DNA of 64,000 nucleotides, from the NCBI GenBank assembly GCA_030765125.1, contig JAVCDD010000180.1, forward strand, positions 7,033 to 71,032, read 5' to 3'. The position numbers were made by a program, and so were the translations under genes. This document shows, one piece after another, positions 1 to 64,000 of this stretch. The notes below the pieces were generated by a model. It did no database searches. It was not told the origin of the DNA and saw nothing but the letters and a program-made list of their open reading frames with translations. Origin of the DNA: Candidatus Hatepunaea meridiana (GTDB lineage: Bacteria; Electryoneota; AABM5-125-24; Hatepunaeales; Hatepunaeaceae). Within the stretch, counting starts at the first letter, position 1, and every line of letters begins with the position of its first letter.

Positions 1-3000
1 ATACGGCGCGGGTCGGGATCTTCATCCAGTATTATATCCCCGATATCCTCAATGATTTCAGGTGGATCGTTGACCGGATTGATCACCAACCGGAAGTCCA
101 GATCGGTTGAAGCACCCGGTTCGTCGGTGGCTCGAATGGTAATTTCTACGCCGTCCGGGATATTGTAATTCGGTTCAGGTTCGAAATGCAGTACATTGAA
201 CTGGTCGACCTCCATATTCAACTCTTCTGGAGCGTCGATGACCGAAAAGTTCATTTCGTCTTCTTCTATATCGTAGAACACTTCGTCGAGGTCAGCCACG
301 TCAACCCGGTCAGGGTCTTCGTCAATCCTTATATTTTCAATCTGTTCGACAATCCGCGGTGCATCGTTGATGGCGTTAACGACGACTTCGAAGACGTCTT
401 CCGCCGTTTCTTCACCATCTGAAGCGGTGATCGTAACATCGACGTTCCCGTTCCAATCCGCTTCAGGCTGGACATAGAGCCTGCCCTGTACAATGCGAAT
501 ACTAAGCCCTTCAGCGTCGGACTCCTGGAACTCAAGATCGTCATCATCATCCGGGTCAACGAAGTGATCGTTCAGATCGGCAATTAGCCTTTCACCGTCG
601 TCCTCGTCAAATTCCTGATCGGGGATTTCCTCTACTAATATGGGTGGTTGATTTACGTGACCGACGGTAATATCAACCGTTGCGCGGGTCCTGCGACCTC
701 CCTGGTCACTTACTTCGAAGATCGGGCTGTATTCACCTTCATCATCAAGATCGGTCTGCCAGTTGAATGTGCCCGTGTTATCACCATTATCAGTGAATTC
801 CGCGCCGCGGTCTTCAGTTCCGTCGTCAACCAGCATTAACAGTTCCAGTTCGTCACCTTCAAACTCGATGTCAAAATCGTCAGCGGTCAGAGTGAATTCG
901 ATTTCATCGCCCTCATCAACATTTACCTCATCCAGCGGGTCAACCCAGAAGGGAGGGTCATTGACAGGGGTTATGGTAACCAGGAATACATCGTCAATGC
1001 TGTCATCACGGCGCGGGGAAGAAGAATTTTGGATTTTGGATTTTGAATGTTGAATGTCAGTAGCGTAAGCATTCCCGCTTGCGGAAACCATACACGCTGT
1101 TCGTAGCGCCGACGTCTTAACGGCATTACCGGAATTATAAGATGGTCTGAATACCATTAAGGCTCTACCGCCTTGATCATCGTCTGCTGTTACGGTTACT
1201 TCGAGATCATCACCGTTGAAATTCTCCGGAGCTTCCAACAGCAGCATATTATCATCGTCAATCTCTGCCGTAAGAGGTTCATCCGCTTCAACAGAGAATG
1301 ACAGATCATCGTCATCCGGGTCCTCGAATACCTCATCCAATACTGCGACTTCAAACTGACCGAAGTCCTCGGGTACACGCATATCCGCAATCGGGCTGAC
1401 TACCCGAGGTGGCTGGTTGATGTTGTTAACGGTGATATTAACCGTCAGATCATCGGTTCCATCATCTGTGTCGGTTACGCGGAAGACAGGGGTATAAGGA
1501 TCATCACGACTATCATCAGCGCCAGGCGTCCAGGTAAATTCTGCCGTGCCGTCGTCGTTATCAGCAAATTCCCATCCGTCAGGCAATTCACCTTCGTCGA
1601 ATACCGACCAGACCAGATCGTTGACATCATCTTCAACATCACTTGCCTGGAAGACGATATGGAGTTCTTCCTCTTCAGTAACATCAACGTCAATCTCATC
1701 GCCTAAAGCCTCGCCCTGATCGTCTTCGATAACAGGATCATCGTTAATCGAAAGGACGTTGATCGTGAATTCATCGGTAATTGATTCGTCTCTTCGAGGA
1801 GGAGAAGAATGTAGGATGAATTTTGAATGTTGAATGTTGAATGTTGAATGTTGATTATTGATTCGGGCGGCGATCATAATTCGCTGTCCCCAACTGTCCT
1901 CGGCTTCGATAATCACCTCTGATTCACCGAAGTAGTTCGGATCTGGTTCTACGGACAGGATGTGTGTTTCAATATCAATATTAGCGTTCAATTCTTGAAT
2001 CTCATTAGCTTCGATGATGTCAAACTCTAAATCATCACCATCCGGATCATCGAAAACATCGTCCAGGTCGGCGATTTCGATTACACCGGCGTCCTCGTCA
2101 ATATCTATATCGTCAATCGGATTTACAACTTCCGGAGGACGGTTGAAGTTGCCGACGGCGATGGTGATCTCCAGATCGACATCTTCCTCACCATCGGATA
2201 CCGTGAAGATTGGCGTATATTCACCTTCGTCTTCGAACGTTGTCTGCCAGGTAAAGCTTGCCGTACCGTGCTCGTTATCATTGAGTTCCGCTTCATCCGG
2301 CAGACCACCGCGGTCGCTGAATTCGATGGTCAGATCGTTGTTGTTGTCCACGTCATCCTGGGCAATAAGTTCGAAACGGGCAACGTTTCCTTCGTTTACC
2401 TCGTAACGATTGTCTTCAGGATAGCTCTCCCAGACCGGTGGATCGTTGAGCGGATTAACGGTAACAGTGAATTCATCGGATACGGTCTCGTCGCGGCGGG
2501 GTGGAGGGTTGAAATAGGGGGACAGTATACCTATTTCTGTTAATGGACCATCGTTCTTTTCAAGAGCACTCATGAAATAGGTATACTGTCCCCCTATTTC
2601 TGCGAGGCTTCGAGATGGCTGCACATTAACCATCAAACGCCCACCGTTCTCCTCATCATCTGCTGTCACGGTTACGATTAGATTCTCACCGTAAAAATCA
2701 TCCTCCGGTCTCAACGTCAGGATATTCTCATCGCTGATTTCCAGATTCAGTTCTTCAGTACCTTCCACCGAGAAAGTAAGATCGACGCCGTTCGGATCTA
2801 CGAAAATTTCATCCAGGTCGGCTACCTCCAACAGACCGGAATCTTCGTCGATTTCGACATCGTCAATCGGATTTACAACTTCGGGAGGATCGTTGATGGC
2901 TATGCCGGCGATATCAACCGTCAATTCAGCGTTGTCAGGATCGTTGGAGCTAATTGTTATTACGTCGCGGAACACACCGGCGTCTTCGGGAGCGAAGGTT

Positions 3001-6000
3001 ACAGTCAATTCATAGTTGTCTTCGGATTCAATAGTAAGTTCTTCGGCAAAGTCAAAACTGAAGTCCTCACCATCGGAAGTTATTTCGAATATTGTCAGGT
3101 CTCCATTGCCTTCGTTGCTTATGGTCAATATCAGTTCTTCGCTCTCGTGAATTGAAACGTTGCCAAAGTCCAGAACATTGGGGGATATGACAATTGCAGG
3201 ATGCGGGACAAAGTCTGTTACGTCAATGATTACCAAACCATTCTCACCGTCGGCGACGTATGCCATATCTCCCACGATCTGAACCCGTTTGGATAAGCCG
3301 TCTGTGTTATGGGCAGCAATCTCGCTCATATCTTCGGGGTCGGACACGTCGATAATTCCCAAGCCTTCCTCCCCGTCACAAACAAAGGCACTATTGCCTC
3401 GTACATCGATGCCCGTCGCTTCACCTTCGGTATCAAACGAGCCGACTTCAGCCGGATTTTCAGGATCGGATACATCGACCACAATAAGTCCATCATTCCA
3501 TTGTGCTACATAGGCGTAATCCCCGACGATAACGACATCCCAGGCTTGACCCGGAGTATCAAAGGATCCAATCTCATCCGGGTCCTCAGGATTGGAAACA
3601 TCGATAATACGAAGACCGCCTCCAGCAGCAGCTAAATATGCATAGTTCCCGTTAACGTCGACGCCTCGTGAATTACCCGGTGTTTCGACTGTGCTGATTT
3701 CATCAGGGTTCTCAGGGTCGGAAATGTCAATTATACTAAGTGCACTACTCCCTTGGCTCTCATCTGCTACATAGGCATAATCGCCCTCAACGCAGACATC
3801 CCAGGCATACATTTGCCACCTTTCGAGTGCGCCAACCTCTTCAGGGTTCTCAGGATCGGAAATATCGATTATGCGAAGCCCACTTCCGAAGTCCGCTACA
3901 TAAGCATAGTTTCCGATTACGAAGACCGCGCGAGATGTCCCTGGAGTATTGTAGAATCCGATTTCATCTGGGTTCTCCGGATCGGTTACGTCGATCATGC
4001 GAAGACCGCTGTTTCCATCTGCAACATATGCAAAGTCGTTTACAACAAAAATCCCCTGGGCATCTCCCGGTGTGTCGTAGGAGCCTACCTCGTCAATCTG
4101 CGGCTCCCGTCCTGTGCCGGTCAGGTCAACGGTCAGTTCATCGTTATTGGGATCGTCAGATGAAATGGTCATTGTGGCGGTGAAATCACCGGTTTCTTCA
4201 GGTATAAAGGAAACGATTAACTCGAAACTGCCTTCCGGTTCGATAACTAACTCGTCCTCGAAGTTGCTGCTGAAATAATTTTCATCAATTGAAATATCGG
4301 ATACGGTCAGGTCGGCGTTGCCTTCGTTGCCAATAGTGAGAATCAGATCACTCCGCTGGTGGACTGCCACTCCGCCGAAGTCCAGTGATGCCGGTGTTAC
4401 AGTAATACCTGCTTCCGGTTCTTGATGGAAGTAAAAAGCGCCCATATCCGCCTGTGTTTCATCAGGATCGTCCGGCGCGTCCGGATCACCGGAGTCGATG
4501 CAGGGGCTGTTGCGGGTCAGGGAATAATCATCATTGTCTATGTCCGCGAACAATGGATCGGAATCAATGTTCCCCGCTCCGGCGTATCCACCTTGAATAT
4601 CGGAGTAGGCGATGGTTAAACCAGCAGGAGTAGCTCCCGGTTGGTTACCCCAGAAGATCGAGTTCACGATTTGAGCGGAGGAGTTATCATAAGTATGAAT
4701 TCCACCATTGCCGGTCTCGCCGATGTTGCCGGTTATAGTTACGTTTATCAAAGTGGGATCGCTGTCGTGTGTGCTGTAGATAGCTCCACCCCAACGACGG
4801 GCGTTATTGCCCTGTATCAACAGATGATCCAGCGTCGGGGCAGCGTCATTGATGTATATTCCTCCGCCGTAGTTGGAATTTCCATTGCGGATAGTGAAGC
4901 CCATCAAGACCGCATCTACTCCAATTCCATCGCGCAAAGTAACCACACTGCCACCGGCGTTGCCGTCTATGATGGTCGATTCTATATAAGCCTGATCGCC
5001 GGTAGTCAATAACAGGCTGGCAACGACTATCTCCTTACCAATGAAGTTGATGCGTTCAGAATAGGTTCCGGAATGAACAAGCACGGTGTCACCGTTCTCG
5101 ACGGCGTTGATAGCCGCCTGGATGGTTCCATAGTCATCCGGGACGTTGAACAGATGCCTGCCGGGGATACCAATTCCGGTCAGTTCGATGGTGGTTACCC
5201 TTTCGTCAGGATCGTCCGAAATGAGGGTCATAAAGGCTTCAAAATCACCGATGTCGTCAGGTGTGAAGGTAACAGGCAGAGACGCCTGCCCTTCCGGTTG
5301 GATGACAATGGCGTTCTCGAAAGTCGGTACGAATGTCTCCGATCCGCGGATGGTAACTTCCGAGACGGTAAGATCGGCGGCGCCCTCGTTGCGGATAGTC
5401 AGGATCAGTTCTTCGCTGTCATCTATACTGACCTCGCCGAATTCCAGGATTTCCGGCTCAACGGCAATATCCGGAGCCACACCTGAACCGGTCAAGGTGA
5501 TTGTTATTTCATCCTCTTCAGGGTCGTTGGATGCTATGGTTATTATTCCCTCAAAATCGGCGACAGCATCCGGTGAGAAGGTGACGATCAGGTCGGTGTT
5601 GTCGTCGGGTTCAATATTGATTGCATCTTCAAAATCACTGTTGAAGTTGTCACCTTCAATTGTCACTTCGGATACGGTAAGAGGACCTTCGCCTTCGTTG
5701 CCGATGGTTAAATTCATCCGGGCATTATCATCGATTACAACTTCACCGAAGTCAAGATTGTACGTTGAAACTGTAATTGCCGGGTGCGGCATAAAGTCGG
5801 TCACGTTCAGGATGCGCAGTCCGCTGGCTCCATCAGCAACATAAGCGTGAGTTCCGATCACTGAAACATCGTAAGCCTCGTCAGGCGTGTTATAAGATGC
5901 GGTTTCACCAATATTTCCCAAGTCGGAAATGTCTATTACCTGCAGTCCACTCTCCATATCCGCAACGTAGGCGAATCTTCCCAAAACCGTTACGGCAACG

Positions 6001-9000
6001 GCGCGATCTGGCGTGTCAAGTTCACCGAGTTCTTCAATATTTTCGGGGTCGGATATATCGAGGATATGTAAACCACTCTCGTTGTCTGTAACGTAGGCGA
6101 TAGATTCGATGATGAATATTTCCGTTGCAATGTCGGGAGTATCGTAGCGTCCCGTTTCTTCGATATTCTCAGGATCGGAAATGTTCAATACTAACAATCC
6201 ATTAGCGCCGTCTGCTACGTAAGCATATTCACCAATGACTGTTACAGCGTGCGCCAATCCCTCTGTATTAAAGGATCCAACCTCGCTCGGATGCGCCCTG
6301 TTTGATATATTGACCACCCTCAGACCGCTCTCCATATCTGCTATATAAGCGATTGTGCCGACAACAGCGACATCAACGGCATTTCCGGGAGTGTCGAATT
6401 CACCTGTTGGATTGGGGTCTCCGGGATCAAAGACGTCTATGACTTGTAAGCCGTTTTCATCGGCGGCTACGAAAGCGTAGTCTTCCGACACAACAACGCT
6501 CATTGCGGTTCCGATATCACCGGCTGATGCGACCTCGTCAGGGTTCTCAGGGTCGGTTATGTCTATTACTCTTAAGCCTCCGTCACCATCTGCAACGAAA
6601 GCGAAATCTTCTATGACGGTAACTCCGTAAGCTGTTCCATCGGTGTCATAGTTTCCTACTTCGTCGATGTCCGGTTCGCGTCCGGCGCCGGATAACTGAA
6701 CAATTATTTCACCGTTTTCGGGATCGTTTGAGGTGATGGTTAATGTGCCTTCGAAATCACCTGCTTCTTGGGGGGCGAAGGTGACAGACAGGAATGTCTG
6801 TCCTACCGGGTCGATGACAATGGGGTCTTCGAAGCTGCTACTGAACCAGACTCCTTCAACGGTTACATCGGATACGGTTAAAGGACCGTCGCCTTCGTTG
6901 CTGATGGTGAGTCTTTGATCAATACTGCGTTCTATCTGTATAGCGCCGAAGTCCAGTTGTTCCGGTTCAACGACTATTATTGGAACTACGCCTGTGCCGG
7001 TTAATGCTATGGCTATTACCTCTTCATCCGGATCATCAGAGGATATGGTCAGTGTTGCTTCAAAATCACCTGATTCCTGTGGAGCGAAAGTAACGGTCAG
7101 ATCGAATTCCTCATCCGGTTGGATGACGAACGCTTCGTCGAAGTCGCTGCTGAAGTAATTCCCTTCAATTGCGATGTCAGAGACGTTCAATTCAACCAAA
7201 CCATCATTGCTTAATGTAAGCGTCAGATCAGCGCTCTCGCCTCCTGACACCTGACCGAAGTTCAATTCATTCGGATTAACCATTAGATTCGGTTCTTGCG
7301 CCTGGTGGTAGTAGAGTGCGCCCATATCGGCGCGGGTTTCGTCCGGGTCTTGATCGGCGTTGGGATCACCGGTGTCGACGCAGGGGCTGTTGCGCAAGAT
7401 TTGGTAGTCGCTGTTGTCTGCATCGGCAAATAAGGGATCTTCCTCGATGTTGCCTGCACCGGCATAGCTGCCTTCAATATCTGAGAAGGTGATCGTCATA
7501 CCGTTCTGCAGATCAGGCGGTTCGTTGCCCCATATAATAGAATTAATCACCTGAGCACTCGCTCCACCGCCGCCGATGCCAATAGCAGCGTTGTCGCTGT
7601 TTGCAGTGTTACCGGAGATGGTTACGTTGACGAGAATGGGAATGGAACCGCTGGTGGCGTATAGCCCACCGCCGCGTCCACTGGCGACGTTGTCGACTAT
7701 AGCGAGGTGATCGAGCGTGGGCGTGGTCTGATCGCCGTTGCAATAGATACCACCGCCCCAATCGGTGTCGGCATTTCTAACGGTAAAGCCGGTCAGGATT
7801 GCCGCTTCCGTTTCACCGTTGCGGAAGACGACCGTACTCCTGCCGTTTGCGCCGCCGTCAATTATGGTCGATTCGATGTATTCAGCCTCACCTGTGGTCA
7901 GGTACAGACTGCCGACGGTTACGTCTATGCCGTTGAAGTTGACGTTCTCTTCGTAGGTGCCGGGTTGAACCAGCACGATGTCACCGGCTATGGATACGTC
8001 GATTGCTTCCTGGATGGTTTCATAGTCATCCGGCACGTTGACGGTGCGCGCTTCGGTCTCTATACCGGTGCCACTCAAATCAACGGTTACTTCTCCTTCA
8101 TCGGGATCGTCGCTGGTTATGGTCAATACAGCTTGCAGATCGCCTGTTTCACCGGGCAAGAAGGTTACATTAACTTCAGAACTTTCGTCCGGTTGGATGA
8201 CAATGGGGTTTAAAAAGTCGCTGCTGTAGTAGGCGCCTGCAATCGTTATATCGGAGACGGTCAGTTCGATATTGCCTTCGTTAGAGATAGTTATGGCTAA
8301 CTGGGACGACCTGCCCATTTCAGTTTCAGGGAAGGCGAGGGCTTCGGGATCAACGGCGATGTCAGGTGTAAGTCCCGATCCGGTTAAGGGGATGTTTATC
8401 TCACCCTCATCGGGATCATTGGACGTTATGGTCAGCGTTCCTTCGAAATCACCGGTTTCATTCGGCTGGAAGTTTACGTTGAACTGCCGGTTGCCGTCCG
8501 GTGCAATTACGAATTCCTCCTCAAAGTCCGAGGAGAAATATTGACCTTCGATGGAAATATCCGAAACAGTAAGATCGGAATTTCCATCATTGGTGATTAT
8601 CAATGGCAGAGTGGATATTTGTCCCACCAGGCAGTCGCCAAATGGGAAGGAATTGCGGTTAACGGTAATATCCGGCGCCACGCCTGAACCGCTTAGCGCA
8701 ACCTCAACCTCCGGATCGTCCGGATCATCGGAAAGTATAGTCAGGGTTGCATCAAAATCGTTCACCTCTTCCGGCGCGAACGTAACGGTCAGCTCAAAGT
8801 CCTCAAACGGTTGGATGACGATTTCTTCATCAAAATCGGTCAGGAATGTCTGCGCTCCCCGGATTGAAATATCCGAAATGGTCAATTCCCAGTTGCCATC
8901 GTTGCTGATGGTTAACGTCAGGTCTTCAGTTTCACCGGTTACAACCTCACCGAAGTCGAACGCTTCGTCTGAAAGGGTGATTTCGGGGTATTGGACGAAG

Positions 9001-12000
9001 TCGGAGACGTCGAGGATTAATAAACCGTTATTCCCATCAGCCACATATGCATAGTTTCCTACAACAGAAACATCCCAAGAATGTTGAGTTCGGTGATTAC
9101 CAACCTCATCAGGATTCTCAGGATCTGAAACATCTATTAAACGTAGACTGCTTTGACCGGCGGGAGTAAAGCATGCAACATAAGCTATGTTACCTACAAC
9201 AGTTAAGTCTCGAGCATAATCACGTGTATCTTGAGATCCAACTTCGACCAATTCATCTGGGTTAGAAATATCAATAATTCTTAGACCTTCTGTATAATCT
9301 GCTACATAAGCATAGTTTTCTATGACTGAAACACCCAGAGCTGCACCTGGAGTATCATATATTCCTAATCCTCCAAGGTTACGAGCATTAATCAATATTA
9401 AACCTGTCTGATTATCTGCAACATAAGCGATCTCATCAACTATCACAACATCCCGTGCGATTTGCGGCGTGTTAAATGAACCGGTTAATCTTGGATCTTC
9501 AGGGTCGGATATGTTAATAGCTTGCAAACCGCTACGTCCATCAGCTATGTAAACATAATCTCCGCTGACCGCAATACCTTCTGCCCAATCAGGAGTATCA
9601 CAGCTTCCTATTTCATCAGGTTCCTCAGGATTAGACACATCAATAATACGGAGACCGCTCTCGTAATCCGCTACAAATGCCAAATTATCCGAAACCACCA
9701 CATCATAGGCATTTCCTGGAGTTTCACAGAAACCTATCTCATCTGGATTCTCTGGATCAGAGATATCTATTATCCGTAGACCCCCTGCATTATCTGCTAA
9801 ATAGGCAATATCCCCGACAATATCTATACCAAATGTTACACCATTAGTATTATAATGCCCCACTTCCGGTATCGCCGGTTCCCTGCCGACTCCCACCAAT
9901 GCAACATCCACTTCCCCATTATCCGGGTCGTCGGAAGTTATGGTCAGTGTCCCCTCGAAGTTGTTCTCGCTGTCCGGTGTGAACCGAACGGGTAGTTCGA
10001 AGGTGGCGTCCGGTTCGACGATCATCTCTTCATCGATATCCTCAAAGATACTGCTGAAGTTGTCGTGTCCGATTGATATATCGGATATGGTCAGGTCGCC
10101 GTCACCGTCGTTGCCGATGGTCAGGATGAGCTCGACGGTCTGGTCGATTACGACCTCGCCGAAGTTCAGCGATTCGGGATCATGCGTGAGGATAGGCGCA
10201 ACGCCCAGTCCGCTTAAGTTCACATCCAATTCTCCATTATCCGGATCATCGGATGTTATGGTCAGCGTTGCCTGCAGGTCTCCGGTCGCGTCAGGTGCAA
10301 AGGTTACGGTCAGTTCATAGGGCTCGTCCGGTTCGATGACGACCTCACCGTCGAAGTCGCTGGTGAAGTAGTCACCCGCGATTGATATGTCGGAAACGGT
10401 CAGAGGCGCGCGTCCCTCGTTGTTATCAATAGTGAGAATCATATCTGTCTCGTGACCGACTACCGTGTTGGGGAAGACAAGCTCTGCCGGTGTTACAGCG
10501 ATAACGGGAGCCGCTTCCTGGAAGAAGTAGAGGGCGCCCATATCGGCGCGCGTGGTGTCGGGGTCTTCGGGAGCGTCGGGATCGGCTGCGTCAACGCAGG
10601 GGCTGTCCTCAGTGATGTAGAAGTCGTTGTTGTCTGTGTCAGCGAAAATGGGATCGGAATCAAGGTTGTCTACTCCAGCGTAACCGCCCTCGATGTCGCA
10701 GTATGCAACGGTCAATCCGTTCGGCATTCCGGCGGGTTGGTTGCCCCAGACGATTGAGTTTCCGATAGTGGCTGAGGCGCCTGCAAAGATATTAATAGCG
10801 CCGACCTCTTCGTTTGCCGTGTTGCCGTAAAGGGTTATAAAGTTCAGATCAGGATTGGCGTTGTTGGTGGCGTAGATACCTCCACCGCGGCTGGTGGAGC
10901 TGTTTCCGTAGATTACCAGATGATCCAGCGTCGGGCTCGCGTCGTTGATATAGAGCCCACCGCCGAAGTCGGTTGAGCCGTTGCGAATGGTGAAGCCTAT
11001 CAGTTCCGCTTCGTCTGTCTCACCGTTGCGGAAGGCGACTACACTACGCCCGTTGTCGCCGCCGTCGATTATGGTTGAGGCTATGTCATCCGGATCGTCG
11101 CTCTCGATATATTGGCTGGCAACCGTGATGTTTTTGCCGCGGAAATTGATGTTCTCATTATAAACACCGGGGTCGACCAGAACGCGGTCGATGTCAATGG
11201 CTTCGTCAATGGCTGCCTGGATGGTCTCGAAGTCATCAGGGACGTTGTATTCGCGGGGCTGTGCTTCGATGCCGGTTCCTGACAGGGCAACAGCAAGCTC
11301 ACCGTTGTCGGGATCGTCTGAGGTGATGGTCATAGTGGCTTCGTGGTCACCGGTCTCGGTGGGGGAGAAAACGACAGACAGGAATGTCTGTCCTACCGGT
11401 TCTATGATTATTTCGTCTGTAAAGTCGCTGCTGAAATAATCCCCTTCAAAGGTTACGTCTGTAATGTACAGGTCTGTATCGCCGGTGTTGCTGATGGTTA
11501 TGACAGACAAGGATGTCCGTCCCACCTCAGTATCAGGGAATCCAATGGCTTCGGGGTCTATGGTGATTTCGGGGTATTCTACGATGCCGCCGGTAACTTC
11601 GGAACAGTTGAAGATGTAAAGCCCTTCATCCTCATCGGTGATATAGGCGTAATTGCCGGATACATACAAGCCGATAGCGTAGCCTGGAGTGTCGTGGAAA
11701 CCAATCTCTTCCGGTTCGGCAGGGTTTGAAACGTCTATCAAGCGCAATCCCTCGTCACCATCGGCAACATAAGCGAAATCATGCGCGACAAAGACGCTTT
11801 CGGATGAGCCGGGAGTGTTTACAAAGCCGACCTCTTCCGGTTCTGCGGGGTTTGATACGTTTATAATGCGAAGTCCACTGCCTGAAGCGGCGACATAAGC
11901 ATAGTCACCGGCTGCGAAAACTCCATAGGCACGACTCGGCATTTCGAGATTGCTCACTTCATCCGGATTTTCCGGGTCGGACACGTCGATTATGCGCAGT

Positions 12001-15000
12001 CCACCGGCTTGATCTGCAAGATAAGCGTAGTCACCTGAAACGTAAACTGAAAAAGCTTGACCGGGTGTGTCGAACGCTCCAATCTCATCGGGATCATCGG
12101 GGTTGGAGACATCAATTATACGCAGACCGCTGGCGCCGTCTGCAACGTAGGCAAGATTGTCTTTGTAATAAACAGCATACGCGGCACCCGGGGTGTCGAA
12201 GGTTCCGACCTCATTGGGATTTTCGGGGTCTGAGATGTCGATTATGCGCAGTCCGCTGGCAGCGTCCGCAACGTAAGCATACGAACCAGCAACGTCTATG
12301 CCGGTTGCTTCACCGGGGGTGTCGTAGGAACCGACAGCCTGCGGTTGACCGGGGTCGGATACGTCGACAATCTGCATACCTTCCCAGTAGTCAGCTATGT
12401 AAGCCAGCCCTCGCGAGACGTAGACGCCTTCGGACATTCCGGGCGTTTCGTAATGACCTACCTGCCGGATCTGCGGACCGGTTCCGATGCCGGTTAAATC
12501 AACTTCAATCTCCTCGTTTTGAGGGTCGTTGGAGGTGATGGTCAGTGTGCCAGCGTAATCGATTGTTTCTACAGGTGTAAATGTTACGGTCTGTTCGATG
12601 CTGTTGTCGGGTTCTATGGTGATTTCGTCCTCAAATACGGTTTGGAATACTTCGTCACCCTGAATGGTAATATCAGTGATGATAAGATCCTCATTTCCTA
12701 CATTGGTGATGGTGAGGATAAGATCGCGGTCAATGTCAATGGCAGACTCGCCGAAGTCGAGCGCACCCGGTGAGATCCTGATAGTCGGAGGCTGGGGTTG
12801 CTGTTGGTAGTAGAATGCGCCCATATCGGCACGTGTTTCATCGCTATCCTGGGGCGAGTTCGGATCACCGACGTCTATACAGGGGGAGTCTTCGGTCAGT
12901 TGGAAATCATCATTGTCAAAGTCGGCAAATAAGGGATCCTGATCGATGTTGCCGGCGCCGTTATAACCACCCTGAACGTCAGAATAGGTAATGGTTTGTC
13001 CACCAGGAAGCGCTGCCGGGGTGTTTCCCCAGAATATCGAGTTGACTGCCTGTGTTTGAGCGCCACCCCCTCCAACACCTATTCCGCCGTTACCGCCATC
13101 GGCGTCGTTGTTGGTGAATGTTATGTTATTCAGGAGCGGTTGCGCACCAGTGGTGACATAGATGCCTGCACCTCGTCCGCTGACGTGATTGCCTGTTATC
13201 AATAGATGATGCAATGTAGGATTAGCGCCACGGATGTAAGAGCCGCCGCCGAAGTCGGTATCTGCATTGCGGATTGTGAAGCCTGCGAGGACAGCTTCGT
13301 TTGTCTCACCGTTGCGGAAGACCGTTACGCTTCTGCCGTTGGCGTCACCGTCGATAATGGTCGAAGCGATGTAATCAGGATCACCGGTTGTGATATAGAG
13401 GCTGCCAACGACGATATTCTTACCAATAAAGTCAATGATCTCAGTATAGGTTTCAGGTTGAACCAGTACTGTGTCACCGTCAGCAGCGTTGTCGATTGCT
13501 TCCTGGATGGTGTCGTAGTCGTCCGGAACGTTGATTATAAAATCTCGTCCCGATCCGGAAAGAGCTACTGCGAGATCCTCGTTCTCAGGATCGTCAGATG
13601 CTATGGTAAGTGTTCCAACGAAATCATCAATGTCATCCGGTGAGAAGGTTACGGTTAATTCGCGACTTTCATTCGGTTGGATGACGATCTCATTCTCGAA
13701 ATCGCTGATGAAGTTGTCCCCTTCAATAGTTATATCGGATATAGTCAGATCACCGAAACCGGTGTTGCTGATAGTGAGTATCAGGTCTGCTTCGTCGTCA
13801 ATCGGAACAGCACCGAAGTCCAGGGCATCCGGAGATACGTCAATAGCGGGGATCGCTTCGACACCGATTCCGGTCAGGTTCACATCCAGGTTCTCGTTAT
13901 CCGGATCGTTAGATGTGATTACAAGCGTGCCGGCGAGATCACCGGTATCATCCGGCTGGAAGGTGACAGTTACATCAGAAGTGTTGCCCGGTTCGATGAC
14001 CACTTCATTCTCGAAATCTGAACTGAATATGTCTCCTTCAATAGTAATATCCGAGACATTCAGGTTTTCACGTCCTCTATTTCGGATGGTTAGAATCAGA
14101 TCGGCGCTCTGGTCGACTACTACCTCAGCAAAGTCAAGCGCTTCAGGAGAAACAACGATGCTCGGTCCCTCTGCCTGGAATAACGGGAATGTTCCCATAT
14201 CGGCGCGTGTGCCGTCCGGGTCTTCGGGTGCATCAGGATTGCCTGTATCTTTACAGGGGCTGTCATCGGTCAGGTGAAAATCATCATTGTCGGGATCAAC
14301 GAACAATGGATCTGTATCTATGTTGCCTCTGCCGTTATAACCGCCCTGGATATCAGAGAATGTGATCGTCTGGTTGGCGGGAATATCTGGTGGGGCATTA
14401 TCCCAGAATATGGAGTTTACAATAGTAACCACTGATCCACCGAAAACATCCAGAACACCGTTGTTTTGCTCAGAATCATTGCGGGTCAGGGTAACGTTTG
14501 TCATCGTAGGACTACCGCCGCCATAGGCAATTATCGCACCGCCCCATCTTACGGTATGGTTATCGGTGATCAATAAATGATCCAGTATCGGGCTGCCGCC
14601 ATTACAGAGTATTCCCCCTCCGAAATCAGCGGCGCCGTTGCGAATTGTAAAACCGGACAGGATGGAATTCACTGTCTCACCGTTGGCAAAGGTTACAACG
14701 CTAGTGTTATTAGCATCGCCATCGATTATGGTTGATTCAACGTAATCCGCATCACCTGTAGTAATAAACAGGCTGCCTACAATGATTTCCTTGCCGTTAA
14801 AGTTGATGTTTTCTGTGTATGTCCCGGGCGCTACCAAAACAGTATCCGTGTCGATGGCATTATCAATAGCTTCCTGTATAGTATCGAAATCATCAGGCAC
14901 ATCGTGTACATGATCGAGCGGTTCGATGCCAGTTCCAGTTAAAGCGACGTCAACTTCTTCTTCATTCGGGTCATCGGATGTAATAGTGAGCGTTCCCTGG

Positions 15001-18000
15001 TAATCTTCTATATCATCAGGTGCAAACGTTACCGTAACATCATAACTGTTGTCCGGTTCGATTACGATTTCATCTTCTTCGAAGTCGTGCGTGAAAACAT
15101 CACCTTCAATAGTGATGTCAGTTACGGTCAGATCGGTACGACCATTATTCCTGATTGTGAGCGACAGTTCAGCGCTCAATTCAAGCTCAACCTCTCCAAA
15201 GATAAGTTGAGCCGGTATTACCGATATGTTTGGCTCTTCCGGCAGCTCGAAGTAGAAGGCGCCCATATCATTGCGTGTTTCGTCAGGATCCTGTGGTGAA
15301 TTCGGATCACCTGCATTTATACAAGGGGAGTCTTCAGTTAATTGGAAATCATCATTATCAAAGTCGGCAAATAAGGGATCGGAATCAAGATTCCCTGCTC
15401 CGGCGTATCCACCCTGAACATCGGAATATGTAATAGTCTGACCGCCAGGAAGCGCTGCAGGTGTGTTTCCCCAGAATATCGAGTTGATTACCTGGGTTTG
15501 AGCGCCGCCCCCACCGACTCCGATTCCACCGTTGGCACCGTCGGCATCGTTGTTGGTGAATGTTATGTTATTCAGGAGCGGTTGTGCTCCGGTAGTGGCA
15601 TAAATCCCTGCGCCGCGTCCGCTGACATGGTTGGCGGTTATTAATAGGTGGTGCAATGTTGGACTGGCGTCACGGATGTATGAGCCGCCTCCGAAGTCGG
15701 TATCTGCATTGCGAATTGTGAAACCGGCAAGGACGGCTTCGTTTGTCTCGCCGTTGCGGAAGACCGTTACGCTTCTGCCGTTGGCGTCACCATCAATAAT
15801 GGTCGAAGCGATATAGTCGGGATCACCTGTGGTGATATACAAACTGCCGACAACGATGTTCTTGCCAATAAAGTCAATGATTTCAGTATAGGTCTCAGGT
15901 TGAACCAGCACCGTGTCGCCGTCAACAGCGTTGTCGATTGCTTCCTGAATGGTATCGTAGTCATCCGGAACATTGATTATGTAATCCCGTCCCGATCCTG
16001 AAAGAGCAACAGCGAGATCCTCGTTCTCCGGATCGTTAGATGCTATGGTTAACGTTCCATTAAAATCACCAACGTCATCCGGTGAGAAGGTCACATTTAA
16101 TTCATAGCTGTCATCCGGTTCGATTACAACCTCATTCTCGAAATCGCTGATGAAATTGTCACCTTCAATGGTTACATCGGATATAGTCAGATCACCGAAG
16201 CCGGTGTTGCTGATGGTTAGTATCAAGCCTGCCTCGTCGTCAACCGGAATTGCTCCAAAGTCCAGCGCATCCGGCAATACTACTATTGCAGGAATCGCTT
16301 CGACACCGATTCCGGTCAGGTTCACCTCCAGATCTTCATTGTCCGGATCGTTGGATGTGATTACAAGCGTACCAGCGAAATCTCCGGTAGCATTCGGCTG
16401 GAAGGTAACGATTACTTCAGAAGTGTTGCCTGGCTCGATGACTACTGCATTCTCAAAATTGCTGCGGAAGTTATCCCCCTCAATTGTTATATCGGATACC
16501 CTTAAGTCTTCACGTCCTCTATTTCGGATGGTGAGCGTCAGATCAGCGCCCTGGTCGACTACTACCTCAGCAAAGTCGAGAGCTTCAGGGGAAACAACGA
16601 TACTTGGTCCTTCAACCTGGAACAGCGGGAATGTTCCCATATCAGCGCGTGTGCCGTCCGGGTCTTCGGGTGCATCAGGATTGCCTGTGTCTTTACAGGG
16701 ACTGTCATCGGTCAGGTGAAAATCATCATTGTCGGGGTCAACGAACAATGGGTCTGTATCTATATTGCCTCTGCCGTTATAACCGCCCTGAATGTCGGAG
16801 AAGGTGATTGTTTGGTTAGCCGGTATATCAGGTGGGTCGTTATCCCAGAATATGGAGTTTACAATAGTAACCACTGATCCACCGAAAACATCCAGAGTGC
16901 CGCTATTTTGCTCGGAATCATTACCGGTCAGGGTAACGTTTCTCATCGTAGGACTACCGCCGCCATACGCAATTATCGCACCGCCCCATCTGACGGAATG
17001 GTTGTCGGTGATCAATAAATGATCCAGCATCGGGCTACCGCCATTACAGAGTATTCCCGCTCCGAAGTTAGCACCGCCATTGCGGATAGTAAAACCTGAC
17101 AGGACGGAATTCACTGTCTCACCGTTGGCAAAAGTTACTACGCTCGTGATATTCCCATCACCGTCAATAATTGTTGATTCGACGAAATCTGCATTACCTG
17201 TTGTAATAAATTGACTGCCGACGACGATTTCCTTGCCGCCAAAGTTGATGTTTTCAGTATAAGTTCCGGGCGCTACCAACACAGTATCCGTATCGATGGC
17301 GTTATCGATGGCTTCCTGAATGGTATCGTAGTCGTCGGGAACGTTGATCCTGAAACTTCTCCCGATTCCAGAAAGAGCGACAGCCAACTCTTCGTTCTCC
17401 GGATCATCTGATGCAATAGTAAGTGTCCCATTAAAATCACCTACGTCATCAGGAGAGAATGTAACCGTTAATTCATAACTGTCATCCGGTTCGATTACAA
17501 CCTCATTCTCAAAGTCGCTGCTGAAGTTATCGCCTTCAAAGGTAACGTCCGAAACGGTCAGGTCACCGAAACCCACGTTGGCGATAGTGAGTATCAGATC
17601 CGCATCGCCGTTAACCACTACCGCACCGAAGTCCAAAGCATCTGGAAATGGATCAATAGAAGGGATAGCTTCCACGCCGATTCCTGTCAGATTAACCTCC
17701 AATTCCTCGTTATCCGGATCATTGGATGTAATTACAAGCGTTCCGTTAAAATCACCTGTATCATCAGGCTGGAAAGTGACAGTTACTTCATAAGTGTTGC
17801 CCGGCTCGATGTCCACTTCATTATCAAAATCGCTTCTGAAGATGTTCCCCTCAATCGTTATATCAGATACATTTAAGTCTTCGCGTCCCCTGTTTCTGAT
17901 AGTGAGCGTTAGATCGGCACTCTGGTCGACTACAACCTCAGCAAAGTCAAGCGCTTCAGGAGAAACAACGATACTTGGTCCCTCTGCCTGGAATAGTGGG

Positions 18001-19862
18001 AATGTTCCCATATCGGCGCGTGTGCCGTCCGGGTCTTCTGGGGAGTCAGGATCACCTGTATCGATACAGGGGCTGTCGTCAGTCAGGTGATAATCATTAT
18101 TGTCGGGATCGGCAAATAAAGGATCCGTGTCGATGTTGCCTGCACCTGCATACCCACCCTGGACATCGGAGTAGGTAATCGTTTGATTGGCTGGTATATC
18201 GGGTGGATCGTTATCCCAGAAAATCGAGTTAACCATATTAACAACTGCACCGCTGAAAATGCTCAAAGCTCCGTTGCCTTGATCGGCGCTATTGCCTGTT
18301 AAGGTGATGTTTCGTATAGTAGGGCGGGCGTTGGCGTAAGCAATTATTCCTCCGCCTCGATTGACGGCGTTGTTGCCGGTTATCAGGAGATGATCCAGCG
18401 TCGGGGCAGAACCATTACAGAGTATTCCCGCTCCGAAGTTAGCCCTGCCATTGAAGATAGTAAAACCTGACAGGATGGAGTTCACTGTCTCACCGTTGGC
18501 AAAGGTTACTACACTCGTGTTATTCGCATCGCCGTCAATAATAGTTGATTCAACATAATCCGCATCACCCGTTGTAATAAAAAGGCTGCCGACAAGGATT
18601 TCCTTGCCGCTAAAGTTAATATTCTCCGTGTAAGTTCCGGGAGCAACCAGTACAGTATCCGTATCAAGCGCATTATCAATAGCTTCTTGTATAGTATCAT
18701 AATCATCCGGCACGTCTATTCTGTGATCGCGGGGTTCTACGCCCGTTCCTGTTAAAGCAACGTCAAGTTCTTCCTGGTCCGGGTCGTCGGAGGTAATAAT
18801 TAGCGTTCCCTGATAATCCTGCGTTTCCTCAGGGGCAAAGGTTACAATTACATCATAACTGTTATCCGGGTCGATAACTACTTCATCTTCTTCAAAGTCA
18901 TGCGTGAAACCATCTTCATGAATGGTAATATCCATTACAGTCAAGTCGGTGCGTCCAATATTGCTTATAGTAAGAGTTAATTCAGCGTTTTGTTCAAGCT
19001 CAACATCCCCAAAGTTAAGCTCAGCCGGTGACACGGCAATATTCGGTTCTTCCGGCTGATCGAAGTAGAACGCGCCCATATCGGCGCGTGTCTCGTCGGG
19101 ATCATCGTCTGAATTGGGGTCTCCGGTGTCAATACAGGGGGAGTTCTCTGTGATGTAAAAATCACCTTCACCAGGATCGACAAACAACGGATCCTGGTTG
19201 ATGTTTCCATTACCGGCATAACCACCCTGGATGTCGGAATATGTAACGGTCATCCCATTGGGTCTTCCGGCGGGTTGGTTGCCATAGGATATGCAGTTGA
19301 CCATATTAGCCGAGGCGCCGCCGTAGACATGAATTCCCCCATTGCCGCCTTCAGCCGTATTGTTGGCAATCGTAATGTTGGTCAAACTGGGAAGAGCGTC
19401 GCTGGTGCAATAGATGCCACCTCCCCACCTGGCAGCGTGGTTTCCGGTAATGAGCAGATGATCCAGCGTCGGTCGAGCGTTGTTAATGTATAGTCCACCA
19501 CCGTAATTTGCCGAACCGTTTGTGATCGTAAGACCAATCAACCGCGCTTCCGCGCCTACACCACCGCGAATTGAAACAATAGTACCACCACCACCGCCAT
19601 CGATGATAGTATTTTCGATGTGCTCCGGATCGTTTTCGTTCAGGTAGAGACTGGCAACGGTGATTTCCTTATCCAGGAAATTGATGTTTTCAACGTATCT
19701 ACCGGGCTGAATCAGCACGACATCGCCGTCTTCAGCTTCGATTATCGCTTCCTGAATGGTTTCAAAGTCGTCAGGAACGTTTATCACCTCAGCGTAAACG
19801 GTTGATACACCTGTGATTATTGCAAGTATAAAAGTAATAATTAGAGGAAATTTAGGACGCAT
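1..19862 (-). CDS. Giant secreted multidomain surface protein; N-terminus complete, C-terminus beyond the left window edge (>=6620 codons)
   Basis: Absent from the ORF track, which appears to list only ORFs with a stop in the window. The ATG is at 19862-19860 on the minus strand, followed by the signal-like peptide [24 protein letters not shown]. I hand-translated 1-2700 codon by codon and read through the rest. The nine V-P-D-D module starts (first bases 19778, 18713, 17342, 15971, 14900, 13529, 11243, 8036, 5144) and the RRD codons at 2498 and 1796 all share one phase (coordinate mod 3 = 2). A stop in that phase would have produced a listed ORF starting at 19862, and none is listed. Confidence 0.85.
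   Translation of the reverse strand, partial: [6620 protein letters not shown]
1026..1060 (-). repeat. Heptanucleotide tandem repeat (TGGATTT)2(TGAATGT)2, in frame in the giant ORF
   Basis: Units attttgg (1026-1032, 1033-1039), attttga (1040-1046), atgttga (1047-1053) and atgtcag (1054-1060). Verified translation is ...[22 protein letters not shown]. Confidence 0.8.
1817..1865 (-). repeat. Heptanucleotide tandem repeat (TGAATGT)4 plus degenerate flanking units, in frame in the giant ORF
   Basis: Perfect units lie at 1824-1830, 1831-1837, 1838-1844 and 1845-1851. Degenerate units are tgaattt (1817-1823), tgattat (1852-1858) and tgattcg (1859-1865). The stretch translates on the minus strand as [28 protein letters not shown]. 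Confidence 0.85.
2511..2600 (-). mobile_element. 90-bp palindromic element (family A, GGGGACAGTATACC core) lying in frame inside the giant ORF
   Basis: The perfect 27-bp arms are gaaatagggggacagtatacctatttc (2511-2537) and its reverse complement (2574-2600). The arms are identical to the intergenic copy at 23858-23944. The 36-nt loop resembles that copy's loop in inverted orientation. Codon-by-codon translation gives [31 protein letters not shown] with no stop. Confidence 0.75.
3215..4110 (-). repeat. LVIVD-repeat beta-propeller block 4
   Basis: Repeats such as [25 protein letters not shown] and [25 protein letters not shown]. Confidence 0.7.
5795..6685 (-). repeat. LVIVD-repeat beta-propeller block 3
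   Basis: Repeats such as [24 protein letters not shown] and [23 protein letters not shown]. Confidence 0.7.
6783..6809 (-). repeat. REP-like 27-mer (GTAG head + GACAGACA/TGTCTGTC hairpin) inside the giant ORF
   Basis: The plus strand reads gacagacaggaatgtctgtcctaccgg. The minus strand reads ccGGTAGGACAGACATTCCTGTCTGTC and codes PVGQTFLSV within an Ig-like domain. It is identical to 11373-11399 and near-identical to intergenic copies at 35287, 35349 and 56611. Confidence 0.8.
9000..9885 (-). repeat. LVIVD-repeat beta-propeller block 2
   Basis: Repeats such as [25 protein letters not shown] and [25 protein letters not shown]. Confidence 0.7.
11373..11399 (-). repeat. Second identical copy of the REP-like 27-mer inside the giant ORF
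   Basis: Same 27-mer as 6783-6809, coding [15 protein letters not shown]. A degenerate relative, gacagacaaggatgtccgtcccacc, lies at 11501-11525. Confidence 0.8.
11600..12475 (-). repeat. LVIVD-repeat beta-propeller block 1
   Basis: Translation shows about 7 repeats of the form AYVAD..[24 protein letters not shown], matching my memory of the PF08309 LVIVD consensus. Confidence 0.7.
12465..17348 (-). repeat. Tandem duplication, two units of 2442 bp (beta-helix + 2 Ig + beta-helix + 1 Ig) inside the giant ORF
   Basis: Module starts 17342/14900 and 15971/13529 are each exactly 2442 bp apart. A 60-nt stretch I compared (16981-17040 vs 14539-14598) matches at 55/60. The antisense shadow ORFs 13531..14277 and 16150..16719 have near-identical translations. 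Confidence 0.8.
17349..18719 (-). repeat. Partial third copy (1371-bp sub-unit: beta-helix + 2 Ig) of the tandem repeat
   Basis: The module start at 18713 lies 1371 bp from 17342. The shadow ORF 17794..18090 is near-identical in translation to the corresponding parts of 16150..16719 and 13531..14277. Confidence 0.7.
19794..19862 (-). other. Predicted signal peptide of the giant ORF
   Basis: Translation [32 protein letters not shown] has a basic N-terminus, a hydrophobic core and a VYA-type cleavage motif. No predictor was run. Confidence 0.55.
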
Positions 19863-19910
19863 GATGGGTACCTTTTGTATGATTTCTCGATTGAATTGTG
19901 AAGGTTATGA

Positions 19911-19927
19911 TTGTAGATTATCTACAA
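19911..19927. promoter_or_regulatory. 17-bp perfect palindrome upstream of the giant ORF start (candidate operator)
   Basis: The sequence ttgtagat-t-atctacaa lies 49-65 nt upstream of the ATG at 19862. I recognise no known binding motif. Confidence 0.2.
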
Positions 19928-20002
19928 AACAGCATTATAATTTAACTCTAAACCAGGTTCAAAGTCAAGTCTTTTCATAAGATGAAAATAGAAACTGAAA
20001 TC

Positions 20003-20078
20003 GAGAGACAGTATGCTTGTTTTTACCCATTTCCTTAATAAAGTTCCAGATTGTAATAAAATCAGGTATACTGTCCCC
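20003..20078. repeat. Family A hairpin element (diverged copy)
   Basis: The arms are gagagacagtatgcttgttttt (20003-20024) and aaaatcaggtatactgtcccc (20058-20078), imperfectly complementary. They share the GACAGTAT core with the copies at 2511 and 23858. Confidence 0.55.
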
Positions 20079-20317
20079 GATTCCTTGATTCCTGTGAATA
20101 GATTTACCAATAGGTGTGAATCAGATTCGCATTTGAAAGGATAAAAACGTGTTCAGTTTAAACTGTTAGAGGATATGCTTTGAGTTACCAGTAGGAAGAA
20201 ATGATAACTTGAAACAGATAATAATAACCTAATAAGATGTGCAAAAACCTTGCCGGTTTATTCTATCACTGCGTTGAAAGGAAGCGTCGGGAAGGGCAGA
20301 CATTCTTGTCCGTCACG

Positions 20318-20704
20318 TTAATGATCTTTGTGTTTGTAGTGTCTCTTCCCTTGAGCAGAGCTAACGCTTATCTTCAACGTAGAAGTTGTAATCGGAGGAA
20401 CAAGATCGTTTTTTACCTTCTCAACAGCTTCTCTGACTTTCATACCATGACAAGAATAGACTGTCCAGCCGAAGTTGGCACAATTAGTGAAAGCTCCCGG
20501 TCCAATGTTGCCTACGATGATGCGACCTATATTCATACCTTGAAAACTATCCAAGCCGCGGAATGGTTCTTTTTCTCCTCCGCCCCTTATCGCACTAAAT
20601 TCCATCGTTTCAGGATCAACTATCAGATAATAGGATGCGTGACCGAAGCGTTTGTGAATCTTTGCATCTAAGCTTGGTTCGGTTGCGGTTACTAAGTATT
20701 TCAT
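20318..20704 (-). CDS. NifX/NifB-like (dinitrogenase Fe-Mo cofactor biosynthesis domain, PF02579-type) small protein
   Basis: A 128-aa ORF. HKRFGHASYYLIVDPETMEF and RIIVGNIGPGAF fit the HFGxaxxFxixD ... iG.ga pattern of this family. Confidence 0.7.
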   Translation of the reverse strand: MKYLVTATEPSLDAKIHKRFGHASYYLIVDPETMEFSAIRGGGEKEPFRGLDSFQGMNIGRIIVGNIGPGAFTNCANFGWTVYSCHGMKVREAVEKVKNDLVPPITTSTLKISVSSAQGKRHYKHKDH

Positions 20705-20724
20705 TGTGTTTTCCTTGATAATAA

Positions 20725-20802
20725 ACGTACTGAGTGCGCGCTTTAGGGCGTAAAGTTAATAATATAAACATAGTCAACACGCACTAAAGTGCGCACTCTG
20801 AA
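20725..20802. repeat. Family B long hairpin (TTCAGAGTGCGCGC..GCGCGCACTCTGAA type) between cistrons
   Basis: The arms gtactgagtgcgcgctttagggcgt and acgcactaaagtgcgcactctgaac are related to the hairpins at 50143-50226 and 50667-50760. Confidence 0.7.
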
Positions 20803-21824
20803 CACATGTATCGTTTAGGACAATCTCTACAGGGAACCGGTGGAAAATCGGAATTGACAGCTTTACGGAAATCGTGATATTCCTTACTATGCCAGATCGT
20901 AGAAAGAGACTGTTTGTTAATATTCCCAAATGTGAGAGGTTGATAATTATACTCTATTTTACCACTATAGTATAGAGCATTCTCAACTGGTAAACAAGTG
21001 AATACACAGGGAGATATATCACCGTTTGAAGATACGAAAAGAGCATTCTGTGAGCGCTCTGTGCATTGGGAAAGGTAGTTTTCCGGAGATCGTATCCGGT
21101 AATGTATTCTAACATTATTATCCGCTGCTGAACGTACAATCGTATCAAGTTGTACACATAGTTCATTAAATTCATTCATCGTTTTCGGCGCTATGGTCTC
21201 ACCGACAAGTTGAGTGGATGGAACGAAATCCAGTGTACTGATGATTCCTTCACTGACACCTGTTCCCTTCAACAACTCCGGCAGATTGTATATTTCATTC
21301 AATCCGCTTCGTAAAAGCAAATATGCAATATGAACTCTTGGCAGGTTCGATCCGTTCTTTTTCTTCAACCTGTCTAACTTGCGGATGGTTGTCAAGACCT
21401 GGTCAAGAGTTGTTCCAACTCGTATCCTGTCATTAGCTTCAGTTGCACCTGCCAGCGAGAATGCAATAATATCAATTTGACTAACTACCAAATGATCAAG
21501 CATTTCATCATCCAGGAGCATTCCATTAGTAGAAGTGCCTACTGTACAACCACTTTCCTTCACCATTGTTGCCATTTCAAAGAAGTTACGATTCATAAAC
21601 GGTTCACCCCAACCTTGCAAGAAAACCAAGCGGGTTTTACTGAAAACAGGTTGCAGCCGCTCGAAAGTACTCAACGGCATATATCGGTTTTGCCAACTAT
21701 CACGGTAAATGGTGTGAGGACAATAGATACAGGAAGCATTGCAGTAAGAGCTGATCTCAACCTGTATCCAATCTAAACGGGGGTTGCGTAGAGAAGTCCA
21801 TTGGTTTTGCAGATGTTTGAACAT
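20784..21824 (-). CDS. Radical SAM protein with C-terminal SPASM-type Cys cluster
   Basis: A 346-aa ORF. The CxxxCxxC motif is in EISSYCNASCIYCPH. The C-terminal cysteines are SPCVFTC and CRDCPKRYMCSEC (Cx2Cx5Cx2C). Confidence 0.85.
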   Translation of the reverse strand: MFKHLQNQWTSLRNPRLDWIQVEISSYCNASCIYCPHTIYRDSWQNRYMPLSTFERLQPVFSKTRLVFLQGWGEPFMNRNFFEMATMVKESGCTVGTSTNGMLLDDEMLDHLVVSQIDIIAFSLAGATEANDRIRVGTTLDQVLTTIRKLDRLKKKNGSNLPRVHIAYLLLRSGLNEIYNLPELLKGTGVSEGIISTLDFVPSTQLVGETIAPKTMNEFNELCVQLDTIVRSAADNNVRIHYRIRSPENYLSQCTERSQNALFVSSNGDISPCVFTCLPVENALYYSGKIEYNYQPLTFGNINKQSLSTIWHSKEYHDFRKAVNSDFPPVPCRDCPKRYMCSECAL

Positions 21825-21847
21825 TTGGGGTTTGGGTTTAGCGTGGT

Positions 21848-21918
21848 AAAACCAGCCTGATGGTTGAACTCTGAACTTGAAAACAGCCTAAGGGCTGGAC
21901 TCTGAACTCTAAACTCTG
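21848..21918. repeat. Family C elements: short hairpins followed by GAACTCTGAAC / (AACTCTR)3
   Basis: aaccagcctgatggtt+gaactctgaac is followed by cagcctaagggctgg+actctgaactctaaactctg. Relatives lie at 25747, 50886 and 63787. Confidence 0.65.
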
Positions 21919-21922
21919 TACT

Positions 21923-23830
21923 TCATATTCTGCAAGCCAGTTCAAAACCATCCCGTACCGCGCTGAATATATTTGCTGGTTTGTTAGCGTCACCGATGCT
22001 GTGAACGCTGATGCCTCTGGTTAGAAGCTGTGACTTTAAGCGGTTTTGGGATTTCATACCAATCGCTATTATAACGGTATCAAACTCACCTAATAGTGAT
22101 TTTCCTTTTTTCCCTTTTATAAACGCTTTATCACCATCGAACCATTCAACCTTCGTATTGGTTAAGATAGTAACGTCTTTGGATGTTAGGCTTTTCATCG
22201 TCATTTTCTTGTTGATCGGTATCATATCCCGTCCTACTTCTTCCAACATTTCAACAACGGTAACCTTATGACCTTTCTGCGCCAGAAAATCGGCGGTTTC
22301 CAATCCGACCATACCACCACCTATTATGAGCGCATTTTGACCGATCTTCTCTTTCTCGAAAAGGACGTCATCGCTGAACAGTACTTTCCCCATACCCTTG
22401 ATCTCCGGTATTATCGGGATTGATCCTGTTGATAGAATCACATGATCGGGCTTTTCCCACAGGATATCCTCAGCGGTGGCGTGTTGGTTCAGTTTAAGCG
22501 TTACACTGCTATGCTTTATCTTATTTATCAACCCATCAAGAGGCTTTTTCATCATAGTTTTACCGGGTGGAATTACCGCAGATCTGAATTGACCGCCAAG
22601 CTTTCCCTCATCGAATAGAATGACGTTATGACCTCGTTTATCGGCGGTAACAGCCGCCTGGATACCGGCAGGACCGCCGCCAATAATCACGACCTTTGCG
22701 GGTTTTACGGCAGGTTCTACAGCTTCTGTTTCAAATCCTGCTTCAGGGTTAATCAAACAGCCTATACCCTCACCGGAATGAACCCTGGCAAAGCAACCTT
22801 GCAGACAGGCTCCGCACTGTGCAACCTCAATGTCTCGATTCTCCTTCATTTTCAAAGGTAGGTCCGGGTCAGCAAGCAACGGTCTGCCGAGTGATATTCC
22901 GTCAACGATTCCTTCATTAATGGCATGCCGAATATCAGCCGGATCACCCATTCGACCGGCTACAAAGACAGGAATATTTACCGATTTACGAATAGCGCCC
23001 GCCCACTCCAGATTCTTACCTGCAGGCAGACTCATATATTGAAAATACCAGGGAGGTGAATCGCAGGCTGAACCACTGACGACATGCAATGCTGCTATTC
23101 CCTGTTCTTCAAGGAATTGCGCCAGATTCACTGCATCGCGAAGTGTTATACCACCTTCGATCATTTCATTAGCTGATATTCGCGCAATAATGGGAATATG
23201 ATTGCCGACGGTGTCCTGCACGGCAGCGAGCACTTCTCTACCAAAGCGATAGCGATTGTCAAGGCTTCCGCCATATTCGTCATTTCGGTGATTTGTGTGT
23301 GATGAGATGAATTGCGAGATCAGATAACCGAGCCCGAATTGCAGCTCAATAATGTCAAATCCGGCGTTCACTGCACGTCCTGTTGCCCTGGCGAATTTCT
23401 CGATGATGGTATTAATGCGCTCAATGCTCAGGACTTCAGGCGTCTCACCTGTGCTCGGACAGGTAACAGTTGAAGGGGCTTCGGGGGTCATCCCGGAAGC
23501 TTTCGATCTTACCGCTCTGCCACCGTGGTTGAAGTGAGCTACAGCGAGAGAACCAGCTTGATGAATCGCTGAAGTCAAGTTCGATAATCCTTCAACATGA
23601 TCATCTGTCATTATACTCAGTTGCTTGGGATGTTCGCGGCAGGCTGGATCAATGACAAGAGGCTCGATGATGATTGCAGCGATTTTGCCTTCAGCGCGAC
23701 GCTGATAAAAGGCGATGTGTCTTTCATTTACCATTCCATCCGGCTTACCAAAAGCGGTCTTCAAAGGCGCCATAATAAGCCGGTTGGATAAAACGGTATT
23801 CCCAATCTCTATTTGGGAAAAAGGTTCCAT
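21923..23830 (-). CDS. Old-Yellow-Enzyme-type NADH:flavin oxidoreductase fused to an FAD/NAD(P)-binding domain (2,4-dienoyl-CoA reductase / enoate reductase-like)
   Basis: A 635-aa ORF. The N-terminus LIMAPLKTAFGKPDG...HIAFYQRRAEG...HGGR is OYE-like. It carries a Cys cluster CGACLQGCFARV and two Rossmann GxGxxG motifs (VVIIGGGPAGIQAA, ALIIGGGMVGLETA). Confidence 0.85.
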   Translation of the reverse strand: MEPFSQIEIGNTVLSNRLIMAPLKTAFGKPDGMVNERHIAFYQRRAEGKIAAIIIEPLVIDPACREHPKQLSIMTDDHVEGLSNLTSAIHQAGSLAVAHFNHGGRAVRSKASGMTPEAPSTVTCPSTGETPEVLSIERINTIIEKFARATGRAVNAGFDIIELQFGLGYLISQFISSHTNHRNDEYGGSLDNRYRFGREVLAAVQDTVGNHIPIIARISANEMIEGGITLRDAVNLAQFLEEQGIAALHVVSGSACDSPPWYFQYMSLPAGKNLEWAGAIRKSVNIPVFVAGRMGDPADIRHAINEGIVDGISLGRPLLADPDLPLKMKENRDIEVAQCGACLQGCFARVHSGEGIGCLINPEAGFETEAVEPAVKPAKVVIIGGGPAGIQAAVTADKRGHNVILFDEGKLGGQFRSAVIPPGKTMMKKPLDGLINKIKHSSVTLKLNQHATAEDILWEKPDHVILSTGSIPIIPEIKGMGKVLFSDDVLFEKEKIGQNALIIGGGMVGLETADFLAQKGHKVTVVEMLEEVGRDMIPINKKMTMKSLTSKDVTILTNTKVEWFDGDKAFIKGKKGKSLLGEFDTVIIAIGMKSQNRLKSQLLTRGISVHSIGDANKPANIFSAVRDGFELACRI

Positions 23831-23857
23831 TATCTTTACTCCTAAGATGGGATTGAT

Positions 23858-23944
23858 AAATAGGGGGACAGTATACCTATTTCATAAATACTCTTTGAAA
23901 TAACGACGGTCAATAAAGAAATAGGTATACTGTCCCCCTATTTC
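23858..23944. repeat. Family A palindromic element, intergenic copy
   Basis: The arms aaatagggggacagtatacctatttc (23858-23883) and gaaataggtatactgtccccctatttc (23918-23944) sit in the 131-bp spacer between the Mrp-NifX stop and the OYE start. Confidence 0.8.
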
Positions 23945-23961
23945 CACTTTGTGGTGAGATA

Positions 23962-25176
23962 CTAATGATCACAGATATTCTCACCTGCTGTAAGTGTTCC
24001 ATCAAGATATGATTTTGCAATTACTTCAGGTGTTTCGCAAGGTCCACCGATGATGACATTGATGCCCAGTTGCGTAAATATATCTTTAGCCCGACCACCC
24101 ATACCACCGGCTACTACCACGTTGGTTCCATGCTCCTTAAGCCAACCCGGGAGCATTCCCGGTTGATGACCAGGAGGAGGTATATTAACGGTGTTCTTGA
24201 TTGAATGGCTGCTTTCATCTATGTCGACAAAAGCAAAGGTCTCACAATGACCGAAGTGTTCGCAAAGCTTACCTTGTGCGATAGGAACCGCAATTCGCAA
24301 TAGATCGTCTGTTTTCATTGAAACAGGCGGTTCTTTAATTACTTCAGATAACCCGGATGCATCTACAACCGGTATGGTTATCTGATTGACTATATCATTG
24401 AAAGCAGCCGCGGCGGCAGATGCCATAAAGCTCTTCAGATACGGATTCCCCGCTTCGGCAGCATCGGCAACCTGTTTGTCAAGAGGTATTGCACCCAGGA
24501 AAGGAACGCTCATCTCTGCTGCCATTCGAGCGCCTCCACCGGCGCCGAAGATGTTGACCCTTGCTCCGCAATCAGGGCATATAAAGCCGCTCATATTTTC
24601 AATGACGCCGATGACTTTCACATTCAACTTATGACAAAAATTGATACACTTACGAACATCATCTATTGATATTTGCTGAGGTGTTGTTACGATTATCGCA
24701 CCTTCCGGTTCGGGAAGCTTCTGGGCGATCGAGAGCGGTTCATCGCCAGTTCCCGGTGGTGAATCTATAATCAAATAGTCCAGTTCACCCCATTCTACGT
24801 CACTTAGGAACTGAGTTATCATTTTGTTCTTCAGCGGACCGCGCCAGATTACGGCGTCATCGCGATTTGGCAGCAGAACGCCGATTGACATAATCATAAG
24901 ATTATCGTTGTATTTAACCGGAAGAATCGTGTTCTCTTCCTGACCGATTTTAGCGTGCTGGTCCTGGAGGTTAAAGAGTTGTGGAATATTCGGACCGTGG
25001 ATATCAATGTCCATTAATCCGACCTTTTTGCCTTGCATTGCGAGCGAGGCAGCGAGGTTAGCAGCGACCATACTTTTCCCGACGCCGCCTTTGCCTGAAA
25101 GAACAAGTATCTTTTTATCTATTTTAGACATACGGTTTTTTATTGCTTGATCTTCGTGCGAGTTGTCTTTGTTCAA
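23962..25176 (-). CDS. Mrp/NBP35 (ApbC-like) P-loop Fe-S cluster carrier ATPase fused to a C-terminal NifX/NifB-like domain
   Basis: A 404-aa ORF with Walker A LSGKGGVGKS and the CPxC motif GFICPDCG. The C-terminal roughly 110 aa, EHFGHCETFAFVDID...VVVAGGMGGRAKDIF, is NifX-like. Confidence 0.85.
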   Translation of the reverse strand: MNKDNSHEDQAIKNRMSKIDKKILVLSGKGGVGKSMVAANLAASLAMQGKKVGLMDIDIHGPNIPQLFNLQDQHAKIGQEENTILPVKYNDNLMIMSIGVLLPNRDDAVIWRGPLKNKMITQFLSDVEWGELDYLIIDSPPGTGDEPLSIAQKLPEPEGAIIVTTPQQISIDDVRKCINFCHKLNVKVIGVIENMSGFICPDCGARVNIFGAGGGARMAAEMSVPFLGAIPLDKQVADAAEAGNPYLKSFMASAAAAAFNDIVNQITIPVVDASGLSEVIKEPPVSMKTDDLLRIAVPIAQGKLCEHFGHCETFAFVDIDESSHSIKNTVNIPPPGHQPGMLPGWLKEHGTNVVVAGGMGGRAKDIFTQLGINVIIGGPCETPEVIAKSYLDGTLTAGENICDH

Positions 25177-25230
25177 GATTGTTTCTCCTGTTGAATTTAT
25201 TGTTTTTTTATTTTTGTCCGCAGATTAATG

Positions 25231-25689
25231 TTACCATTTCACTAACACCCGATCATCATCCCCATAGAACTGCGGTGTCTGCAAACCGCTTATCCTATTG
25301 GATGTATCCATAACATTCTCAATGACATAGGACTTTAATTCACCGAGTGTTACTTTCAGGTCATTATTGCCGTCCGCTTTTCCTTTCAAACCTAACGCTA
25401 TATAATACGTAAACAATCCGGTTTCAGATTGGTCGAATCCGAGCGAAGTTTCGCTTCCCGACGATGAATTGATAACTGTGAAATTTGGGTATTGCAGCCA
25501 AGGTTTCTTTATCCGTATACCGATACCGATCGCCTTGTCGGGGCTGAAGCAGGCAGATATAACAATCTTCGAATGCCCATCCAGTGTTTTCCACAGTGAC
25601 ACATCGAATTCGGTTTCATCGGCAGCATTGCAGTTTACTACGATCAGGGCAAGAACGGCTATGATAAGGGGTAAGATTTTAAATTTCAT
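25231..25689 (-). CDS. Hypothetical secreted protein or lipoprotein
   Basis: The track ORF is 25231..25755. I prefer the internal ATG at 25689, which gives MKFKILPLIIAVLALIVVNCNA (signal/lipobox-like). It has weak motifs only: a WD40-like GHSKIVISACFSPD and a tail, DGNNDLKVTLGELKSYV...GLQTPQFYG, resembling the C-terminus of bacterial caspase-family proteins. Confidence 0.45.
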   Translation of the reverse strand: MKFKILPLIIAVLALIVVNCNAADETEFDVSLWKTLDGHSKIVISACFSPDKAIGIGIRIKKPWLQYPNFTVINSSSGSETSLGFDQSETGLFTYYIALGLKGKADGNNDLKVTLGELKSYVIENVMDTSNRISGLQTPQFYGDDDRVLVKW

Positions 25690-25746
25690 TGTGATCGTCT
25701 CTTTTATGAACCACAGATTACGCGGATTTAACAGATTATTTTGTTT

Positions 25747-25810
25747 AGAGTCCAAGCTTCAGCTTGTTTTAGCTATCTAACCAGCAAGCTGAAGCTTGAA
25801 CTCTGAACTG
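25747..25810. repeat. Family C hairpin element
   Basis: agagtccaagcttcagcttg ... caagctgaagcttgaactctgaactg. Confidence 0.65.
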
Positions 25811-26070
25811 AAAAAATCTGCGTAATCTGCGGATGAAAAACAATATCAATTTACTAAAAAACAATTCCAAAGTCAATTATTTCAATCCTTTCTATTGATT
25901 TTGAATAAATGTAATTCCAGCATTTGGTGTGCATACGTTGCATATATTAACAACGGGGAATAAAACCCAATCCTTATTGCGATATGGTTTCTAATGTAAA
26001 AGATATTGGCACGACTTTTGCAACAGAATATTACAGAGAAGAAATTCCCTCGGTTCATATGATGATTTGT

Positions 26071-26155
26071 CCGCCTAACCTGGAAACGCGGCTTGAGCAG
26101 GTACGGTTTACATGGTTAGGACGCGCTGGTGGTCGGCGCGCTTCCCGGTAGGCGG
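26071..26155 (+). ncRNA. Candidate structured RNA or leader upstream of the lytic transglycosylase (family unassigned)
   Basis: ccgcct (26071-26076) can pair with aggcgg (26150-26155). cctaacc (26074-26080) can alternatively pair with ggttagg (26114-26120). A GC hairpin cgcgc/gcgcg lies at 26122-26140. I could not match it to any riboswitch or SRP consensus I know. Confidence 0.15.
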
Positions 26156-26276
26156 AAAAAGTATGGGCTGAGGTTTTTTTATAGATCAATGCAGTCGCCG
26201 TTGGAGACAACTACAACTACAAATACCAATCAACGCCGGACATAATCCGGCGCTATTACTCTATAGGACAAAGAAA

Positions 26277-26891
26277 ATGTCGGAGAAATTCGAACCCATA
26301 ATAAAGCGCGCATTTCTGTTGTTGCTGGCAATCCTGATGCTTGCCGGCGCTGGGAATGCGCCTGAAAATAGAGCGGAATACCGCGAAGAGATGGCAAAGA
26401 TCGAGCTATTATTCGGTGAACTTGACGAATATAAAGGCTACCAGACATTGATGAACCAAATCGGGTTGGACGAAACAATCGAGGTTATTCAACTTATTGA
26501 GAACAGCGATTACCCGGAAATGGTTAAGGCAATTATTGAAGTTGAATCAGCGTGGAAAGTGAGAGCTTTGTCGAATATGGACGCAATCGGATTAATGCAG
26601 ATCAGAATGATTGCGGCAACCGAAGTTGAACCCGGGATTAATTCAAGTCAGTTGTATAACCCGACGGATAACGTTCGTATCGGTATCAGCATCTTTGAAA
26701 ACCACATGGCTTATTTTACAAACTACACCGATACCGAACATTGGGCGTTAACAGCTTACAATAGAGGGCGTACGGGAACGTTCAATCTGAAGCTTAAACC
26801 ACCTCGAACAAGATATTCAAACAAAGTGCTGGATATAAGATCTAACACCGGTTTTCACAGCATCGTAAGCGTCAACAATCAAGTGACATAA
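26277..26891 (+). CDS. Soluble lytic transglycosylase (SLT domain, PF01464-type)
   Basis: A 204-aa ORF with an N-terminal hydrophobic segment. The catalytic-region motif is IIEVESAWKVRALSNMDAIGLMQI, followed by ALTAYNRG. Confidence 0.8.
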   Translation: MSEKFEPIIKRAFLLLLAILMLAGAGNAPENRAEYREEMAKIELLFGELDEYKGYQTLMNQIGLDETIEVIQLIENSDYPEMVKAIIEVESAWKVRALSNMDAIGLMQIRMIAATEVEPGINSSQLYNPTDNVRIGISIFENHMAYFTNYTDTEHWALTAYNRGRTGTFNLKLKPPRTRYSNKVLDIRSNTGFHSIVSVNNQVT

Positions 26892-27067
26892 TGACGGTAT
26901 AATATACGTATATACAATATGATAAGAATGATACAGGATTAATTAATAACGGAATTATGACGCTTATAACTCCATAAATGCACTAATAAAATGATTGGAT
27001 TGAGTTAAATTTAGTCATCTATACATTGACTTTCTAATGATGAGATTTGAGATAATAACAACCGTAC

Positions 27068-30000
27068 TTACTTCAAGTAAATCAGACGTTTATTAACGCT
27101 GTTACCGGAATCGCTGAACTTAATCATGTAAAATCCGTTACTCAGACAGAGTGGTCGCCAGGTTAGGGTATACCAACCTGGATGGTGATGTTTGTCAACC
27201 AACGACGATACTCGCCTGCCGCTAAGGTCATAAACTGTAATCTGAACGGGTCCACTTGTCGGAACCGCATACCTGATAGTTACGCTCGTGTTAAATGGAT
27301 TTGGATAAGGAAAATCAACTATAAACTCATCGGGTATTATTATATCTTCAATTTTATCACTATTGTTGGTTACTATCCTGATGTTATATTGTGAAAAAAC
27401 AACATCGTTTCCATCAGTAACTTCGTAAAGAACGGTATCATAACCGGGCACCCAGTAAAGAATAGAATCATGAAGTGCGTTATCATAAATCTCAACTCGA
27501 TCTTCTTCTAACCAGCTCCAATGGTAATAAAGTAATTCATCATCCTGATCCGATACAAAAGCATCAAAATTACGGTAGAGTCCAACTTCTAAAGTTATAT
27601 TATGAACTCCATTACTCAAAATATGAATCATTGGGCGATGATTTTCATGATCAAAAGGATATGCGCCAATATCAGCAACAGAACCATCCGGATCGCGTTC
27701 ATCATCCGGCATTCCCGCGTCAATTGCAGGTGAGCTTGATCTGATACCATATCTATTTTGTCCAAAACCGATGAATTCAGGCGGAAGATACACATTACCA
27801 TAAATATCACAGGAATCTTCATTAGCATTAAGACTATCGAGTTCTCCAATACCTTCTGGAAATCTTCTAAGATTGAAATCACCAGCGCCATTACTCGATA
27901 TTAAATTGTTTCGTATTTCGTATAAATTGCCTGAAGAACCATCAACACCCCAAACAGTGTTATTGGTAATTATATTATTTCGAATAGAGCCCGTTCGAAT
28001 ATCGTTTCGAGGCGATAAACTAATACCATATAAAACATTATAACTGATCACATTATTATAAACTTGATAATTTGAGATTAAATTCAGAACCATACCTGAG
28101 CGATTATGAGTTATAATATTGTGATGAATCAATCCATACCTGATGATGTTTAGTTGTAACCCGCAACAGTAATCAGGAATGGGGAAATTCAGTCCATTTT
28201 CATAAATATTGTTATCAGCAACAATTATAGAATCCGAATAAATATAAACACCCATTTCCCTGCATCCGTATATACTGTTGTTCGTAATCACAACATTCCT
28301 GCAAAATCTAATAATCTGAATTCCAGATGTACAATAGCCCAATGAGCATCCCTCAACACTGACAGTAGTGCAACTATCAATATCTAAACATTTACTTAGA
28401 CAATATTCTATGCTGGAATTTGACAGACTAACTGACGATCGTCCCGTTATATCCAATCCAGTATATGCATTTCTTATCATAGCAGCGTTGATCTCAACAG
28501 GGTTATCACCCGGATGGATATATATTCCCTCCCAGGCATTGAATTGGTTTTGAGGACAATCGCCTCTGAATATAATTTGAGAATCTTCATTGCCTCGAAA
28601 TTCAATGTCACCGTAGACAGTCATATTCTGACGTATTCTATCACTTATATAATTCATTGTATCATAAGGTGCATAAGGGAAGATTATTTCCACCCCAGGA
28701 AAAATGGTTAGATTTTCACCTTCAGGCACGATCAGATTATCTAATGCAATATAAGGTGAATGATCTCTTGTCAGTTCACCGGATATTTCACCACCTAAGA
28801 TAGTCTCGTCAATTATGTCCACGGAAACGGTTAAAGTATCTTCGCCTTCGTCCTCATCTGTTGCTCTGATAATAAATGTAAAATCCTGTTCATTTTCAGG
28901 TACAACACCCGATACGGTTATGCGATCTTCCGCGTCGTCTCTACGTTCAATTTCCAGCCAATCAGGTAAGCCGATAAAACTGATATCAACTCGATCCCCA
29001 TTGTCAACTGCAATAGCCTCATAGTTAAAATCCCAATCACGGCTTGCCTGTGCATACCAATAAGATGTTATTACGGGCGATGGATCTACTCTATTGTCAA
29101 AGGGAATTGCTCCAATATCCGACCAAGTGCCATCCGGATCATTATTAATGTCAGGATTGCCGGTGTTAATACAGGGACTGTCCCACCTAAGTTGCACTTC
29201 ATAAGGATTGCCTCCTGTAAATAGCGGATCCGCTTCAATATCTTTATCTCCCAATTCAATACCTTCAACCGATGTACCATTGTTATAAAAACAATTATAT
29301 GAAGCGCTGACATTACTTTCCGATACTGCTAGACCCGTGCAGGTAGGTCCGTTGCCAAAAAGGATGTTGTTTGTAAAATTTATTTCTGAATCATCTTCTA
29401 TTCTCACTACTTCACCTTGAGATTCAGGCAGGCGAAACATTATGGTATTGTTAATAATATCAGAATCGATTACTTCATGAATTACCATTGAACTGCTAAC
29501 TCTATTTCGATAAATCTGAATGTTTTCCGAATCAAAACAATACATTATAGAGCTTATAGAATTATTATAAACGCTAATATTATCTGAAATATTTACAACA
29601 ATGCTAATTATTTTATTACTAAATATCTCAATATTATGACCGCCTGTCAGGTTAATCCTACCGCCCTGATTGTTATGAATTGTAATATTGCTATTGTTTA
29701 GGATACCCAGCCTAATATCAAGTCCCGTATTATTATGAATTTCAATGTTGTATGCACCGCTTATCCTAATTTCTGAAACACTAATTCGAGGTGATCGGTT
29801 ATTAGCAATGATACAATCTCTTAGTTCTCTGAAATCGATCTGTGTATTAATAATCAAATTATCTTGAAATTCAAATATATCCGGACTATTATTAGATGCT
29901 ATAACGATTCCACCTCTTGAGAATTCATTATTTGTTACAATAAACTCGTTAACATCAAAAAGTCGTATATGATTACATCTTGAGTTTGTGATAGTTATTT

Positions 30001-30409
30001 TGTCAAATTCACCCCTGATTATACTTCGAAATTCAAAGGTTCTGACAAATCTCAATGTTATTTCTTCACCCATATCTTCCTGGCTGCTGAATCCTCGCCA
30101 GCCATATTCGTCTTGAATAAAAGTAATGGAATCGTTTTCTTCTCCCAGAGCGATTAAACTTCCATTTATCCAGAAGCTTTCAACTGTTCTATATCTTATT
30201 TCAACACCGGGATTTATTAAAAGAGTATCACCTGCAGGTAAGAATGTTTCACCAACGATTAGGTAAGGGTTTCCTTCCATATCCCAAACACCCGACACCT
30301 CCCCCTCAACTTCAGTCTGTGCTACCAAAGAAAACGGCAATGCCATTATAAATAAGACAGAGATTCCCCTGAGGAGTGCTTTAATAGAAGTAAGGTTTGA
30401 TTTCTGCAT
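27068..30409 (-). CDS. Secreted parallel beta-helix repeat protein with He_PIG-like Ig domain and T9SS C-terminal sorting domain
   Basis: A 1113-aa ORF with signal peptide MQKSNLTSIKALLRGISVLFIMALPFSLVAQ. It has many N/I-rich beta-helix turns (NNxI, IxxNxI). GLPDWLEI...ITVSGVVPENEQDFTFIIRATDEDEG is He_PIG-like. The CTD, FPYPNPFNTSVTIRY...FYMIKF...RLIYLK, spans 27071-27313. Confidence 0.85.
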   Translation of the reverse strand: MQKSNLTSIKALLRGISVLFIMALPFSLVAQTEVEGEVSGVWDMEGNPYLIVGETFLPAGDTLLINPGVEIRYRTVESFWINGSLIALGEENDSITFIQDEYGWRGFSSQEDMGEEITLRFVRTFEFRSIIRGEFDKITITNSRCNHIRLFDVNEFIVTNNEFSRGGIVIASNNSPDIFEFQDNLIINTQIDFRELRDCIIANNRSPRISVSEIRISGAYNIEIHNNTGLDIRLGILNNSNITIHNNQGGRINLTGGHNIEIFSNKIISIVVNISDNISVYNNSISSIMYCFDSENIQIYRNRVSSSMVIHEVIDSDIINNTIMFRLPESQGEVVRIEDDSEINFTNNILFGNGPTCTGLAVSESNVSASYNCFYNNGTSVEGIELGDKDIEADPLFTGGNPYEVQLRWDSPCINTGNPDINNDPDGTWSDIGAIPFDNRVDPSPVITSYWYAQASRDWDFNYEAIAVDNGDRVDISFIGLPDWLEIERRDDAEDRITVSGVVPENEQDFTFIIRATDEDEGEDTLTVSVDIIDETILGGEISGELTRDHSPYIALDNLIVPEGENLTIFPGVEIIFPYAPYDTMNYISDRIRQNMTVYGDIEFRGNEDSQIIFRGDCPQNQFNAWEGIYIHPGDNPVEINAAMIRNAYTGLDITGRSSVSLSNSSIEYCLSKCLDIDSCTTVSVEGCSLGYCTSGIQIIRFCRNVVITNNSIYGCREMGVYIYSDSIIVADNNIYENGLNFPIPDYCCGLQLNIIRYGLIHHNIITHNRSGMVLNLISNYQVYNNVISYNVLYGISLSPRNDIRTGSIRNNIITNNTVWGVDGSSGNLYEIRNNLISSNGAGDFNLRRFPEGIGELDSLNANEDSCDIYGNVYLPPEFIGFGQNRYGIRSSSPAIDAGMPDDERDPDGSVADIGAYPFDHENHRPMIHILSNGVHNITLEVGLYRNFDAFVSDQDDELLYYHWSWLEEDRVEIYDNALHDSILYWVPGYDTVLYEVTDGNDVVFSQYNIRIVTNNSDKIEDIIIPDEFIVDFPYPNPFNTSVTIRYAVPTSGPVQITVYDLSGRRVSSLVDKHHHPGWYTLTWRPLCLSNGFYMIKFSDSGNSVNKRLIYLK

Positions 30410-31068
30410 GTTAGATTTCTACCTTTCATTATCACCATTGCCAAAGAAAACGAATTACAAATCTTGAGTTATAAAGTGGAAAGAAACAGGTTAAATTACT
30501 TGGTAATATAATATAATGAGGAAAAACGTTAATAGCAAGAGGTCTTAGGAGTGTCGCGTCTACTTAAGATAATCTAAGCAGGTGTAAAACAAGTGGAATG
30601 AAACACTTAAGTTAAGTATGATTAAGTCGTTTAAGATTAACTATTATTCCTTCAAGTAAACTAATCTTCATAATATCCATATCCCAAAAACTCACATTGG
30701 AACAAATATTGCAGCTATTTAACATAGAGGATGAATTGTACATTTATAATTATGTGATTGTTTGAGTATTCTAATCTACTGTCTTTCTGTATTATAACTG
30801 CGCAAGTTCAACCTCACCATCCAACAATAATATATTTACATAATCCGTAGAAAAATGCAATCGTTCAAATACAACGCATAATATGCACACATAATGATTG
30901 CATCACTTGTCAGAATATACGAGCTGAAATAGATTTAAATGAATCAGGATGCATAAAATGCACTGCAAACAAATATGCTCGTTTTTAAGAAACTAATCAT
31001 CCTGGGCACGGAATCATTCGCGCCTGAGGAAACTATATTCATCAATCACATTTAGCAAGGAGGACATC

Positions 31069-34000
31069 ATGCGCTGCATTATGTTACTAATTCTGTCCAC
31101 TCTGCTTTTATCAGCAGCTACCGGAGATATTTACGCCCAGACCAATTGGCTTAAATGGTCACCGGTGGAAGGCGTGCCTGTTCGTCAGGGTAACGAAATC
31201 AAGTGGACCAACAATGGCGCCACCTGCATTGAGGGTGAACGCGCCGGTGAGACCGCAATCGTCTGGGAAGACACCCGCAATGGCTTTCGTAATATCAGCA
31301 TTCAGATCATAGAAGCCGACGGAGAATTCCACTTTCCGGAAGGCGGCGTTAATATCTTCGAGTCGTCAACTATGCGGTATGACCCTGTTATCTGTTCGGG
31401 ACCGGACGGTGACTGGTTTATCGCCTGGATGGACGTCCAAACGGGTCTTCGCCCGGAAATCCGCTGTACGCGAATCAATGCAGACGGTGAACCGCAATGG
31501 GGCGCCGATGAGAACGGCATCAGCCTTGAGAACCGGGAAACATCAGGCTACCAACCGGCAATAATCAGCGATGACAACGGAGGTTGTATTATTCTCTGGT
31601 GGGGTCACGACGAGAACAACAACCGCGAAATATTTGCTATGCATGTTCTTGAAAACGGTGAACCGGACGAGAACTGGGCTGATGGCGGTTTACCCATTCC
31701 GAACCTGCCTGGATACGACTTAAGTTATAATATTGCATCCGATGGAGAAGGCGGGATTATTATTAGTTGGCTGCATTATCTGGAAAACTACACGCCGATT
31801 CTTATGATTCAACGGTTGTCAATCAATGGCGAATTGCTATGGGGTGATGGTGAAGCGGTTCAAATCTGTGACTCACCGTTTAACGGGGAATCTCCTAAGA
31901 TCGTCTCAGACGGAGACGGTGGAGCAATCATTGAATGGATGGATAGTCGTAACGAGGATGACCGAAATACGGACATCTATGTTCAGCGAGTTGACTCAGA
32001 AGGGAATACACTCTGGGAAGATAACGGCTCGCAACTAATATCAACGGAAGACTTCGAATTGGCGCCACAACTCGTTCCCGTTTCACAAGGTGAAGCCATA
32101 TCCGTATGGTATGTCTATAGACAAGAAAATCGAATATTCGATATCTACGCTATGCGTTTCGGCGGCAATGATGAACTTGAGAAGTTCTGGGAGCCTGAGG
32201 AGGGCCTACCTATCGTCGTTGAACAAGACGGTGAACGGGAACGTATTGATATCTTTCAGGATGGTGAAGGAGGCGTATTCATTACTTGGGTTGACGGTCG
32301 CAACGGTGGCTATTCGGGGGAATACGATATCTATGCGCAACGTCTCAATACCGACGGTGAACCATTGTGGGGTGAAAACGGTATACCGGTGAGTACCGCT
32401 GATGGAAAGCAGGATACCCCACTGATAGCGCCTGTTGCCGGTGATGGCTGTCTGGTTGTATGGGCTAACGGTCAATTCTCAGTCGTTAGAAACATCCAGG
32501 CTCAAATATTGGATTCTGAGGGAGAAGCTGTCTGGGATGAAGACAGTCGAGCCATTGTCAACGCCGATCCTGGTAGTGCATATCAGTCTCGACTTGTTAA
32601 AGCCGCGGACGATGTATTCGCAGTGGGATTCATAGAAAATTGCTTTGTTCGCTCGACTGCATTGCCAAAAGTCAAGTTCTACCGTGACCTGGGAAACCGG
32701 GTTGAATGTTTGAACGATGAAGGCAGCATCACAGTAGTTGACAACTCAAACATTGGATTTTCCGAGTTGGAAATAGCTGCAGATGGAGAAGGTGGCGTTA
32801 TTGTTTTCTGGTCTGAATATAGAGAAAACAATCGTTCTGTCTTTGCGCAGCGGATTACACAGGAAGGCGAACGACTCTGGGATAACGACGGCGTTTCTGT
32901 TTTCGAAACCGAAGGAGAAATATTCAATCCCATTATCTGCTCGGATGAGATGGGAGGTGTATTCATTGCCTGCAACTACTTCCGAGTAGATATGCAAGAA
33001 ATTCTCTTACAACATCTTAATGCAGACGGTGAACGACTCTGGGGTAATGAAGATGTTCGTCTTCTCGATGAAAACTCTGATATGCTTATCCAGGGTATCA
33101 TTCCGGACGGTGAAAACGGCGCTGCTGTGCTGTACTCCACTATTAATCGAAGTGAATATGGACTGCATATAAACCGCATCACTGCTAACGGTGAGCCGGT
33201 CTGGGGCAATGGCGATGGTATTGACATCAACTCCTCAGAAGAATTCCGCCAGGATCAATCCAGGATGTTGAAACACCCGGATGGTTACGCTGTTATCTGG
33301 CAACAAAATCGTTGGATTGATAATCATCGCAATACGTGTTTCGACGTCCTGATTCAGTTCGTAGATACGGATGGCAACACACTATGGGATGAAAACGGTA
33401 TTCAAGTTTGTAATCTGGATGCTCAAGCAAATAACCCGTTCGGAGTCGTTGACGAGGATGGCTACATCTGGGTATTATGGTCGGACGACCGACTGGATGA
33501 AGATCGTGCTTATTCGCTTTATCTGCAGAAAATTGATCCACTGTCAGATGAAAATGATGACCCAAGCTTTATGCTGGAAGAAAATGGTCAACAAGTTATT
33601 TCAGCCGAGGGCTCCCAGTATCAAAGCCTCCTCATACCAGATGACGATGGTGGGGTGTGGGCAGCGTGGACGGATAGTCGCAGGCAATATGAAACGGACA
33701 TCTATGCCACTCATCTCGACTCTCAAGGCGAGCGCTGCGAGGGTTGGGCTGATGACGGCAATATAGTTTGCGATGCAATAATGGGACAGTCTTTCCCGAG
33801 GGGTGCTATGTTACGTTCATCCGGTGAAACAGGGATAATCCTGCTTTGGGACGACTGGCGCAGCAGTCGAGACGAGGACGAGGGGGCAGTTTTGAACCTT
33901 TATTGCCAAAGGGTAGACGATCCATCAGAGAATTTTGCTGGTGACGCTGCGTCAACCGCGCCTGTCTCGTTTGAGATAACCGCTCTGTATCCAAATCCAT

Positions 34001-34227
34001 TCAACAGCAACGTTCGGATAGATTACAAGTTAGAAGCAAACCAGCAGGTTTCACTGAAAGTCTTCGATCTGTCAGGTCGGTTAATATTCAGCGCTGACCC
34101 GCAGTTACGCACCATAGGTTCACATTCGTTGACATTGGATGCGGTAAATTGGGCGTCAGGTATCTACATCGCTCAACTGAATGCAGACAAGAAGGTAAGA
34201 ACAAAACGGTTTGTCTGTCTGAAATAG
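31069..34227 (+). CDS. Secreted repeat protein (about 12 units of about 60-65 aa with a DG(E/N)xxW signature) with T9SS C-terminal sorting domain
   Basis: A 1052-aa ORF with Shine-Dalgarno aaggagga at 31057-31064 and signal peptide MRCIMLLILSTLLLSAATGDIYA. Recurrent motifs include ADGEPQWG, INGELLWG, SEGNTLWE, TDGEPLWG, QEGERLWD, ADGERLWG, ANGEPVWG and TDGNTLWD. The CTD, LYPNPFNSNVRIDY...GIYIAQL...RFVCLK, spans 33976-34224. Confidence 0.85.
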   Translation: MRCIMLLILSTLLLSAATGDIYAQTNWLKWSPVEGVPVRQGNEIKWTNNGATCIEGERAGETAIVWEDTRNGFRNISIQIIEADGEFHFPEGGVNIFESSTMRYDPVICSGPDGDWFIAWMDVQTGLRPEIRCTRINADGEPQWGADENGISLENRETSGYQPAIISDDNGGCIILWWGHDENNNREIFAMHVLENGEPDENWADGGLPIPNLPGYDLSYNIASDGEGGIIISWLHYLENYTPILMIQRLSINGELLWGDGEAVQICDSPFNGESPKIVSDGDGGAIIEWMDSRNEDDRNTDIYVQRVDSEGNTLWEDNGSQLISTEDFELAPQLVPVSQGEAISVWYVYRQENRIFDIYAMRFGGNDELEKFWEPEEGLPIVVEQDGERERIDIFQDGEGGVFITWVDGRNGGYSGEYDIYAQRLNTDGEPLWGENGIPVSTADGKQDTPLIAPVAGDGCLVVWANGQFSVVRNIQAQILDSEGEAVWDEDSRAIVNADPGSAYQSRLVKAADDVFAVGFIENCFVRSTALPKVKFYRDLGNRVECLNDEGSITVVDNSNIGFSELEIAADGEGGVIVFWSEYRENNRSVFAQRITQEGERLWDNDGVSVFETEGEIFNPIICSDEMGGVFIACNYFRVDMQEILLQHLNADGERLWGNEDVRLLDENSDMLIQGIIPDGENGAAVLYSTINRSEYGLHINRITANGEPVWGNGDGIDINSSEEFRQDQSRMLKHPDGYAVIWQQNRWIDNHRNTCFDVLIQFVDTDGNTLWDENGIQVCNLDAQANNPFGVVDEDGYIWVLWSDDRLDEDRAYSLYLQKIDPLSDENDDPSFMLEENGQQVISAEGSQYQSLLIPDDDGGVWAAWTDSRRQYETDIYATHLDSQGERCEGWADDGNIVCDAIMGQSFPRGAMLRSSGETGIILLWDDWRSSRDEDEGAVLNLYCQRVDDPSENFAGDAASTAPVSFEITALYPNPFNSNVRIDYKLEANQQVSLKVFDLSGRLIFSADPQLRTIGSHSLTLDAVNWASGIYIAQLNADKKVRTKRFVCLK

Positions 34228-34242
34228 TATAACCGCCAAATC

Positions 34243-34377
34243 GGGGATAGTATGCCTGTTTTCTGTAAACTTTCTGTCATGGCACCGTCCCTGCCAGCAA
34301 CGTTTACGACAATTCTATCAACCGTGGCAGGTTGACAGCAGTAAAAGCTATCTTTAGAAAAACAGTTATACTGTCCC
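34243..34377. repeat. Composite family A element with a nested GTCAACC..GGTTGAC hairpin
   Basis: The outer arms are ggggatagtatgcctgttttct (34243-34264) and agaaaaacagttatactgtccc (34356-34377). The inner atcaaccgtggcaggttgacagc resembles gtcaaccgcggcgggttgacagc at 50860-50882. Confidence 0.6.
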
Positions 34378-34383
34378 ATTTAT

Positions 34384-34425
34384 TTACTTGTAGTCGGGTT
34401 TGTGAACAAACCCGACTACAAGTAA
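34384..34425. terminator. Perfect 19-bp stem / 4-nt loop hairpin downstream of the 1052-aa gene
   Basis: ttacttgtagtcgggtttg-tgaa-caaacccgactacaagtaa. There is no clean U-tract, so it may be REP-like (it contains GTAG...CTAC) rather than a canonical terminator. Confidence 0.4.
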
Positions 34426-34616
34426 TGATGCTTTTTCCCTCACTCAAGCGCTATAATTTTTAGATGACATAACCTGAAACGATCTCACCGATCATTTTAC
34501 CATCCCAGTTCACCTCAATAACTCCTCCGACTTCGAAATTGAAGTTGAAATATTTCCAATTAGCTGAACATCATTAATGATTCTGTTGATTAAGTCAACA
34601 ATTTCAGAATTACCCT

Positions 34617-34714
34617 CCCATTTTGTCATTCCCGCGAAGGCGGGAATCCAGAGTTTTCAAGTATTTAACAAACACCATCTGGATTCCCGGCCTTCGCGGG
34701 AATGACAAAATGGG
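34617..34714. mobile_element. 98-bp MITE-like element with about 36-bp terminal inverted repeats, each containing an ATTCCCGC-GAAG-GCGGGAAT hairpin
   Basis: The arms are cccattttgtcattcccgcgaaggcgggaatccaga (34617-34652) and tctggattcccggccttcgcgggaatgacaaaatggg (34678-34714). Confidence 0.7.
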
Positions 34715-34848
34715 AAGTATTTCAACAGGATCATTAATATAAGAGATTAAATATTTGGAATTGGGACATAACTCCTCTTGAAAGTGAAATGGATTTTACT
34801 ATATTAGGATAACTAATTCACATTTCCAAACACAAAAGGAGTTACAAA

Positions 34849-35202
34849 ATGGCGAAAAAACACATAGCCATCTTTTACTGCAAGCGCATTCAAGACCACA
34901 CCTGCATAGCTTGTGCTAAATGTTTCAAAGCTGCCCCCTTGAAAAACGGGAAATTCTCACAATACGATGAAGAAATCGAGATAGTGGCAATGACGGATTG
35001 CGGTGATTGTCCAGGGCTGTTAATGCCTCGAGTTCCGATGATCAGGACTCTGGGAGGACATGTGGACGCTGTTCACCTGGGCACCTGTGTCACTCAGGCA
35101 AAGGAACACGGTGAATGTCCGCTTGATCTTGAAGAAATGAAAGTGAAACTTGAAAAGAAATTGGGGATTCCTGTGATTATCGGGACGCATGATTATGTTT
35201 GA
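34849..35202 (+). CDS. Small Cys-rich protein, probable CGGC-domain (PF08821-type) metal-binding protein
   Basis: A 117-aa ORF with Shine-Dalgarno aaggag at 36-41 of 348xx (34836-34841), 7 nt before the ATG. Cys motifs are CIACAKC, DCGDCPG and LGTC...HGECP. The family assignment is from memory of the CGGC pattern. Confidence 0.5.
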   Translation: MAKKHIAIFYCKRIQDHTCIACAKCFKAAPLKNGKFSQYDEEIEIVAMTDCGDCPGLLMPRVPMIRTLGGHVDAVHLGTCVTQAKEHGECPLDLEEMKVKLEKKLGIPVIIGTHDYV

Positions 35203-35251
35203 TTCACCTCACAGGCAGGGTCGCCTGCGGCTCCTGTATTTCGGCTAACAT

Positions 35252-35372
35252 TGTCGGACAAGAGTGTCCAACCTACTAAAACATCGGTAGGATAGGCATT
35301 CCTGTCTGTCGTACACCTCTTAATTATAGGCATCGTTTGACAGACAAGAATGTCTGTCCTACCCTTCGTGTG
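35252..35372. repeat. REP cluster: one type-2 REP plus an inverted pair of type-1 REPs (REPIN/BIME-like), all with GTAG heads
   Basis: 35252-35276 is tgtcggacaagagtgtccaacctac, the reverse complement of GTAGGTTGGACACTCTTGTCCGACA. 35287-35310 is GTAGGATAGGCATTCCTGTCTGTC. 35349-35372 is gacagacaagaatgtctgtcctac, an inverted copy. Confidence 0.75.
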
Positions 35373-35512
35373 ATTGCTTAAACAAATGGCGGGCAATCCA
35401 CCACCCTCCATCCAGAAGTTTTCGCAGGCAGGGACGTCTACTCTACTGGTGAGGGCACTTGACAGCACAGATGACTTACTATCTAAAGCCAAACGCCCAA
35501 AGCTCAAAGACT

Positions 35513-35553
35513 AAAACAAAAGCCCGTCCGGTTAATACCGGACGGGCTTTTGG
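35513..35553. terminator. Bidirectional rho-independent terminator candidate
   Basis: The hairpin agcccgtccgg-ttaata-ccggacgggct (35521-35548) is flanked by aaaacaaa on one side and ttttggg on the other. Confidence 0.65.
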
Positions 35554-35591
35554 GTTTAATTAATATTGTTGCTTCAGGTGTTAACACCTTT

Positions 35592-35633
35592 GTTTATGTT
35601 GCGTCAGGTGTTAACACCTGACGCAACATAAAC
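35592..35633. terminator. Perfect 42-nt palindrome immediately downstream of the 4817-aa gene stop
   Basis: gtttatgttgcgtcaggtgtt|aacacctgacgcaacataaac. Its 14-nt centre is duplicated at 35576-35589 (aggtgttaacacct). Confidence 0.5.
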
Positions 35634-35640
35634 GCAGTGA

Positions 35641-38600
35641 TTACTTCACCAGCATTACCTTGCGTACGGACTTGAAGTTGGCAGCTTCCATCCGGACAAT
35701 GTAGATACCGGAGGTCATACCAGCTCCATCCCAGACCGCAGTGTAACGACCCGCTTTGAGTTCGTTGTTTATCAGAGTCGTAACCAGACGACCTGTCACA
35801 TCGAACACATTGATCGTAACTTTTGCAGCCTCAGGTAAGCCGTAGTTAATGCGTGTAACCGCATTAAATGGGTTAGGATAGTTCTGAGACAGACTGTACT
35901 CATCCGGTATGCCTGCATCAACCCTGACATCTATTATCGTCAAGGCGTTGGTGAGGTAAACAAGTCCCTTACCAGATTTGATGCTTGCTTTCAGGTTCAC
36001 TTCAGTCTCGTTGGCGTTATTCCACATGCGTAAGGTGAATGCTTCATCTTCCTGCAGACCGTCAACGACGTTTTTAGTGTGTTCAGAATCACCCCAGATA
36101 GGTAATCCACACATTTCGTCGGAAATTGTGCCGACACCTATTAGTTTACCGGAAGCGTCAAAGGCGGCAATCTGATCGCCGTCCTCAACAGGTGTTCCGA
36201 TAATCGAAGTTACCAGTACACTCATGTTGACATCGGTCTTTACAGGGGAAGCCCAGTGGCTGCCAGCTTCGCTTGCAGACATCAGAGCCGCGCCTTGGTC
36301 TTCATCCTCCGGATATAGTAATTCGACATCTTCGTCAACGTTGATCTGGTAACCTTGACCAGGTGTCCACGGTTCCATATTCGAGAAGCCATATGAAGGT
36401 ACCATGAAGCCACCTGGTCCATCTTTGGCAATGATAACATTGTCAACAATAGATGACACAACGTGGAAACCGCTACCGCGTGAAGCTTCCAGATCATAGG
36501 TTGGATAGTAGGCAACTATATTCCAACCTGCATCAACACCTGCAACCACAGTCTGTGGATGGATCGGAACGCCTAACCAAGAGGCTTCGAGTTCTTCGTT
36601 AACGTTCATCAGGTAACCTTCAGCGGTGTTCCAGAAGTCAATACCGTAAAAATCCCAATCCGGGACACAGAAATCACCAGCTTCGTCCTTCATAATAACT
36701 ACGTGGTGGTTATCATCCTCATCCTTGTACTGTTCGAGCATTAGCTCAACATCCGGACCATCATCATCATCGAGATTTTCCCAGTAATCAGCAATTGGAA
36801 TGATGTTCAATGAGATCATGTTCCAGCCTTCGAGATGAAGAATGGTCTGCTCGCGAAGTTGGTAGGCTGTTACACAAGTTACTATCGTTTCACCGTTGTT
36901 AACCCAGACACGCGGACCAGCATTATCTTCTATTTCAGCAGTGGCAAGAAGTTCTTCGTCAGCATCCGGGTCCCAGGCACGATAGTTAATATTATCGCCG
37001 TTTTCGAATCCTTCGACATCATCAGCCGCACCATAAGCGATTAACACAGAGCCTTCGCCACGCCAAACAACACCGCCGGCAAGGACGTCATCGTCAGTGT
37101 ATGCAGCGATTTCCCAACCGTTGGGAACAGGTTCTTCGTCAAATGCGACATCTAAAATGCTCAGATAGTGCATCAGGTTGGTCGTTTCGAATTCAGCGAA
37201 GTGCTGTATACGAGCGCCAAGCTGAAGTTCGACGTCAAAGACTATTTCTGCATTTTCAGGATCGTTAGTAAGGATAGTAACGGTAGCATGATAATCAATC
37301 CAGTCTTCAAGGTCTGCAGGATCAAATGTAAGTATTATCTCTGTCGATTCACCGGCATGTACATCACCTTCATCCGGTTCGGCAGTAACCCAGGTTGAAA
37401 CGTTTGCAAGGTGATCAAGATACCAGATGACAGCTTCGCCTGTTCTTCCCCAATGATAATTAGCTGGGACATTATGCAGATAGCCGTCAACCGTAGTAGA
37501 TACGAGGCAGAAGCCGCGACCGTATTGATAAGTCAGGATGATTGGCTCATTTGTAGGATTACCCATCGCCATTATTTGCACCCATTCGACGTTATCCATA
37601 TTGTCAATGTCCCTCTGGAGAAATACACCATGTGCGCATCCACCGCCGACCAGTCTCTGTCCTTCACCCCATTCCCAGTTAAAGGGATCGTTCTCGTTCA
37701 TATAATTGATGAGGAAGTTCTCTTCAGGGTCCAACTGGAGCGGACACTGATTCTGAGATTGACTACCATTATATACGAGACCACCAGGATTTGTCGGTCT
37801 GGTATTATGATTATTTGTCCCGGAACTGTGATAGAGGGCTCCGCCACCATCAACGAATTCCTCTATACGTTCAAGGTTCTGGTTATATTGAGCTACCCAC
37901 GCATCCGCCTCGTAGTTCCCGATCCACATAAAGTCGTACTCTGTGAAATCAACGTCCTGCACTTGATTCCAGGTGCGATAGCGATCATAATCCAGATCAT
38001 CTATCGCTTGGAAATATCGTTCGAAGTCCCAGTTCGACCAGCCGCAGCGCTCTGCAATCAGAATGCCTCGTCCTTCCGGCTGATCGCGGCGAGGTCCGAT
38101 TGCGCGTTTAGTTGAACGCAGGGAGCGAACAGCGTCATCGCGTTCCTCTTCCTCGATATCTTCGATCTCGATCTCAAAATGCAGGTCACGTCTTTCACCT
38201 TCTTCGTTGGCAAGTACGATGATTTCCTCAACAGGATCGTCACCCATTAGCATCTGAACGATGATTTCGGTTGGGTTATCCGGATCTGTTTCAGGATCGG
38301 TTGATGCGATCGGGGCTAATTCACCTACACCGATCAAATCCCACCAGATTCGGTCATCGTCACCAATATCCTGGTTTTCAGCGTCGGAAAAGATGCTGAA
38401 CGTCGCTTCACGTACTCCAGTCTGACTGGGACTGAAGGTTAATGTGAATGCGAGTTCCTGTTCAGGATCCAGGACCGCCTGGTCATCTATATCCGTGCTG
38501 TAATCGTCGGCAGCATCCCCAGTAAATTCGACACCGTCAATTATAAGATCTGTCGAACCGCAGTTCACGACTGTAATACTTATTTCGGAATCGCCATTTA

Positions 38601-41600
38601 CGTAGGTGTCTTCGAATTCAATATCCTGCGCATTTTCAAACGGTTGCGCTATCGGTTCATATTCCTCATCCCATATAGGAACACCGATAACATCCGCAAT
38701 GACGTTTACAACAAACTCGTCGTTTTCAGGATCGTTGGTAATGAAGATTATATCTGCTTCGTAAGTAAATTCGATCAAACCTTCAGTGTTAAGGGTTACG
38801 AAGACGTCCATATCAGCACCGGGGTCGATGCCACTATCATTTGGACGATCGGGATCCCATGGTGAAGTATCAGGATCAAGTGTGATCCATTTCGCGCCAC
38901 CCATCTCGGTCAGGTATAACAGGAGTTCTGATGCGATAGAGCCCCACTCACCACCGTTACGAGCATAATTGAACCAGCAGTGACCTGTCGAGTGACCGAC
39001 GGTCAGAACAGTACCCTTACCGAAGCCGTAAGCGACAGCGCCAGGTACGTCCTGATTCTGCTTAGTGGCAATAACCTGATACCATTCGAGAGTGCCGTCA
39101 TCTACCTTTTGAACGAACTGGTTTTCAAGGTAACCGGAATGCAGCCATGAGCCGCCTTCAATGAGTTCGCCCTCTTCCCAGTAGTTCGGTTCGGATCTGT
39201 GACAGATCTCGGCAAACAGACTGTAATTGTCATCATTCGGGTCAGGGCTGACAACCAATGTGCCGTTACTGGTTCCTCCGGCTGAATTGTTGACAATATC
39301 GCCGGGACCATGCATGGGGCTGTTGGCGTCAGCAGTTTCATAGTAACATGCGCCACCGTCCGCAACATACTCTTCCAGCCGCTCAAAGTTGTTCTGGTAA
39401 TTCTGGCTGTTCATTGTACTGCGAGCAGCTATTACGATGACGTCATAATCTTCGAATTCAACGTTATCCCAGTCGGCGGCTTGACGATAGGAATGATAGT
39501 TATCGTTGTTCAGGAGCGGATCCCTACGCATACCATCGTCCACCCAGCCCCATGTGGTGCTGGTCTGGAAGGCGGCAAACAACAGTCCGTCGAGTTCGTC
39601 ATCTTCGAGTGGGTCGCGACGCGCCCCAACCGAACCGACTGCATTCAGAGTACGAGCGTTGTTATCACGCTCAGGCTCGCTAATGATTTCGATCTCGGTT
39701 TCGAAATGGAGTTGAGCGCCGTCGTCCCCGGCTTCGTTGGCGACATTCAGGTTATGGATTTCTTCCTGACCGTTGGGAACCTCGGTATCAATCGACTGAG
39801 GTGCGACGGAGAACATTGGCGGTGAAAACGCTTGAGCTACTAAACTCACTGCATATTCCGCGTCGTCTTCGTCGTTATTGAATATAATCAGATCCGGGGT
39901 GAACTCACCGGTTTCACCAGGCATAAAGGTTAAGGTGACAACCTCTTCCTCTCCCGGACCGATTACGAAATCAGCATGATCAACCTCAAAGAATTCATGA
40001 TCAATCTCGCAACCTTCTATTTCAAGATCTTCGGTGCCGACGTTTTGAACGACTATTTCAAGGTCGTAATCGCCGTCAGCATATAATATTTCAGGCCAGA
40101 AGTGATCCTCTGATTCACTATAAGCTGCATTCCAGTCAACGATGCCATGATCGTCCGGATCATCCGGAATGTAGCCCCATTCTTCGGGCCAGATAACATT
40201 GATACCGGGAGCTCCAGATACGTGAATAAGGATATTTACAACTGCATCCTGATTAGCCGGATCGTTGCTTAAGAAATGGAGATTGACTTCGTATTCACCA
40301 CTATATAGACCGAATGTATTAATTGTGATGAATATATCCATTTCTTCATCAGCTCCAAGTCCATCTTCCGGGGATTCCTTTGGATCATACGAGAACCATC
40401 TGACTTCATCAACACCGTCATCGTAAACACGGATGTTTGCCTGCTGGTAGCCACTGCACCAGATATACTCACCGTCATGACCAACCGCACAATAAGGCTG
40501 ACCATTGTTGACTTGGAAGCTTACTACATCGTCTACCTCAACGCATGTCCAATCATCCCTGTCAACGCCAATCTGGTATACGTTGTTTTGGGCGGCATCA
40601 GTCATCCAGAGAGGAGCATCGACATGCGCCGGTACCCACTCAAGGGCAAAAGTAACGACATTGCCGTGGAATGCCTGATGATTGGCAATCACACCGATTT
40701 CCTCACCCACATCGAGACCGTCCACCTCATAGACGTGGATGGAATTAGGAGCGGCATTTTGCATTACGAATATAAGGCTTTCCTCAACGTCAGCCGCGAG
40801 ACCGTAAGCGACGAACGGGAAATTATGAGTTCCAACCAACTGACCATCGCCGTCATATCGACGTACCTGTGCATTTGACCAGTTACCTATCCATAGGTGA
40901 CCGTTAAGCCAGCATCCGTCCATGCAGCTACCGCCTGTGGCGATGCTAATTTCTTCATTGAAATTCTCATAATTAGCGTCATGGGAATAAGCCGCGGCAC
41001 GTTGATTATTGTAGTTAGACACCCACATGCGCTCGTTATCCCAGTCCCAACCAACGCAGGAGCTGTAATGGTTCACGACATTAATACCGTTGAACTGGGC
41101 AATCAGGTCGCCCGGCTCGTCGCGACGCGGACCGGTAGCGCTCCTGGTGCTGCGCAGAGTGCGTGAAGCATTATCACGCTCTTCTTCAGGACCTTCCTGA
41201 ATCATTTCAGCTTCAGTAGTGAAGTGAAGGTCTGCTCTACCTATGTTGGCAACGTTAATAGTCAGCTCTTCCTCGTCGCCGGTGTCCATTTCACGTTCAA
41301 TCTCTCCAGGATCAAGGGAGATCATGGGTGGATCTTGACAGTCTGCGCTTAAATCGAATATGAACTCTTCCAGATCCGGGTCGTTTGTGGATAAGGTAAC
41401 GGTTCCGATGTATTCACCCGCTTCTTCAGCCATGAAGCTGACGGTAATTATACCCTCTTGCGCAGCGATGATGGCGTTATCATCAACGAAGTCTGCAGGA
41501 TCAACGAAGAAGACTTCCACGTCGCCTTCGGTGTCCACGATGATTTCGTCAATAATCAGATCGTCCGTACCTACGTTAATGATAGTTACCGGAATCTGAT

Positions 41601-44600
41601 AGCGGTCATCAGCGCCGCCGTTGAACAGGTTCGGGTTGAATTCTACGTTGAAGTCAACTACACTGTTGGGAATATCATCAGGATCAAAGCCCGGACCCCA
41701 CTCTATAGCGAAGTCAGGAACACCTGTAACGTCAAGATTGACCGTTACGGTTACATTACGATGAGCAGGATCATTGGTTGTGAAGTACATTTCAGCAACG
41801 TACATACCACCAATCAAGCCATCAGCATTGAGGAGGACAATGATTTCCTCTATGTCATCCGCTTCAACTGTGCCTTCTTTGACCATTTCTTCTTCGCCTA
41901 CTCCGTAATCCAGCCATCTGACTTCGGAGACGCCGTCGTCGTAACAATAGAGCCTCGAGTCAGCATGACACGACACGTAGAGGTTTTCACCATCATGTGC
42001 GATCACTGCGTACTCGTTGTTGCTCCTCGTCGGGAAGTTGACGACCGCCTGGTTGCCCACGAACTCAAAATTATCGGTGTCAATATCGATCTGCCAGGCA
42101 CGGTCGCGGGTGTTAACCCACAGCTCGCCGTCCGGGTGCAACGCCACGAATTCAATGGAGCGGAACAGCTGGTTGTTCACAAAGGGCTGGATGTTGCCGA
42201 TTTGACCAATCCGTTCCCCTTCGAGGTTGAAGACACTCAGGTTGAATGGAGCGCCTGAACCCTCGACCGCGTAAATTAATCCTTCTTCCTGGTCTGTGGC
42301 AACGCCGTTGATGCCGCGGTGCCCCTGCAATGCAAGAGCGCCGAGGTTGTTACCCTCGATATCATAGCGGTTCAACGTGGGCACCCACAAATACATTATA
42401 TAGATCACTCCGTCGTAGTATGCCAGATCCATCGGGTTAAGTCCGGTGTTGAATCGTACCATTTCCTCACCATCCGAGGGATCAATGGCAGCCATCAGGT
42501 ACGGATTATTGTACTGCTGGAACCAGAACCACTCGTTGTCCGGGTCATAGCAGCCGTTTTTGTATTGATTGGCGGGAATCGGATGGTTGAAATCGAGGTC
42601 TTCGAGTCTATCACCGGGATTGTCACGGCGAGGACTGGTAACACTCTTTGTACTGCGCAGGGTGCGCGAGGCGTTGTCACGTTCCTCTTCATCACCCGGT
42701 TGGCGGATGATTTCGGCTTCAAGCCGCCATCTCAGCAAAGCGTCACCGGCATTGTAGATCTCCATAGCATGCTCTGCTTGCTCACCCGTAACGAGATCAT
42801 CGTTGATGACAGCGTCTTCATTATCGATATCAATTTGATCACCGTCAACCGAGAGCTCAAAGACCGGTGGAAGCGAGGCTTCTGCGTGCAGATTTACTAT
42901 GAGTTCATCCTCATCGGGATCGTTAGAGATGAATACCAACTCTGCTTCAAAATCATTCGGGTCGTCCACGTCGGCGTCAAAGGTAATCGTAACTACTACA
43001 TCCTCACCATCTTCCCATTCCAGAAAAGCCTCCTGTGGTTCAACGCTGAAGTAATCGTGATCACAGAAGATGTCTTCAACGTCGAGGTCAGCGGTTCCAA
43101 GGTTGGCAAGTATAACCGTCATTTCATAAGGACCGCCTGTAAACAGGTCCTCATACATTAGATTCCAGTCGACGACAGACTCATTGTTCTGATCCTCTAT
43201 CGGATCAATATAACCGTAGGCTTCATCCCATGTAACTTCAATGTCCGGAGCGCCGGTAACGTGTAACAACACGTTAACCGCTTCATCAGGACTTGCGGGA
43301 TCGTTGGAAAGGAAGTGTATATCAGCTTCCCAATCACCTTCAATCAAGCCGGCGGCGTCAAGGAATACGGTAACTGTCATCTCGTCGTCGCCTTCAACAG
43401 CGCCTTCGGCGGGATCAACGGAGACCCATCGCGTCCAGGCGCCTGCAGGACCGCAGCCGATGGCGCGACCCTCAACTATATAGTCTTGACCCTGTCCATA
43501 GTTGACCATACTGAAGCCGTACATGTTGTTATCAATGAAGGCACCGTTAATGCCGGTATGACTGGCTTGCCACCAACGAGGTATGTCATTTATACGATCA
43601 CCATACTGGAATGTGATCATTCCAGCATCATTCAGGATAATCTGGAAACAACCGCCGATACCACCACGAGAATTCCAATTGTGGTAAGTAATGACCATCA
43701 AATCTCTCTCGTTGGTCCATGTATATAATGGTCCACCGCCACCGGAACCGTGCCAGTCACCGTTTAGAATGGCGAGGGTATAGAACCACCCCGCTTGATT
43801 CTGCGGGAACGGACGAGGTGTGTTGATGCTTTGTGCCGAGCGGACGAATCCCGCCCAGCCATCAGTATCGATAAAGATCCGGTTGAAGTTCTCTACGTAG
43901 AACGGGAAGTCCCAACCAAGTTCGACAGCGCCAGTAATCGCATCATCACCCATAACGAACTCACGAACGCCTTCGAACTCCCGGATATCGATCCATTCAT
44001 ACTCAGGACCGTCATCCTCAAGATTATCACGCCACTCGTAGCCCATATCATCGGGGCCACCGCGACGGTCGCGACGGGGACCATCAGCGCGACGGGTGCT
44101 TCGCAGGGTGCGCGAGGCATTATCACGATCGTCGCCAGGCTCTACAATGATTTCAATATCAGTAGTGAATCGCAGCTCTGCATCGCCACTATTTTCAACA
44201 ACTAAGTCATGCTCTTCGAAGCCACCGGTGAAGAGATCGGTCTCGATTGAACCGGGAACGATACGGATAATCGGGGGCAACTCACAGATAACATGCATAG
44301 GAAGTTCAAAGTTTTCCTCATCCGGATCGTCACAGACGAAGGTCATTACTTCCTCATATTCACCCGGATCATCTGCTTCAGCTTCAAATGTTATGGTTAA
44401 ATTAGCGCTTGCGTCCGGTTCGAGAAGCATATCACCCTGATCAACGGTGAAGTATTCGTTATCACAGAAGATATCCTCGATGTCAAGGTCGGCAGTTCCT
44501 TCGTTGGAAACTTGGACGACCATTGTATAGGGACCGCCAGCGAAGACGTCTTCATAAGCAGGATTCCAGTTGAGAACATCGGGATAACCGAAGTCTTCAG

Positions 44601-47600
44601 ACCATTCGACTTCGATGTCCGACGCGGCGGTGAGATGAAGCTGGATATTTATCACCACTCCTTCTTCCTCATTGGGATCGTTGGAAAGGAAGGTCAGATC
44701 AGCTTCGTAATCACCCTCAGCTAAACCAGCGCCGTCAAGTGTAACGGTAACGATCATTGCATCGTCACCTGCAACGGTTCCTTCGACAGGATCGTACGCC
44801 AGCCAGTTTGTTTCAGCGATACCGTCATCGACGATCTGGAATTCCTGTACGACCCGGACGCCGAGCCAGAGGTTTTCACCGTCATGACCGGGGTCACTCC
44901 ACTGGTCGTTGCCGTTATTCCAGGCGGTGTTCTGGACTACTTCAACAAACGACCAATCATCTGTGTCAATCGAGACCTCCATAAGGCGGCTCTGAGTATT
45001 TATCCAGAGCTGACCGTCGGGATGCTCGTCAACCCAGCAGATGCCGCGGCTGAACTGGTTAACAAGAGGACCCTGTCGCCAGTTGATCGTGGCGACACGT
45101 TCCACATTATCGTTAACCGGTCTGACTACGTGCATTCCCCAGGCGCCTGTGCCTTCTATAGCGATAAGCACACCGTTCTCGGGGGAAGCAGCCAGGGCTG
45201 TAACCGAATTGAAGCCCATTGGCAGGTTGCCAAGGTTTTCTCCCTCAGCGTCATGCCTGCCGACAAAGGCGCCCGACCAGGCGACATTGTAGACAACGCC
45301 GTCCATCCAGGCAATGTCCATCACGTTTTGACCCTGGGGTTGATAGGCAATTTCCTCAGTGAAGTTTTCGTAATCACCGTCCCATGATATTGCGGCGATC
45401 CAGTTTGGACTGTAAGTAGCTACCCACATCCATTCGTTGTCAGTGTCGAAATTGGAAGAGTGCTTGTAACCGGCAGCTCCACGAGCCCACCTGTAGGTTG
45501 CTATCACGTCCATGAAATCATCACGACGCGGTCCTTCGGCATTCCTTGTGCTGCGCAGTGAGCGAGCGTTTGCATCGCGATCCGGTTCTGCGACAATCTC
45601 ATGCTCGACAGTGAAGCGCAGATCGGCTTCGCCTTCGTTGGCTACCGTTAGTTCAACATCGACAAGACCACCGGTATACAGATCTTCTTCGATAGAACCG
45701 GGATTAATAGCAATTTCCGGAGGCACGCCTGCATCAGCCAGCAGCGCTATTTCAAAATCCTCTTCATTTGGATCGTTCCAGACGATTACCATCGCCTCTT
45801 CAAACGCATCCCCGCTTGAAGCATCGAACGTAAATGTAAATTCATCGCTCTCGCCGGGTTCTAATGAAGCATCCACCGGATCTGATGTGAAGAGATCGTT
45901 TTCACAGTAGATATCTTCAATTTCCAGATCGTCTGTGCCTGTGTTTTCGATTTCAACGAGAACATCATACGTTTGGTCAACGAAAAGATTAAGATAAGCG
46001 AGATTCCAATCTATTACCGCTACTTCCGGATCTTCATCCCAGCCAATATCCGCAGACCATGTAGCTCCAAGCGCAGGCGCTCCGGTTACGTGCATTATTA
46101 TGTTAAATACTAATTCTTCATTGTCGGGATCGTTGGTAGTGAAAGTCATATCAGCTTCATAGTCACCAGTGAATAAACCTGAGCAATCAAGCGTAACGGT
46201 AACTTCTGCCTGATCGTCAGCTTCAATGGTTCCTTCATCCGGTTCATAAGCGAGCCACTTTGCGCCACCCATCTCGGTCAGGTATAACAGGATTTCAGAG
46301 GCCATGGAGCCCCACTCACCACCGTTACGAGCGTAATTGAACCAGCAGTGACCTGTCGGGTGACCGACGGTCAGAACAGTACCCTTACCGAAGCCGTAAG
46401 CGACAGCGCCAGGTACGTCCTGATTCTGCTTAGTGGCAATAACCTGGTACCATTCAAGAGTGCCGTCCTCTACCTTTTGAACGAACTGGTTTTCAAGGTA
46501 ACCGGAATGCAGCCATGAGCCGCCTTCAATGATTTCGCCCTCTTCCCAGTAGTTCGGTTCGGATCTGTGACAGATCTCGGCAAACAGACTGTAGTTGTCA
46601 TCATTCGGGTCAGGGCTGACAACCAATGTGCCGTTACTGGTTCCTCCGGCTGAATTGTTGACAATATCTCCGGGACCATGCATGGGGCTGTTGGCGTCAG
46701 CAGTTTCATAGTAACATGCGCCACCACCGTCAACATACTCTTCCAATCTTTCAAAGTTGTTCTGGTAATTCTGGCTGTTCATTGAACTGCGAGCAGCTAC
46801 TACGATGACATCATACTCGCTGAAGTCAACATTGTCCCAGTCGCCTGCTTGACGATAGGAATGATAGTTGTCGTTGTTCAGGAGCGGATCCTGACGCATA
46901 CCATCGTCCACCCAGCCCCATGTGCTGTTGATCTGGAAGGCGGCAAACAACAATCCGTCGAGTTCGTTATCTTCGAGTGGGTCACGACGGGGACCATCAG
47001 CGCGACGTGCTGTACTGCGCAGGGTGCGCGAGGCATTATCGCGATCGTCATCACCCGGTTCAGCGATGATCTCAGACGCAATACTCCAATTCAGATCCGC
47101 TCCACCGGTGTTGGAAAGTGTCAACACGTGTTCTTCAATGTCGCCGGTGAAGTAATCTTCCTCAACTGAACCGGGAGCTAACTCAAATGCAGGAGGTGTG
47201 AATGCCTGCGCAACAAGATTTATTTCAATATCCGCAGGCTCATCAGCCGGATCATTCCAAACGATTACCATAACCGCTTCGTGTTGATCCGTATCCTCGG
47301 AATTGAAGATAAAGTTAACTTCAAGGCTCGAATGTCCAATAATCACTGCATCGGCAGGATCACAGGTGAAGCGTTGGTTCTCACAGGTGATACTTTCTAT
47401 TTCGGTGTCGTCTGTTCCCGGATTAATCAATTCGATTGTGACGGGGTAGTCGTGCCCTGCATAAAGTTCTTCATGAGCGGCGTTAAAATCGACTACAGAA
47501 TCACCATTATCCGGATCGAAGCCGTGATCCTCAGACCATGCAACCTCAAGGGCAGGCACGCCTGTTACGTGCATTATAACACTAATTACGACTTCATCAT

Positions 47601-54000: not shown

Positions 54001-56562
54001 ATTGATTTCAGCGGTAGTTCAGATTTCAACATCGGTGAGTCTGAAGTTATCGACCTTGGGTTCACCACCAACTTCTACGGTTATTCTTATGATTGTATTA
54101 CCGTTGGTACCAACGGCTTCATCGCCCCGGGTGATCAGGGTGAAATCACCAACTTTATGAATTGGCCTATGGATCGGGCTATGGGTGGCGGCTGTGGAAT
54201 GATAGCTCCTCTATGGGATAATCTTAGACTAAGCGGTAATGATGCTGGTATTTACTATTACTATGATGAAGACCAGGGACGGTTTATTGTCGAATGGTAC
54301 AAACTGCGGCATAGAACTGGCGGGAATACGGATCTGACTTTCCAGGTAATACTTTACGACAGCGATGTATGGAGAACTGTAACCGGAGATCAGAACGTTC
54401 TTTTTCAATATAAAAGCGTTTCCAATGTAAGAGGGAATCAAGATCACGATTCTTCACCGACACCTTATGAGAACGCTTTTGCTTCTGTCGGCATCTCAAG
54501 TCCTGACGGCTTTGGTTTAAGCTATTCATATAAAGACGAATACCCAACCGGGGCAGCGGCATTAGCAAATCGCAGAGCGATCCTGTTCACGACGTCGCTC
54601 GTATATAAGAAAGGCGACCTTTTTGGAGAAGTCCTGGATGTGGCAACCGGTGATCCGATTCCCGATGTAACAGTCTATACCGAACACGGCTTCATCGGAA
54701 CTACCGATGAGGATGGGCAATGGATAATCGAGGAGGCTCTGGCAGAGATACACTTTGATATAACTGCATCGTTATTCGGGTATAACGATTCAACCTTAAC
54801 CGATATGGAAGTCGAAGAGGATGGTGAACTTGAAATTAATTTCTCTCTTCTCCACCCTGAATTCACACCGTCTATTCGTTCAATCGTTCATTATCTGGAT
54901 CCGGATCAAAGCTGGGTGTATAATTTCACTGTTGAGAATACGGGCAATGGGATAATGACGTGGGAACTGGATAGACGACTGCCGCTCGGTGCAGACGTGG
55001 AACCATGGGAACACCGTCTGTCCTATCCGGTTGGTCAAACGATAAATGACTCGCGAATTGAAGGTGTTGTGTTTTTTGATGGAAGATTTTATATATCCGG
55101 TTCCAATCAAGTTGGCAGAGAAAACGGTCCAAATATGATATATATCCTTAATCAGGAAGGTGAGGAAATAGACAGGTATGAACAGCCGTGTGATTCGAGT
55201 TCAAGATACGGTATGCGCGACCTTGCATATGATGGGGAACTGCTGTGGGGATCCGGTGAACGCAATGTATATGGATTCGTTCCGGAAACCGGAGAAGTAG
55301 TTGATACTATCGAGGGTGAATATTCTTCTCAGCAGGCGCTCGCCTGGGATACTGATCGGGAAATTCTCTGGACAAGCGGCATCACCAGCCAGGAAATCAT
55401 CGGTTTCAACAATAACGGTGAAGAGGTTGCTGACCTTCCGCGCAACGGTTTACGCATATATGGCTTGGCTTATTGGCCTGAAGACCCGGACGATCATCCT
55501 CTTTACATCTTCCACAGCCCGGGTGATGGAAGATCGGTCATTCATAAATACAACACTGTTGAAGAAGATACAATGTTTGTCAGGGAGTTGCAGCTGGAAC
55601 AAGGTGGCACGCCAAACGGCGCTTATGCAACTAACCAGTTCGACGTGTACAGTTGGGTATTTATGAACATAGCGAACGAAGGCGCTAATGACAGGATTGA
55701 CATCTGGCAGCTTGAAGCAAATCGCGACTGGTTCCGAGTATCTATGGATACCGATACCGGACACGTTCAGGCAGAGCACGGAACGGTTGAAGCAACCTGG
55801 GATAAGGAATTCACCTTAACACTTGATACAAGGGATCTGCCTGACTCAGTTGAATTCGAAGGCTATCTGATTTTTCGTCATAACGCCGGTATAGGTGTTG
55901 ATACAATCAATGTAATATTGGACGTTATCGGACCGGAACAACCTTTACCGTTCAGACTGCTCGTTCCCCGCAACGGTTCAGCTATTGATGCAAACGTTGA
56001 CGACACCGAGATGACGTTTGGCTGGGAACCTTCGGTTGATTATAATCATAACGATACTTTAAGATACCTTGCCTGGTTTAAGAGCGGTGATGATTCTACT
56101 ATGTTCAATACTGAGAACAACGTTATAACGCTTGACATCGCTGAAATTGCAGATAGTCTTGAACTATCGATAGAAGATGATTTTATCATAGACTGGTGGG
56201 TTAAGGCTATATCCGGTGAGGATACGGTTGCTTGTAATGATATTTTTATGTTCTTTTTCACACCTAACGCTACTGACGAATACGGAAACATACCGGTAGA
56301 ATTCGGTTTGCAATCAATCTATCCTTCACCGTTTAATTCAATGACGACGGTAAGATTCGGAATCGACCGTCCTGCGTCAGCGACGCTTCAGATTTACGAT
56401 CTTCGCGGGCGCGAAGTTACTACATTATATAATAATCACAATTCCTCAGTTGGTTATCACAACGTAGTCTGGGATGCATCATCAATGCCATCAGGACTGT
56501 ATATAGTTCGTCTCGAATCCGAAGGGCGGGTGCAAACGAAGAAGATTGCTCTTGTTAGATAA
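51070..56562 (+). CDS. Gingipain-like (peptidase C25 family) multidomain protein with propeptide-like N-terminus and T9SS C-terminal sorting domain
   Basis: A 1830-aa ORF with signal peptide MNRLTLSLLLSLILTSYTTAYE. GKPLLPAINRFVVVPP...VRMVKITTYPIQYNP is C25-propeptide-like. HYCVVTNSLCLQYIQPFIEWRRKSGYKVDIISL...YLLLVGD is C25-like. It also has a CarboxypepD_reg-like segment, a propeller-like region and the CTD IYPSPFNSMTTVRF...GLYIVRL...KIALVR (56308-56559). Confidence 0.8.
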   Translation: MNRLTLSLLLSLILTSYTTAYEGPTSSADPHAAIISSSDQAIRIGFELADLEVREVVKDDETFDAHILTGEGTTYDYGKPLLPAINRFVVVPPQSALELVIEADEPRCMPASNPPALCTNDNITGSIWGNLRENAVYPPVIAEMSEPTIIRGVRMVKITTYPIQYNPVTNEYLHRDHIRTEIQFSDGDPINPVEHPERRHRSQTFLKVIENMAINGDQVRRDQPPDVEPPYVGHYCVVTNSLCLQYIQPFIEWRRKSGYKVDIISLSGGSATNANGIKNAIQNLYDEYDENGIDPFEYLLLVGDRSAYSYSPPVGWQLAAPAGNSSWGGAPHADYELGLLEGNDIHPDVGIGRWWVGQPDKLQLAVGRTLNYEATPYMDDTDWFNAAGAFSQHWGNQANIAWHITIHTTVRWGKEVLEHLGYEDVRTYERYQHDQMGGEIGPVLTRWFNDGMSIMVGRGELYNWRNSFGGVNNRNVNPIFITFSGHGEWACEAMTRTGNGNNTIGPVNMTCGWGWSVIPTTNAMWLELVNAVLVKDIPMGWAYCSAITLFELYFPNVAAHRNTMLYPNIKTDNIHFGDPGILPWIGVPRVVEADFPETITDHTSTILVHVSEGENDTAVEGAQVTLYAPGDIPDADDNDYAEYDDISMLTTLSDEDGNARFVLEDDFILENGTTAYITVTGRDIKPYFGEIDIEDPDVAIEIAEYELIEVDGNDDDEVNPGETFRLEITAANVGGDETAEDVTAVVRTLSSWIEVENRDITFGDIEEGEEVEGDGEVNLIISPACPDGASRPITRPEILITFASDDIEWESAIVLTPEAPNYEVKEIVGNDILEVGARDFDVEIENIGSQNGPAVTAELFTIGMGASVVNSESSYPSIRTGRSSRLSGNDFIISGNRLSVPGYINEMMLIFTTEDGFNDTAYFEIQVREPMDNTPIGPDPYGYICFDDTDEGWDISPAYRWVEISPREDEFDFRGERIDFSGSSDFNIGESEVIDLGFTTNFYGYSYDCITVGTNGFIAPGDQGEITNFMNWPMDRAMGGGCGMIAPLWDNLRLSGNDAGIYYYYDEDQGRFIVEWYKLRHRTGGNTDLTFQVILYDSDVWRTVTGDQNVLFQYKSVSNVRGNQDHDSSPTPYENAFASVGISSPDGFGLSYSYKDEYPTGAAALANRRAILFTTSLVYKKGDLFGEVLDVATGDPIPDVTVYTEHGFIGTTDEDGQWIIEEALAEIHFDITASLFGYNDSTLTDMEVEEDGELEINFSLLHPEFTPSIRSIVHYLDPDQSWVYNFTVENTGNGIMTWELDRRLPLGADVEPWEHRLSYPVGQTINDSRIEGVVFFDGRFYISGSNQVGRENGPNMIYILNQEGEEIDRYEQPCDSSSRYGMRDLAYDGELLWGSGERNVYGFVPETGEVVDTIEGEYSSQQALAWDTDREILWTSGITSQEIIGFNNNGEEVADLPRNGLRIYGLAYWPEDPDDHPLYIFHSPGDGRSVIHKYNTVEEDTMFVRELQLEQGGTPNGAYATNQFDVYSWVFMNIANEGANDRIDIWQLEANRDWFRVSMDTDTGHVQAEHGTVEATWDKEFTLTLDTRDLPDSVEFEGYLIFRHNAGIGVDTINVILDVIGPEQPLPFRLLVPRNGSAIDANVDDTEMTFGWEPSVDYNHNDTLRYLAWFKSGDDSTMFNTENNVITLDIAEIADSLELSIEDDFIIDWWVKAISGEDTVACNDIFMFFFTPNATDEYGNIPVEFGLQSIYPSPFNSMTTVRFGIDRPASATLQIYDLRGREVTTLYNNHNSSVGYHNVVWDASSMPSGLYIVRLESEGRVQTKKIALVR

Positions 56563-56567
56563 TGTTT

Positions 56568-56599
56568 GTGGTGTCGTGGTGTCGTGGTGTTGTGGTGTC
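56568..56599. repeat. Octanucleotide tandem repeat (GTGGTGTY)4 just after the 1830-aa gene stop
   Basis: Units are gtggtgtc (56568-56575), gtggtgtc (56576-56583), gtggtgtt (56584-56591) and gtggtgtc (56592-56599). Confidence 0.85.
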
Positions 56600-56610
56600 G
56601 GGATTTAAGG

Positions 56611-56660
56611 GTAGGACAGACATTCCTATCTGTCGGTAGGTTGGACACTCCTGTCCGACA
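56611..56660 (+). repeat. Two tandem REPs with GTAG heads (type 1 then type 2)
   Basis: GTAGGACAGACATTCCTATCTGTC (56611-56634) is followed by GTAGGTTGGACACTCCTGTCCGACA (56636-56660). Confidence 0.8.
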
Positions 56661-56884
56661 ATCATCGTGTCAGACAATCCCGAAGTTTCGGGATGACCTA
56701 CTGGAAAGTTTTAATCAAGATGGACACTTTTTAGAAACCAGCAGGCGTTTTGCTTGCTGGTTTTTTTATTAGCTTCTGTTTTATCTGATAAAAATGTCTT
56801 CGCAACTCTGTTTAATTCTTGGTAAGCAGGAGTTTTTTATATTATATTATAGAAACAGACGTTCAAGAACAACCGGAGAATAAA

Positions 56885-59800
56885 ATGTCCAAAAAAACCA
56901 TTCTTTTATTAGCATTTATAATCTTTTTAACATTAACCCTTTTCAATCAGGGGTATACAACCACCCGCCCAACGGGATTGTCAACCGGATCAAACGAATT
57001 CGCTCAAATCTTATCCCAATCCGGTACGGATCTACATATAAGATTCACACCACCGGCATCGCATAAACGGCTTCTTGATGAAATCACAGCATCGCAAAAT
57101 CAGAACATCACGAATCTTGCCTACACCTATTGGTTGGTCGTTCCGCCAATGGATCATGTTGAACTCGAAATAGTTGAGCAGAATGGACGGCGGTTGTCAA
57201 TCTCGGACAGGGATGCACCTGATCCGTACATAGATAGAGAAGATGTAAAAATTCAGACAGACAAGTATTATCCTCCAGCTCCTGTAATAATGGGCAAACC
57301 GCAGATTATGCGCGGTATCAGGATGGTTCCGATAACAGTTTTTCCAATACAGTTACTACAGGAATCATCACAGGCAGGGACGCCTGTGTCACCCGATGGT
57401 ATACAGAAATCACAGCATCACAACATCACAACATCACAACATCAAATTGCTGTTGAAAACAGTCAGATTGAAATAAAACTCAATTTCACTAATGACGAAG
57501 CAATAAATCCTTTATTGAATTCTGCCCCTCGACAGATGTCGCACAGCTTTGCCAATATAATCAATTCCTACACACTCAATCCCCCACCCCACTTGATCCC
57601 TCGACGGGATCTGGCAGCGACGGAACTCGCCAAATCGCTGATCCTGTACCCTCAAGTCTTTGATGATAACGAGGATGCCGCGGAAGCTATGATATGGCTC
57701 AATCATCTGGTTCATTGGAAGCGCCGACAGGGTTACTATGTTGAATTGGCAGCAGTTGAAGTCGACCGTGAAAACGAAGATAACAGCGATGATATAAAGG
57801 ACTTGATCGGTGACTACTATGAGGATGGTTTTGAGTTTGTAACCTTGATTGGCAACGAAGATTACGATGAGCTTAATACCGTTGAAGGAAACAATACCGA
57901 ACTCTATTTTCCATCCTGGATGTTTATCATCCGCGTTGTTCAGGATACTCTCGGGAATGACGTTATCATCCGGGGTTATCGCGAGCACGAGTATTCGCTG
58001 CTCGAAGGTGACGACGAGATGCCTGACATTATCATCAGCCGTATCAAAGTTCCCACTTACGACAGGCTTGTCGGTGCGCTCCGGAAAACTATCGCATATC
58101 AAATTGACCCGTATCTGGATAATGATAATGACTGGTATTCACATTCTCTGGTTACGATTGAAGAAGACTCGATTGGCATTATTGTCCTTTCCCCTGAATA
58201 TTTATCGCTGGCATATTGGGAACAAGCTCGGCTCACACAAAAAGGATATAATGATATTGATGTTATCCTCGGTCCTGTAGGATCATTTGAAGATGGCGTT
58301 TACGTTGGAGATGACATTAAAGAAGTACTTGAAGAAGGCGTTTCATTAGCATTAGGAGAGGGCTGGCTGTATGATTGTGTTGCACATCGTAACTGGGAAC
58401 AATGGGAAGATTACGCTGAAACCGGAAGGATGCACCCATTTGTCATCGCTAATCTATCCTATTACGAGCAACAGGTAATGTATCCGTTCTATGCTTCCGG
58501 AACTTCAGACAACCTGAATGGTCCTATCGCGGGATTGGGCATCTACGATACAGGAGGACGCTCAGTATATATGACTCATATAATCGGAAGCGCGCTTATG
58601 GCGATGACAATGAACGATGTTTATACACCCGGACATCTTCAGATTATTACAAAGATGTATCTGTCAGGTCTCATTGACAGTGTAAGAATCTACGAAGAGG
58701 ACCCGGAAGAAGCTTATATTAGCGGGATTATCACAGCCTTACGCCTCCATTGGACATTAGGAGATCCGACGGTTGACGTCTTTTCAGAATTTCCCGTTCA
58801 GATAACCGTTGATCATCCCGAATCATATCTAATTGGTGAAACATCAATAATACTAAATGTAATAGATGATAATGATAATAACGTTGCCGATGCTAACGTT
58901 TGCATTTATCAGGAAGATGGCATTCATTATGTAACCCAAACAAACGATGCAGGTATGGTAGTCTTCACCATCCCAGGAGATGGGCTCGAAGAAGGTGAAC
59001 TACTGATAACCGCCAGCAAACACAACTGCATACCATATCTTCCTCCCGATCCTGTACCTGTGAGAACGGGTAATATTAATCTTGTGCTTGAAGATGCTGG
59101 TTTCGACGATGAAGACAACGGCGACGATAATGATGATCACTTTCGGAACGGCGAAGAGGTCGTGCTGATTCTTACGCTGACTAACACCGGCGATCAGGAT
59201 GCGGAAGGCGTCTCTGCAACTCTTAGCTGCGACAGCGAATGGCTCAGTTTCTCACGGGAAGGAATTGAATTCGGGGATATAGATTCGGATGAAACGACTA
59301 CCTATCAAGGTGATCAGGTTATAATGACCCTTGATATGGACTGCCCTGATCGTTCTCTTCTACGAATCCAGGCAGACATTAATATTGATGAGGAAACAAT
59401 TACATCCGTTGCTTTTGAAATCACTACCTACGGACCGAAGCTCTTTACCGCACCACATCTGATTGATGTTGACGAGGGTTTTGTTGGGGGCGGAGAGAAT
59501 GCTTCTTTTTCACCGACTATTCAAAATCTGGGCAGGACAGGAATATCAACATTCACTGCTGAATTAGTAAGTCTCAACGAACTTATCACCGTTACTGAAG
59601 CTGAACGTAACTATGGTGCTATTGAGCCTTGGCTGGATCCTGAAGAGGATCCAGACGAACAATCGCCGAATGAACCGTTCATTATTGATTTTGACGAACT
59701 TTTCGTAGCTGGAAATGAAGCACGATTCGAACTGCGAATATCTGCTGAGGATGACTATGATACAACAATGATAATCTCCAAGTTCGTTCCCAGTCGTGAA

Positions 59801-62233
59801 GCCGGTGAACCGATAGGACCGGATGATTACGGTTATATATGCTTTGACAGTCAGGACGAAGACTGGTTTGAAAGTCCTTTCTATTACTGGTATGAAATTA
59901 ATAGTGATGTTGAAGATCACGAATTCCAGGGCACAAAGCTGGATTTTCAACCTGATGCCAATGCGCGCTGGAATGATGCTGAAGTTGTCGAACTCCCATT
60001 CACATTCCAATACTATGGTGATGATTTCGATAATATAACCATTTGCACCAACGGCTTCATTACCATTGGAGATGTCGACACCTTCTTCTATTCACCAAAT
60101 AACCACCAGATACCCGACTATGCTGCACCCGATGGTCAGTTATGTATTCTTTGGCAGGATATTTCCTGCGTGCGACCGCTATACACCGGAGTTTATTACT
60201 ATTATATAGAAGAGGAAGGTGTCTTTGTCGTGGAATGGAGCAATGTTCAAATATGGAGTTCAGATGGTGTCCATAACGTTACTTTCCAAATACTTCTATT
60301 CGATCCTGAATTATATCCAACTGCAACGGGGGATGGTGAGATCGTCTTCCAATACCAGCAATTCCAGGCAATAGAAGGCGCCGATTACCCTCGCTACTCC
60401 ACAATCGGTATTCGAAACCTCGATGGCAGTGGAGGTCTTCAGTACGCTTTCTGGAACCATTATGTCGATCAGGCAAATCCCATTGAGAATGAGTTTGCGA
60501 TTAAGTTTACTACAGCAACCGAGAATGAATATGGATCCGTAGTGGGTCGTGTAGTTAGACTTGAAGATGAGAATGCTGGATTAGAGAGTGTTAGAATAAG
60601 CAGTCTGCGCTTCAGTTCGGTTTTCAGCGATGAGGATGGTTATTTCCGAATCAGAAACCTGCGAACCAGCCGTTTCAATGATGTAAGAGTCTTAAAAGAG
60701 GGCTTCAATACTCGTTTCATTGAGTTTGACATTGCACCCGATGAAGAAACAAACGTCGGGAATGTTACTCTCGCCCACCCGGAATTTTCAGTCGAAACAA
60801 GCCCTGAAGAAGCAGATACACTCTACCTTCGACCTGACGGAACACAACTGCATCTTCGTGTGAATATTGAGAACGATGGCAATGGCGCTTTAGATTATCA
60901 AATCGGTATAGTCAATCACGACGGCAGTGATCTCGATTACGATAACGTTCAAAATATAGGTCTACCCCAAGTGCTTAACGAACCGAGGTGTTACGGCGCT
61001 GTTTATGTGGATTCCCTCTTTTACATCCCAGGCACTAACAGGCACATTAACAACAATGAAGGCGGTCATCTTATTTACGTCATCAATCAGGCAGGAGAGT
61101 TTGTTCGCAGCTTCGAACAACCAATGGCGGAAATCGATTCCAGTGCGAACGGTTTTAATAATCTTGCCTGGGATGGTGAGTATTTATGGGGAGTTGTTAA
61201 AGACTATACCGGTGAGGAAAGAGGACACCTATTTCGCTTTGATCTTGATGGTAATGAAAACCTTCGCATTGTCAACCCGTTTGACCGTTACATGGGGCTG
61301 TCAATAGCAATCAATCCGGAAACCGGTAATCTCTACCTTGCAGATCAAGGTACCGGAGTGGTTGAATTCGAGATCGATAGCTGCAACAACCTTAACGAGG
61401 TCAATCGCTTTTCCATTCACCGTCCCTCATTGGAAGTGCGTATTGTTGGAATTGGCTGGAACGAATATGACCCGGACGGTATGAAGTTGTATTTACTCGA
61501 AAAACAGATGCCGGTTGAAGGTGAATCAATACCAATGCTTCTGAAGATGAACCATGAGACCGGGGAATGGAGGGAAGCTAACCAACTTTACTACACGAGA
61601 GATGCTCCTGCACATCGCGGAATGGCGATTATTCACAACCTTAGCTATGAACGTTCTATGATTGCTATTGTAGAAGACTTTGGCGGTGGTCGTATGGATA
61701 CAGCACGTGACAGCCTGCGCATTTATGAGATCGGTCCAAATTTATCCTTCCTGACAGATGGAGGTATTAGTAACAGGTTGGGAACAATTAATGCAGGAGA
61801 GCAAGGTCAAGCCGGTTTGTTAATGGATGTGAATGGCTGGACTGAGTATAGTTCCGTTTCATTTGGCATCAGGATTGACCACAACGCTGCTGAAGAGGCT
61901 GCTATTATTCCAATTGTATTAAATGTGGATCCAACCACATTCGGATCGAAGAACAATGCTTCTAAACCAACCGATTTCGGGATAACATCCGTTTATCCGA
62001 ACCCGTTCAATTCCGTTGTCAGGATTGAATTCTACATAGACGCCGCTATGCCGACAGCGCTGAAGATATTCGATCTGACAGGTCGGGAAGTAAAAACGCT
62101 ATACGAAGGATTGCCAGAGGTTGGCTATCATCAATTGATATGGGATGGAGCTAAGACTGCTTCCGGCGTGTATTTCTTAAAACTTGAATCGGAAGGACGA
62201 GTGAAGACGGTGAAGATGGCAATTGTGAAGTAA
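56885..62233 (+). CDS. Second gingipain-like (C25 family) paralogue with T9SS C-terminal sorting domain
   Basis: The track ORF starts at a TTG (56819). I prefer the ATG at 56885, which gives MSKKTILLLAFIIFLTLTLFNQG (signal-like). The domain order matches the 1830-aa neighbour: propeptide-like, C25-like (FVTLIGNED..), DxYGYICFD domain, CarboxypepD_reg-like, propeller-like. The CTD, VYPNPFNSVVRIEF...GVYFLKL...KMAIVK, spans 61982-62230. Confidence 0.8.
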   Translation: MSKKTILLLAFIIFLTLTLFNQGYTTTRPTGLSTGSNEFAQILSQSGTDLHIRFTPPASHKRLLDEITASQNQNITNLAYTYWLVVPPMDHVELEIVEQNGRRLSISDRDAPDPYIDREDVKIQTDKYYPPAPVIMGKPQIMRGIRMVPITVFPIQLLQESSQAGTPVSPDGIQKSQHHNITTSQHQIAVENSQIEIKLNFTNDEAINPLLNSAPRQMSHSFANIINSYTLNPPPHLIPRRDLAATELAKSLILYPQVFDDNEDAAEAMIWLNHLVHWKRRQGYYVELAAVEVDRENEDNSDDIKDLIGDYYEDGFEFVTLIGNEDYDELNTVEGNNTELYFPSWMFIIRVVQDTLGNDVIIRGYREHEYSLLEGDDEMPDIIISRIKVPTYDRLVGALRKTIAYQIDPYLDNDNDWYSHSLVTIEEDSIGIIVLSPEYLSLAYWEQARLTQKGYNDIDVILGPVGSFEDGVYVGDDIKEVLEEGVSLALGEGWLYDCVAHRNWEQWEDYAETGRMHPFVIANLSYYEQQVMYPFYASGTSDNLNGPIAGLGIYDTGGRSVYMTHIIGSALMAMTMNDVYTPGHLQIITKMYLSGLIDSVRIYEEDPEEAYISGIITALRLHWTLGDPTVDVFSEFPVQITVDHPESYLIGETSIILNVIDDNDNNVADANVCIYQEDGIHYVTQTNDAGMVVFTIPGDGLEEGELLITASKHNCIPYLPPDPVPVRTGNINLVLEDAGFDDEDNGDDNDDHFRNGEEVVLILTLTNTGDQDAEGVSATLSCDSEWLSFSREGIEFGDIDSDETTTYQGDQVIMTLDMDCPDRSLLRIQADINIDEETITSVAFEITTYGPKLFTAPHLIDVDEGFVGGGENASFSPTIQNLGRTGISTFTAELVSLNELITVTEAERNYGAIEPWLDPEEDPDEQSPNEPFIIDFDELFVAGNEARFELRISAEDDYDTTMIISKFVPSREAGEPIGPDDYGYICFDSQDEDWFESPFYYWYEINSDVEDHEFQGTKLDFQPDANARWNDAEVVELPFTFQYYGDDFDNITICTNGFITIGDVDTFFYSPNNHQIPDYAAPDGQLCILWQDISCVRPLYTGVYYYYIEEEGVFVVEWSNVQIWSSDGVHNVTFQILLFDPELYPTATGDGEIVFQYQQFQAIEGADYPRYSTIGIRNLDGSGGLQYAFWNHYVDQANPIENEFAIKFTTATENEYGSVVGRVVRLEDENAGLESVRISSLRFSSVFSDEDGYFRIRNLRTSRFNDVRVLKEGFNTRFIEFDIAPDEETNVGNVTLAHPEFSVETSPEEADTLYLRPDGTQLHLRVNIENDGNGALDYQIGIVNHDGSDLDYDNVQNIGLPQVLNEPRCYGAVYVDSLFYIPGTNRHINNNEGGHLIYVINQAGEFVRSFEQPMAEIDSSANGFNNLAWDGEYLWGVVKDYTGEERGHLFRFDLDGNENLRIVNPFDRYMGLSIAINPETGNLYLADQGTGVVEFEIDSCNNLNEVNRFSIHRPSLEVRIVGIGWNEYDPDGMKLYLLEKQMPVEGESIPMLLKMNHETGEWREANQLYYTRDAPAHRGMAIIHNLSYERSMIAIVEDFGGGRMDTARDSLRIYEIGPNLSFLTDGGISNRLGTINAGEQGQAGLLMDVNGWTEYSSVSFGIRIDHNAAEEAAIIPIVLNVDPTTFGSKNNASKPTDFGITSVYPNPFNSVVRIEFYIDAAMPTALKIFDLTGREVKTLYEGLPEVGYHQLIWDGAKTASGVYFLKLESEGRVKTVKMAIVK
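57369..57448 (+). repeat. In-frame insertion in the second C25 paralogue: CACAGGC-AGGGAC-GCCTGTG hairpin plus (ATCACAAC) octamer array
   Basis: The hairpin spans 57369-57388, and its core caggcagggacg recurs intergenically at 35425-35436 (and as caggcagggtcg at 35212). The octamers are atcacagc (57409-57416), atcacaac x3 (57417-57440) and atcaaatt (57441-57448). The region codes SSQAGTPVSPDGIQKSQHHNITTSQH, about 25 aa absent from the aligned position of the 1830-aa paralogue. Confidence 0.7.
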
Positions 62234-62250
62234 ATAATATTTAGAAAATG

Positions 62251-62552
62251 TTAAATTGCTGTATTGTTATATTGCTTTATCGGTTATGCCTTTAGCTCAG
62301 CAATGTATAAACCTAATAACACCGGAGTAGCGCAGCTTGCTGCGCGTCCACTTAACAATACCGGAGTAGTAAAGCTTGCTGCGTTCTTGCACTGTGGCGC
62401 ATGCATGTCTGCTTGCGAGCGCGCAGCAAGCTGCGCTACTCCGGTTGAGCTAAAGGCATAACCGATTGCTTTATTGCTGTTTAACAATATAACAATACAG
62501 CAATATAACAATACAACAATTTAACAATGAGACAATCAAACAATTCTATTTA
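62251..62552. repeat. ~300-bp composite inverted-repeat element between convergent genes: octamer arrays + three GTAG-CGCAGCTTGCTGCG REPs
   Basis: The outer arms are ttaaattgctgtattgttatattgctttatcggttatgcctttagctca (62251-62299) and tgagctaaaggcataaccgat...caatataacaatacagcaat (62447-62505). REPs lie at 62327-62345 (+), 62366-62383 (+) and 62421-62439 (-). Octamer arrays are (ATTGYTNT)3 at 62255-62278 and (AACAATNN)8 at 62483-62546. Confidence 0.75.
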
Positions 62553-62582
62553 ATCCGCTAAATCTAATATGAATTTCTTTCA

Positions 62583-64000: not shown

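What the first reader, a model, noticed from the sequence alone, without database searches (positions are those of the whole stretch)
35641..50094. Cassette architecture of the 4817-aa gene: nine ~1.5-kb super-modules of payload + three Ig scaffolds + linker
Between consecutive PRRD junctions the C-terminal two-thirds is a constant scaffold. It has three parts:
- WxxYEPDEGTIxxDDxxxVTVTLDAxGLxxGDYEADxxFxSNDP.
- A choice-of-anchor-D-like Ig.
- A small Ig ending in ...LRFTxExEII.

The N-terminal ~250-300 aa payload switches among three unrelated types:
- Type A: DDMG(W/Y)EWRDN...WID...FPF(W/Y)...DGW.
- Type B: propeller-like, with YDGELYIV, DGQ(M/L)W(F/I)NT and GHDGxNLW.
- Type C: alpha/beta-like, with YDVIVxAARS and EEYVDGGGACYYE.

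The payload order is A-B-C-B-A-B-B-C-C'. Types A and B also occur in both neighbouring C25-like proteins. This looks like a domain-display scaffold into which payloads are swapped.
Basis: seen in the sequence. Interest (0 to 1): 0.8.

Follow-up and report, generated by a model that had tools for sequence, protein, structure and literature searches.

The report
Giant surface protein with nested domains
This 4817-residue secreted bacterial surface protein is a rod of 17 antibody-like domains, and every second one carries a complete extra domain budding from one of its loops; these nine "payloads" have been copied and exchanged independently of the rod, much like the ligand-binding tips of known giant adhesins but in a different secretion system.

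Summary
The ORF (35641-50094, minus strand, 4817 aa), its nine PRRD junctions and the payload order A-B-C-B-A-B-B-C-C' are real. The anatomy needs one correction. The "small third Ig" and the "first Ig" are two halves of one ASH/PapD-like Ig domain. The Arg-rich linker plus payload are nested in a loop of that domain. So the unit is one split host Ig carrying a payload, followed by one choice-of-anchor-D spacer Ig.

- **Payloads:** B is an NHL/SGL-like propeller. C has a non-catalytic ThuA/GATase1-like fold. A is a beta-rich domain with no Pfam or listed PDB match.
- **Histories are incongruent:**
  - The two C payloads are 94% identical in DNA, while their host Igs are 40% identical in protein.
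  - Host-Ig similarity does not depend on payload type.
  - About 150 metagenomic relatives show other orders, empty sites and other payloads such as PA14.
- **Neighbours:** type A occurs in both C25 neighbours; type B does not.

It most likely works as a multivalent T9SS adhesin or substrate-capture fibre. [quoted passage not shown] I rate it a new variant of a known kind.

The parts
35641..50094 (-). Whole CDS: 4817 aa, pI 4.05, D+E 20%, K+R 4.2%
50011..50094 (-). N-terminal signal peptide (aa 1-28, MKGTSIRFLLAICLAFAGYLWLAPAAYA)
   Evidence: read from the translation, (inference; no predictor was run)
49849..50007 (-). Host Ig 1, N-half plus Arg-rich linker ending GPRRD (aa 30-82)
   Evidence: own HMM; BLAST match to the 'small Ig' of the other modules; AF2 strands 3-44 with pLDDT ~90
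49240..49857 (-). Payload 1, type A (aa 80-285)
49072..49239 (-). Host Ig 1, C-half (aa 286-341)
48706..49071 (-). Spacer Ig 1, choice-of-anchor D / PF22544 (aa 342-463)
48508..48702 (-). Host Ig 2, N-half plus linker (aa 465-529; linker runs to PRRD at aa 540)
47740..48477 (-). Payload 2, type B, NHL/SGL-like propeller (aa 540-785)
47563..47739 (-). Host Ig 2, C-half (aa 786-844)
47200..47562 (-). Spacer Ig 2 (aa 845-965)
46993..47196 (-). Host Ig 3, N-half plus linker (aa 967-1034)
   Evidence: AF2 model m2ad290473b60: strands 3-44 have high pLDDT; linker residues 49-71 have pLDDT <50
46258..46992 (-). Payload 3, type C, ThuA/GATase1-like fold (aa 1035-1279). One copy of the recent 735-nt duplicate (46255-46989).
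46084..46257 (-). Host Ig 3, C-half (aa 1280-1337)
45727..46083 (-). Spacer Ig 3 (aa 1338-1456)
45532..45723 (-). Host Ig 4, N-half plus linker (aa 1458-1521)
44806..45531 (-). Payload 4, type B (aa 1522-1763)
44629..44805 (-). Host Ig 4, C-half (aa 1764-1822)
   Evidence: (BACON_2 profile positions 40-78)
44281..44628 (-). Spacer Ig 4 (aa 1823-1938)
44080..44277 (-). Host Ig 5, N-half plus linker (aa 1940-2005)
43429..44079 (-). Payload 5, type A (aa 2006-2222)
43255..43428 (-). Host Ig 5, C-half (aa 2223-2280)
42874..43254 (-). Spacer Ig 5 (aa 2281-2407)
42637..42870 (-). Host Ig 6, N-half plus linker (aa 2409-2486)
41917..42633 (-). Payload 6, type B (aa 2488-2726)
41725..41916 (-). Host Ig 6, C-half (aa 2727-2790)
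41335..41724 (-). Spacer Ig 6 (aa 2791-2920)
41131..41331 (-). Host Ig 7, N-half plus linker (aa 2922-2988)
40399..41130 (-). Payload 7, type B (aa 2989-3232). Its Pfam SGL score of 33.2 bits passes the 26.3-bit cut-off.
40216..40398 (-). Host Ig 7, C-half (aa 3233-3293)
39826..40215 (-). Spacer Ig 7 (aa 3294-3423)
39631..39822 (-). Host Ig 8, N-half plus linker (aa 3425-3488; junction is ARRD)
38890..39624 (-). Payload 8, type C (aa 3491-3735). Second copy of the recent duplicate (38887-39621): 94.0% nt identity to payload 3.
38689..38889 (-). Host Ig 8, C-half (aa 3736-3802)
38320..38676 (-). Spacer Ig 8, the most divergent choice-of-anchor-D copy (aa 3807-3925)
38095..38313 (-). Host Ig 9, N-half plus linker (aa 3928-4000)
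37396..38094 (-). Payload 9, type C' (aa 4001-4233). It is 27-29% identical to the other C payloads. This subtype holds the last position in many relatives.
37219..37392 (-). Host Ig 9, C-half (aa 4235-4292)
35881..37218 (-). C-terminal region of ~445 aa with no family match (aa 4293-4738). A tail of similar length (~520-550 aa including the CTD) follows the last module in many relatives; it is 46-51% identical in P0009, P0012 and P0013.
35644..35880 (-). T9SS type A C-terminal sorting domain (aa 4739-4817)
   Evidence: PF18962 42.1 bits; TIGR04183 41.2 bits
53878..54390 (+). Type-A-like (NIDO-like) domain in the C25-like neighbour 51070-56562 (aa 937-1107). It is placed in series, not nested.
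   Evidence: HMM E 2e-7; Pfam NIDO E 1.2e-5
59816..60319 (+). Type-A-like domain in the C25-like neighbour 56819-62233 (aa 1000-1167)
   Evidence: HMM E 3e-6

Best explanation
The gene encodes a ~530-kDa, hyper-acidic cell-surface fibre exported by the type IX secretion system. The source is probably a Calditrichota-like bacterium.

**Shown**
- After a signal peptide, the chain is 17 ASH/PapD-like Ig domains followed by a ~445-aa region of unknown function and a T9SS sorting domain.
- The Igs alternate. A choice-of-anchor-D 'spacer' Ig is followed by a 'host' Ig that is split after its fourth strand.
- At the split the chain leaves through a conserved, disordered, Arg-rich linker (E-P-x-R-D-x3-R-x2-R-x6-G-P-x-R-D). 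It then folds into a complete 205-245-aa globular payload and returns directly to finish the Ig.
- There are nine payloads of three unrelated kinds:
  - A: beta-rich, distantly NIDO-like.
  - B: six-bladed NHL/SGL-like propeller.
  - C: ThuA/GATase1-like alpha/beta fold without a conserved catalytic triad.
- Payloads and scaffold have separate histories.

**Inferred**
- As in RTX adhesins, the split hosts hold the payloads out sideways from the rod. The protein then acts as a multivalent adhesin or substrate-capture fibre, presenting nine binding modules of three specificities.
- The split-Ig site acts as a recombination-tolerant socket. Because payload ends meet at one loop, a payload can be copied, replaced or lost without breaking the rod. 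This gives a family with combinatorial payload sets.

My confidence is about 0.9 for the nested architecture, about 0.8 for independent payload history and about 0.5 for the adhesin function. The figure given for the statement as a whole is 0.6.
For: **Split host Ig**
- Pfam BACON_2 matched its profile positions 2-40 on a 'small Ig' and positions 40-78 on a 'first Ig'.
- Both AF2 models are confident. The nCc model has pLDDT 86.1 and pTM 0.72. The nAc model has pLDDT 82.0 and pTM 0.67.
- In the models the 46-residue N-half scores pLDDT ~90 or higher, and only the linker falls below 50.
- Relatives hold the same Ig uninterrupted. These are the Caldithrix MAG proteins in L003 and six 'nc' units. 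Three of the six keep the linker but have no payload.

**Payload identities**
- B reaches Pfam SGL at 33.2 bits against a 26.3-bit cut-off. Its profile finds NHL/SGL propellers in the PDB.

**Independent histories**
-. One example: host Igs 77.5% identical carry B versus C in L001.

**Family**
- 182 proteins match the C profile at E<=1e-3 among 1.84 billion representatives. Many are 2-5 kaa long with mixed n-X-c-D units in differing orders.
- Other payloads occur, including PA14 (Pfam E 6.7e-15) and Kelch-like inserts.

**Secretion and locus**
- The T9SS tail is confirmed.
- The locus is an island of T9SS cargo.
- Acidity is specific to the cargo proteins: pI 4.0-4.35, against 6.7-7.0 for two cytoplasmic neighbours.

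**Precedent for the mechanism**
Against: - No ligand or binding site is identified for any payload. The adhesin function rests on analogy only.
- B keeps invariant His/Asp motifs (HPDGQLW, GHDGxNLW) and could be an enzyme or a metal site.
- No B unit was modelled.
- The strict conservation of the Arg-rich GPxRD linker across unrelated payloads (P at -1 in 139 of 157 junctions) is not explained by a passive-tether role.
- The M3/M8 event could be gene conversion between two sites that already held C, rather than a new insertion.
Confidence: 0.6

Rival explanations
1. Plain tandem duplication of whole ~490-aa units followed by divergence. Payload and scaffold share one history and nothing is exchanged.
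For: - Units have regular length and are adjacent.
- Spacer Igs of the two A modules are each other's best match (53%).
- Across the family, a host Ig's nearest neighbour carries the same payload type in 91 of 168 cases. My estimate of the chance level from type frequencies is ~38%.
Against: - Payload C of M3 and M8 is 92% identical in protein and 94% in DNA. Their host Igs are 40% identical and their spacers 21%.
- Mean host-Ig identity is the same for same-payload and different-payload pairs (38.8 vs 38.6%).
- The best host partners are chain neighbours carrying other payloads: M2_B-M3_C 61%, M4_B-M5_A 57%.
- In L001, hosts 77.5% identical carry B versus C.
Confidence: 0.05
2. Payload types are fixed per site, and only concerted evolution operates. 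Gene conversion homogenises like with like: C with C, and scaffolds with neighbouring scaffolds. This would give incongruent similarity without any real replacement of one payload type by another.
For: - The M3/M8 tract ends exactly where homology ends, as expected for conversion between pre-existing C copies.
- Scaffold similarity decays with distance along the chain, which is typical of local conversion or recent local duplication.
Against: - Family members have different payload orders and counts on the same scaffold.
- They also have payload-free hosts that still keep the linker, and hosts with PA14 or other inserts. These require gain, loss or replacement at sites.
- No pair of clear orthologues differing at a single site was found, so this rival is weakened rather than excluded for the window gene itself.
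Confidence: 0.2
3. The protein is a polyprotein. The Arg-rich linkers are cleavage sites for Arg-specific gingipain-like C25 peptidases, two of which are encoded next door. This is the way RgpA/Kgp/HagA are processed in Porphyromonas gingivalis. The mature product would be a set of ~490-aa pieces held together non-covalently, or released.
For: - 55 of 170 Arg residues lie in nine 37-aa linkers, where 11.8 are expected.
- Across the family there are 3.7 Arg per 30 aa of linker against 1.25 expected.
- The linkers are predicted disordered in an otherwise acidic protein.
- Two Peptidase_C25 genes with T9SS tails are adjacent.
- HagA-like ~450-aa repeats and gingipain processing are established in P. 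gingivalis (my own knowledge of the literature).
Against: - C25 adjacency is not conserved in the three relatives checked.
- There is no Cleaved_Adhesin or other homology to gingipain adhesin domains.
- Specificity of these C25 homologues is unknown.
- There is no proteomic evidence.
- Cleavage is compatible with the main explanation rather than opposed to it.
Confidence: 0.15
4. It is a multi-enzyme display rather than an adhesin. B acts as a lactonase/hydrolase-type propeller and C as an amidotransferase/ThuA-type enzyme, arrayed like catalytic units on a cellulosome scaffold.
For: - B matches the SMP-30/gluconolactonase family. One relative is even annotated 'sugar lactone lactonase YvrE'.
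- B has invariant His/Asp motifs.
- C has an enzyme-type fold.
- Neighbouring genes encode degradative T9SS cargo.
Against: - The nucleophile-elbow Cys of GATase1 is present in only 2 of 29 C sequences. No His or Glu is conserved as a triad.
- The best C matches include non-catalytic members of the fold (IFT52, OST48).
- B reaches the SGL cut-off in one of four copies only, and over a third of the profile.
Confidence: 0.15
5. The repeat structure, or at least the near-identical C pair, is a metagenome-assembly artefact.
For: Repeats of 735 nt at 94% identity are the kind of sequence that short-read assemblers collapse or chimerise. The window protein has no exact copy on record.
Against: - The frame is open for 14.4 kb.
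- The two copies differ at 44 positions spread along the tract, 20 synonymous and 18 non-synonymous codon changes.
- The same architecture recurs in over a hundred independently assembled proteins.
Confidence: 0.04

Closest known systems
[quoted passage not shown]
   Same: - Giant fibrillar Gram-negative surface protein built of tandem Ig-like domains.
- Globular binding domains bud out of an Ig-like domain whose fold is completed after the insert.
- PA14 is among the payloads in relatives.
- Foldseek even lists the FrhA 'split domain' entries among matches to the nAc model.
   Different: - Exported by T9SS (C-terminal PF18962 domain), not T1SS. There are no RTX nonapeptides.
- The Igs are ASH/PapD-like choice-of-anchor-D type.
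- Split hosts alternate regularly along the whole length (nine payloads) instead of one to three near the distal tip.
- A conserved Arg-rich GPxRD linker precedes every payload.
- Payload families A and C have no Pfam model.
- There is evidence for payload-only copying.
Giant T9SS cargo adhesins of Bacteroidota (SprB and RemA of Flavobacterium johnsoniae); from my own knowledge, not tested here
   Same: Very large repetitive cell-surface proteins carrying a T9SS C-terminal domain.
   Different: No sequence relationship was tested. To my knowledge a regular split-Ig, nested-payload organisation has not been described for them. No gliding function can be inferred here.
Porphyromonas gingivalis HagA/RgpA/Kgp adhesin polyproteins (my own knowledge; T9SS background in PMC4560394)
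   Same: T9SS cargo with ~450-aa repeated units, Arg-containing junctions, and C25 peptidases in the same system.
   Different: No homology to gingipain adhesin (Cleaved_Adhesin) domains was found. Processing is untested. Here the units are nested rather than serial.
ASH/PapD-like Ig arrays: HYDIN, CFAP65, CEP192, VesB, and bacterial choice-of-anchor D (NF012200, PF22544)
   Same: Same Ig fold for both spacer and host domains.
   Different: Those families are not known to me as regular hosts of nested domains. The function is unrelated (cilia, centrosome).
ThuA / class-I glutamine-amidotransferase-like fold, including non-catalytic IFT52/OST48 'GIFT'-type domains
   Different: - No Pfam or NCBIfam hit.
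- No conserved Cys-His-Glu triad.
- Extracellular and nested in an Ig.

Membership tests
T9SS type A cargo | C-terminal sorting domain (TIGR04183 / PF18962) at the extreme C-terminus | tested here: met
   PF18962 scores 42.1 bits (cut-off 27) at aa 4739-4814. TIGR04183 scores 41.2 bits (cut-off 23).
T9SS type A cargo | Sec signal peptide at the N-terminus | tested here: inconclusive
   A hydrophobic N-terminus ending AYA|D is seen in the translation. No signal-peptide predictor was available.
T9SS type A cargo | T9SS machinery (PorK/L/M/N, Sov, PorU/V) in the same genome | not testable with these tools
   Only a 64-kb window is held. Four other proteins in the window carry the same tail.
choice-of-anchor D domain (NF012200) / PF22544 HYDIN-VesB-CFA65-like Ig | Profile match above the curated cut-off | tested here: met
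   NF012200 scores 137.5 bits against 45. PF22544 is above 25.5 bits in 7 of 8 spacer Igs.
ASH/PapD-like Ig fold (for the split host domain) | A single seven-to-nine-strand sandwich that superposes on ASH/MSP/PapD domains | tested here: met
RTX adhesin | C-terminal RTX nonapeptide beta-roll and T1SS signal | tested here: not met
   No GGxGxDxUx match in 4817 aa. The C-terminus is a T9SS domain.
RTX adhesin | Ligand-binding domains emerging from split Ig-like domains | tested here: met
   The definition is taken from PMC12077191. It works like one but is not a member.
Class-I glutamine amidotransferase / ThuA-like (payload C) | Flavodoxin-like alpha/beta fold of the family | tested here: met
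Class-I glutamine amidotransferase / ThuA-like (payload C) | Conserved nucleophile Cys with a His/Glu triad, or a sequence-profile match | tested here: not met
   Cys at the elbow occurs in 2 of 29 sequences. No His or Glu is conserved. There are no Pfam hits even at E<=10.
SMP-30/gluconolactonase/LRE (SGL) or NHL six-bladed propeller (payload B) | Profile match above the cut-off | tested here: inconclusive
   - SGL scores 33.2 bits (cut-off 26.3) for payload 7 only, covering profile positions 136-223 of 246. It scores 18.4 bits for payload 2.
- The PDB profile search finds only weak hits to designed, NHL and SGL propellers (E 7e-5 to 0.3).
- No model was built.
NIDO (PF06119) (payload A) | Profile match | tested here: inconclusive
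   None of the 17 payload-A sequences scanned (both window copies, 14 nAc units of relatives and the partial P0005) hits NIDO at E<=1. Only the A-like domain of neighbour 51070-56562 does (E 1.2e-5). That domain in turn matches the A HMM at E 2e-7, so the link is transitive only.
Gingipain-type adhesin polyprotein (HagA/RgpA/Kgp) | Cleaved_Adhesin / haemagglutinin domains and proteolytic maturation at Arg/Lys | tested here: not met
   No such Pfam domains were found. Proteolysis is not testable with these tools.

The most novel reading that the evidence does not exclude
The invariant Arg-rich GPxRD linkers may be maturation sites cut by gingipain-like C25 peptidases. Each cut lies inside a split PapD-like Ig. 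Cleavage would therefore convert the single 4817-aa chain into about ten ~490-aa links, each made of payload, C-half, spacer and the next N-half. The links would stay joined only by beta-sandwich complementation between halves. That would be a T9SS-built, non-covalent 'bead chain' whose links could in principle be exchanged after secretion. It would be conceptually akin to donor-strand complementation in chaperone-usher pili and to gingipain-triggered strand exchange in type V pili.
Probability: 0.08. Interest if true: 0.85.

Novelty: new variant of a known kind. Interest (0 to 1): 0.62.

Why it matters
- **Wider principle.** The split-domain way of presenting binding modules, worked out for T1SS RTX adhesins of pathogens, would also be used by T9SS cargo in an uncultured marine lineage. 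It has apparently arisen on a different Ig fold. Here it runs along the whole fibre with a regular one-in-two rhythm.
- **A sequence signature.** The pattern is N-half, then E-P-x-R-D...G-P-x-R-D, then insert, then W-x-x-x-E/D-P-x-x-G. It marks payload boundaries to within a few residues. This can be used to mine undescribed extracellular binding or catalytic domains from metagenomes. Types A and C have no Pfam model, and further 200-340-aa inserts were seen.
- **A view of domain shuffling.** It gives a clean natural example of domain-level cassette evolution inside one gene. A 735-nt payload copy sits between hosts that are 40% identical.
- **Ecology.** These fibres sit beside secreted peptidases and beta-helix proteins. 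They may be how such bacteria hold on to particulate substrates.

Tried and rejected
- **Word-index homologue searches.** With the nCc and nAc units they found only 4 and 1 proteins. The exhaustive HMMER search was needed to see the family.
- **The search for related loci.** A 4-sequence alignment worked.
- **AFDB50 Foldseek library.** It was unavailable, so payload A could be compared only with the PDB. No payload-sized match appeared there.
- **Type B in the C25 neighbours.** Rejected.
- **NIDO membership of payload A.** Not demonstrable directly.
- **GATase catalytic triad in C.** Rejected.
- **RTX repeats.** None found.
- **Conserved linkage to C25 genes.** Rejected on three relatives.
- **Salt-in halophily as the cause of the acidity.** Rejected, because two cytoplasmic neighbours have pI 6.7-7.0 and two further neighbours pI ~5.2.
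- **Close orthologue for site-by-site comparison.** None was found. Different pieces of the protein have their best hits in different relatives at 35-75% identity.
- **Exact look-up of the window protein.** It found nothing.
- **Rfam on 1-21 kb.** It found nothing. That apparently gene-poor stretch is a second giant gene.
- **Literature searches.** Searches on Calditrichaeota, T9SS and choice-of-anchor D found no description of this family.


Full report
**1. Checking the observation**

The window holds one uninterrupted ORF on the minus strand, 35641..50094, encoding 4817 aa.
- [PA]RRD motifs lie at aa 80, 540, 1035, 1522, 2006, 2488, 2989, 3491 and 4001.

I cut the protein at these junctions and compared the nine pieces with BLASTP.
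- The last ~250 aa of each piece match all other pieces (E 1e-17 to 1e-78).
- The first 205-245 aa match only within three classes: A (M1, M5), B (M2, M4, M6, M7) and C (M3, M8, and more distantly M9).
- HMMs of A, B and C do not cross-hit.

So the order A-B-C-B-A-B-B-C-C' is real and far beyond chance.
- The middle Ig is choice-of-anchor D (NF012200, 137.5 bits) and PF22544.
- The C-terminus is a T9SS type A sorting domain.

**2. The anatomy is different from what was proposed**

Three observations suggested that the 'small third Ig' (~45 aa) and the 'first Ig' (~58 aa) are halves of one domain.
- Each is too short to be an Ig.
- The protein begins with an orphan 'small Ig' (aa 30-77) and module 9 ends after a 'first Ig'.
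- Pfam BACON_2 matched its profile positions 2-40 on a small Ig and positions 40-78 on a first Ig.

Four independent tests agree.
- **Tandem ~750-aa proteins of a Caldithrix MAG (L003).** They contain the two halves directly joined (...GEAELRWQAEIVSVDTLGFDDPDETEILIEPSRGAI...).
- **Family proteins.** Six more payload-free 'nc' Igs exist. Three lack the linker. Three keep the Arg-rich linker but have no payload.
- **AF2 model of aa 968-1341** (N-half, linker, payload C, C-half; 29-sequence alignment). It has mean pLDDT 86.1 and pTM 0.72. The N-half strands score ~90 or higher, and only the linker (residues 49-71) is below 50.
  - The C-half alone has ~58 residues, so both halves must form that one sandwich.
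- **AF2 model of aa 28-350** (payload A; pLDDT 82.0, pTM 0.67). It gives the same result.

I could not read coordinates. Packing is therefore inferred from aligned lengths and confidence values, not measured.

The repeating unit is thus one split host Ig, cut after its fourth strand, with linker and payload nested in it, followed by one choice-of-anchor-D spacer Ig.

The whole protein reads as follows:
- signal peptide;
- 9 host Igs and 8 spacers, 17 Igs in all;
- a ~445-aa region with no family match. A tail of similar length follows the last module in many relatives, and it is 46-51% identical in three of them;
- the T9SS domain.

**3. What the payloads are**

*Payload C*
- It has no Pfam or NCBIfam match.
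- The nucleophile-elbow Cys is present in only 2 of 29 family sequences, and no His/Glu triad is conserved.
- The conserved residues are mostly aromatic (W92, Y161, W216, Y266, W294, Y304), plus N146, R149, E152 and N200.

*Payload B*
- It reaches the Pfam SGL cut-off in one copy (33.2 bits against 26.3).
- Its profile finds only six-bladed NHL/SGL-type propellers in the PDB, and weakly.
- It keeps invariant HPDGQLW and GHDGxNLW motifs.

*Payload A*
- It is beta-rich and has no Pfam hit.
- It is related to a domain in both C25-like neighbours (E 2e-7 and 3e-6). One of those domains matches NIDO at E 1.2e-5, so the NIDO link is transitive only.
- Type B is not detectable in the neighbours.

**4. 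The linker**

Every payload, whatever its type, is preceded by a ~25-aa stretch predicted to be disordered.
- Consensus over 157 junctions of the family: E-P-x-R-D-x3-R-x2-R-x6-G-P-x-R-D. Pro is at -1 in 139 of 157 junctions.
- It concentrates Arg in a protein with pI 4.05. In the window gene, 55 of 170 Arg lie in 7% of the length. Family-wide there are 3.7 Arg per 30 aa against 1.25 expected.
- The payload returns to the Ig without any linker.
- This conservation is unexplained by a simple tether role.

**5. Scaffold and payload histories are incongruent**

- *The two C payloads.* Payloads of modules 3 and 8 differ at 44 of 735 nt (94.0% identity; 20 synonymous and 18 non-synonymous codon differences). 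Third positions are mostly 85-100% identical.
  - Identity drops to ~50% nt, and ~25% at third positions, exactly at RRD|P on one side and GGAKW on the other.
  - Their host Igs are 40% identical and their spacers 21%.
- *Within the gene.* Host-Ig identity averages 38.8% for same-payload pairs (n=10) and 38.6% for different-payload pairs (n=26). The best partners are chain neighbours with other payloads: M2_B-M3_C 61%, M4_B-M5_A 57%.
- *Family-wide.*
  - Hosts 77.5% identical carry B versus C (L001).
  - Hosts 67% identical carry B versus C (P0008).
  - A host's nearest neighbour has the same payload type in 91 of 168 cases. By my estimate ~38% would be expected by chance.

What remains open is how far this reflects true replacement of one type by another, and how far like-with-like conversion plus scaffold homogenisation.

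**6. The family**

- A profile of payload C found 182 proteins (E<=1e-3) among 1.84 billion representatives, 68 of them at E<=1e-30. Many are 2-5 kaa long.
- I mapped them with my own HMMs for N-half+linker (n), C-half (c), spacer (D) and A/B/C. They show the same n-X-c-D grammar with different contents:

| Protein | Payload order |
|---|---|
| P0008 | C-B-C-A-B-C-A-B-C-A |
| P0009 | A-A-C-B-B-B-C-C |
| P0007 | A-C-A-C-A-C-B |
| P0044 | A-C-B-B-B-B-B-C |
| P0050 | B x6 then C |
| P0006 | C-C-C-C-empty-C-B |
| L001 MAG | A-C-B-C-A-C-C-A |

- Other inserts occur in the same socket:
  - a PA14 domain (Pfam E 6.7e-15);
  - C-like variants;
  - 200-340-aa inserts, some Kelch-like.
- The C' subtype typically occupies the last position.
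- The only source-given names among the ten clusters looked up are 'T9SS type A sorting domain-containing protein' and a misleading 'sugar lactone lactonase YvrE'.
- I found no paper describing the family.
- Source records of relatives point to Calditrichota. The window's own taxon was not determined.

**7. Context**

- The gene lies in an island of T9SS cargo:
  - a beta-helix protein;
  - an 1052-aa repeat protein;
  - two Peptidase_C25 proteins with CarboxypepD_reg domains.
- These secreted proteins are all very acidic (pI 4.0-4.35). Two cytoplasmic neighbours are not (pI 6.7-7.0).
- The neighbourhood is not conserved in relatives.

**8. How it most likely works**

- *Shown:* the architecture, the T9SS signal, the payload folds for B and C, and the independent payload history.
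- *Inferred by analogy:* split hosts project the payloads sideways from a rod of Igs. [quoted passage not shown] The protein would then be a multivalent adhesin or substrate-capture fibre with three specificities in nine copies.
- *Inferred about evolution:* because each payload enters and leaves through one loop, the socket tolerates copying, loss and replacement. This explains the combinatorial family.
- *Rivals:*
  - whole-unit duplication (contradicted);
  - conversion only (weakened);
  - an enzyme array (C unlikely, B open);
  - a C25-processed polyprotein (compatible, untested);
  - assembly artefact (unlikely).

**9. Comparison and verdict**

The protein works like an RTX adhesin ligand-binding region but is not one.
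- It has no RTX repeats.
- It carries a T9SS rather than a T1SS signal.
- It uses a different Ig family.
- Hosts alternate regularly along the whole length.
- It has a conserved Arg-rich linker.

I file it as a new variant of a known kind, with two payload families that lack any model in Pfam.

My confidence is about 0.9 in the nested split-Ig architecture, about 0.8 in independent payload history, and about 0.5 in the adhesin function.

Noticed in passing
window 3-19862, minus strand: A second giant gene starts near 19862 with a signal peptide and runs off the left end of the window. At least 6,620 aa lie in the window, and D+E is 20%. The ORF listing does not show it because it runs off the end. 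Its ~450-aa repeat is a right-handed beta-helix-like module (DVPDDxxTIQEAI...PGxYxENINF) plus one or two choice-of-anchor-D Igs (21 hits, E 1e-13 to 1e-22). My N-half/linker HMM gives no hits, so it appears not to use the split-Ig/PRRD socket.
   Followed up: partly
window 27068-34227 and 51070-62233: The finding lies in an island of T9SS cargo genes:
- a beta-helix/NosD-like protein of 1113 aa;
- an 1052-aa repeat protein with no Pfam domain apart from the tail;
- two 1.8-kaa Peptidase_C25 proteins with CarboxypepD_reg domains.

All have pI 4.1-4.35, while two cytoplasmic neighbours have pI 6.7-7.0.
   Followed up: partly
window 35881-37218, minus strand (aa 4293-4738): A ~445-aa region lies between the last host Ig and the T9SS domain and has no family match. 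A tail of similar length (~520-550 aa including the CTD) follows the last module in many relatives. It is 46-51% identical in P0009, P0012 and P0013. By eye it seems to contain two related ~110-aa beta-rich segments. Its role (stalk or anchor?) is unknown.
   Followed up: no
L003:8927-15937 (uncultured Caldithrix sp. contig CAYHEC010000003.1): There are at least three tandem ~750-aa paralogues. Each is a minimal version of the architecture: one split Ig with a B payload, one spacer, one intact (payload-free) Ig and a T9SS tail. They look like the single-module form of the family.
   Followed up: partly
L005:10001-34535 (ENA ERZ23498668 scaffold_1412): Two giant family genes lie in tandem (4844 aa, then at least 4288 aa). 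Upstream are four ~510-aa genes with no Pfam hit.
   Followed up: no
P0121, P0125, P0095, P0119 (distant hits of the payload-C profile): These more distant giant proteins have Ig pairs separated by 200-340-aa inserts of further kinds (Kelch-like, propeller-like, C-like, unknown). This suggests many more payload families in the same or a similar socket.
   Followed up: partly
window 20784-25176, minus strand: Next to the cargo island lie a radical SAM/SPASM protein, an Old-Yellow-Enzyme-type flavin/pyridine-nucleotide oxidoreductase, and a NUBPL/Mrp-type ATPase fused to a dinitrogenase FeMo-cofactor-binding-like domain. No link to the finding is apparent.
   Followed up: no

What the first reader, a model, noticed from the sequence alone, without database searches (positions are those of the whole stretch)
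38885..46993. Two payload-C modules 7368 bp apart are about 98% identical in their core, indicating gene conversion or very recent duplication
38885-39625 and 46253-46993 align without gaps. I count about 8 differences in the central ~440 nt, while their flanks and all other paralogous modules in the gene are far more diverged. A third copy, at about 37400-38080, is only distantly similar.

A sharp identity plateau inside older repeats is the signature of a conversion tract. It also provides a substrate for a 7.4-kb in-frame deletion.
Basis: seen in the sequence. Interest (0 to 1): 0.55.

Follow-up and report, generated by a model that had tools for sequence, protein, structure and literature searches.

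The report
Domain-limited gene conversion in giant surface protein

Summary
Window 38884-39624 and 46252-46992 align without gaps at 93.7% nt identity. The core, 38941-39357, has 8 differences in 417 nt (98.1%). Identity falls to about 50%, with saturated synonymous sites, within 1-2 codons of both edges.

Both copies lie in one minus-strand gene (35641-50094, 4,817 aa). It has a signal peptide, a T9SS sorting tail, and nine modules of about 490 aa, each an Ig-like scaffold plus an inserted "payload".

The plateau is exactly the payload of modules 3 and 8. This payload is an unannotated domain with a glutamine-amidotransferase-like fold. The plateau runs from the conserved GPRRD linker motif to the terminal Trp.

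Relatives from Calditrichota-type genomes show that the two copies are each other's closest relatives. Module 8's positional ortholog in the closest complete homologue carries a payload that has diverged.

Payload-only plateaus with the same edges occur independently in at least three other genomes.

The best reading is repeated, domain-limited intragenic gene conversion with a module-3-type donor. A 7.4-kb block duplication is excluded. An assembly artefact cannot be excluded without reads, but it is unlikely.

The predicted deletion is in frame and mechanistically plausible, but no deletion allele was found.

This is a new example of a known kind of event, of modest interest.

The parts
35641..50094 (-). 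Giant modular gene (4,817 aa). N-terminal signal peptide, nine super-repeats of about 490 aa (HYDIN/ASH/DUF1573-type Ig-like scaffold plus inserted payload; payload order X,B,C,B,X,B,B,C,C'), and a C-terminal T9SS sorting domain.
   Evidence: ORF list; Pfam; chunked self-BLASTP giving module and payload classes; linker positions.
46252..46992 (-). Payload-C copy of module 3 (aa 1035-1281), the inferred donor type. High identity to the module-8 copy begins at codon R1036 (window 46989) and ends at codon 1281 (window 46252).
   Evidence: L001 is its positional ortholog: the downstream context (C, scaffold, B payload) scores 655 vs 221 for module 8.
38884..39624 (-). Payload-C copy of module 8 (aa 3491-3737), the inferred acceptor. 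It is 92% aa and 93.7% nt identical to the module-3 copy.
   Evidence: The scaffold after it best matches the L004 scaffold after L004's second C copy (107 vs 54 bits), yet the payload groups with the module-3/L001/L004-copy-1 clade.
38941..39357 (-). Core of the plateau in module 8 (partner 46309-46725 in module 3): 417 nt, 8 differences (98.1%), dS about 0.05. Most recently homogenised segment.
   Evidence: Scan statistic with 0/300 permutations reaching the observed value; third-position differences 6/139 in the core vs 20/108 in the shoulders; dS windows.
46309..46725 (-). Core of the plateau in module 3 (partner of 38941-39357).
   Evidence: Same as above.
38992..39078 (.). Longest perfectly identical run between the copies (87 nt; partner 46360-46446). 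Further runs are 74, 64, 60 and 56 nt. These are potential crossover substrates for a 7368-nt in-frame deletion or duplication.
39358..39465 (-). Left (N-terminal) shoulder in module 8 (partner 46726-46833, aa 1088-1123). Identity is 88% and differences are clustered. Quartet site patterns conflict here: some patches have C8 = L001 and others have C3 = L001.
   Evidence: Polarised differences; quartet patterns of 35 vs 6 vs 6, with the conflicting sites concentrated here.
46981..46995 (-). GPRRD linker motif of module 3 (GGT CCC CGT CGT GAC). The 5' edge of the tract falls between the P and the first R codon. All nine modules carry GGN CCN CGY CGY GAY here, preceded by E-R-D-N-A-x-R-T-L-R-S-T.
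39613..39627 (-). Degenerate linker motif of module 8 (G-A-R-R-D; GGG GCG CGT CGC GAC). The 5' edge of the tract lies in this copy.
37387..38094 (-). Third, distant payload-C-family copy (module 9, C', aa 4001-4236), 27-31% aa identical to the other two.
   Evidence: tblastn; HMM domains; alignment A1.
35653..35880 (-). T9SS C-terminal sorting domain (Por_Secre_tail, aa 4739-4814).
   Evidence: Pfam E = 2.5e-9.

Best explanation
The two segments are the payload domains of modules 3 and 8 of one giant T9SS-secreted modular surface protein. The payload is about 246 codons and has a class-I glutamine-amidotransferase-like fold. The two payloads have been homogenised by non-reciprocal intragenic recombination (ectopic gene conversion) confined to the payload.

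Inferred history:
1. The ancestral gene already had C-type payloads at both positions, and they had diverged, as in the homologue L004.
2. In the window's lineage, after it split from the L001 lineage, a module-3-type sequence overwrote the whole payload of module 8. This left shoulders now at 88-91% nt identity.
3. One or more later conversions re-homogenised the central 417 nt, now 98% identical with dS about 0.05.

Why the edges are sharp: the neighbouring scaffolds share only about 50% nt identity, so heteroduplex cannot extend into them. In addition, only exchanges that keep the domain intact are likely to survive selection. The 5' edge sits on a 9-12-nt microhomology (CGY CGY GAY of the GPRRD linker) that is present in every module.

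Shown directly: the identity and dS profile, the edges, the tree, and the recurrence in other genomes.
Inferred: the direction of transfer, the number of events, and the molecular route.
For: 1. Divergence profile: dS is 0-0.09 in most core windows and 0.14-0.58 in the shoulders, against near-saturated pS (mostly 0.7-0.9) in both flanks. The change happens within 1-2 codons.
2. Two tiers: the core/shoulder difference is significant (0/300 permutations, Fisher p = 2e-8).
3. Tree: in an NJ tree of 43 payload-C copies, (C3,C8) are sisters, then L001, then L004 copy 1. L004 copy 2 lies outside this clade.
4. Positional orthology: the scaffold between C8 and C9 best matches the L004 scaffold between its second C and C' (107 vs 54 bits). 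L001's flank is of module-3 type (655 vs 221).
5. No residual affinity: C8 is no closer to L004 copy 2 than C3 is, in any segment.
6. Recurrence: payload-only plateaus with flanks at about 50% occur in L014 (= P0006, 93% aa vs 30-40% in the flanks), L011 (= P0009, 87% vs 31-42%), the VGIO contigs L005/L006/L013 (92-96%) and L007. In L011 and L014 the edges fall at the same GPRRD and terminal-Trp positions.
7. Within-genome similarity: the most similar payload pairs overall are almost all within-genome pairs.
8. Mosaicism: conflicting quartet patterns are concentrated in one shoulder.
Against: - No reads or independent assembly of the tract were available. The only other assembly of this strain (L023, 100% identical over 5.5 kb) stops 18 nt before the gene's 3' end.
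- Orthology of module 8 with L004's second C module rests on a 35%-identical scaffold and on shared architecture. L004 has one module fewer between its C copies.
- Conversion between payloads as diverged as L004's two copies (about 55% aa) is hard for RecA-type recombination. The first event may therefore have been an illegitimate or microhomology-mediated cassette replacement rather than classical conversion.
- The case for several events rests on one significant rate contrast and 12 conflicting sites.
Confidence: 0.7

Rival explanations
1. A single domain-cassette replacement or insertion copied the payload of module 3 once into module 8. The route would be illegitimate or microhomology-mediated recombination at the GPRRD linker and at the domain end. 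The two-tier pattern then reflects uneven mutation or selection, not further conversions.
For: The edges are precise to the codon and coincide with domain boundaries in three genomes. The 5' edge lies on a short motif shared by all modules. Classical homologous conversion across payloads only about 55% identical would be difficult (the L004 copies).
Against: Third-position divergence differs about fourfold between core and shoulders (6/139 vs 20/108), which selection on protein sequence does not explain. Differences are clumped (8 in 25 nt, 11 in 37 nt) and carry conflicting phylogenetic signal. This fits several exchanges better.
Confidence: 0.18
2. Assembly artefact: the assembler collapsed or copy-pasted part of one repeat onto the other, and the real copies are more diverged.
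For: Repeat-rich giant genes fragment in short-read assemblies. L023 breaks at the gene's end. The VGIO copies lie at contig ends. No reads could be checked.
Against: The copies differ at 47 sites spread across the tract, and the longest identical run is 87 nt. That is shorter than common read lengths and final k-mers (inference), so each copy is individually resolvable. The same payload-only plateaus with the same edges occur in independent MAG assemblies from other studies. Both copies are in frame, without gaps, and join their unique flanks at domain boundaries.
Confidence: 0.07
3. Recent duplication of a whole module or of the 7.4-kb five-module block, followed by ordinary divergence.
For: The spacing is an exact multiple of three and spans five modules.
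Against: The scaffolds directly next to both copies are 37-57% nt identical with near-saturated synonymous sites. No other module pair at this offset, or at any other, is similar at the DNA level.
Confidence: 0.02
4. Strong purifying selection on an essential domain keeps the two old copies similar.
For: The payload is more conserved than the scaffold between genomes: 75-79% aa for C3 vs L004 copy 1 and L001, against about 35-45% for scaffolds.
Against: Selection on protein sequence does not hold synonymous sites. Core dS is about 0.05, while orthologous payloads (L001) are only 74-76% nt identical.
Confidence: 0.02

Closest known systems
Porphyromonas gingivalis HagA / RgpA / Kgp adhesin (CAD, DUF2436) repeats
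   Same: These are T9SS-sorted surface polyproteins built from repeated domain cassettes. [quoted passage not shown] In the window, C25 (gingipain-family) peptidase genes lie next to the giant gene.
   Different: The phylum differs (Calditrichota-type MAGs vs Bacteroidota), and so do the domain families (GATase1-like payload and HYDIN/ASH Ig-like scaffolds vs CAD/DUF2436). In hagA whole contiguous units are repeated. Here only the payload is homogenised, across 7.4 kb of diverged scaffold. No strain series is available here.
Concerted evolution of tandem repeats in Gram-positive surface proteins (e.g. group B streptococcal alpha C/Rib, staphylococcal Aap/SasG); own knowledge, not tested here
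   Same: Near-identical DNA repeats sit inside a surface-protein gene, maintained by intragenic recombination, and they provide substrates for in-frame deletion or expansion.
   Different: Those repeats are contiguous and homogenised as whole units. Here two non-adjacent copies of one inserted domain are homogenised, while the repeated scaffold around them is not.
Class-I glutamine-amidotransferase-like fold proteins (STM3548 2gk3, STM1381 3soz, ThuA-like 4jqs, GH42 beta-galactosidase trimerisation domain)
   Same: The AlphaFold model of payload C (pLDDT 92.4) matches these folds by Foldseek (best E = 3e-6, TM about 0.5). A PDB profile search gave weak hits on the same segment to ThiJ/PfpI, ThuA-like and 2gk3.
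   Different: Sequence identity is 10-14%. There is no Pfam match. No Cys nucleophile is conserved across the family. The domain is embedded as a module in giant secreted proteins, not in a cytoplasmic enzyme.

Membership tests
Ectopic (intragenic) gene-conversion tract | Local block of high identity between paralogous segments with an abrupt fall to background on both sides | tested here: met
   93.7% over 741 nt against about 50% in the flanks, with the change within 1-2 codons.
Ectopic (intragenic) gene-conversion tract | Synonymous divergence is low inside the block and high outside, so the cause is recency and not constraint | tested here: met
   dS is 0-0.09 in most core windows and 0.14-0.58 in the shoulders. 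Flank pS is mostly 0.7-0.9, near saturation.
Ectopic (intragenic) gene-conversion tract | Phylogenetic discordance: paralogs group within the genome, while flanks or positions are orthologous across genomes | tested here: met
   Tree; scaffold orthology of module 8 with L004's second C module; L001 flank of module-3 type. The orthology evidence is moderate (35% aa scaffolds).
Ectopic (intragenic) gene-conversion tract | Donor and acceptor states seen directly in a population or in reads | not testable with these tools
   There are no reads. The giant protein is not on record, and no close relative was found in the metagenome contigs.
Recent segmental or whole-module duplication | Collinear high identity across the whole duplicated unit, scaffolds included | tested here: not met
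   Flanking scaffolds are saturated, and there is no other similar pair in the gene.
T9SS cargo protein | C-terminal sorting domain (Por_Secre_tail) plus an N-terminal signal peptide | tested here: met
   PF18962 at aa 4739-4814, E = 2.5e-9. The N-terminus MKGTSIRFLLAICLAFAGYLWLAPAAYA was read directly. T9SS machinery genes could not be checked, because they are not in the window.
Class-I glutamine amidotransferase (enzyme) | GATase1-like alpha/beta fold | tested here: met
   Foldseek hits to 2gk3, 3soz, 4jqs, GH42 domains and the ADC-synthase GATase domain.
Class-I glutamine amidotransferase (enzyme) | Conserved Cys-His-Glu catalytic triad | tested here: not met
   In the 43-sequence alignment the invariant or near-invariant residues are G, P, R, D, N, W and Y only. 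No Cys is conserved.
Diversity-generating retroelement target (VR/TR pair) | Differences confined to adenine positions of the template copy; a reverse transcriptase nearby | tested here: not met
   Adenine is the C3 base at 13 of 47 differing sites and the C8 base at 11 of 47, with 26 transitions and 21 transversions. No reverse-transcriptase domain appeared among the window proteins scanned.

The most novel reading that the evidence does not exclude
Payload domains in this family of giant Calditrichota T9SS proteins might be exchanged as precise cassettes by a dedicated or strongly favoured mechanism. The mechanism would use the universally conserved linker (ERDNAxRTLRST..GPRRD, with a conserved CGY CGY GAY core) as a recombination junction. 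That would amount to programmed domain shuffling that re-equips an Ig-like stalk with different payloads. The same Arg-rich linker might also serve as a processing site for the adjacent C25 peptidases, releasing the payloads from a polyprotein.
Probability: 0.1. Interest if true: 0.65.

Novelty: new member of a known kind. Interest (0 to 1): 0.33.

Why it matters
- It is a clean, quantifiable case of concerted evolution acting on a single inserted domain, not on whole repeats, in a little-studied phylum. The same domain-precise edges recur in several genomes.
- It shows that giant modular T9SS proteins of Calditrichota evolve by exchange at the level of cassettes.
- It identifies a widespread domain with no Pfam family that has a GATase1-like fold. 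At least 254 representative proteins match the search profile, which also covered some upstream scaffold.
- It flags these loci as prone to copy-number change and to assembly fragmentation.
- It does not reveal a new mechanism.

Tried and rejected
- Self-BLASTP of the whole protein returned only the trivial hit. Chunked queries replaced it.
- Pfam on the payload gave nothing.
- The first AlphaFold run, with 6 sequences, was poor (pLDDT 56). The 43-sequence alignment fixed this.
- The afdb50 fold library was unavailable.
- The exact giant protein is not on record, and neither are two neighbouring proteins.
- The metagenome-contig scan for close relatives found none, so no deletion allele or strain variant could be examined.
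- L023, the only other assembly of this strain, stops before the gene.
- A DGR explanation was rejected because there is no adenine bias.
- Block duplication and purifying selection were rejected on the synonymous-site profile.
- Rfam and tRNA scans of the window were empty.
- A runs-type reading of the 12 conflicting quartet sites is suggestive only, because there are too few sites for a formal recombination test.
Full report
**1. Observation**

In codon register (38884-39624 vs 46252-46992) there are 47/741 differences, or 93.7% identity. Eight differences fall between 38939 and 39357.

A two-rate scan places the low-divergence interval at 38941-39357. It is 417 nt long and 1.9% divergent, against 12.0% for the rest of the tract. 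None of 300 permutations reached the observed likelihood ratio, and Fisher p = 2e-8. The longest identical runs are 87, 74, 64, 60 and 56 nt.

No other pair of segments in the gene is comparable. The next best are 77% over 152 nt and 89% over a 70-nt linker.

**2. What the sequence is**

Both copies lie in one minus-strand ORF, 35641-50094, encoding 4,817 aa. The protein has a Sec-type signal peptide, many HYDIN/ASH/DUF1573-type Ig-like domains, and a C-terminal T9SS sorting domain.

Chunked self-comparison shows nine super-repeats of about 490 aa. Each has a scaffold that is 30-60% aa identical between modules, plus an inserted payload of one of three kinds. The payload order is X,B,C,B,X,B,B,C,C'.

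Every payload is preceded by the linker E-R-D-N-A-x-R-T-L-R-S-T...G-P-R-R-D.

The finding's two segments are the C payloads of module 3 (aa 1035-1281) and module 8 (aa 3491-3737). The distant third copy is module 9 (aa 4001-4236, window 37387-38094), at 27-31% aa identity.

The neighbourhood is an island of T9SS cargo genes. It includes two C25 peptidases, a beta-helix protein and another CTD protein. A second giant modular ORF runs off the left end of the window.

**3. Plateau anatomy**

I made a gapped codon alignment of modules 3 and 8.

| Region | nt identity | aa identity | Synonymous divergence |
|---|---|---|---|
| Flanks | 37-57% (one window 67%) | 15-55% | pS 0.5-0.95, mostly 0.7-0.9 (near saturation) |
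| Shoulders of the tract | 83-93% | 80-90% | dS 0.14-0.58 |
| Core of the tract | 95-100% | 95-100% | dS 0-0.09 in most windows |

The switch is precise to the codon. Identity begins at the first Arg codon of GPRRD (window 46989 / 39621). It ends at the codon after the terminal Trp (46252 / 38884). The tract is therefore exactly the payload domain.

Third-position differences are 6/139 in the core and 20/108 in the shoulders. The two tiers are therefore not an effect of protein-level constraint.

**4. What payload C is**

- Pfam finds nothing.
- The word-indexed protein search found three homologues.
- The profile search found 254 representative proteins, 72 of them at E < 1e-30. Many are 2,000-5,400-aa giants with several copies. 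The profile also covered some upstream scaffold, so some weaker hits may reflect the scaffold.

With a 43-sequence alignment AlphaFold gives a confident model (pLDDT 92.4, pTM 0.92). Foldseek against the PDB matches STM3548 (2gk3, E = 3e-6), STM1381, a ThuA-like protein, GH42 trimerisation domains and GATase domains, with TM about 0.5. This is a class-I glutamine-amidotransferase-like fold.

No Cys is conserved across the family, so the domain is probably not an amidotransferase. Its function, whether binding or some other activity, remains inferred.

**5. Relatives and phylogeny**

A scan of reference genomes returned 19 loci, all from uncultured-bacterium MAGs, and every one with a taxonomic label is Calditrichaeota. 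Together with the ENA and NCBI contigs L001-L003 they hold 43 payload-C-family copies.

L004 encodes a complete homologous giant (4,239 aa; payload order X,X,C,B,B,B,C,C').

In the NJ tree, C3 and C8 are sisters, followed by L001 and then L004 copy 1. L004 copy 2 lies outside that clade.

Positional evidence:
- The scaffold between C8 and C9 best matches the L004 scaffold between its second C and C' (107 vs 54 bits).
- L001's downstream context is that of module 3 (score 655 vs 221).

So module 8 sits where the homologue carries a diverged C payload, yet its own payload is of module-3 type. C8 shows no residual affinity to L004 copy 2 in any segment.

This is the discordance expected from non-reciprocal overwriting of module 8 by a module-3-type sequence, after the split from the L001 lineage. 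L001 is only 74-76% nt identical to either copy.

**6. Recurrence**

The most similar payload pairs in the whole data set are almost all within-genome pairs. Payload-only plateaus with flanks at about 50% occur in several places:

- L014 (the same gene as P0006): 93% aa in the payload vs 30-40% in the flanks.
- L011 (the same gene as P0009): 87% vs 31-42%.
- The VGIO contigs L005, L006 and L013: 92-96%.
- L007, more weakly.

L004's two copies show no plateau. In L011 and L014 the plateau again starts at GPRRD and ends at the terminal Trp. Domain-limited homogenisation is therefore a property of this protein family. It is not a peculiarity of this assembly.

**7. One event or several**

The 47 differences are clumped (8 in 25 nt, 11 in 37 nt). 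With L001 and L004 copy 1 as references, 35 informative sites support (C3,C8). Six support (C3,L001) and six support (C8,L001). Seven of these 12 conflicting sites lie within aa 1088-1123.

One patch (aa 1115-1123) has C8 = L001 at 7 of 8 sites. Another patch (aa 1090-1093) has C3 = L001, while C8 carries the state seen in more distant copies.

Together with the significant contrast between core and shoulders, this favours an older whole-domain replacement followed by at least one later conversion of the core. The number of sites is small, however.

**8. Mechanism**

Shown:
- The two segments share recent ancestry, and this is restricted to the payload.
- The edges are sharp and fall at domain boundaries.
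- The divergence has two tiers.
- The pattern recurs in other genomes.

Inferred:
- RecA-type conversion operates within the island of homology. The flanks, at about 50% identity, block heteroduplex extension.
- Selection removes exchanges that break the domain.
- The first replacement may have needed microhomology, for example the CGY CGY GAY core of the linker present in all modules.

**9. Alternatives**

- Block or module duplication, and purifying selection, are refuted by the synonymous-site profile.
- A DGR is rejected because there is no adenine bias.
- An assembly artefact cannot be excluded without reads. Against it, the copies differ at 47 dispersed sites with no identical run longer than 87 nt. 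Independent assemblies of other genomes also show the same pattern.
- The only other assembly of this strain (L023, 100% identical to window 30115-35623) ends 18 nt before the gene.

**10. Deletion substrate**

The spacing of 7368 nt equals 2456 codons. Identical runs of 56-87 nt exceed the minimal lengths generally needed for homologous recombination in bacteria (own knowledge). An in-frame loss of five modules is therefore plausible. Homologues do differ in module number.

No such allele was seen. The copies have coexisted long enough to accumulate a core dS of about 0.05.

**11. Comparison with known systems**

The closest documented analogue is the P. gingivalis hagA/rgpA/kgp adhesin system. 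There, T9SS polyproteins have identical repeats within and between genes, combinatorial modularity, gene conversion and variable repeat number (PMC5266723).

The present case differs in phylum and in domain families. It also differs in that only an inserted payload is homogenised, not the repeated unit as a whole.

**12. Verdict**

The gene-conversion interpretation is supported and refined. This is a new member of a known kind of phenomenon, with modest interest (0.33).

Noticed in passing
window 3-19862 (-): A second giant modular ORF (at least 6,620 aa) runs off the left end of the window. It has a signal peptide, a beta-helix-like N-terminus, many HYDIN/ASH/DUF1573 Ig-like domains and LVIVD beta-propeller repeats, and no payload C. 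It has its own internal DNA repeats, up to 87% identity over 300 nt (13326-13625 vs 15768-16067).
   Followed up: partly
window 35641-50094 (-), aa 80, 540, 1035, 1522, 2006, 2488, 2989, 3491, 4001: Every payload, whatever its type, is preceded by the conserved linker E-R-D-N-A-x-R-T-L-R-S-T...G-P-R-R-D. Two C25 (gingipain-family) peptidases with T9SS tails lie immediately next to the gene (51070-56562 and 56819-62233, +). The Arg-rich linkers might be processing sites of a polyprotein. This is speculative.
   Followed up: no
window 46980-47049 vs 44067-44133: The linkers of modules 3 and 5 are 88.6% identical over 70 nt although their payloads differ (C vs X). Short linker segments may also be exchanged between modules independently of the payload.
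   Followed up: no
window 27068-34227 and 51070-62233: The giant gene sits in an island of T9SS cargo genes: a beta-helix/NosD-like protein (27068-30409, -), a 1,052-aa CTD protein (31069-34227, +) and two C25 peptidases of about 1,800 aa with CarboxypepD_reg domains.
   Followed up: partly
L023 (ENA ERZ27315452, k141_485372), equal to window 30115-35623: A MEGAHIT contig from a public ENA sample is 100% identical to the window over 5,509 nt and ends 18 nt before the giant gene's 3' end. The same strain is therefore present in that sample, and short-read assembly breaks at the gene.
   Followed up: partly
L001 (ENA ERZ27252236), whole contig: The closest relative of the payload (76% nt) sits on a 1.8-kb contig. 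The sequence at the contig ends looks adapter-like (recognised from memory, not checked), and there is a frameshift near nt 730-750. It is a low-quality fragment, used only as an outgroup.
   Followed up: no
L005, L006, L013 (VGIO01 MAG): Three payload-C copies that are 92-96% identical lie on three different contigs, and two of them touch a contig end. Near-identical payloads appear to have fragmented that assembly.
   Followed up: no
window 20784-25176 (-): Between the two giant genes lie ordinary metabolic genes: a radical-SAM/SPASM protein, an OYE-type NADH:flavin oxidoreductase fused to a pyridine-nucleotide-disulphide reductase domain, and an Mrp/NBP35-type ATPase fused to a Nitro_FeMo-Co domain.
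   Followed up: partly
P0005 and P0006 (homologous giants): By eye, X-type payloads (motif ...RDRRxxPDDxxYEWRDN...) also occur as near-identical copies within single proteins. Payload-limited homogenisation may therefore not be restricted to payload C.
   Followed up: no

What the first reader, a model, noticed from the sequence alone, without database searches (positions are those of the whole stretch)
56563..57448. Octanucleotide arrays: (GTGGTGTY)4 after the first C25 gene and (ATCACAAC)3-5 in frame within the second
The intergenic array at 56568-56599 is followed by two GTAG REPs. The second paralogue carries a hairpin (57369-57388) plus an 8-bp array (57409-57448), coding ...SQAGTPVSPDGIQKSQHHNITTSQHQ. 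This is about 25 aa longer than the aligned loop of the first paralogue (PIQYNPVTNEYLHRDH versus PIQLLQESSQ...HQIAVENSQ).

An 8-bp period is not divisible by 3, so unit gain or loss would frameshift the gene about 180 codons from its start. The two arrays are related by reverse complement (GTTGTGAT versus GTGGTGTC, 5 of 8 positions). This suggests the coding insert came from an intergenic-type element.
Basis: seen in the sequence. Interest (0 to 1): 0.7.

Follow-up and report, generated by a model that had tools for sequence, protein, structure and literature searches.

The report
REP-plus-octamer repeat inserted in a gene
The extra 25-residue loop in the second C25 peptidase gene is an in-frame insertion of a common intergenic repeat (a GTAG-type palindrome plus a short 8-base array), which is a known kind of event and not a demonstrated genetic switch.

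Summary
Both 8-nt arrays are real and non-random. (GTGGTGTY)4 lies 5 nt after the stop of the first C25/T9SS gene. It leads into two GTAG-type REP hairpins, a third inverted hairpin and a terminator. (ATCACAAC)~4.5 lies in frame in the second gene.

That gene carries a 25-aa insert found in neither its paralogue nor 17 homologues. AlphaFold2 models it as a disordered loop between two confident beta-strands.

The insert's hairpin is an antisense, diverged copy of a REP family that is identical across more than 10 phyla. A model built only from foreign copies detects it (E=5e-4). In all four strong arrays in the window, the GT-rich strand leads into a hairpin 1-16 nt downstream. The neighbouring giant ORF carries further in-frame copies of intergenic elements.

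So the insert did come from an intergenic-type element. This is a known kind of event: intragenic GTAG REPs, Rickettsia RPEs and 5-11-nt SSRs.

A change of 1 or 2 units would truncate the protein at codons 188-200. However, only about 3.5 units are perfect and no population data could be obtained, so phase variation is untested. The 5/8 reverse-complement match between the two arrays is at chance level.

The parts
51070..56562 (+). P1, the first C25 peptidase gene (1830 aa). It has Propeptide_C25, Peptidase_C25 and a T9SS C-terminal sorting domain.
   Evidence: ORF; Pfam.
56568..56599 (+). Intergenic GT-rich octamer array (GTGGTGTY)4. It starts 5 nt after the P1 stop, in the P1 3' UTR.
56611..56634 (+). 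GTAG-REP copy GTAGGACAGACATTCCTATCTGTC, 11 nt downstream of the array.
   Evidence: Covariance model R1, 33.6 bits, E=1.3e-7; 1 mismatch to the cross-phylum consensus.
56636..56656 (+). Second GTAG-REP (GTAGGTTGGACACTCCTGTCC). It has a sibling at 35256-35276 on the minus strand.
   Evidence: R1 E=0.016 and 0.038; sequence.
56677..56701 (-). Inverted hairpin ATCCCGAAGTTTCGGGAT with CTAC (GTAG on the minus strand). It closes a BIME-like REP cluster. A sibling hairpin lies at about 63905.
   Evidence: Direct reading. The cluster folds as RNA at -39.7 kcal/mol, z -3.2.
56733..56769 (+). Intrinsic-terminator-like hairpin plus a U-run that ends the P1 transcript after the array and REP cluster.
   Evidence: Inverted repeat I15. 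RNA fold -20.8 kcal/mol, z -5.25. The simple consensus scan did not list it.
56885..62233 (+). P2, the second C25 peptidase gene (1782 aa from the ATG at 56885, with GGAG 8 nt upstream). It is intact and has a T9SS tail.
57083..57114 (+). Degenerate older copy of the octamer array (ATCACAGC ATCGCAAA ATCAGAAC ATCACGAA). The surrounding 57080-57111 is 29/32 identical to 57406-57437 but is read in a different frame (ITASQNQNITN).
   Evidence: the repeat finder family D1; frame worked out.
57365..57439 (+). Lineage-specific in-frame insert of about 75 nt (25 aa, roughly SQAGTPVSPDGIQKSQHHNITTSQH). The boundaries are uncertain by about 6 nt because ATCA repeats at both junctions.
   Evidence: Alignment A1. 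The anchor-to-anchor length is 74 aa against 46-49 aa in 17 homologues and P1. AF2 pLDDT is below 50 over aa 163-183, between confident strands.
57369..57392 (-). REP hairpin inside the insert, antisense to the gene. The minus strand reads GTGA-CACAGGC-GTCCCT-GCCTGTG.
   Evidence: R1 21.3 bits, E=5.4e-4. Intergenic sibling at 35210-35229, 18/20 identical with 0 expected by chance. DNA fold z -3.05.
57409..57448 (+). Coding octamer array (ATCACAAC)n: 3 perfect units flanked by 2 degenerate units. It covers codons 175-188 (SQHHNITTSQHQI).
62249..62526 (.). Complete composite element after the P2 stop. A GT-rich 8-nt array (62249-62280) and an AC-rich 8-nt array (62495-62526) are 94% complementary. 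They enclose a 21-nt perfect palindrome arm pair and an inverted pair of GTAG REPs (ACCGGAGTAGCGCAGCTTGCTGCGCG).
1026..1083 (+). Parallel case inside the giant minus-strand ORF. A heptamer array (GGATTTT/GAATGTT) is followed 2 nt later by a GTAG hairpin, and the coding strand reads ...TDIQHSKSKIQNSS...
   Evidence: R1 only weak (E=0.74).
1817..1890 (+). Parallel case inside the giant ORF. A (TGAATGT)5 array is immediately followed by the hairpin GGGCGGCGATCATAATTCGCTGTCCC, and the coding strand reads RINNQHSTFNIQHSKFILHSS.
2513..2598 (-). A roughly 86-nt palindromic element (terminal inverted repeat GGGGGACAGTATACCTATTTC) in frame in the giant ORF. It lies at the same loop as the two array inserts and matches the intergenic copy at 23859-23942.
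   Evidence: 4 perfect terminal repeats, 0 expected by chance.

Best explanation
This genome is littered with mosaic intergenic repeats. They combine GTAG-type REP hairpins with strand-asymmetric 7-8-nt tandem arrays, in which a GT-rich array leads into the REP head and the mirror arm is AC-rich.

One such module sits in the 3' UTR of P1: the array, two REPs, an inverted hairpin and then a terminator. A complete symmetric module follows P2.

A half-module, one REP plus one array, became inserted in antisense orientation into the turn between two beta-strands of the N-terminal propeptide-like domain of P2. It added about 25 residues in frame.

It survives for two reasons. The loop tolerates it, and in this orientation the AC-rich strand is the coding strand, which has no stop codon in any frame. 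The opposite orientation contains TGA.

The array itself is an ordinary long simple-sequence repeat of the 5-11-nt class, made and resized by replication slippage. It has probably been partly homogenised since insertion.

Shown:
- the insertion is real and lineage-specific;
- the hairpin belongs to the REP family;
- the array-then-REP layout recurs;
- other in-frame element insertions occur in the same window;
- the insert is predicted to be a disordered loop.

Inferred:
- the mobilisation mechanism (a RAYT-type tyrosine transposase);
- that the array and REP arrived together rather than the array expanding afterwards;
- that the insert is selectively neutral.
For: 1. The insert is present only in P2. 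There is a 25-column gap in P1 and in the 9 closest representatives. The segment between two conserved anchors is 74 aa in P2, against 46-49 aa in 17 homologues and 49 aa in P1. Many phmmer hits break exactly at query residues 185-195.

2. The hairpin is a REP. An intergenic sibling matches 18/20 with 0 expected by chance. The covariance model R1 was built only from copies in other phyla, and it scores the minus strand of 57369-57392 at 21.3 bits, E=5e-4. It ranks alongside the clear REPs at 56611, 35287, 35339, 6783 and 11373.

3. The layout recurs. In all four strong non-triplet arrays in the window, the GT-rich strand is followed by a hairpin 1-16 nt downstream, and three of these carry a GTAG or GTGA head. 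With about 18 R1 hits in 128 kb, this adjacency is very unlikely by chance (my estimate is p around 1e-7). The same layout occurs in Zixibacteria loci L037 and L072 and in L099. Across 895 kb of foreign REP loci, arrays are 1.9-fold enriched within 100 nt of REPs (p=0.02).

4. There is precedent in the same window. A roughly 86-nt palindromic element sits in frame in the giant ORF and is about 84% identical to an intergenic copy. REP copies also lie in frame at 6783, 11373 and 11502.

5. Orientation fits a stop-codon filter. ATCACAAC, ACATTCA and CCTTCAT are open in all frames on the coding strand and closed on the other strand.

6. The AF2 model places the insert (aa 163-183, pLDDT below 50) between strands with pLDDT of 73-94.

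7. Published work already describes each component: intragenic GTAG REPs and REPs nested in longer palindromes (PMC3733652), and heptamer-rich long SSRs (Mrazek 2007, as cited in PMC4679880 and PMC4692102).
Against: - The REP head in the insert is GTGA rather than GTAG, and its loop differs by 2 nt from the consensus. The E-value comes from a briefly calibrated model.
- No empty-site allele from a close relative is available. The nearest homologue is only 50% identical, so the insertion boundaries and the order of events cannot be fixed.
- The 32-nt match to 57080-57111 in the same gene suggests that at least the array part may have been copied or converted within the gene rather than imported.
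- Array-REP enrichment in foreign genomes is modest. Most arrays there are not adjacent to this particular REP.
- No RAYT gene is visible in the 64-kb window.
Confidence: 0.72

Rival explanations
1. The coding octamer array is a working contingency locus. Slipped-strand gain or loss of one or two 8-nt units switches the secreted C25 peptidase off by truncating it at about codon 190, and switches it back on. The arrays in other T9SS cargo genes would do the same.
For: A change of 1 or 2 units puts a stop at codons 188-200, while a change of 3 units stays in frame.

All coding arrays seen lie in T9SS-secreted or giant surface proteins. In the related contig L001, a (CCTTCAT)5 array sits immediately upstream of a T9SS sorting domain.

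The same octamer shows unit-number differences at 2 of 15 loci recovered from more than one metagenome contig (3 versus 4 units, and 9 versus 10).
Against: Only about 3.5 perfect units are present, flanked by degenerate units. At 10 of the 11 three-unit loci the recovered contigs show no variation.

No population data exist for this locus.

The bias towards giant surface genes is also expected from target size and tolerance alone, because these ORFs fill most of the window. The arrays also occur in purely intergenic copies, where no frame is at stake.
Confidence: 0.12
2. No mobile element is involved. The loop grew by local slippage of native sequence (ancestral ...GAATCACAACATCAA...), and the hairpin only resembles a REP by coincidence.
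For: The junctions share ATCA/ATCACAAC-like sequence, so 1.6 units could be native. A degenerate copy of the array exists 326 nt upstream in apparently native sequence. Long SSRs arise de novo in many genomes (PMC4679880).
Against: Slippage of an 8-mer cannot create the 24-nt hairpin or the 16-nt spacer. The hairpin matches an intergenic copy 18/20 and a REP model built from foreign copies at E=5e-4. The same array-then-hairpin layout recurs four times in the window.
Confidence: 0.08
3. The insert is selected at the protein level, for example as a Ser/Gln/His/Asn/Thr-rich flexible linker or a glycosylation (N-I-T) site. The DNA periodicity would then be a by-product.
For: The two ATCACAAC-like segments both encode N-I-T (NQNITN, HHNITT). 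The loop is predicted to be disordered.
Against: The two DNA copies are read in different frames over most of their length, so the similarity lies in the DNA and not in the protein. No homologue has such a loop.
Confidence: 0.05

Closest known systems
Intragenic GTAG-type REPs (Di Nocera, De Gregorio and Rocco 2013, PMC3733652; REP/RAYT and REPIN literature, PMC3116915)
   Same: It is a short palindrome with a GT(A/G)(G/A) head. The family is dispersed and mostly intergenic, lies just downstream of ORFs, and forms inverted dimers. Some copies sit in frame inside intact genes and add 20-30 residues. Some families are shared by distant taxa, and REPs can be nested inside longer palindromes.
   Different: Here the inserted unit is a REP plus an adjoining 8-nt tandem array. 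The head of the coding copy has drifted to GTGA. No RAYT gene was seen in the window. Some copies in the neighbouring giant ORF replace 8-9 codons without changing the length, which that paper does not describe as far as I read it.
Rickettsia palindromic elements (RPEs; Ogata et al. 2000, as cited in PMC3733652)
   Same: These are palindromic repeats inserted in frame into protein-coding genes that remain functional, typically at surface-exposed positions.
   Different: RPEs are longer (about 100-150 nt), belong to a different sequence family and occur in a different host lineage. They have no tandem-array component.
Long simple-sequence repeats of 5-11 nt and cyanobacterial STRR-type heptamers (Mrazek et al. 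2007, as summarised in PMC4679880 and PMC4692102)
   Same: These are tandem arrays of 3-6 units of 7-8 nt. They are over-represented, mostly intergenic, often occur in inverted pairs, and vary in length between relatives.
   Different: The literature reports that non-triplet units are rare inside genes. Here three of the four strong arrays are in frame inside genes and are physically coupled to REP hairpins.
SSR-based contingency loci (phase-variable surface genes of Haemophilus and Neisseria; see PMC12721329)
   Same: A non-triplet repeat lies inside the 5' part of a gene for a secreted or surface protein, so a change in unit number shifts the frame.
   Different: Classical loci have long perfect tracts of 1-5-nt units with documented variation. 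Here the unit is 8 nt, only about 3.5 units are perfect, and no variation is documented.

Membership tests
GTAG-type REP | A 20-40-nt imperfect palindrome carrying a GTAG (or GTRG) tetranucleotide at one end. | tested here: met
   The copies at 56611-56634 and 56636-56656 start with GTAG and have 7-bp and 5-bp stems. The coding copy at 57369-57392 (minus strand) has a 7-bp stem but a GTGA head. It is still detected by the family model at E=5e-4.
GTAG-type REP | Many dispersed copies, mostly intergenic and close to the 3' ends of ORFs, often as inverted dimers. | tested here: met
   There are 10 R1 hits with E<0.1 in 64 kb. An inverted pair lies at 35287 (+) and 35339 (-). The cluster at 56611 begins 49 nt after the P1 stop. 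At least 120 exact copies were found in other genomes, often as inverted pairs.
GTAG-type REP | A cognate RAYT (Y1 tyrosine transposase) gene in the genome. | not testable with these tools
   Only 64 kb of the genome is available. None of the 10 mid-sized ORFs scanned has a Y1 transposase domain.
In-frame intragenic palindromic insertion (intragenic REP / RPE kind) | The element is inside an intact ORF, its length is a multiple of three, and it is absent from homologues. | tested here: met
   The ORF is intact at 1782 aa. The extra 25 aa are absent from P1 and 17 homologues.
In-frame intragenic palindromic insertion (intragenic REP / RPE kind) | The same element family also exists as non-coding copies. 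| tested here: met
   An intergenic sibling lies at 35210-35229, and the family model R1 finds further copies.
In-frame intragenic palindromic insertion (intragenic REP / RPE kind) | The insertion lies in a surface loop and leaves the fold intact. | tested here: met
   In the AF2 model, strands 145-158 and 188-202 are confident and the insert has pLDDT of 43-44. This is a prediction only; the mean pLDDT is 67.7.
Long simple-sequence repeat (5-11-nt unit) | At least 3 head-to-tail units, more than composition predicts. | tested here: met
   TRF scores are 59 and 65.
Long simple-sequence repeat (5-11-nt unit) | Unit-number polymorphism between close relatives. | not testable with these tools
   No second copy of this locus exists in any collection searched. 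For the same unit elsewhere, 2 of 15 multi-contig loci vary by one unit.
SSR contingency (phase-variable) locus | A unit change alters the reading frame or the promoter spacing of a surface-protein gene. | tested here: met
   A change of 1 or 2 units gives a stop at codons 188-200. The product carries a T9SS sorting domain.
SSR contingency (phase-variable) locus | A long uninterrupted tract with observed ON/OFF length variants in a population. | tested here: inconclusive
   The tract has only about 3.5 perfect units. No reads or strain variants were obtainable. Three-unit tracts of this octamer were invariant at 10 of 11 loci sampled more than once.

The most novel reading that the evidence does not exclude
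The modules of a 7-8-nt array plus a GTAG-REP are not just tolerated junk. They would be a cross-phylum system that rewrites genes for T9SS and giant surface proteins in two ways. First, it installs frameshift-prone arrays that act as ON/OFF switches, as in P2, the giant ORF and the L001 gene just upstream of its sorting domain. Second, it overwrites 8-9-codon patches of Ig-like repeats with the REP sequence (VGQTFLSV) without changing their length, by a templated, conversion-like mechanism.
Probability: 0.12. Interest if true: 0.75.

Novelty: new member of a known kind. Interest (0 to 1): 0.4.

Why it matters
It explains an odd-looking non-triplet repeat inside a protease gene as the footprint of a mosaic intergenic repeat. 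It also shows that an uncultured, T9SS-bearing lineage tolerates such insertions in several very large secreted-protein genes.

The wider by-products may matter more than the finding itself:
- A 24-nt REP is identical across more than ten phyla.
- This REP is physically coupled to strand-asymmetric 7-8-nt arrays.
- REP copies replace beta-strand codons without any change in length.

Together these give concrete material on how REP-type elements spread and how they are accommodated in proteins. If the coding arrays do vary in length, they would be a simple switch for surface-protein display in these bacteria.

Tried and rejected
- Exact look-up of P1 and P2 in the contig index: not on record.
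- Two homologous-protein searches with the P2 N-terminus, one with 500 aa and one with a 177-aa core: no hits. An exhaustive phmmer search does find a 50%-identical protein, so the word index simply missed it.
- The search for related loci with P2 residues 1-600 in genome contigs and in metagenome contigs: nothing found. No same-species copy exists there, so neither length polymorphism nor an empty site could be examined.
- Rfam: no family at gathering threshold in the window, and only noise around the locus.
- Literature search for the REP sequence itself: no paper holds it.
- DNA alignment of P2 against the 50% homologue across the loop: too diverged to fix the insertion boundaries.
- The simple terminator scan missed the hairpin at 56733, so I folded it directly.
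- The idea that the two 8-mers are the two arms of one former palindrome: rejected. About 800 nt of conserved N-terminal coding sequence lies between them, and 5/8 identity is at chance level.
- Neither GTGGTGTC nor GTTGTGAT arrays occur in 895 kb of foreign REP loci.
- The metagenome scan for (ATCACAAC)3 gave many unrelated hits, some apparently from eukaryotes or phages. These were useful only for the rough rate of unit change.
Full report
**Observation**

The window sequence at 56568-56599 reads GTGGTGTC GTGGTGTC GTGGTGTT GTGGTGTC. The sequence at 57409-57448 reads ATCACAGC ATCACAAC ATCACAAC ATCACAAC ATCAAATT. TRF reports both as period-8 arrays, with 4.1 copies (score 59) and 4.5 copies (score 65).

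Dinucleotide-preserving shuffles expect 0.49 and 0.09 16-mer matches, against 4 and 3 observed. A scan of my own for arrays whose unit is not a multiple of three finds 5 in the window, against a mean of 0.8 in Markov shuffles.

The first array begins 5 nt after the TAA of a 1830-aa ORF (P1, 51070-56562). The second lies in frame in a 1782-aa ORF (P2, ATG at 56885, stop at 62233). Both proteins carry Peptidase_C25, a CarboxypepD_reg domain and a T9SS Por_Secre_tail. They are only 25% identical to each other. The hairpin at 57369-57388 has a 7-bp stem and a 6-nt loop. Every descriptive statement in the finding is therefore correct.

**The insert is real and lineage-specific**

An exhaustive phmmer search of 1.84 billion representative proteins gave 587 relatives. 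The best is 50% identical (P0001), and many alignments break at query residues 185-195, just after the array.

In an alignment of P2, P1 and the nine best hits, P2 alone has 25 extra columns between PIQ(L) and IAVENSQIEI. I also measured the distance between two conserved anchors, the PxQ after RGxRMVP and the LNP motif. This segment is 74 aa in P2, 49 aa in P1 and 46-49 aa in 17 homologues.

An AlphaFold2 model built on a 15-sequence alignment has a mean pLDDT of 67.7. It shows confident strands on both sides of the insert (block-mean pLDDT of 78-88 before and 73-94 after). P2 residues 163-183 have pLDDT below 50 and no regular structure. The insert is thus a loop in the turn of a beta-hairpin in the propeptide-like N-terminal domain.

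**The hairpin in the insert is a REP**

The 20-mer CACAGGCAGGGACGCCTGTG has one other near copy in the window, in an intergenic region at 35210-35229. It has 2 mismatches, with 0 matches expected by chance.

The first hairpin after the intergenic array, GGTAGGACAGACATTCCTATCTGTC, has four more copies within 3 mismatches. Two form an inverted pair at 35286 and 35339, and two are perfect copies inside a giant ORF.

The hits fall in metagenome-assembled genomes of these groups:
- Acidobacteriota
- Planctomycetota
- Chitinophagaceae
- Ignavibacteria
- Zixibacteria
- KSB1
- Kiritimatiellia
- Nitrospirae
- Chloroflexota
- Eremiobacterota

The copies often form inverted pairs with a compensatory GGC...GCC stem variant.

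I built a covariance model from 27 distinct foreign 24-mers only and ran it over the window without filters. The table lists the hits that matter here.

| Position (strand) | Score / E-value | Note |
|---|---|---|
| 6783 (-), 11373 (-) | 43.9 bits | Inside the giant ORF |
| 35339 (-) | 42.6 bits | Intergenic, one half of the inverted pair |
| 56611 (+) | 33.6 bits, E=1e-7 | First REP after the intergenic array |
| 35287 (+) | 28.8 bits | Intergenic, other half of the inverted pair |
| 11502 (-) | 28.7 bits | Inside the giant ORF |
| 57369-57392 (-) | 21.3 bits, E=5e-4 | The P2 hairpin |
| 56636 (+) | E=0.016 | Second REP after the intergenic array |
| 35256 (-) | E=0.038 | Sibling of the 56636 copy |

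The coding hairpin is a diverged antisense member of the same superfamily, reading GTGA-CACAGGC-GTCCCT-GCCTGTG on the minus strand.

**Arrays and REPs form composite modules**

For each of the four strong non-triplet arrays in the window, the GT-rich strand leads into a hairpin 1-16 nt downstream.

| Array (GT-rich strand) | Spacer | Hairpin that follows |
|---|---|---|
| (GTGGTGTC)4 | 11 nt | GTAG REP |
| (GTTGTGAT)n, in P2 | 16 nt | GTGA REP |
| GGATTTT/GAATGTT array at 1026 | 2 nt | GTAG hairpin (weak by R1, E=0.74), then a second GTAG hairpin |
| (TGAATGT)5 at 1817 | 1 nt | Hairpin GGGCGGCGA...TCGCTGTCCC |

With about 18 R1 hits in 128 kb of searched strand, I estimate that three such adjacencies out of four have a chance probability of around 1e-7.

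The region after the P2 stop shows the full form of the module:
- The outer arms are a GT-rich 8-nt array (62249-62280) and an AC-rich 8-nt array (62495-62526), 94% complementary.
- Inside them is a perfect 21-nt arm pair.
- Inside that is an inverted pair of GTAG REPs (ACCGGAGTAGCGCAGCTTGCTGCGCG).

The same layout occurs in Zixibacteria loci (heptamer array, about 20 nt, then two REPs) and in L099.

In 895 kb of foreign REP-bearing loci there are 165 arrays of period 7-8, or 0.18 per kb. They commonly form inverted pairs with a GT-rich 5' arm and an AC-rich 3' arm. They are 1.9-fold enriched within 100 nt of REPs (p=0.02), and 85% are not spanned by a long open frame.

After P1, the array and REP cluster are followed by a strong hairpin plus a U-run (-20.8 kcal/mol, z -5.25). 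The module therefore lies in the P1 3' UTR, which is the usual place for REPs (PMC3733652).

**In-frame element copies elsewhere in the window**

Positions 3-19904 on the minus strand form one open frame of more than 6634 codons. In its C-terminal part, three paralogous repeats carry inserts at the same loop, and two sibling repeats lack them.

One of these inserts is a roughly 86-nt palindromic element with the terminal repeat GGGGGACAGTATACCTATTTC. The same element occurs intergenically at 23859-23942. There are four perfect terminal repeats with 0 expected by chance, and the two copies are about 84% identical overall. The other two inserts are the heptamer-array-plus-hairpin cases described above.

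This is direct evidence that intergenic palindromic repeats get fixed in frame in this genome's large secreted-protein genes.

The orientation of all coding arrays fits a simple filter. ATCACAAC, ACATTCA and, in the related contig L001, CCTTCAT are stop-free in all three frames on the coding strand. Each contains a stop on the opposite strand.

**How this compares with what is known**

Di Nocera et al. (PMC3733652) describe GTAG REP families, some of them shared by distant organisms. That paper reports inverted dimers, a preferred location just downstream of ORFs, REPs nested in longer palindromes, and intragenic copies that encode 20-30 residues. They compare the intragenic copies with Rickettsia RPEs.

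Mrazek et al. (2007), as summarised in PMC4679880 and PMC4692102, found that heptamers are the most abundant long SSR class in many bacteria. They also found that non-triplet units are rare inside genes.

The finding is therefore a new instance of known kinds of element. Its less usual aspects are the physical coupling of array and REP, and the presence of non-triplet arrays inside intact genes.

**The frameshift idea**

Removing or adding one or two units gives a stop at codons 188-200. Three units keep the frame. The product is a T9SS cargo protein, so a switch is conceivable.

Several points count against it:
- Only about 3.5 units are perfect.
- No second copy of this locus could be found in any collection.
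- Among 15 unrelated loci with at least three ATCACAAC units that were recovered from more than one metagenome contig, only two differ in unit number (3 versus 4, and 9 versus 10). A third differs in an adjacent array.

Slippage at this size happens but is not frequent. Phase variation remains a possibility at roughly 10%, and it is not the best reading.

**Unresolved points**

The segment 57080-57111 in P2 is 29/32 identical to 57406-57437 and is itself 8-nt periodic, but it is read in a different frame. This shows that the similarity is at the DNA level. It leaves open whether the array was imported with the REP or was copied or converted within the gene.

The 5/8 reverse-complement similarity between the two arrays is about what chance gives. 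Neither unit occurs in the foreign REP loci.

Three copies of the REP in the giant ORF (6783, 11373, 11502) and a weaker one (5271) replace 8-9 codons of an Ig-like repeat without any change in length. They encode VGQTFLSV-like strands. The 27 nt are identical between two repeats whose flanks are only about 60% identical. An Ignavibacteria T9SS sorting domain carries the same in-frame REP (L079). I have no tested mechanism for this.

**Verdict**

The interpretation that the coding insert came from an intergenic-type element is supported. The inferred array-to-array relationship is not supported, and the switch function is untested.

Novelty: a new member of a known kind. Interest is moderate (0.4). 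It is raised somewhat by the cross-phylum REP and by the length-neutral coding patches noticed along the way.

Noticed in passing
window 6783-6806, 11373-11396, 11502-11525 and 5271-5294 (all minus strand, inside the giant ORF 3-19904): GTAG-REP copies sit in frame and in sense orientation in about 105-aa Ig-like repeats. They encode VGQTFLSV, VGRTSLSV or EGQASLPV. They replace the usual 8-9 codons (for example PDDSYELTV) with no change in length across 21 aligned repeats. Two copies are identical over 27 nt although their flanks are only about 60% identical. This looks like templated replacement rather than simple insertion.
   Followed up: partly
The copies often form REPIN-like inverted pairs with a compensatory GGC/GCC stem variant. 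About 14% of copies lie in open frames of at least 1.2 kb, for example 7 copies in one 4.9-kb frame in L092. One copy lies inside an Ignavibacteria T9SS sorting domain (L079).
   Followed up: partly
window 2513-2598 (in the giant ORF) and 23859-23942 (intergenic): A roughly 86-nt palindromic MITE-like element with perfect terminal inverted repeats GGGGGACAGTATACCTATTTC is present once in frame in a coding region (EIGGQYTYF...EIGILSPYF) and once intergenically. Partial copies lie near 20070, 34240 and 34375.
   Followed up: yes
window 21849-21917, 25756-25815, 50140-50230, 50670-50760, 50885-50915, 63787-63925: This is another repeat family. AGTTCAG/AGAGT heptamer words flank small CTTCAG/CTGAAG-loop hairpins, often as inverted pairs. 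Near-identical modules occur in Acidobacteriota loci L028, L054 and L057.
   Followed up: partly
L001 2877-2912 (contig of the closest P2 homologue, ENA ERZ24794676): A (CCTTCAT/CCCTCAT)5 heptamer array lies in frame (PFILHPSSLILHQ) immediately upstream of the T9SS C-terminal sorting domain of an 830-aa beta-helix protein. A one-unit slip there would remove only the secretion signal. The same heptamer family forms intergenic inverted arrays in Pyrinomonadaceae (L029).
   Followed up: partly
foreign loci, e.g. L003 2286-2400, L022 7551-7622, L023 6408-6483, L024 2438-2517, L029 4983-5060: Heptamer arrays very often come as inverted pairs, (unit)4-5, then 10-60 nt, then (reverse-complement unit)4-5. 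The 5' arm is always GT-rich and the 3' arm AC-rich, so the hairpin stems have 7-nt periodicity. I found no paper describing this arrangement outside Xanthomonas and cyanobacteria.
   Followed up: partly
window 57080-57111 versus 57406-57437: A 32-nt segment of P2 is duplicated 326 nt apart (29/32 identical). Both copies are 8-nt periodic but are translated in different frames.
   Followed up: partly
window 3-19904 (-) and 35641-50094 (-): Two giant ORFs lie here. One has more than 6634 codons and runs off the window, and the other has 4817 aa. Together with four further T9SS-tailed genes (including P1 and P2) they fill most of the window. The organism could not be named. T9SS cargo and the shared repeats suggest an uncultured FCB-group or neighbouring lineage.
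   Followed up: no
window 62321-62346, 62360-62391, 62420-62445; L001 3160-3225: A further GTAG-REP family (CCGGAGTAGCGCAGCTTGCTGCG) is shared between the window and the contig of the 50%-identical homologue. In both cases it lies just after the stop of a T9SS cargo gene.
   Followed up: no
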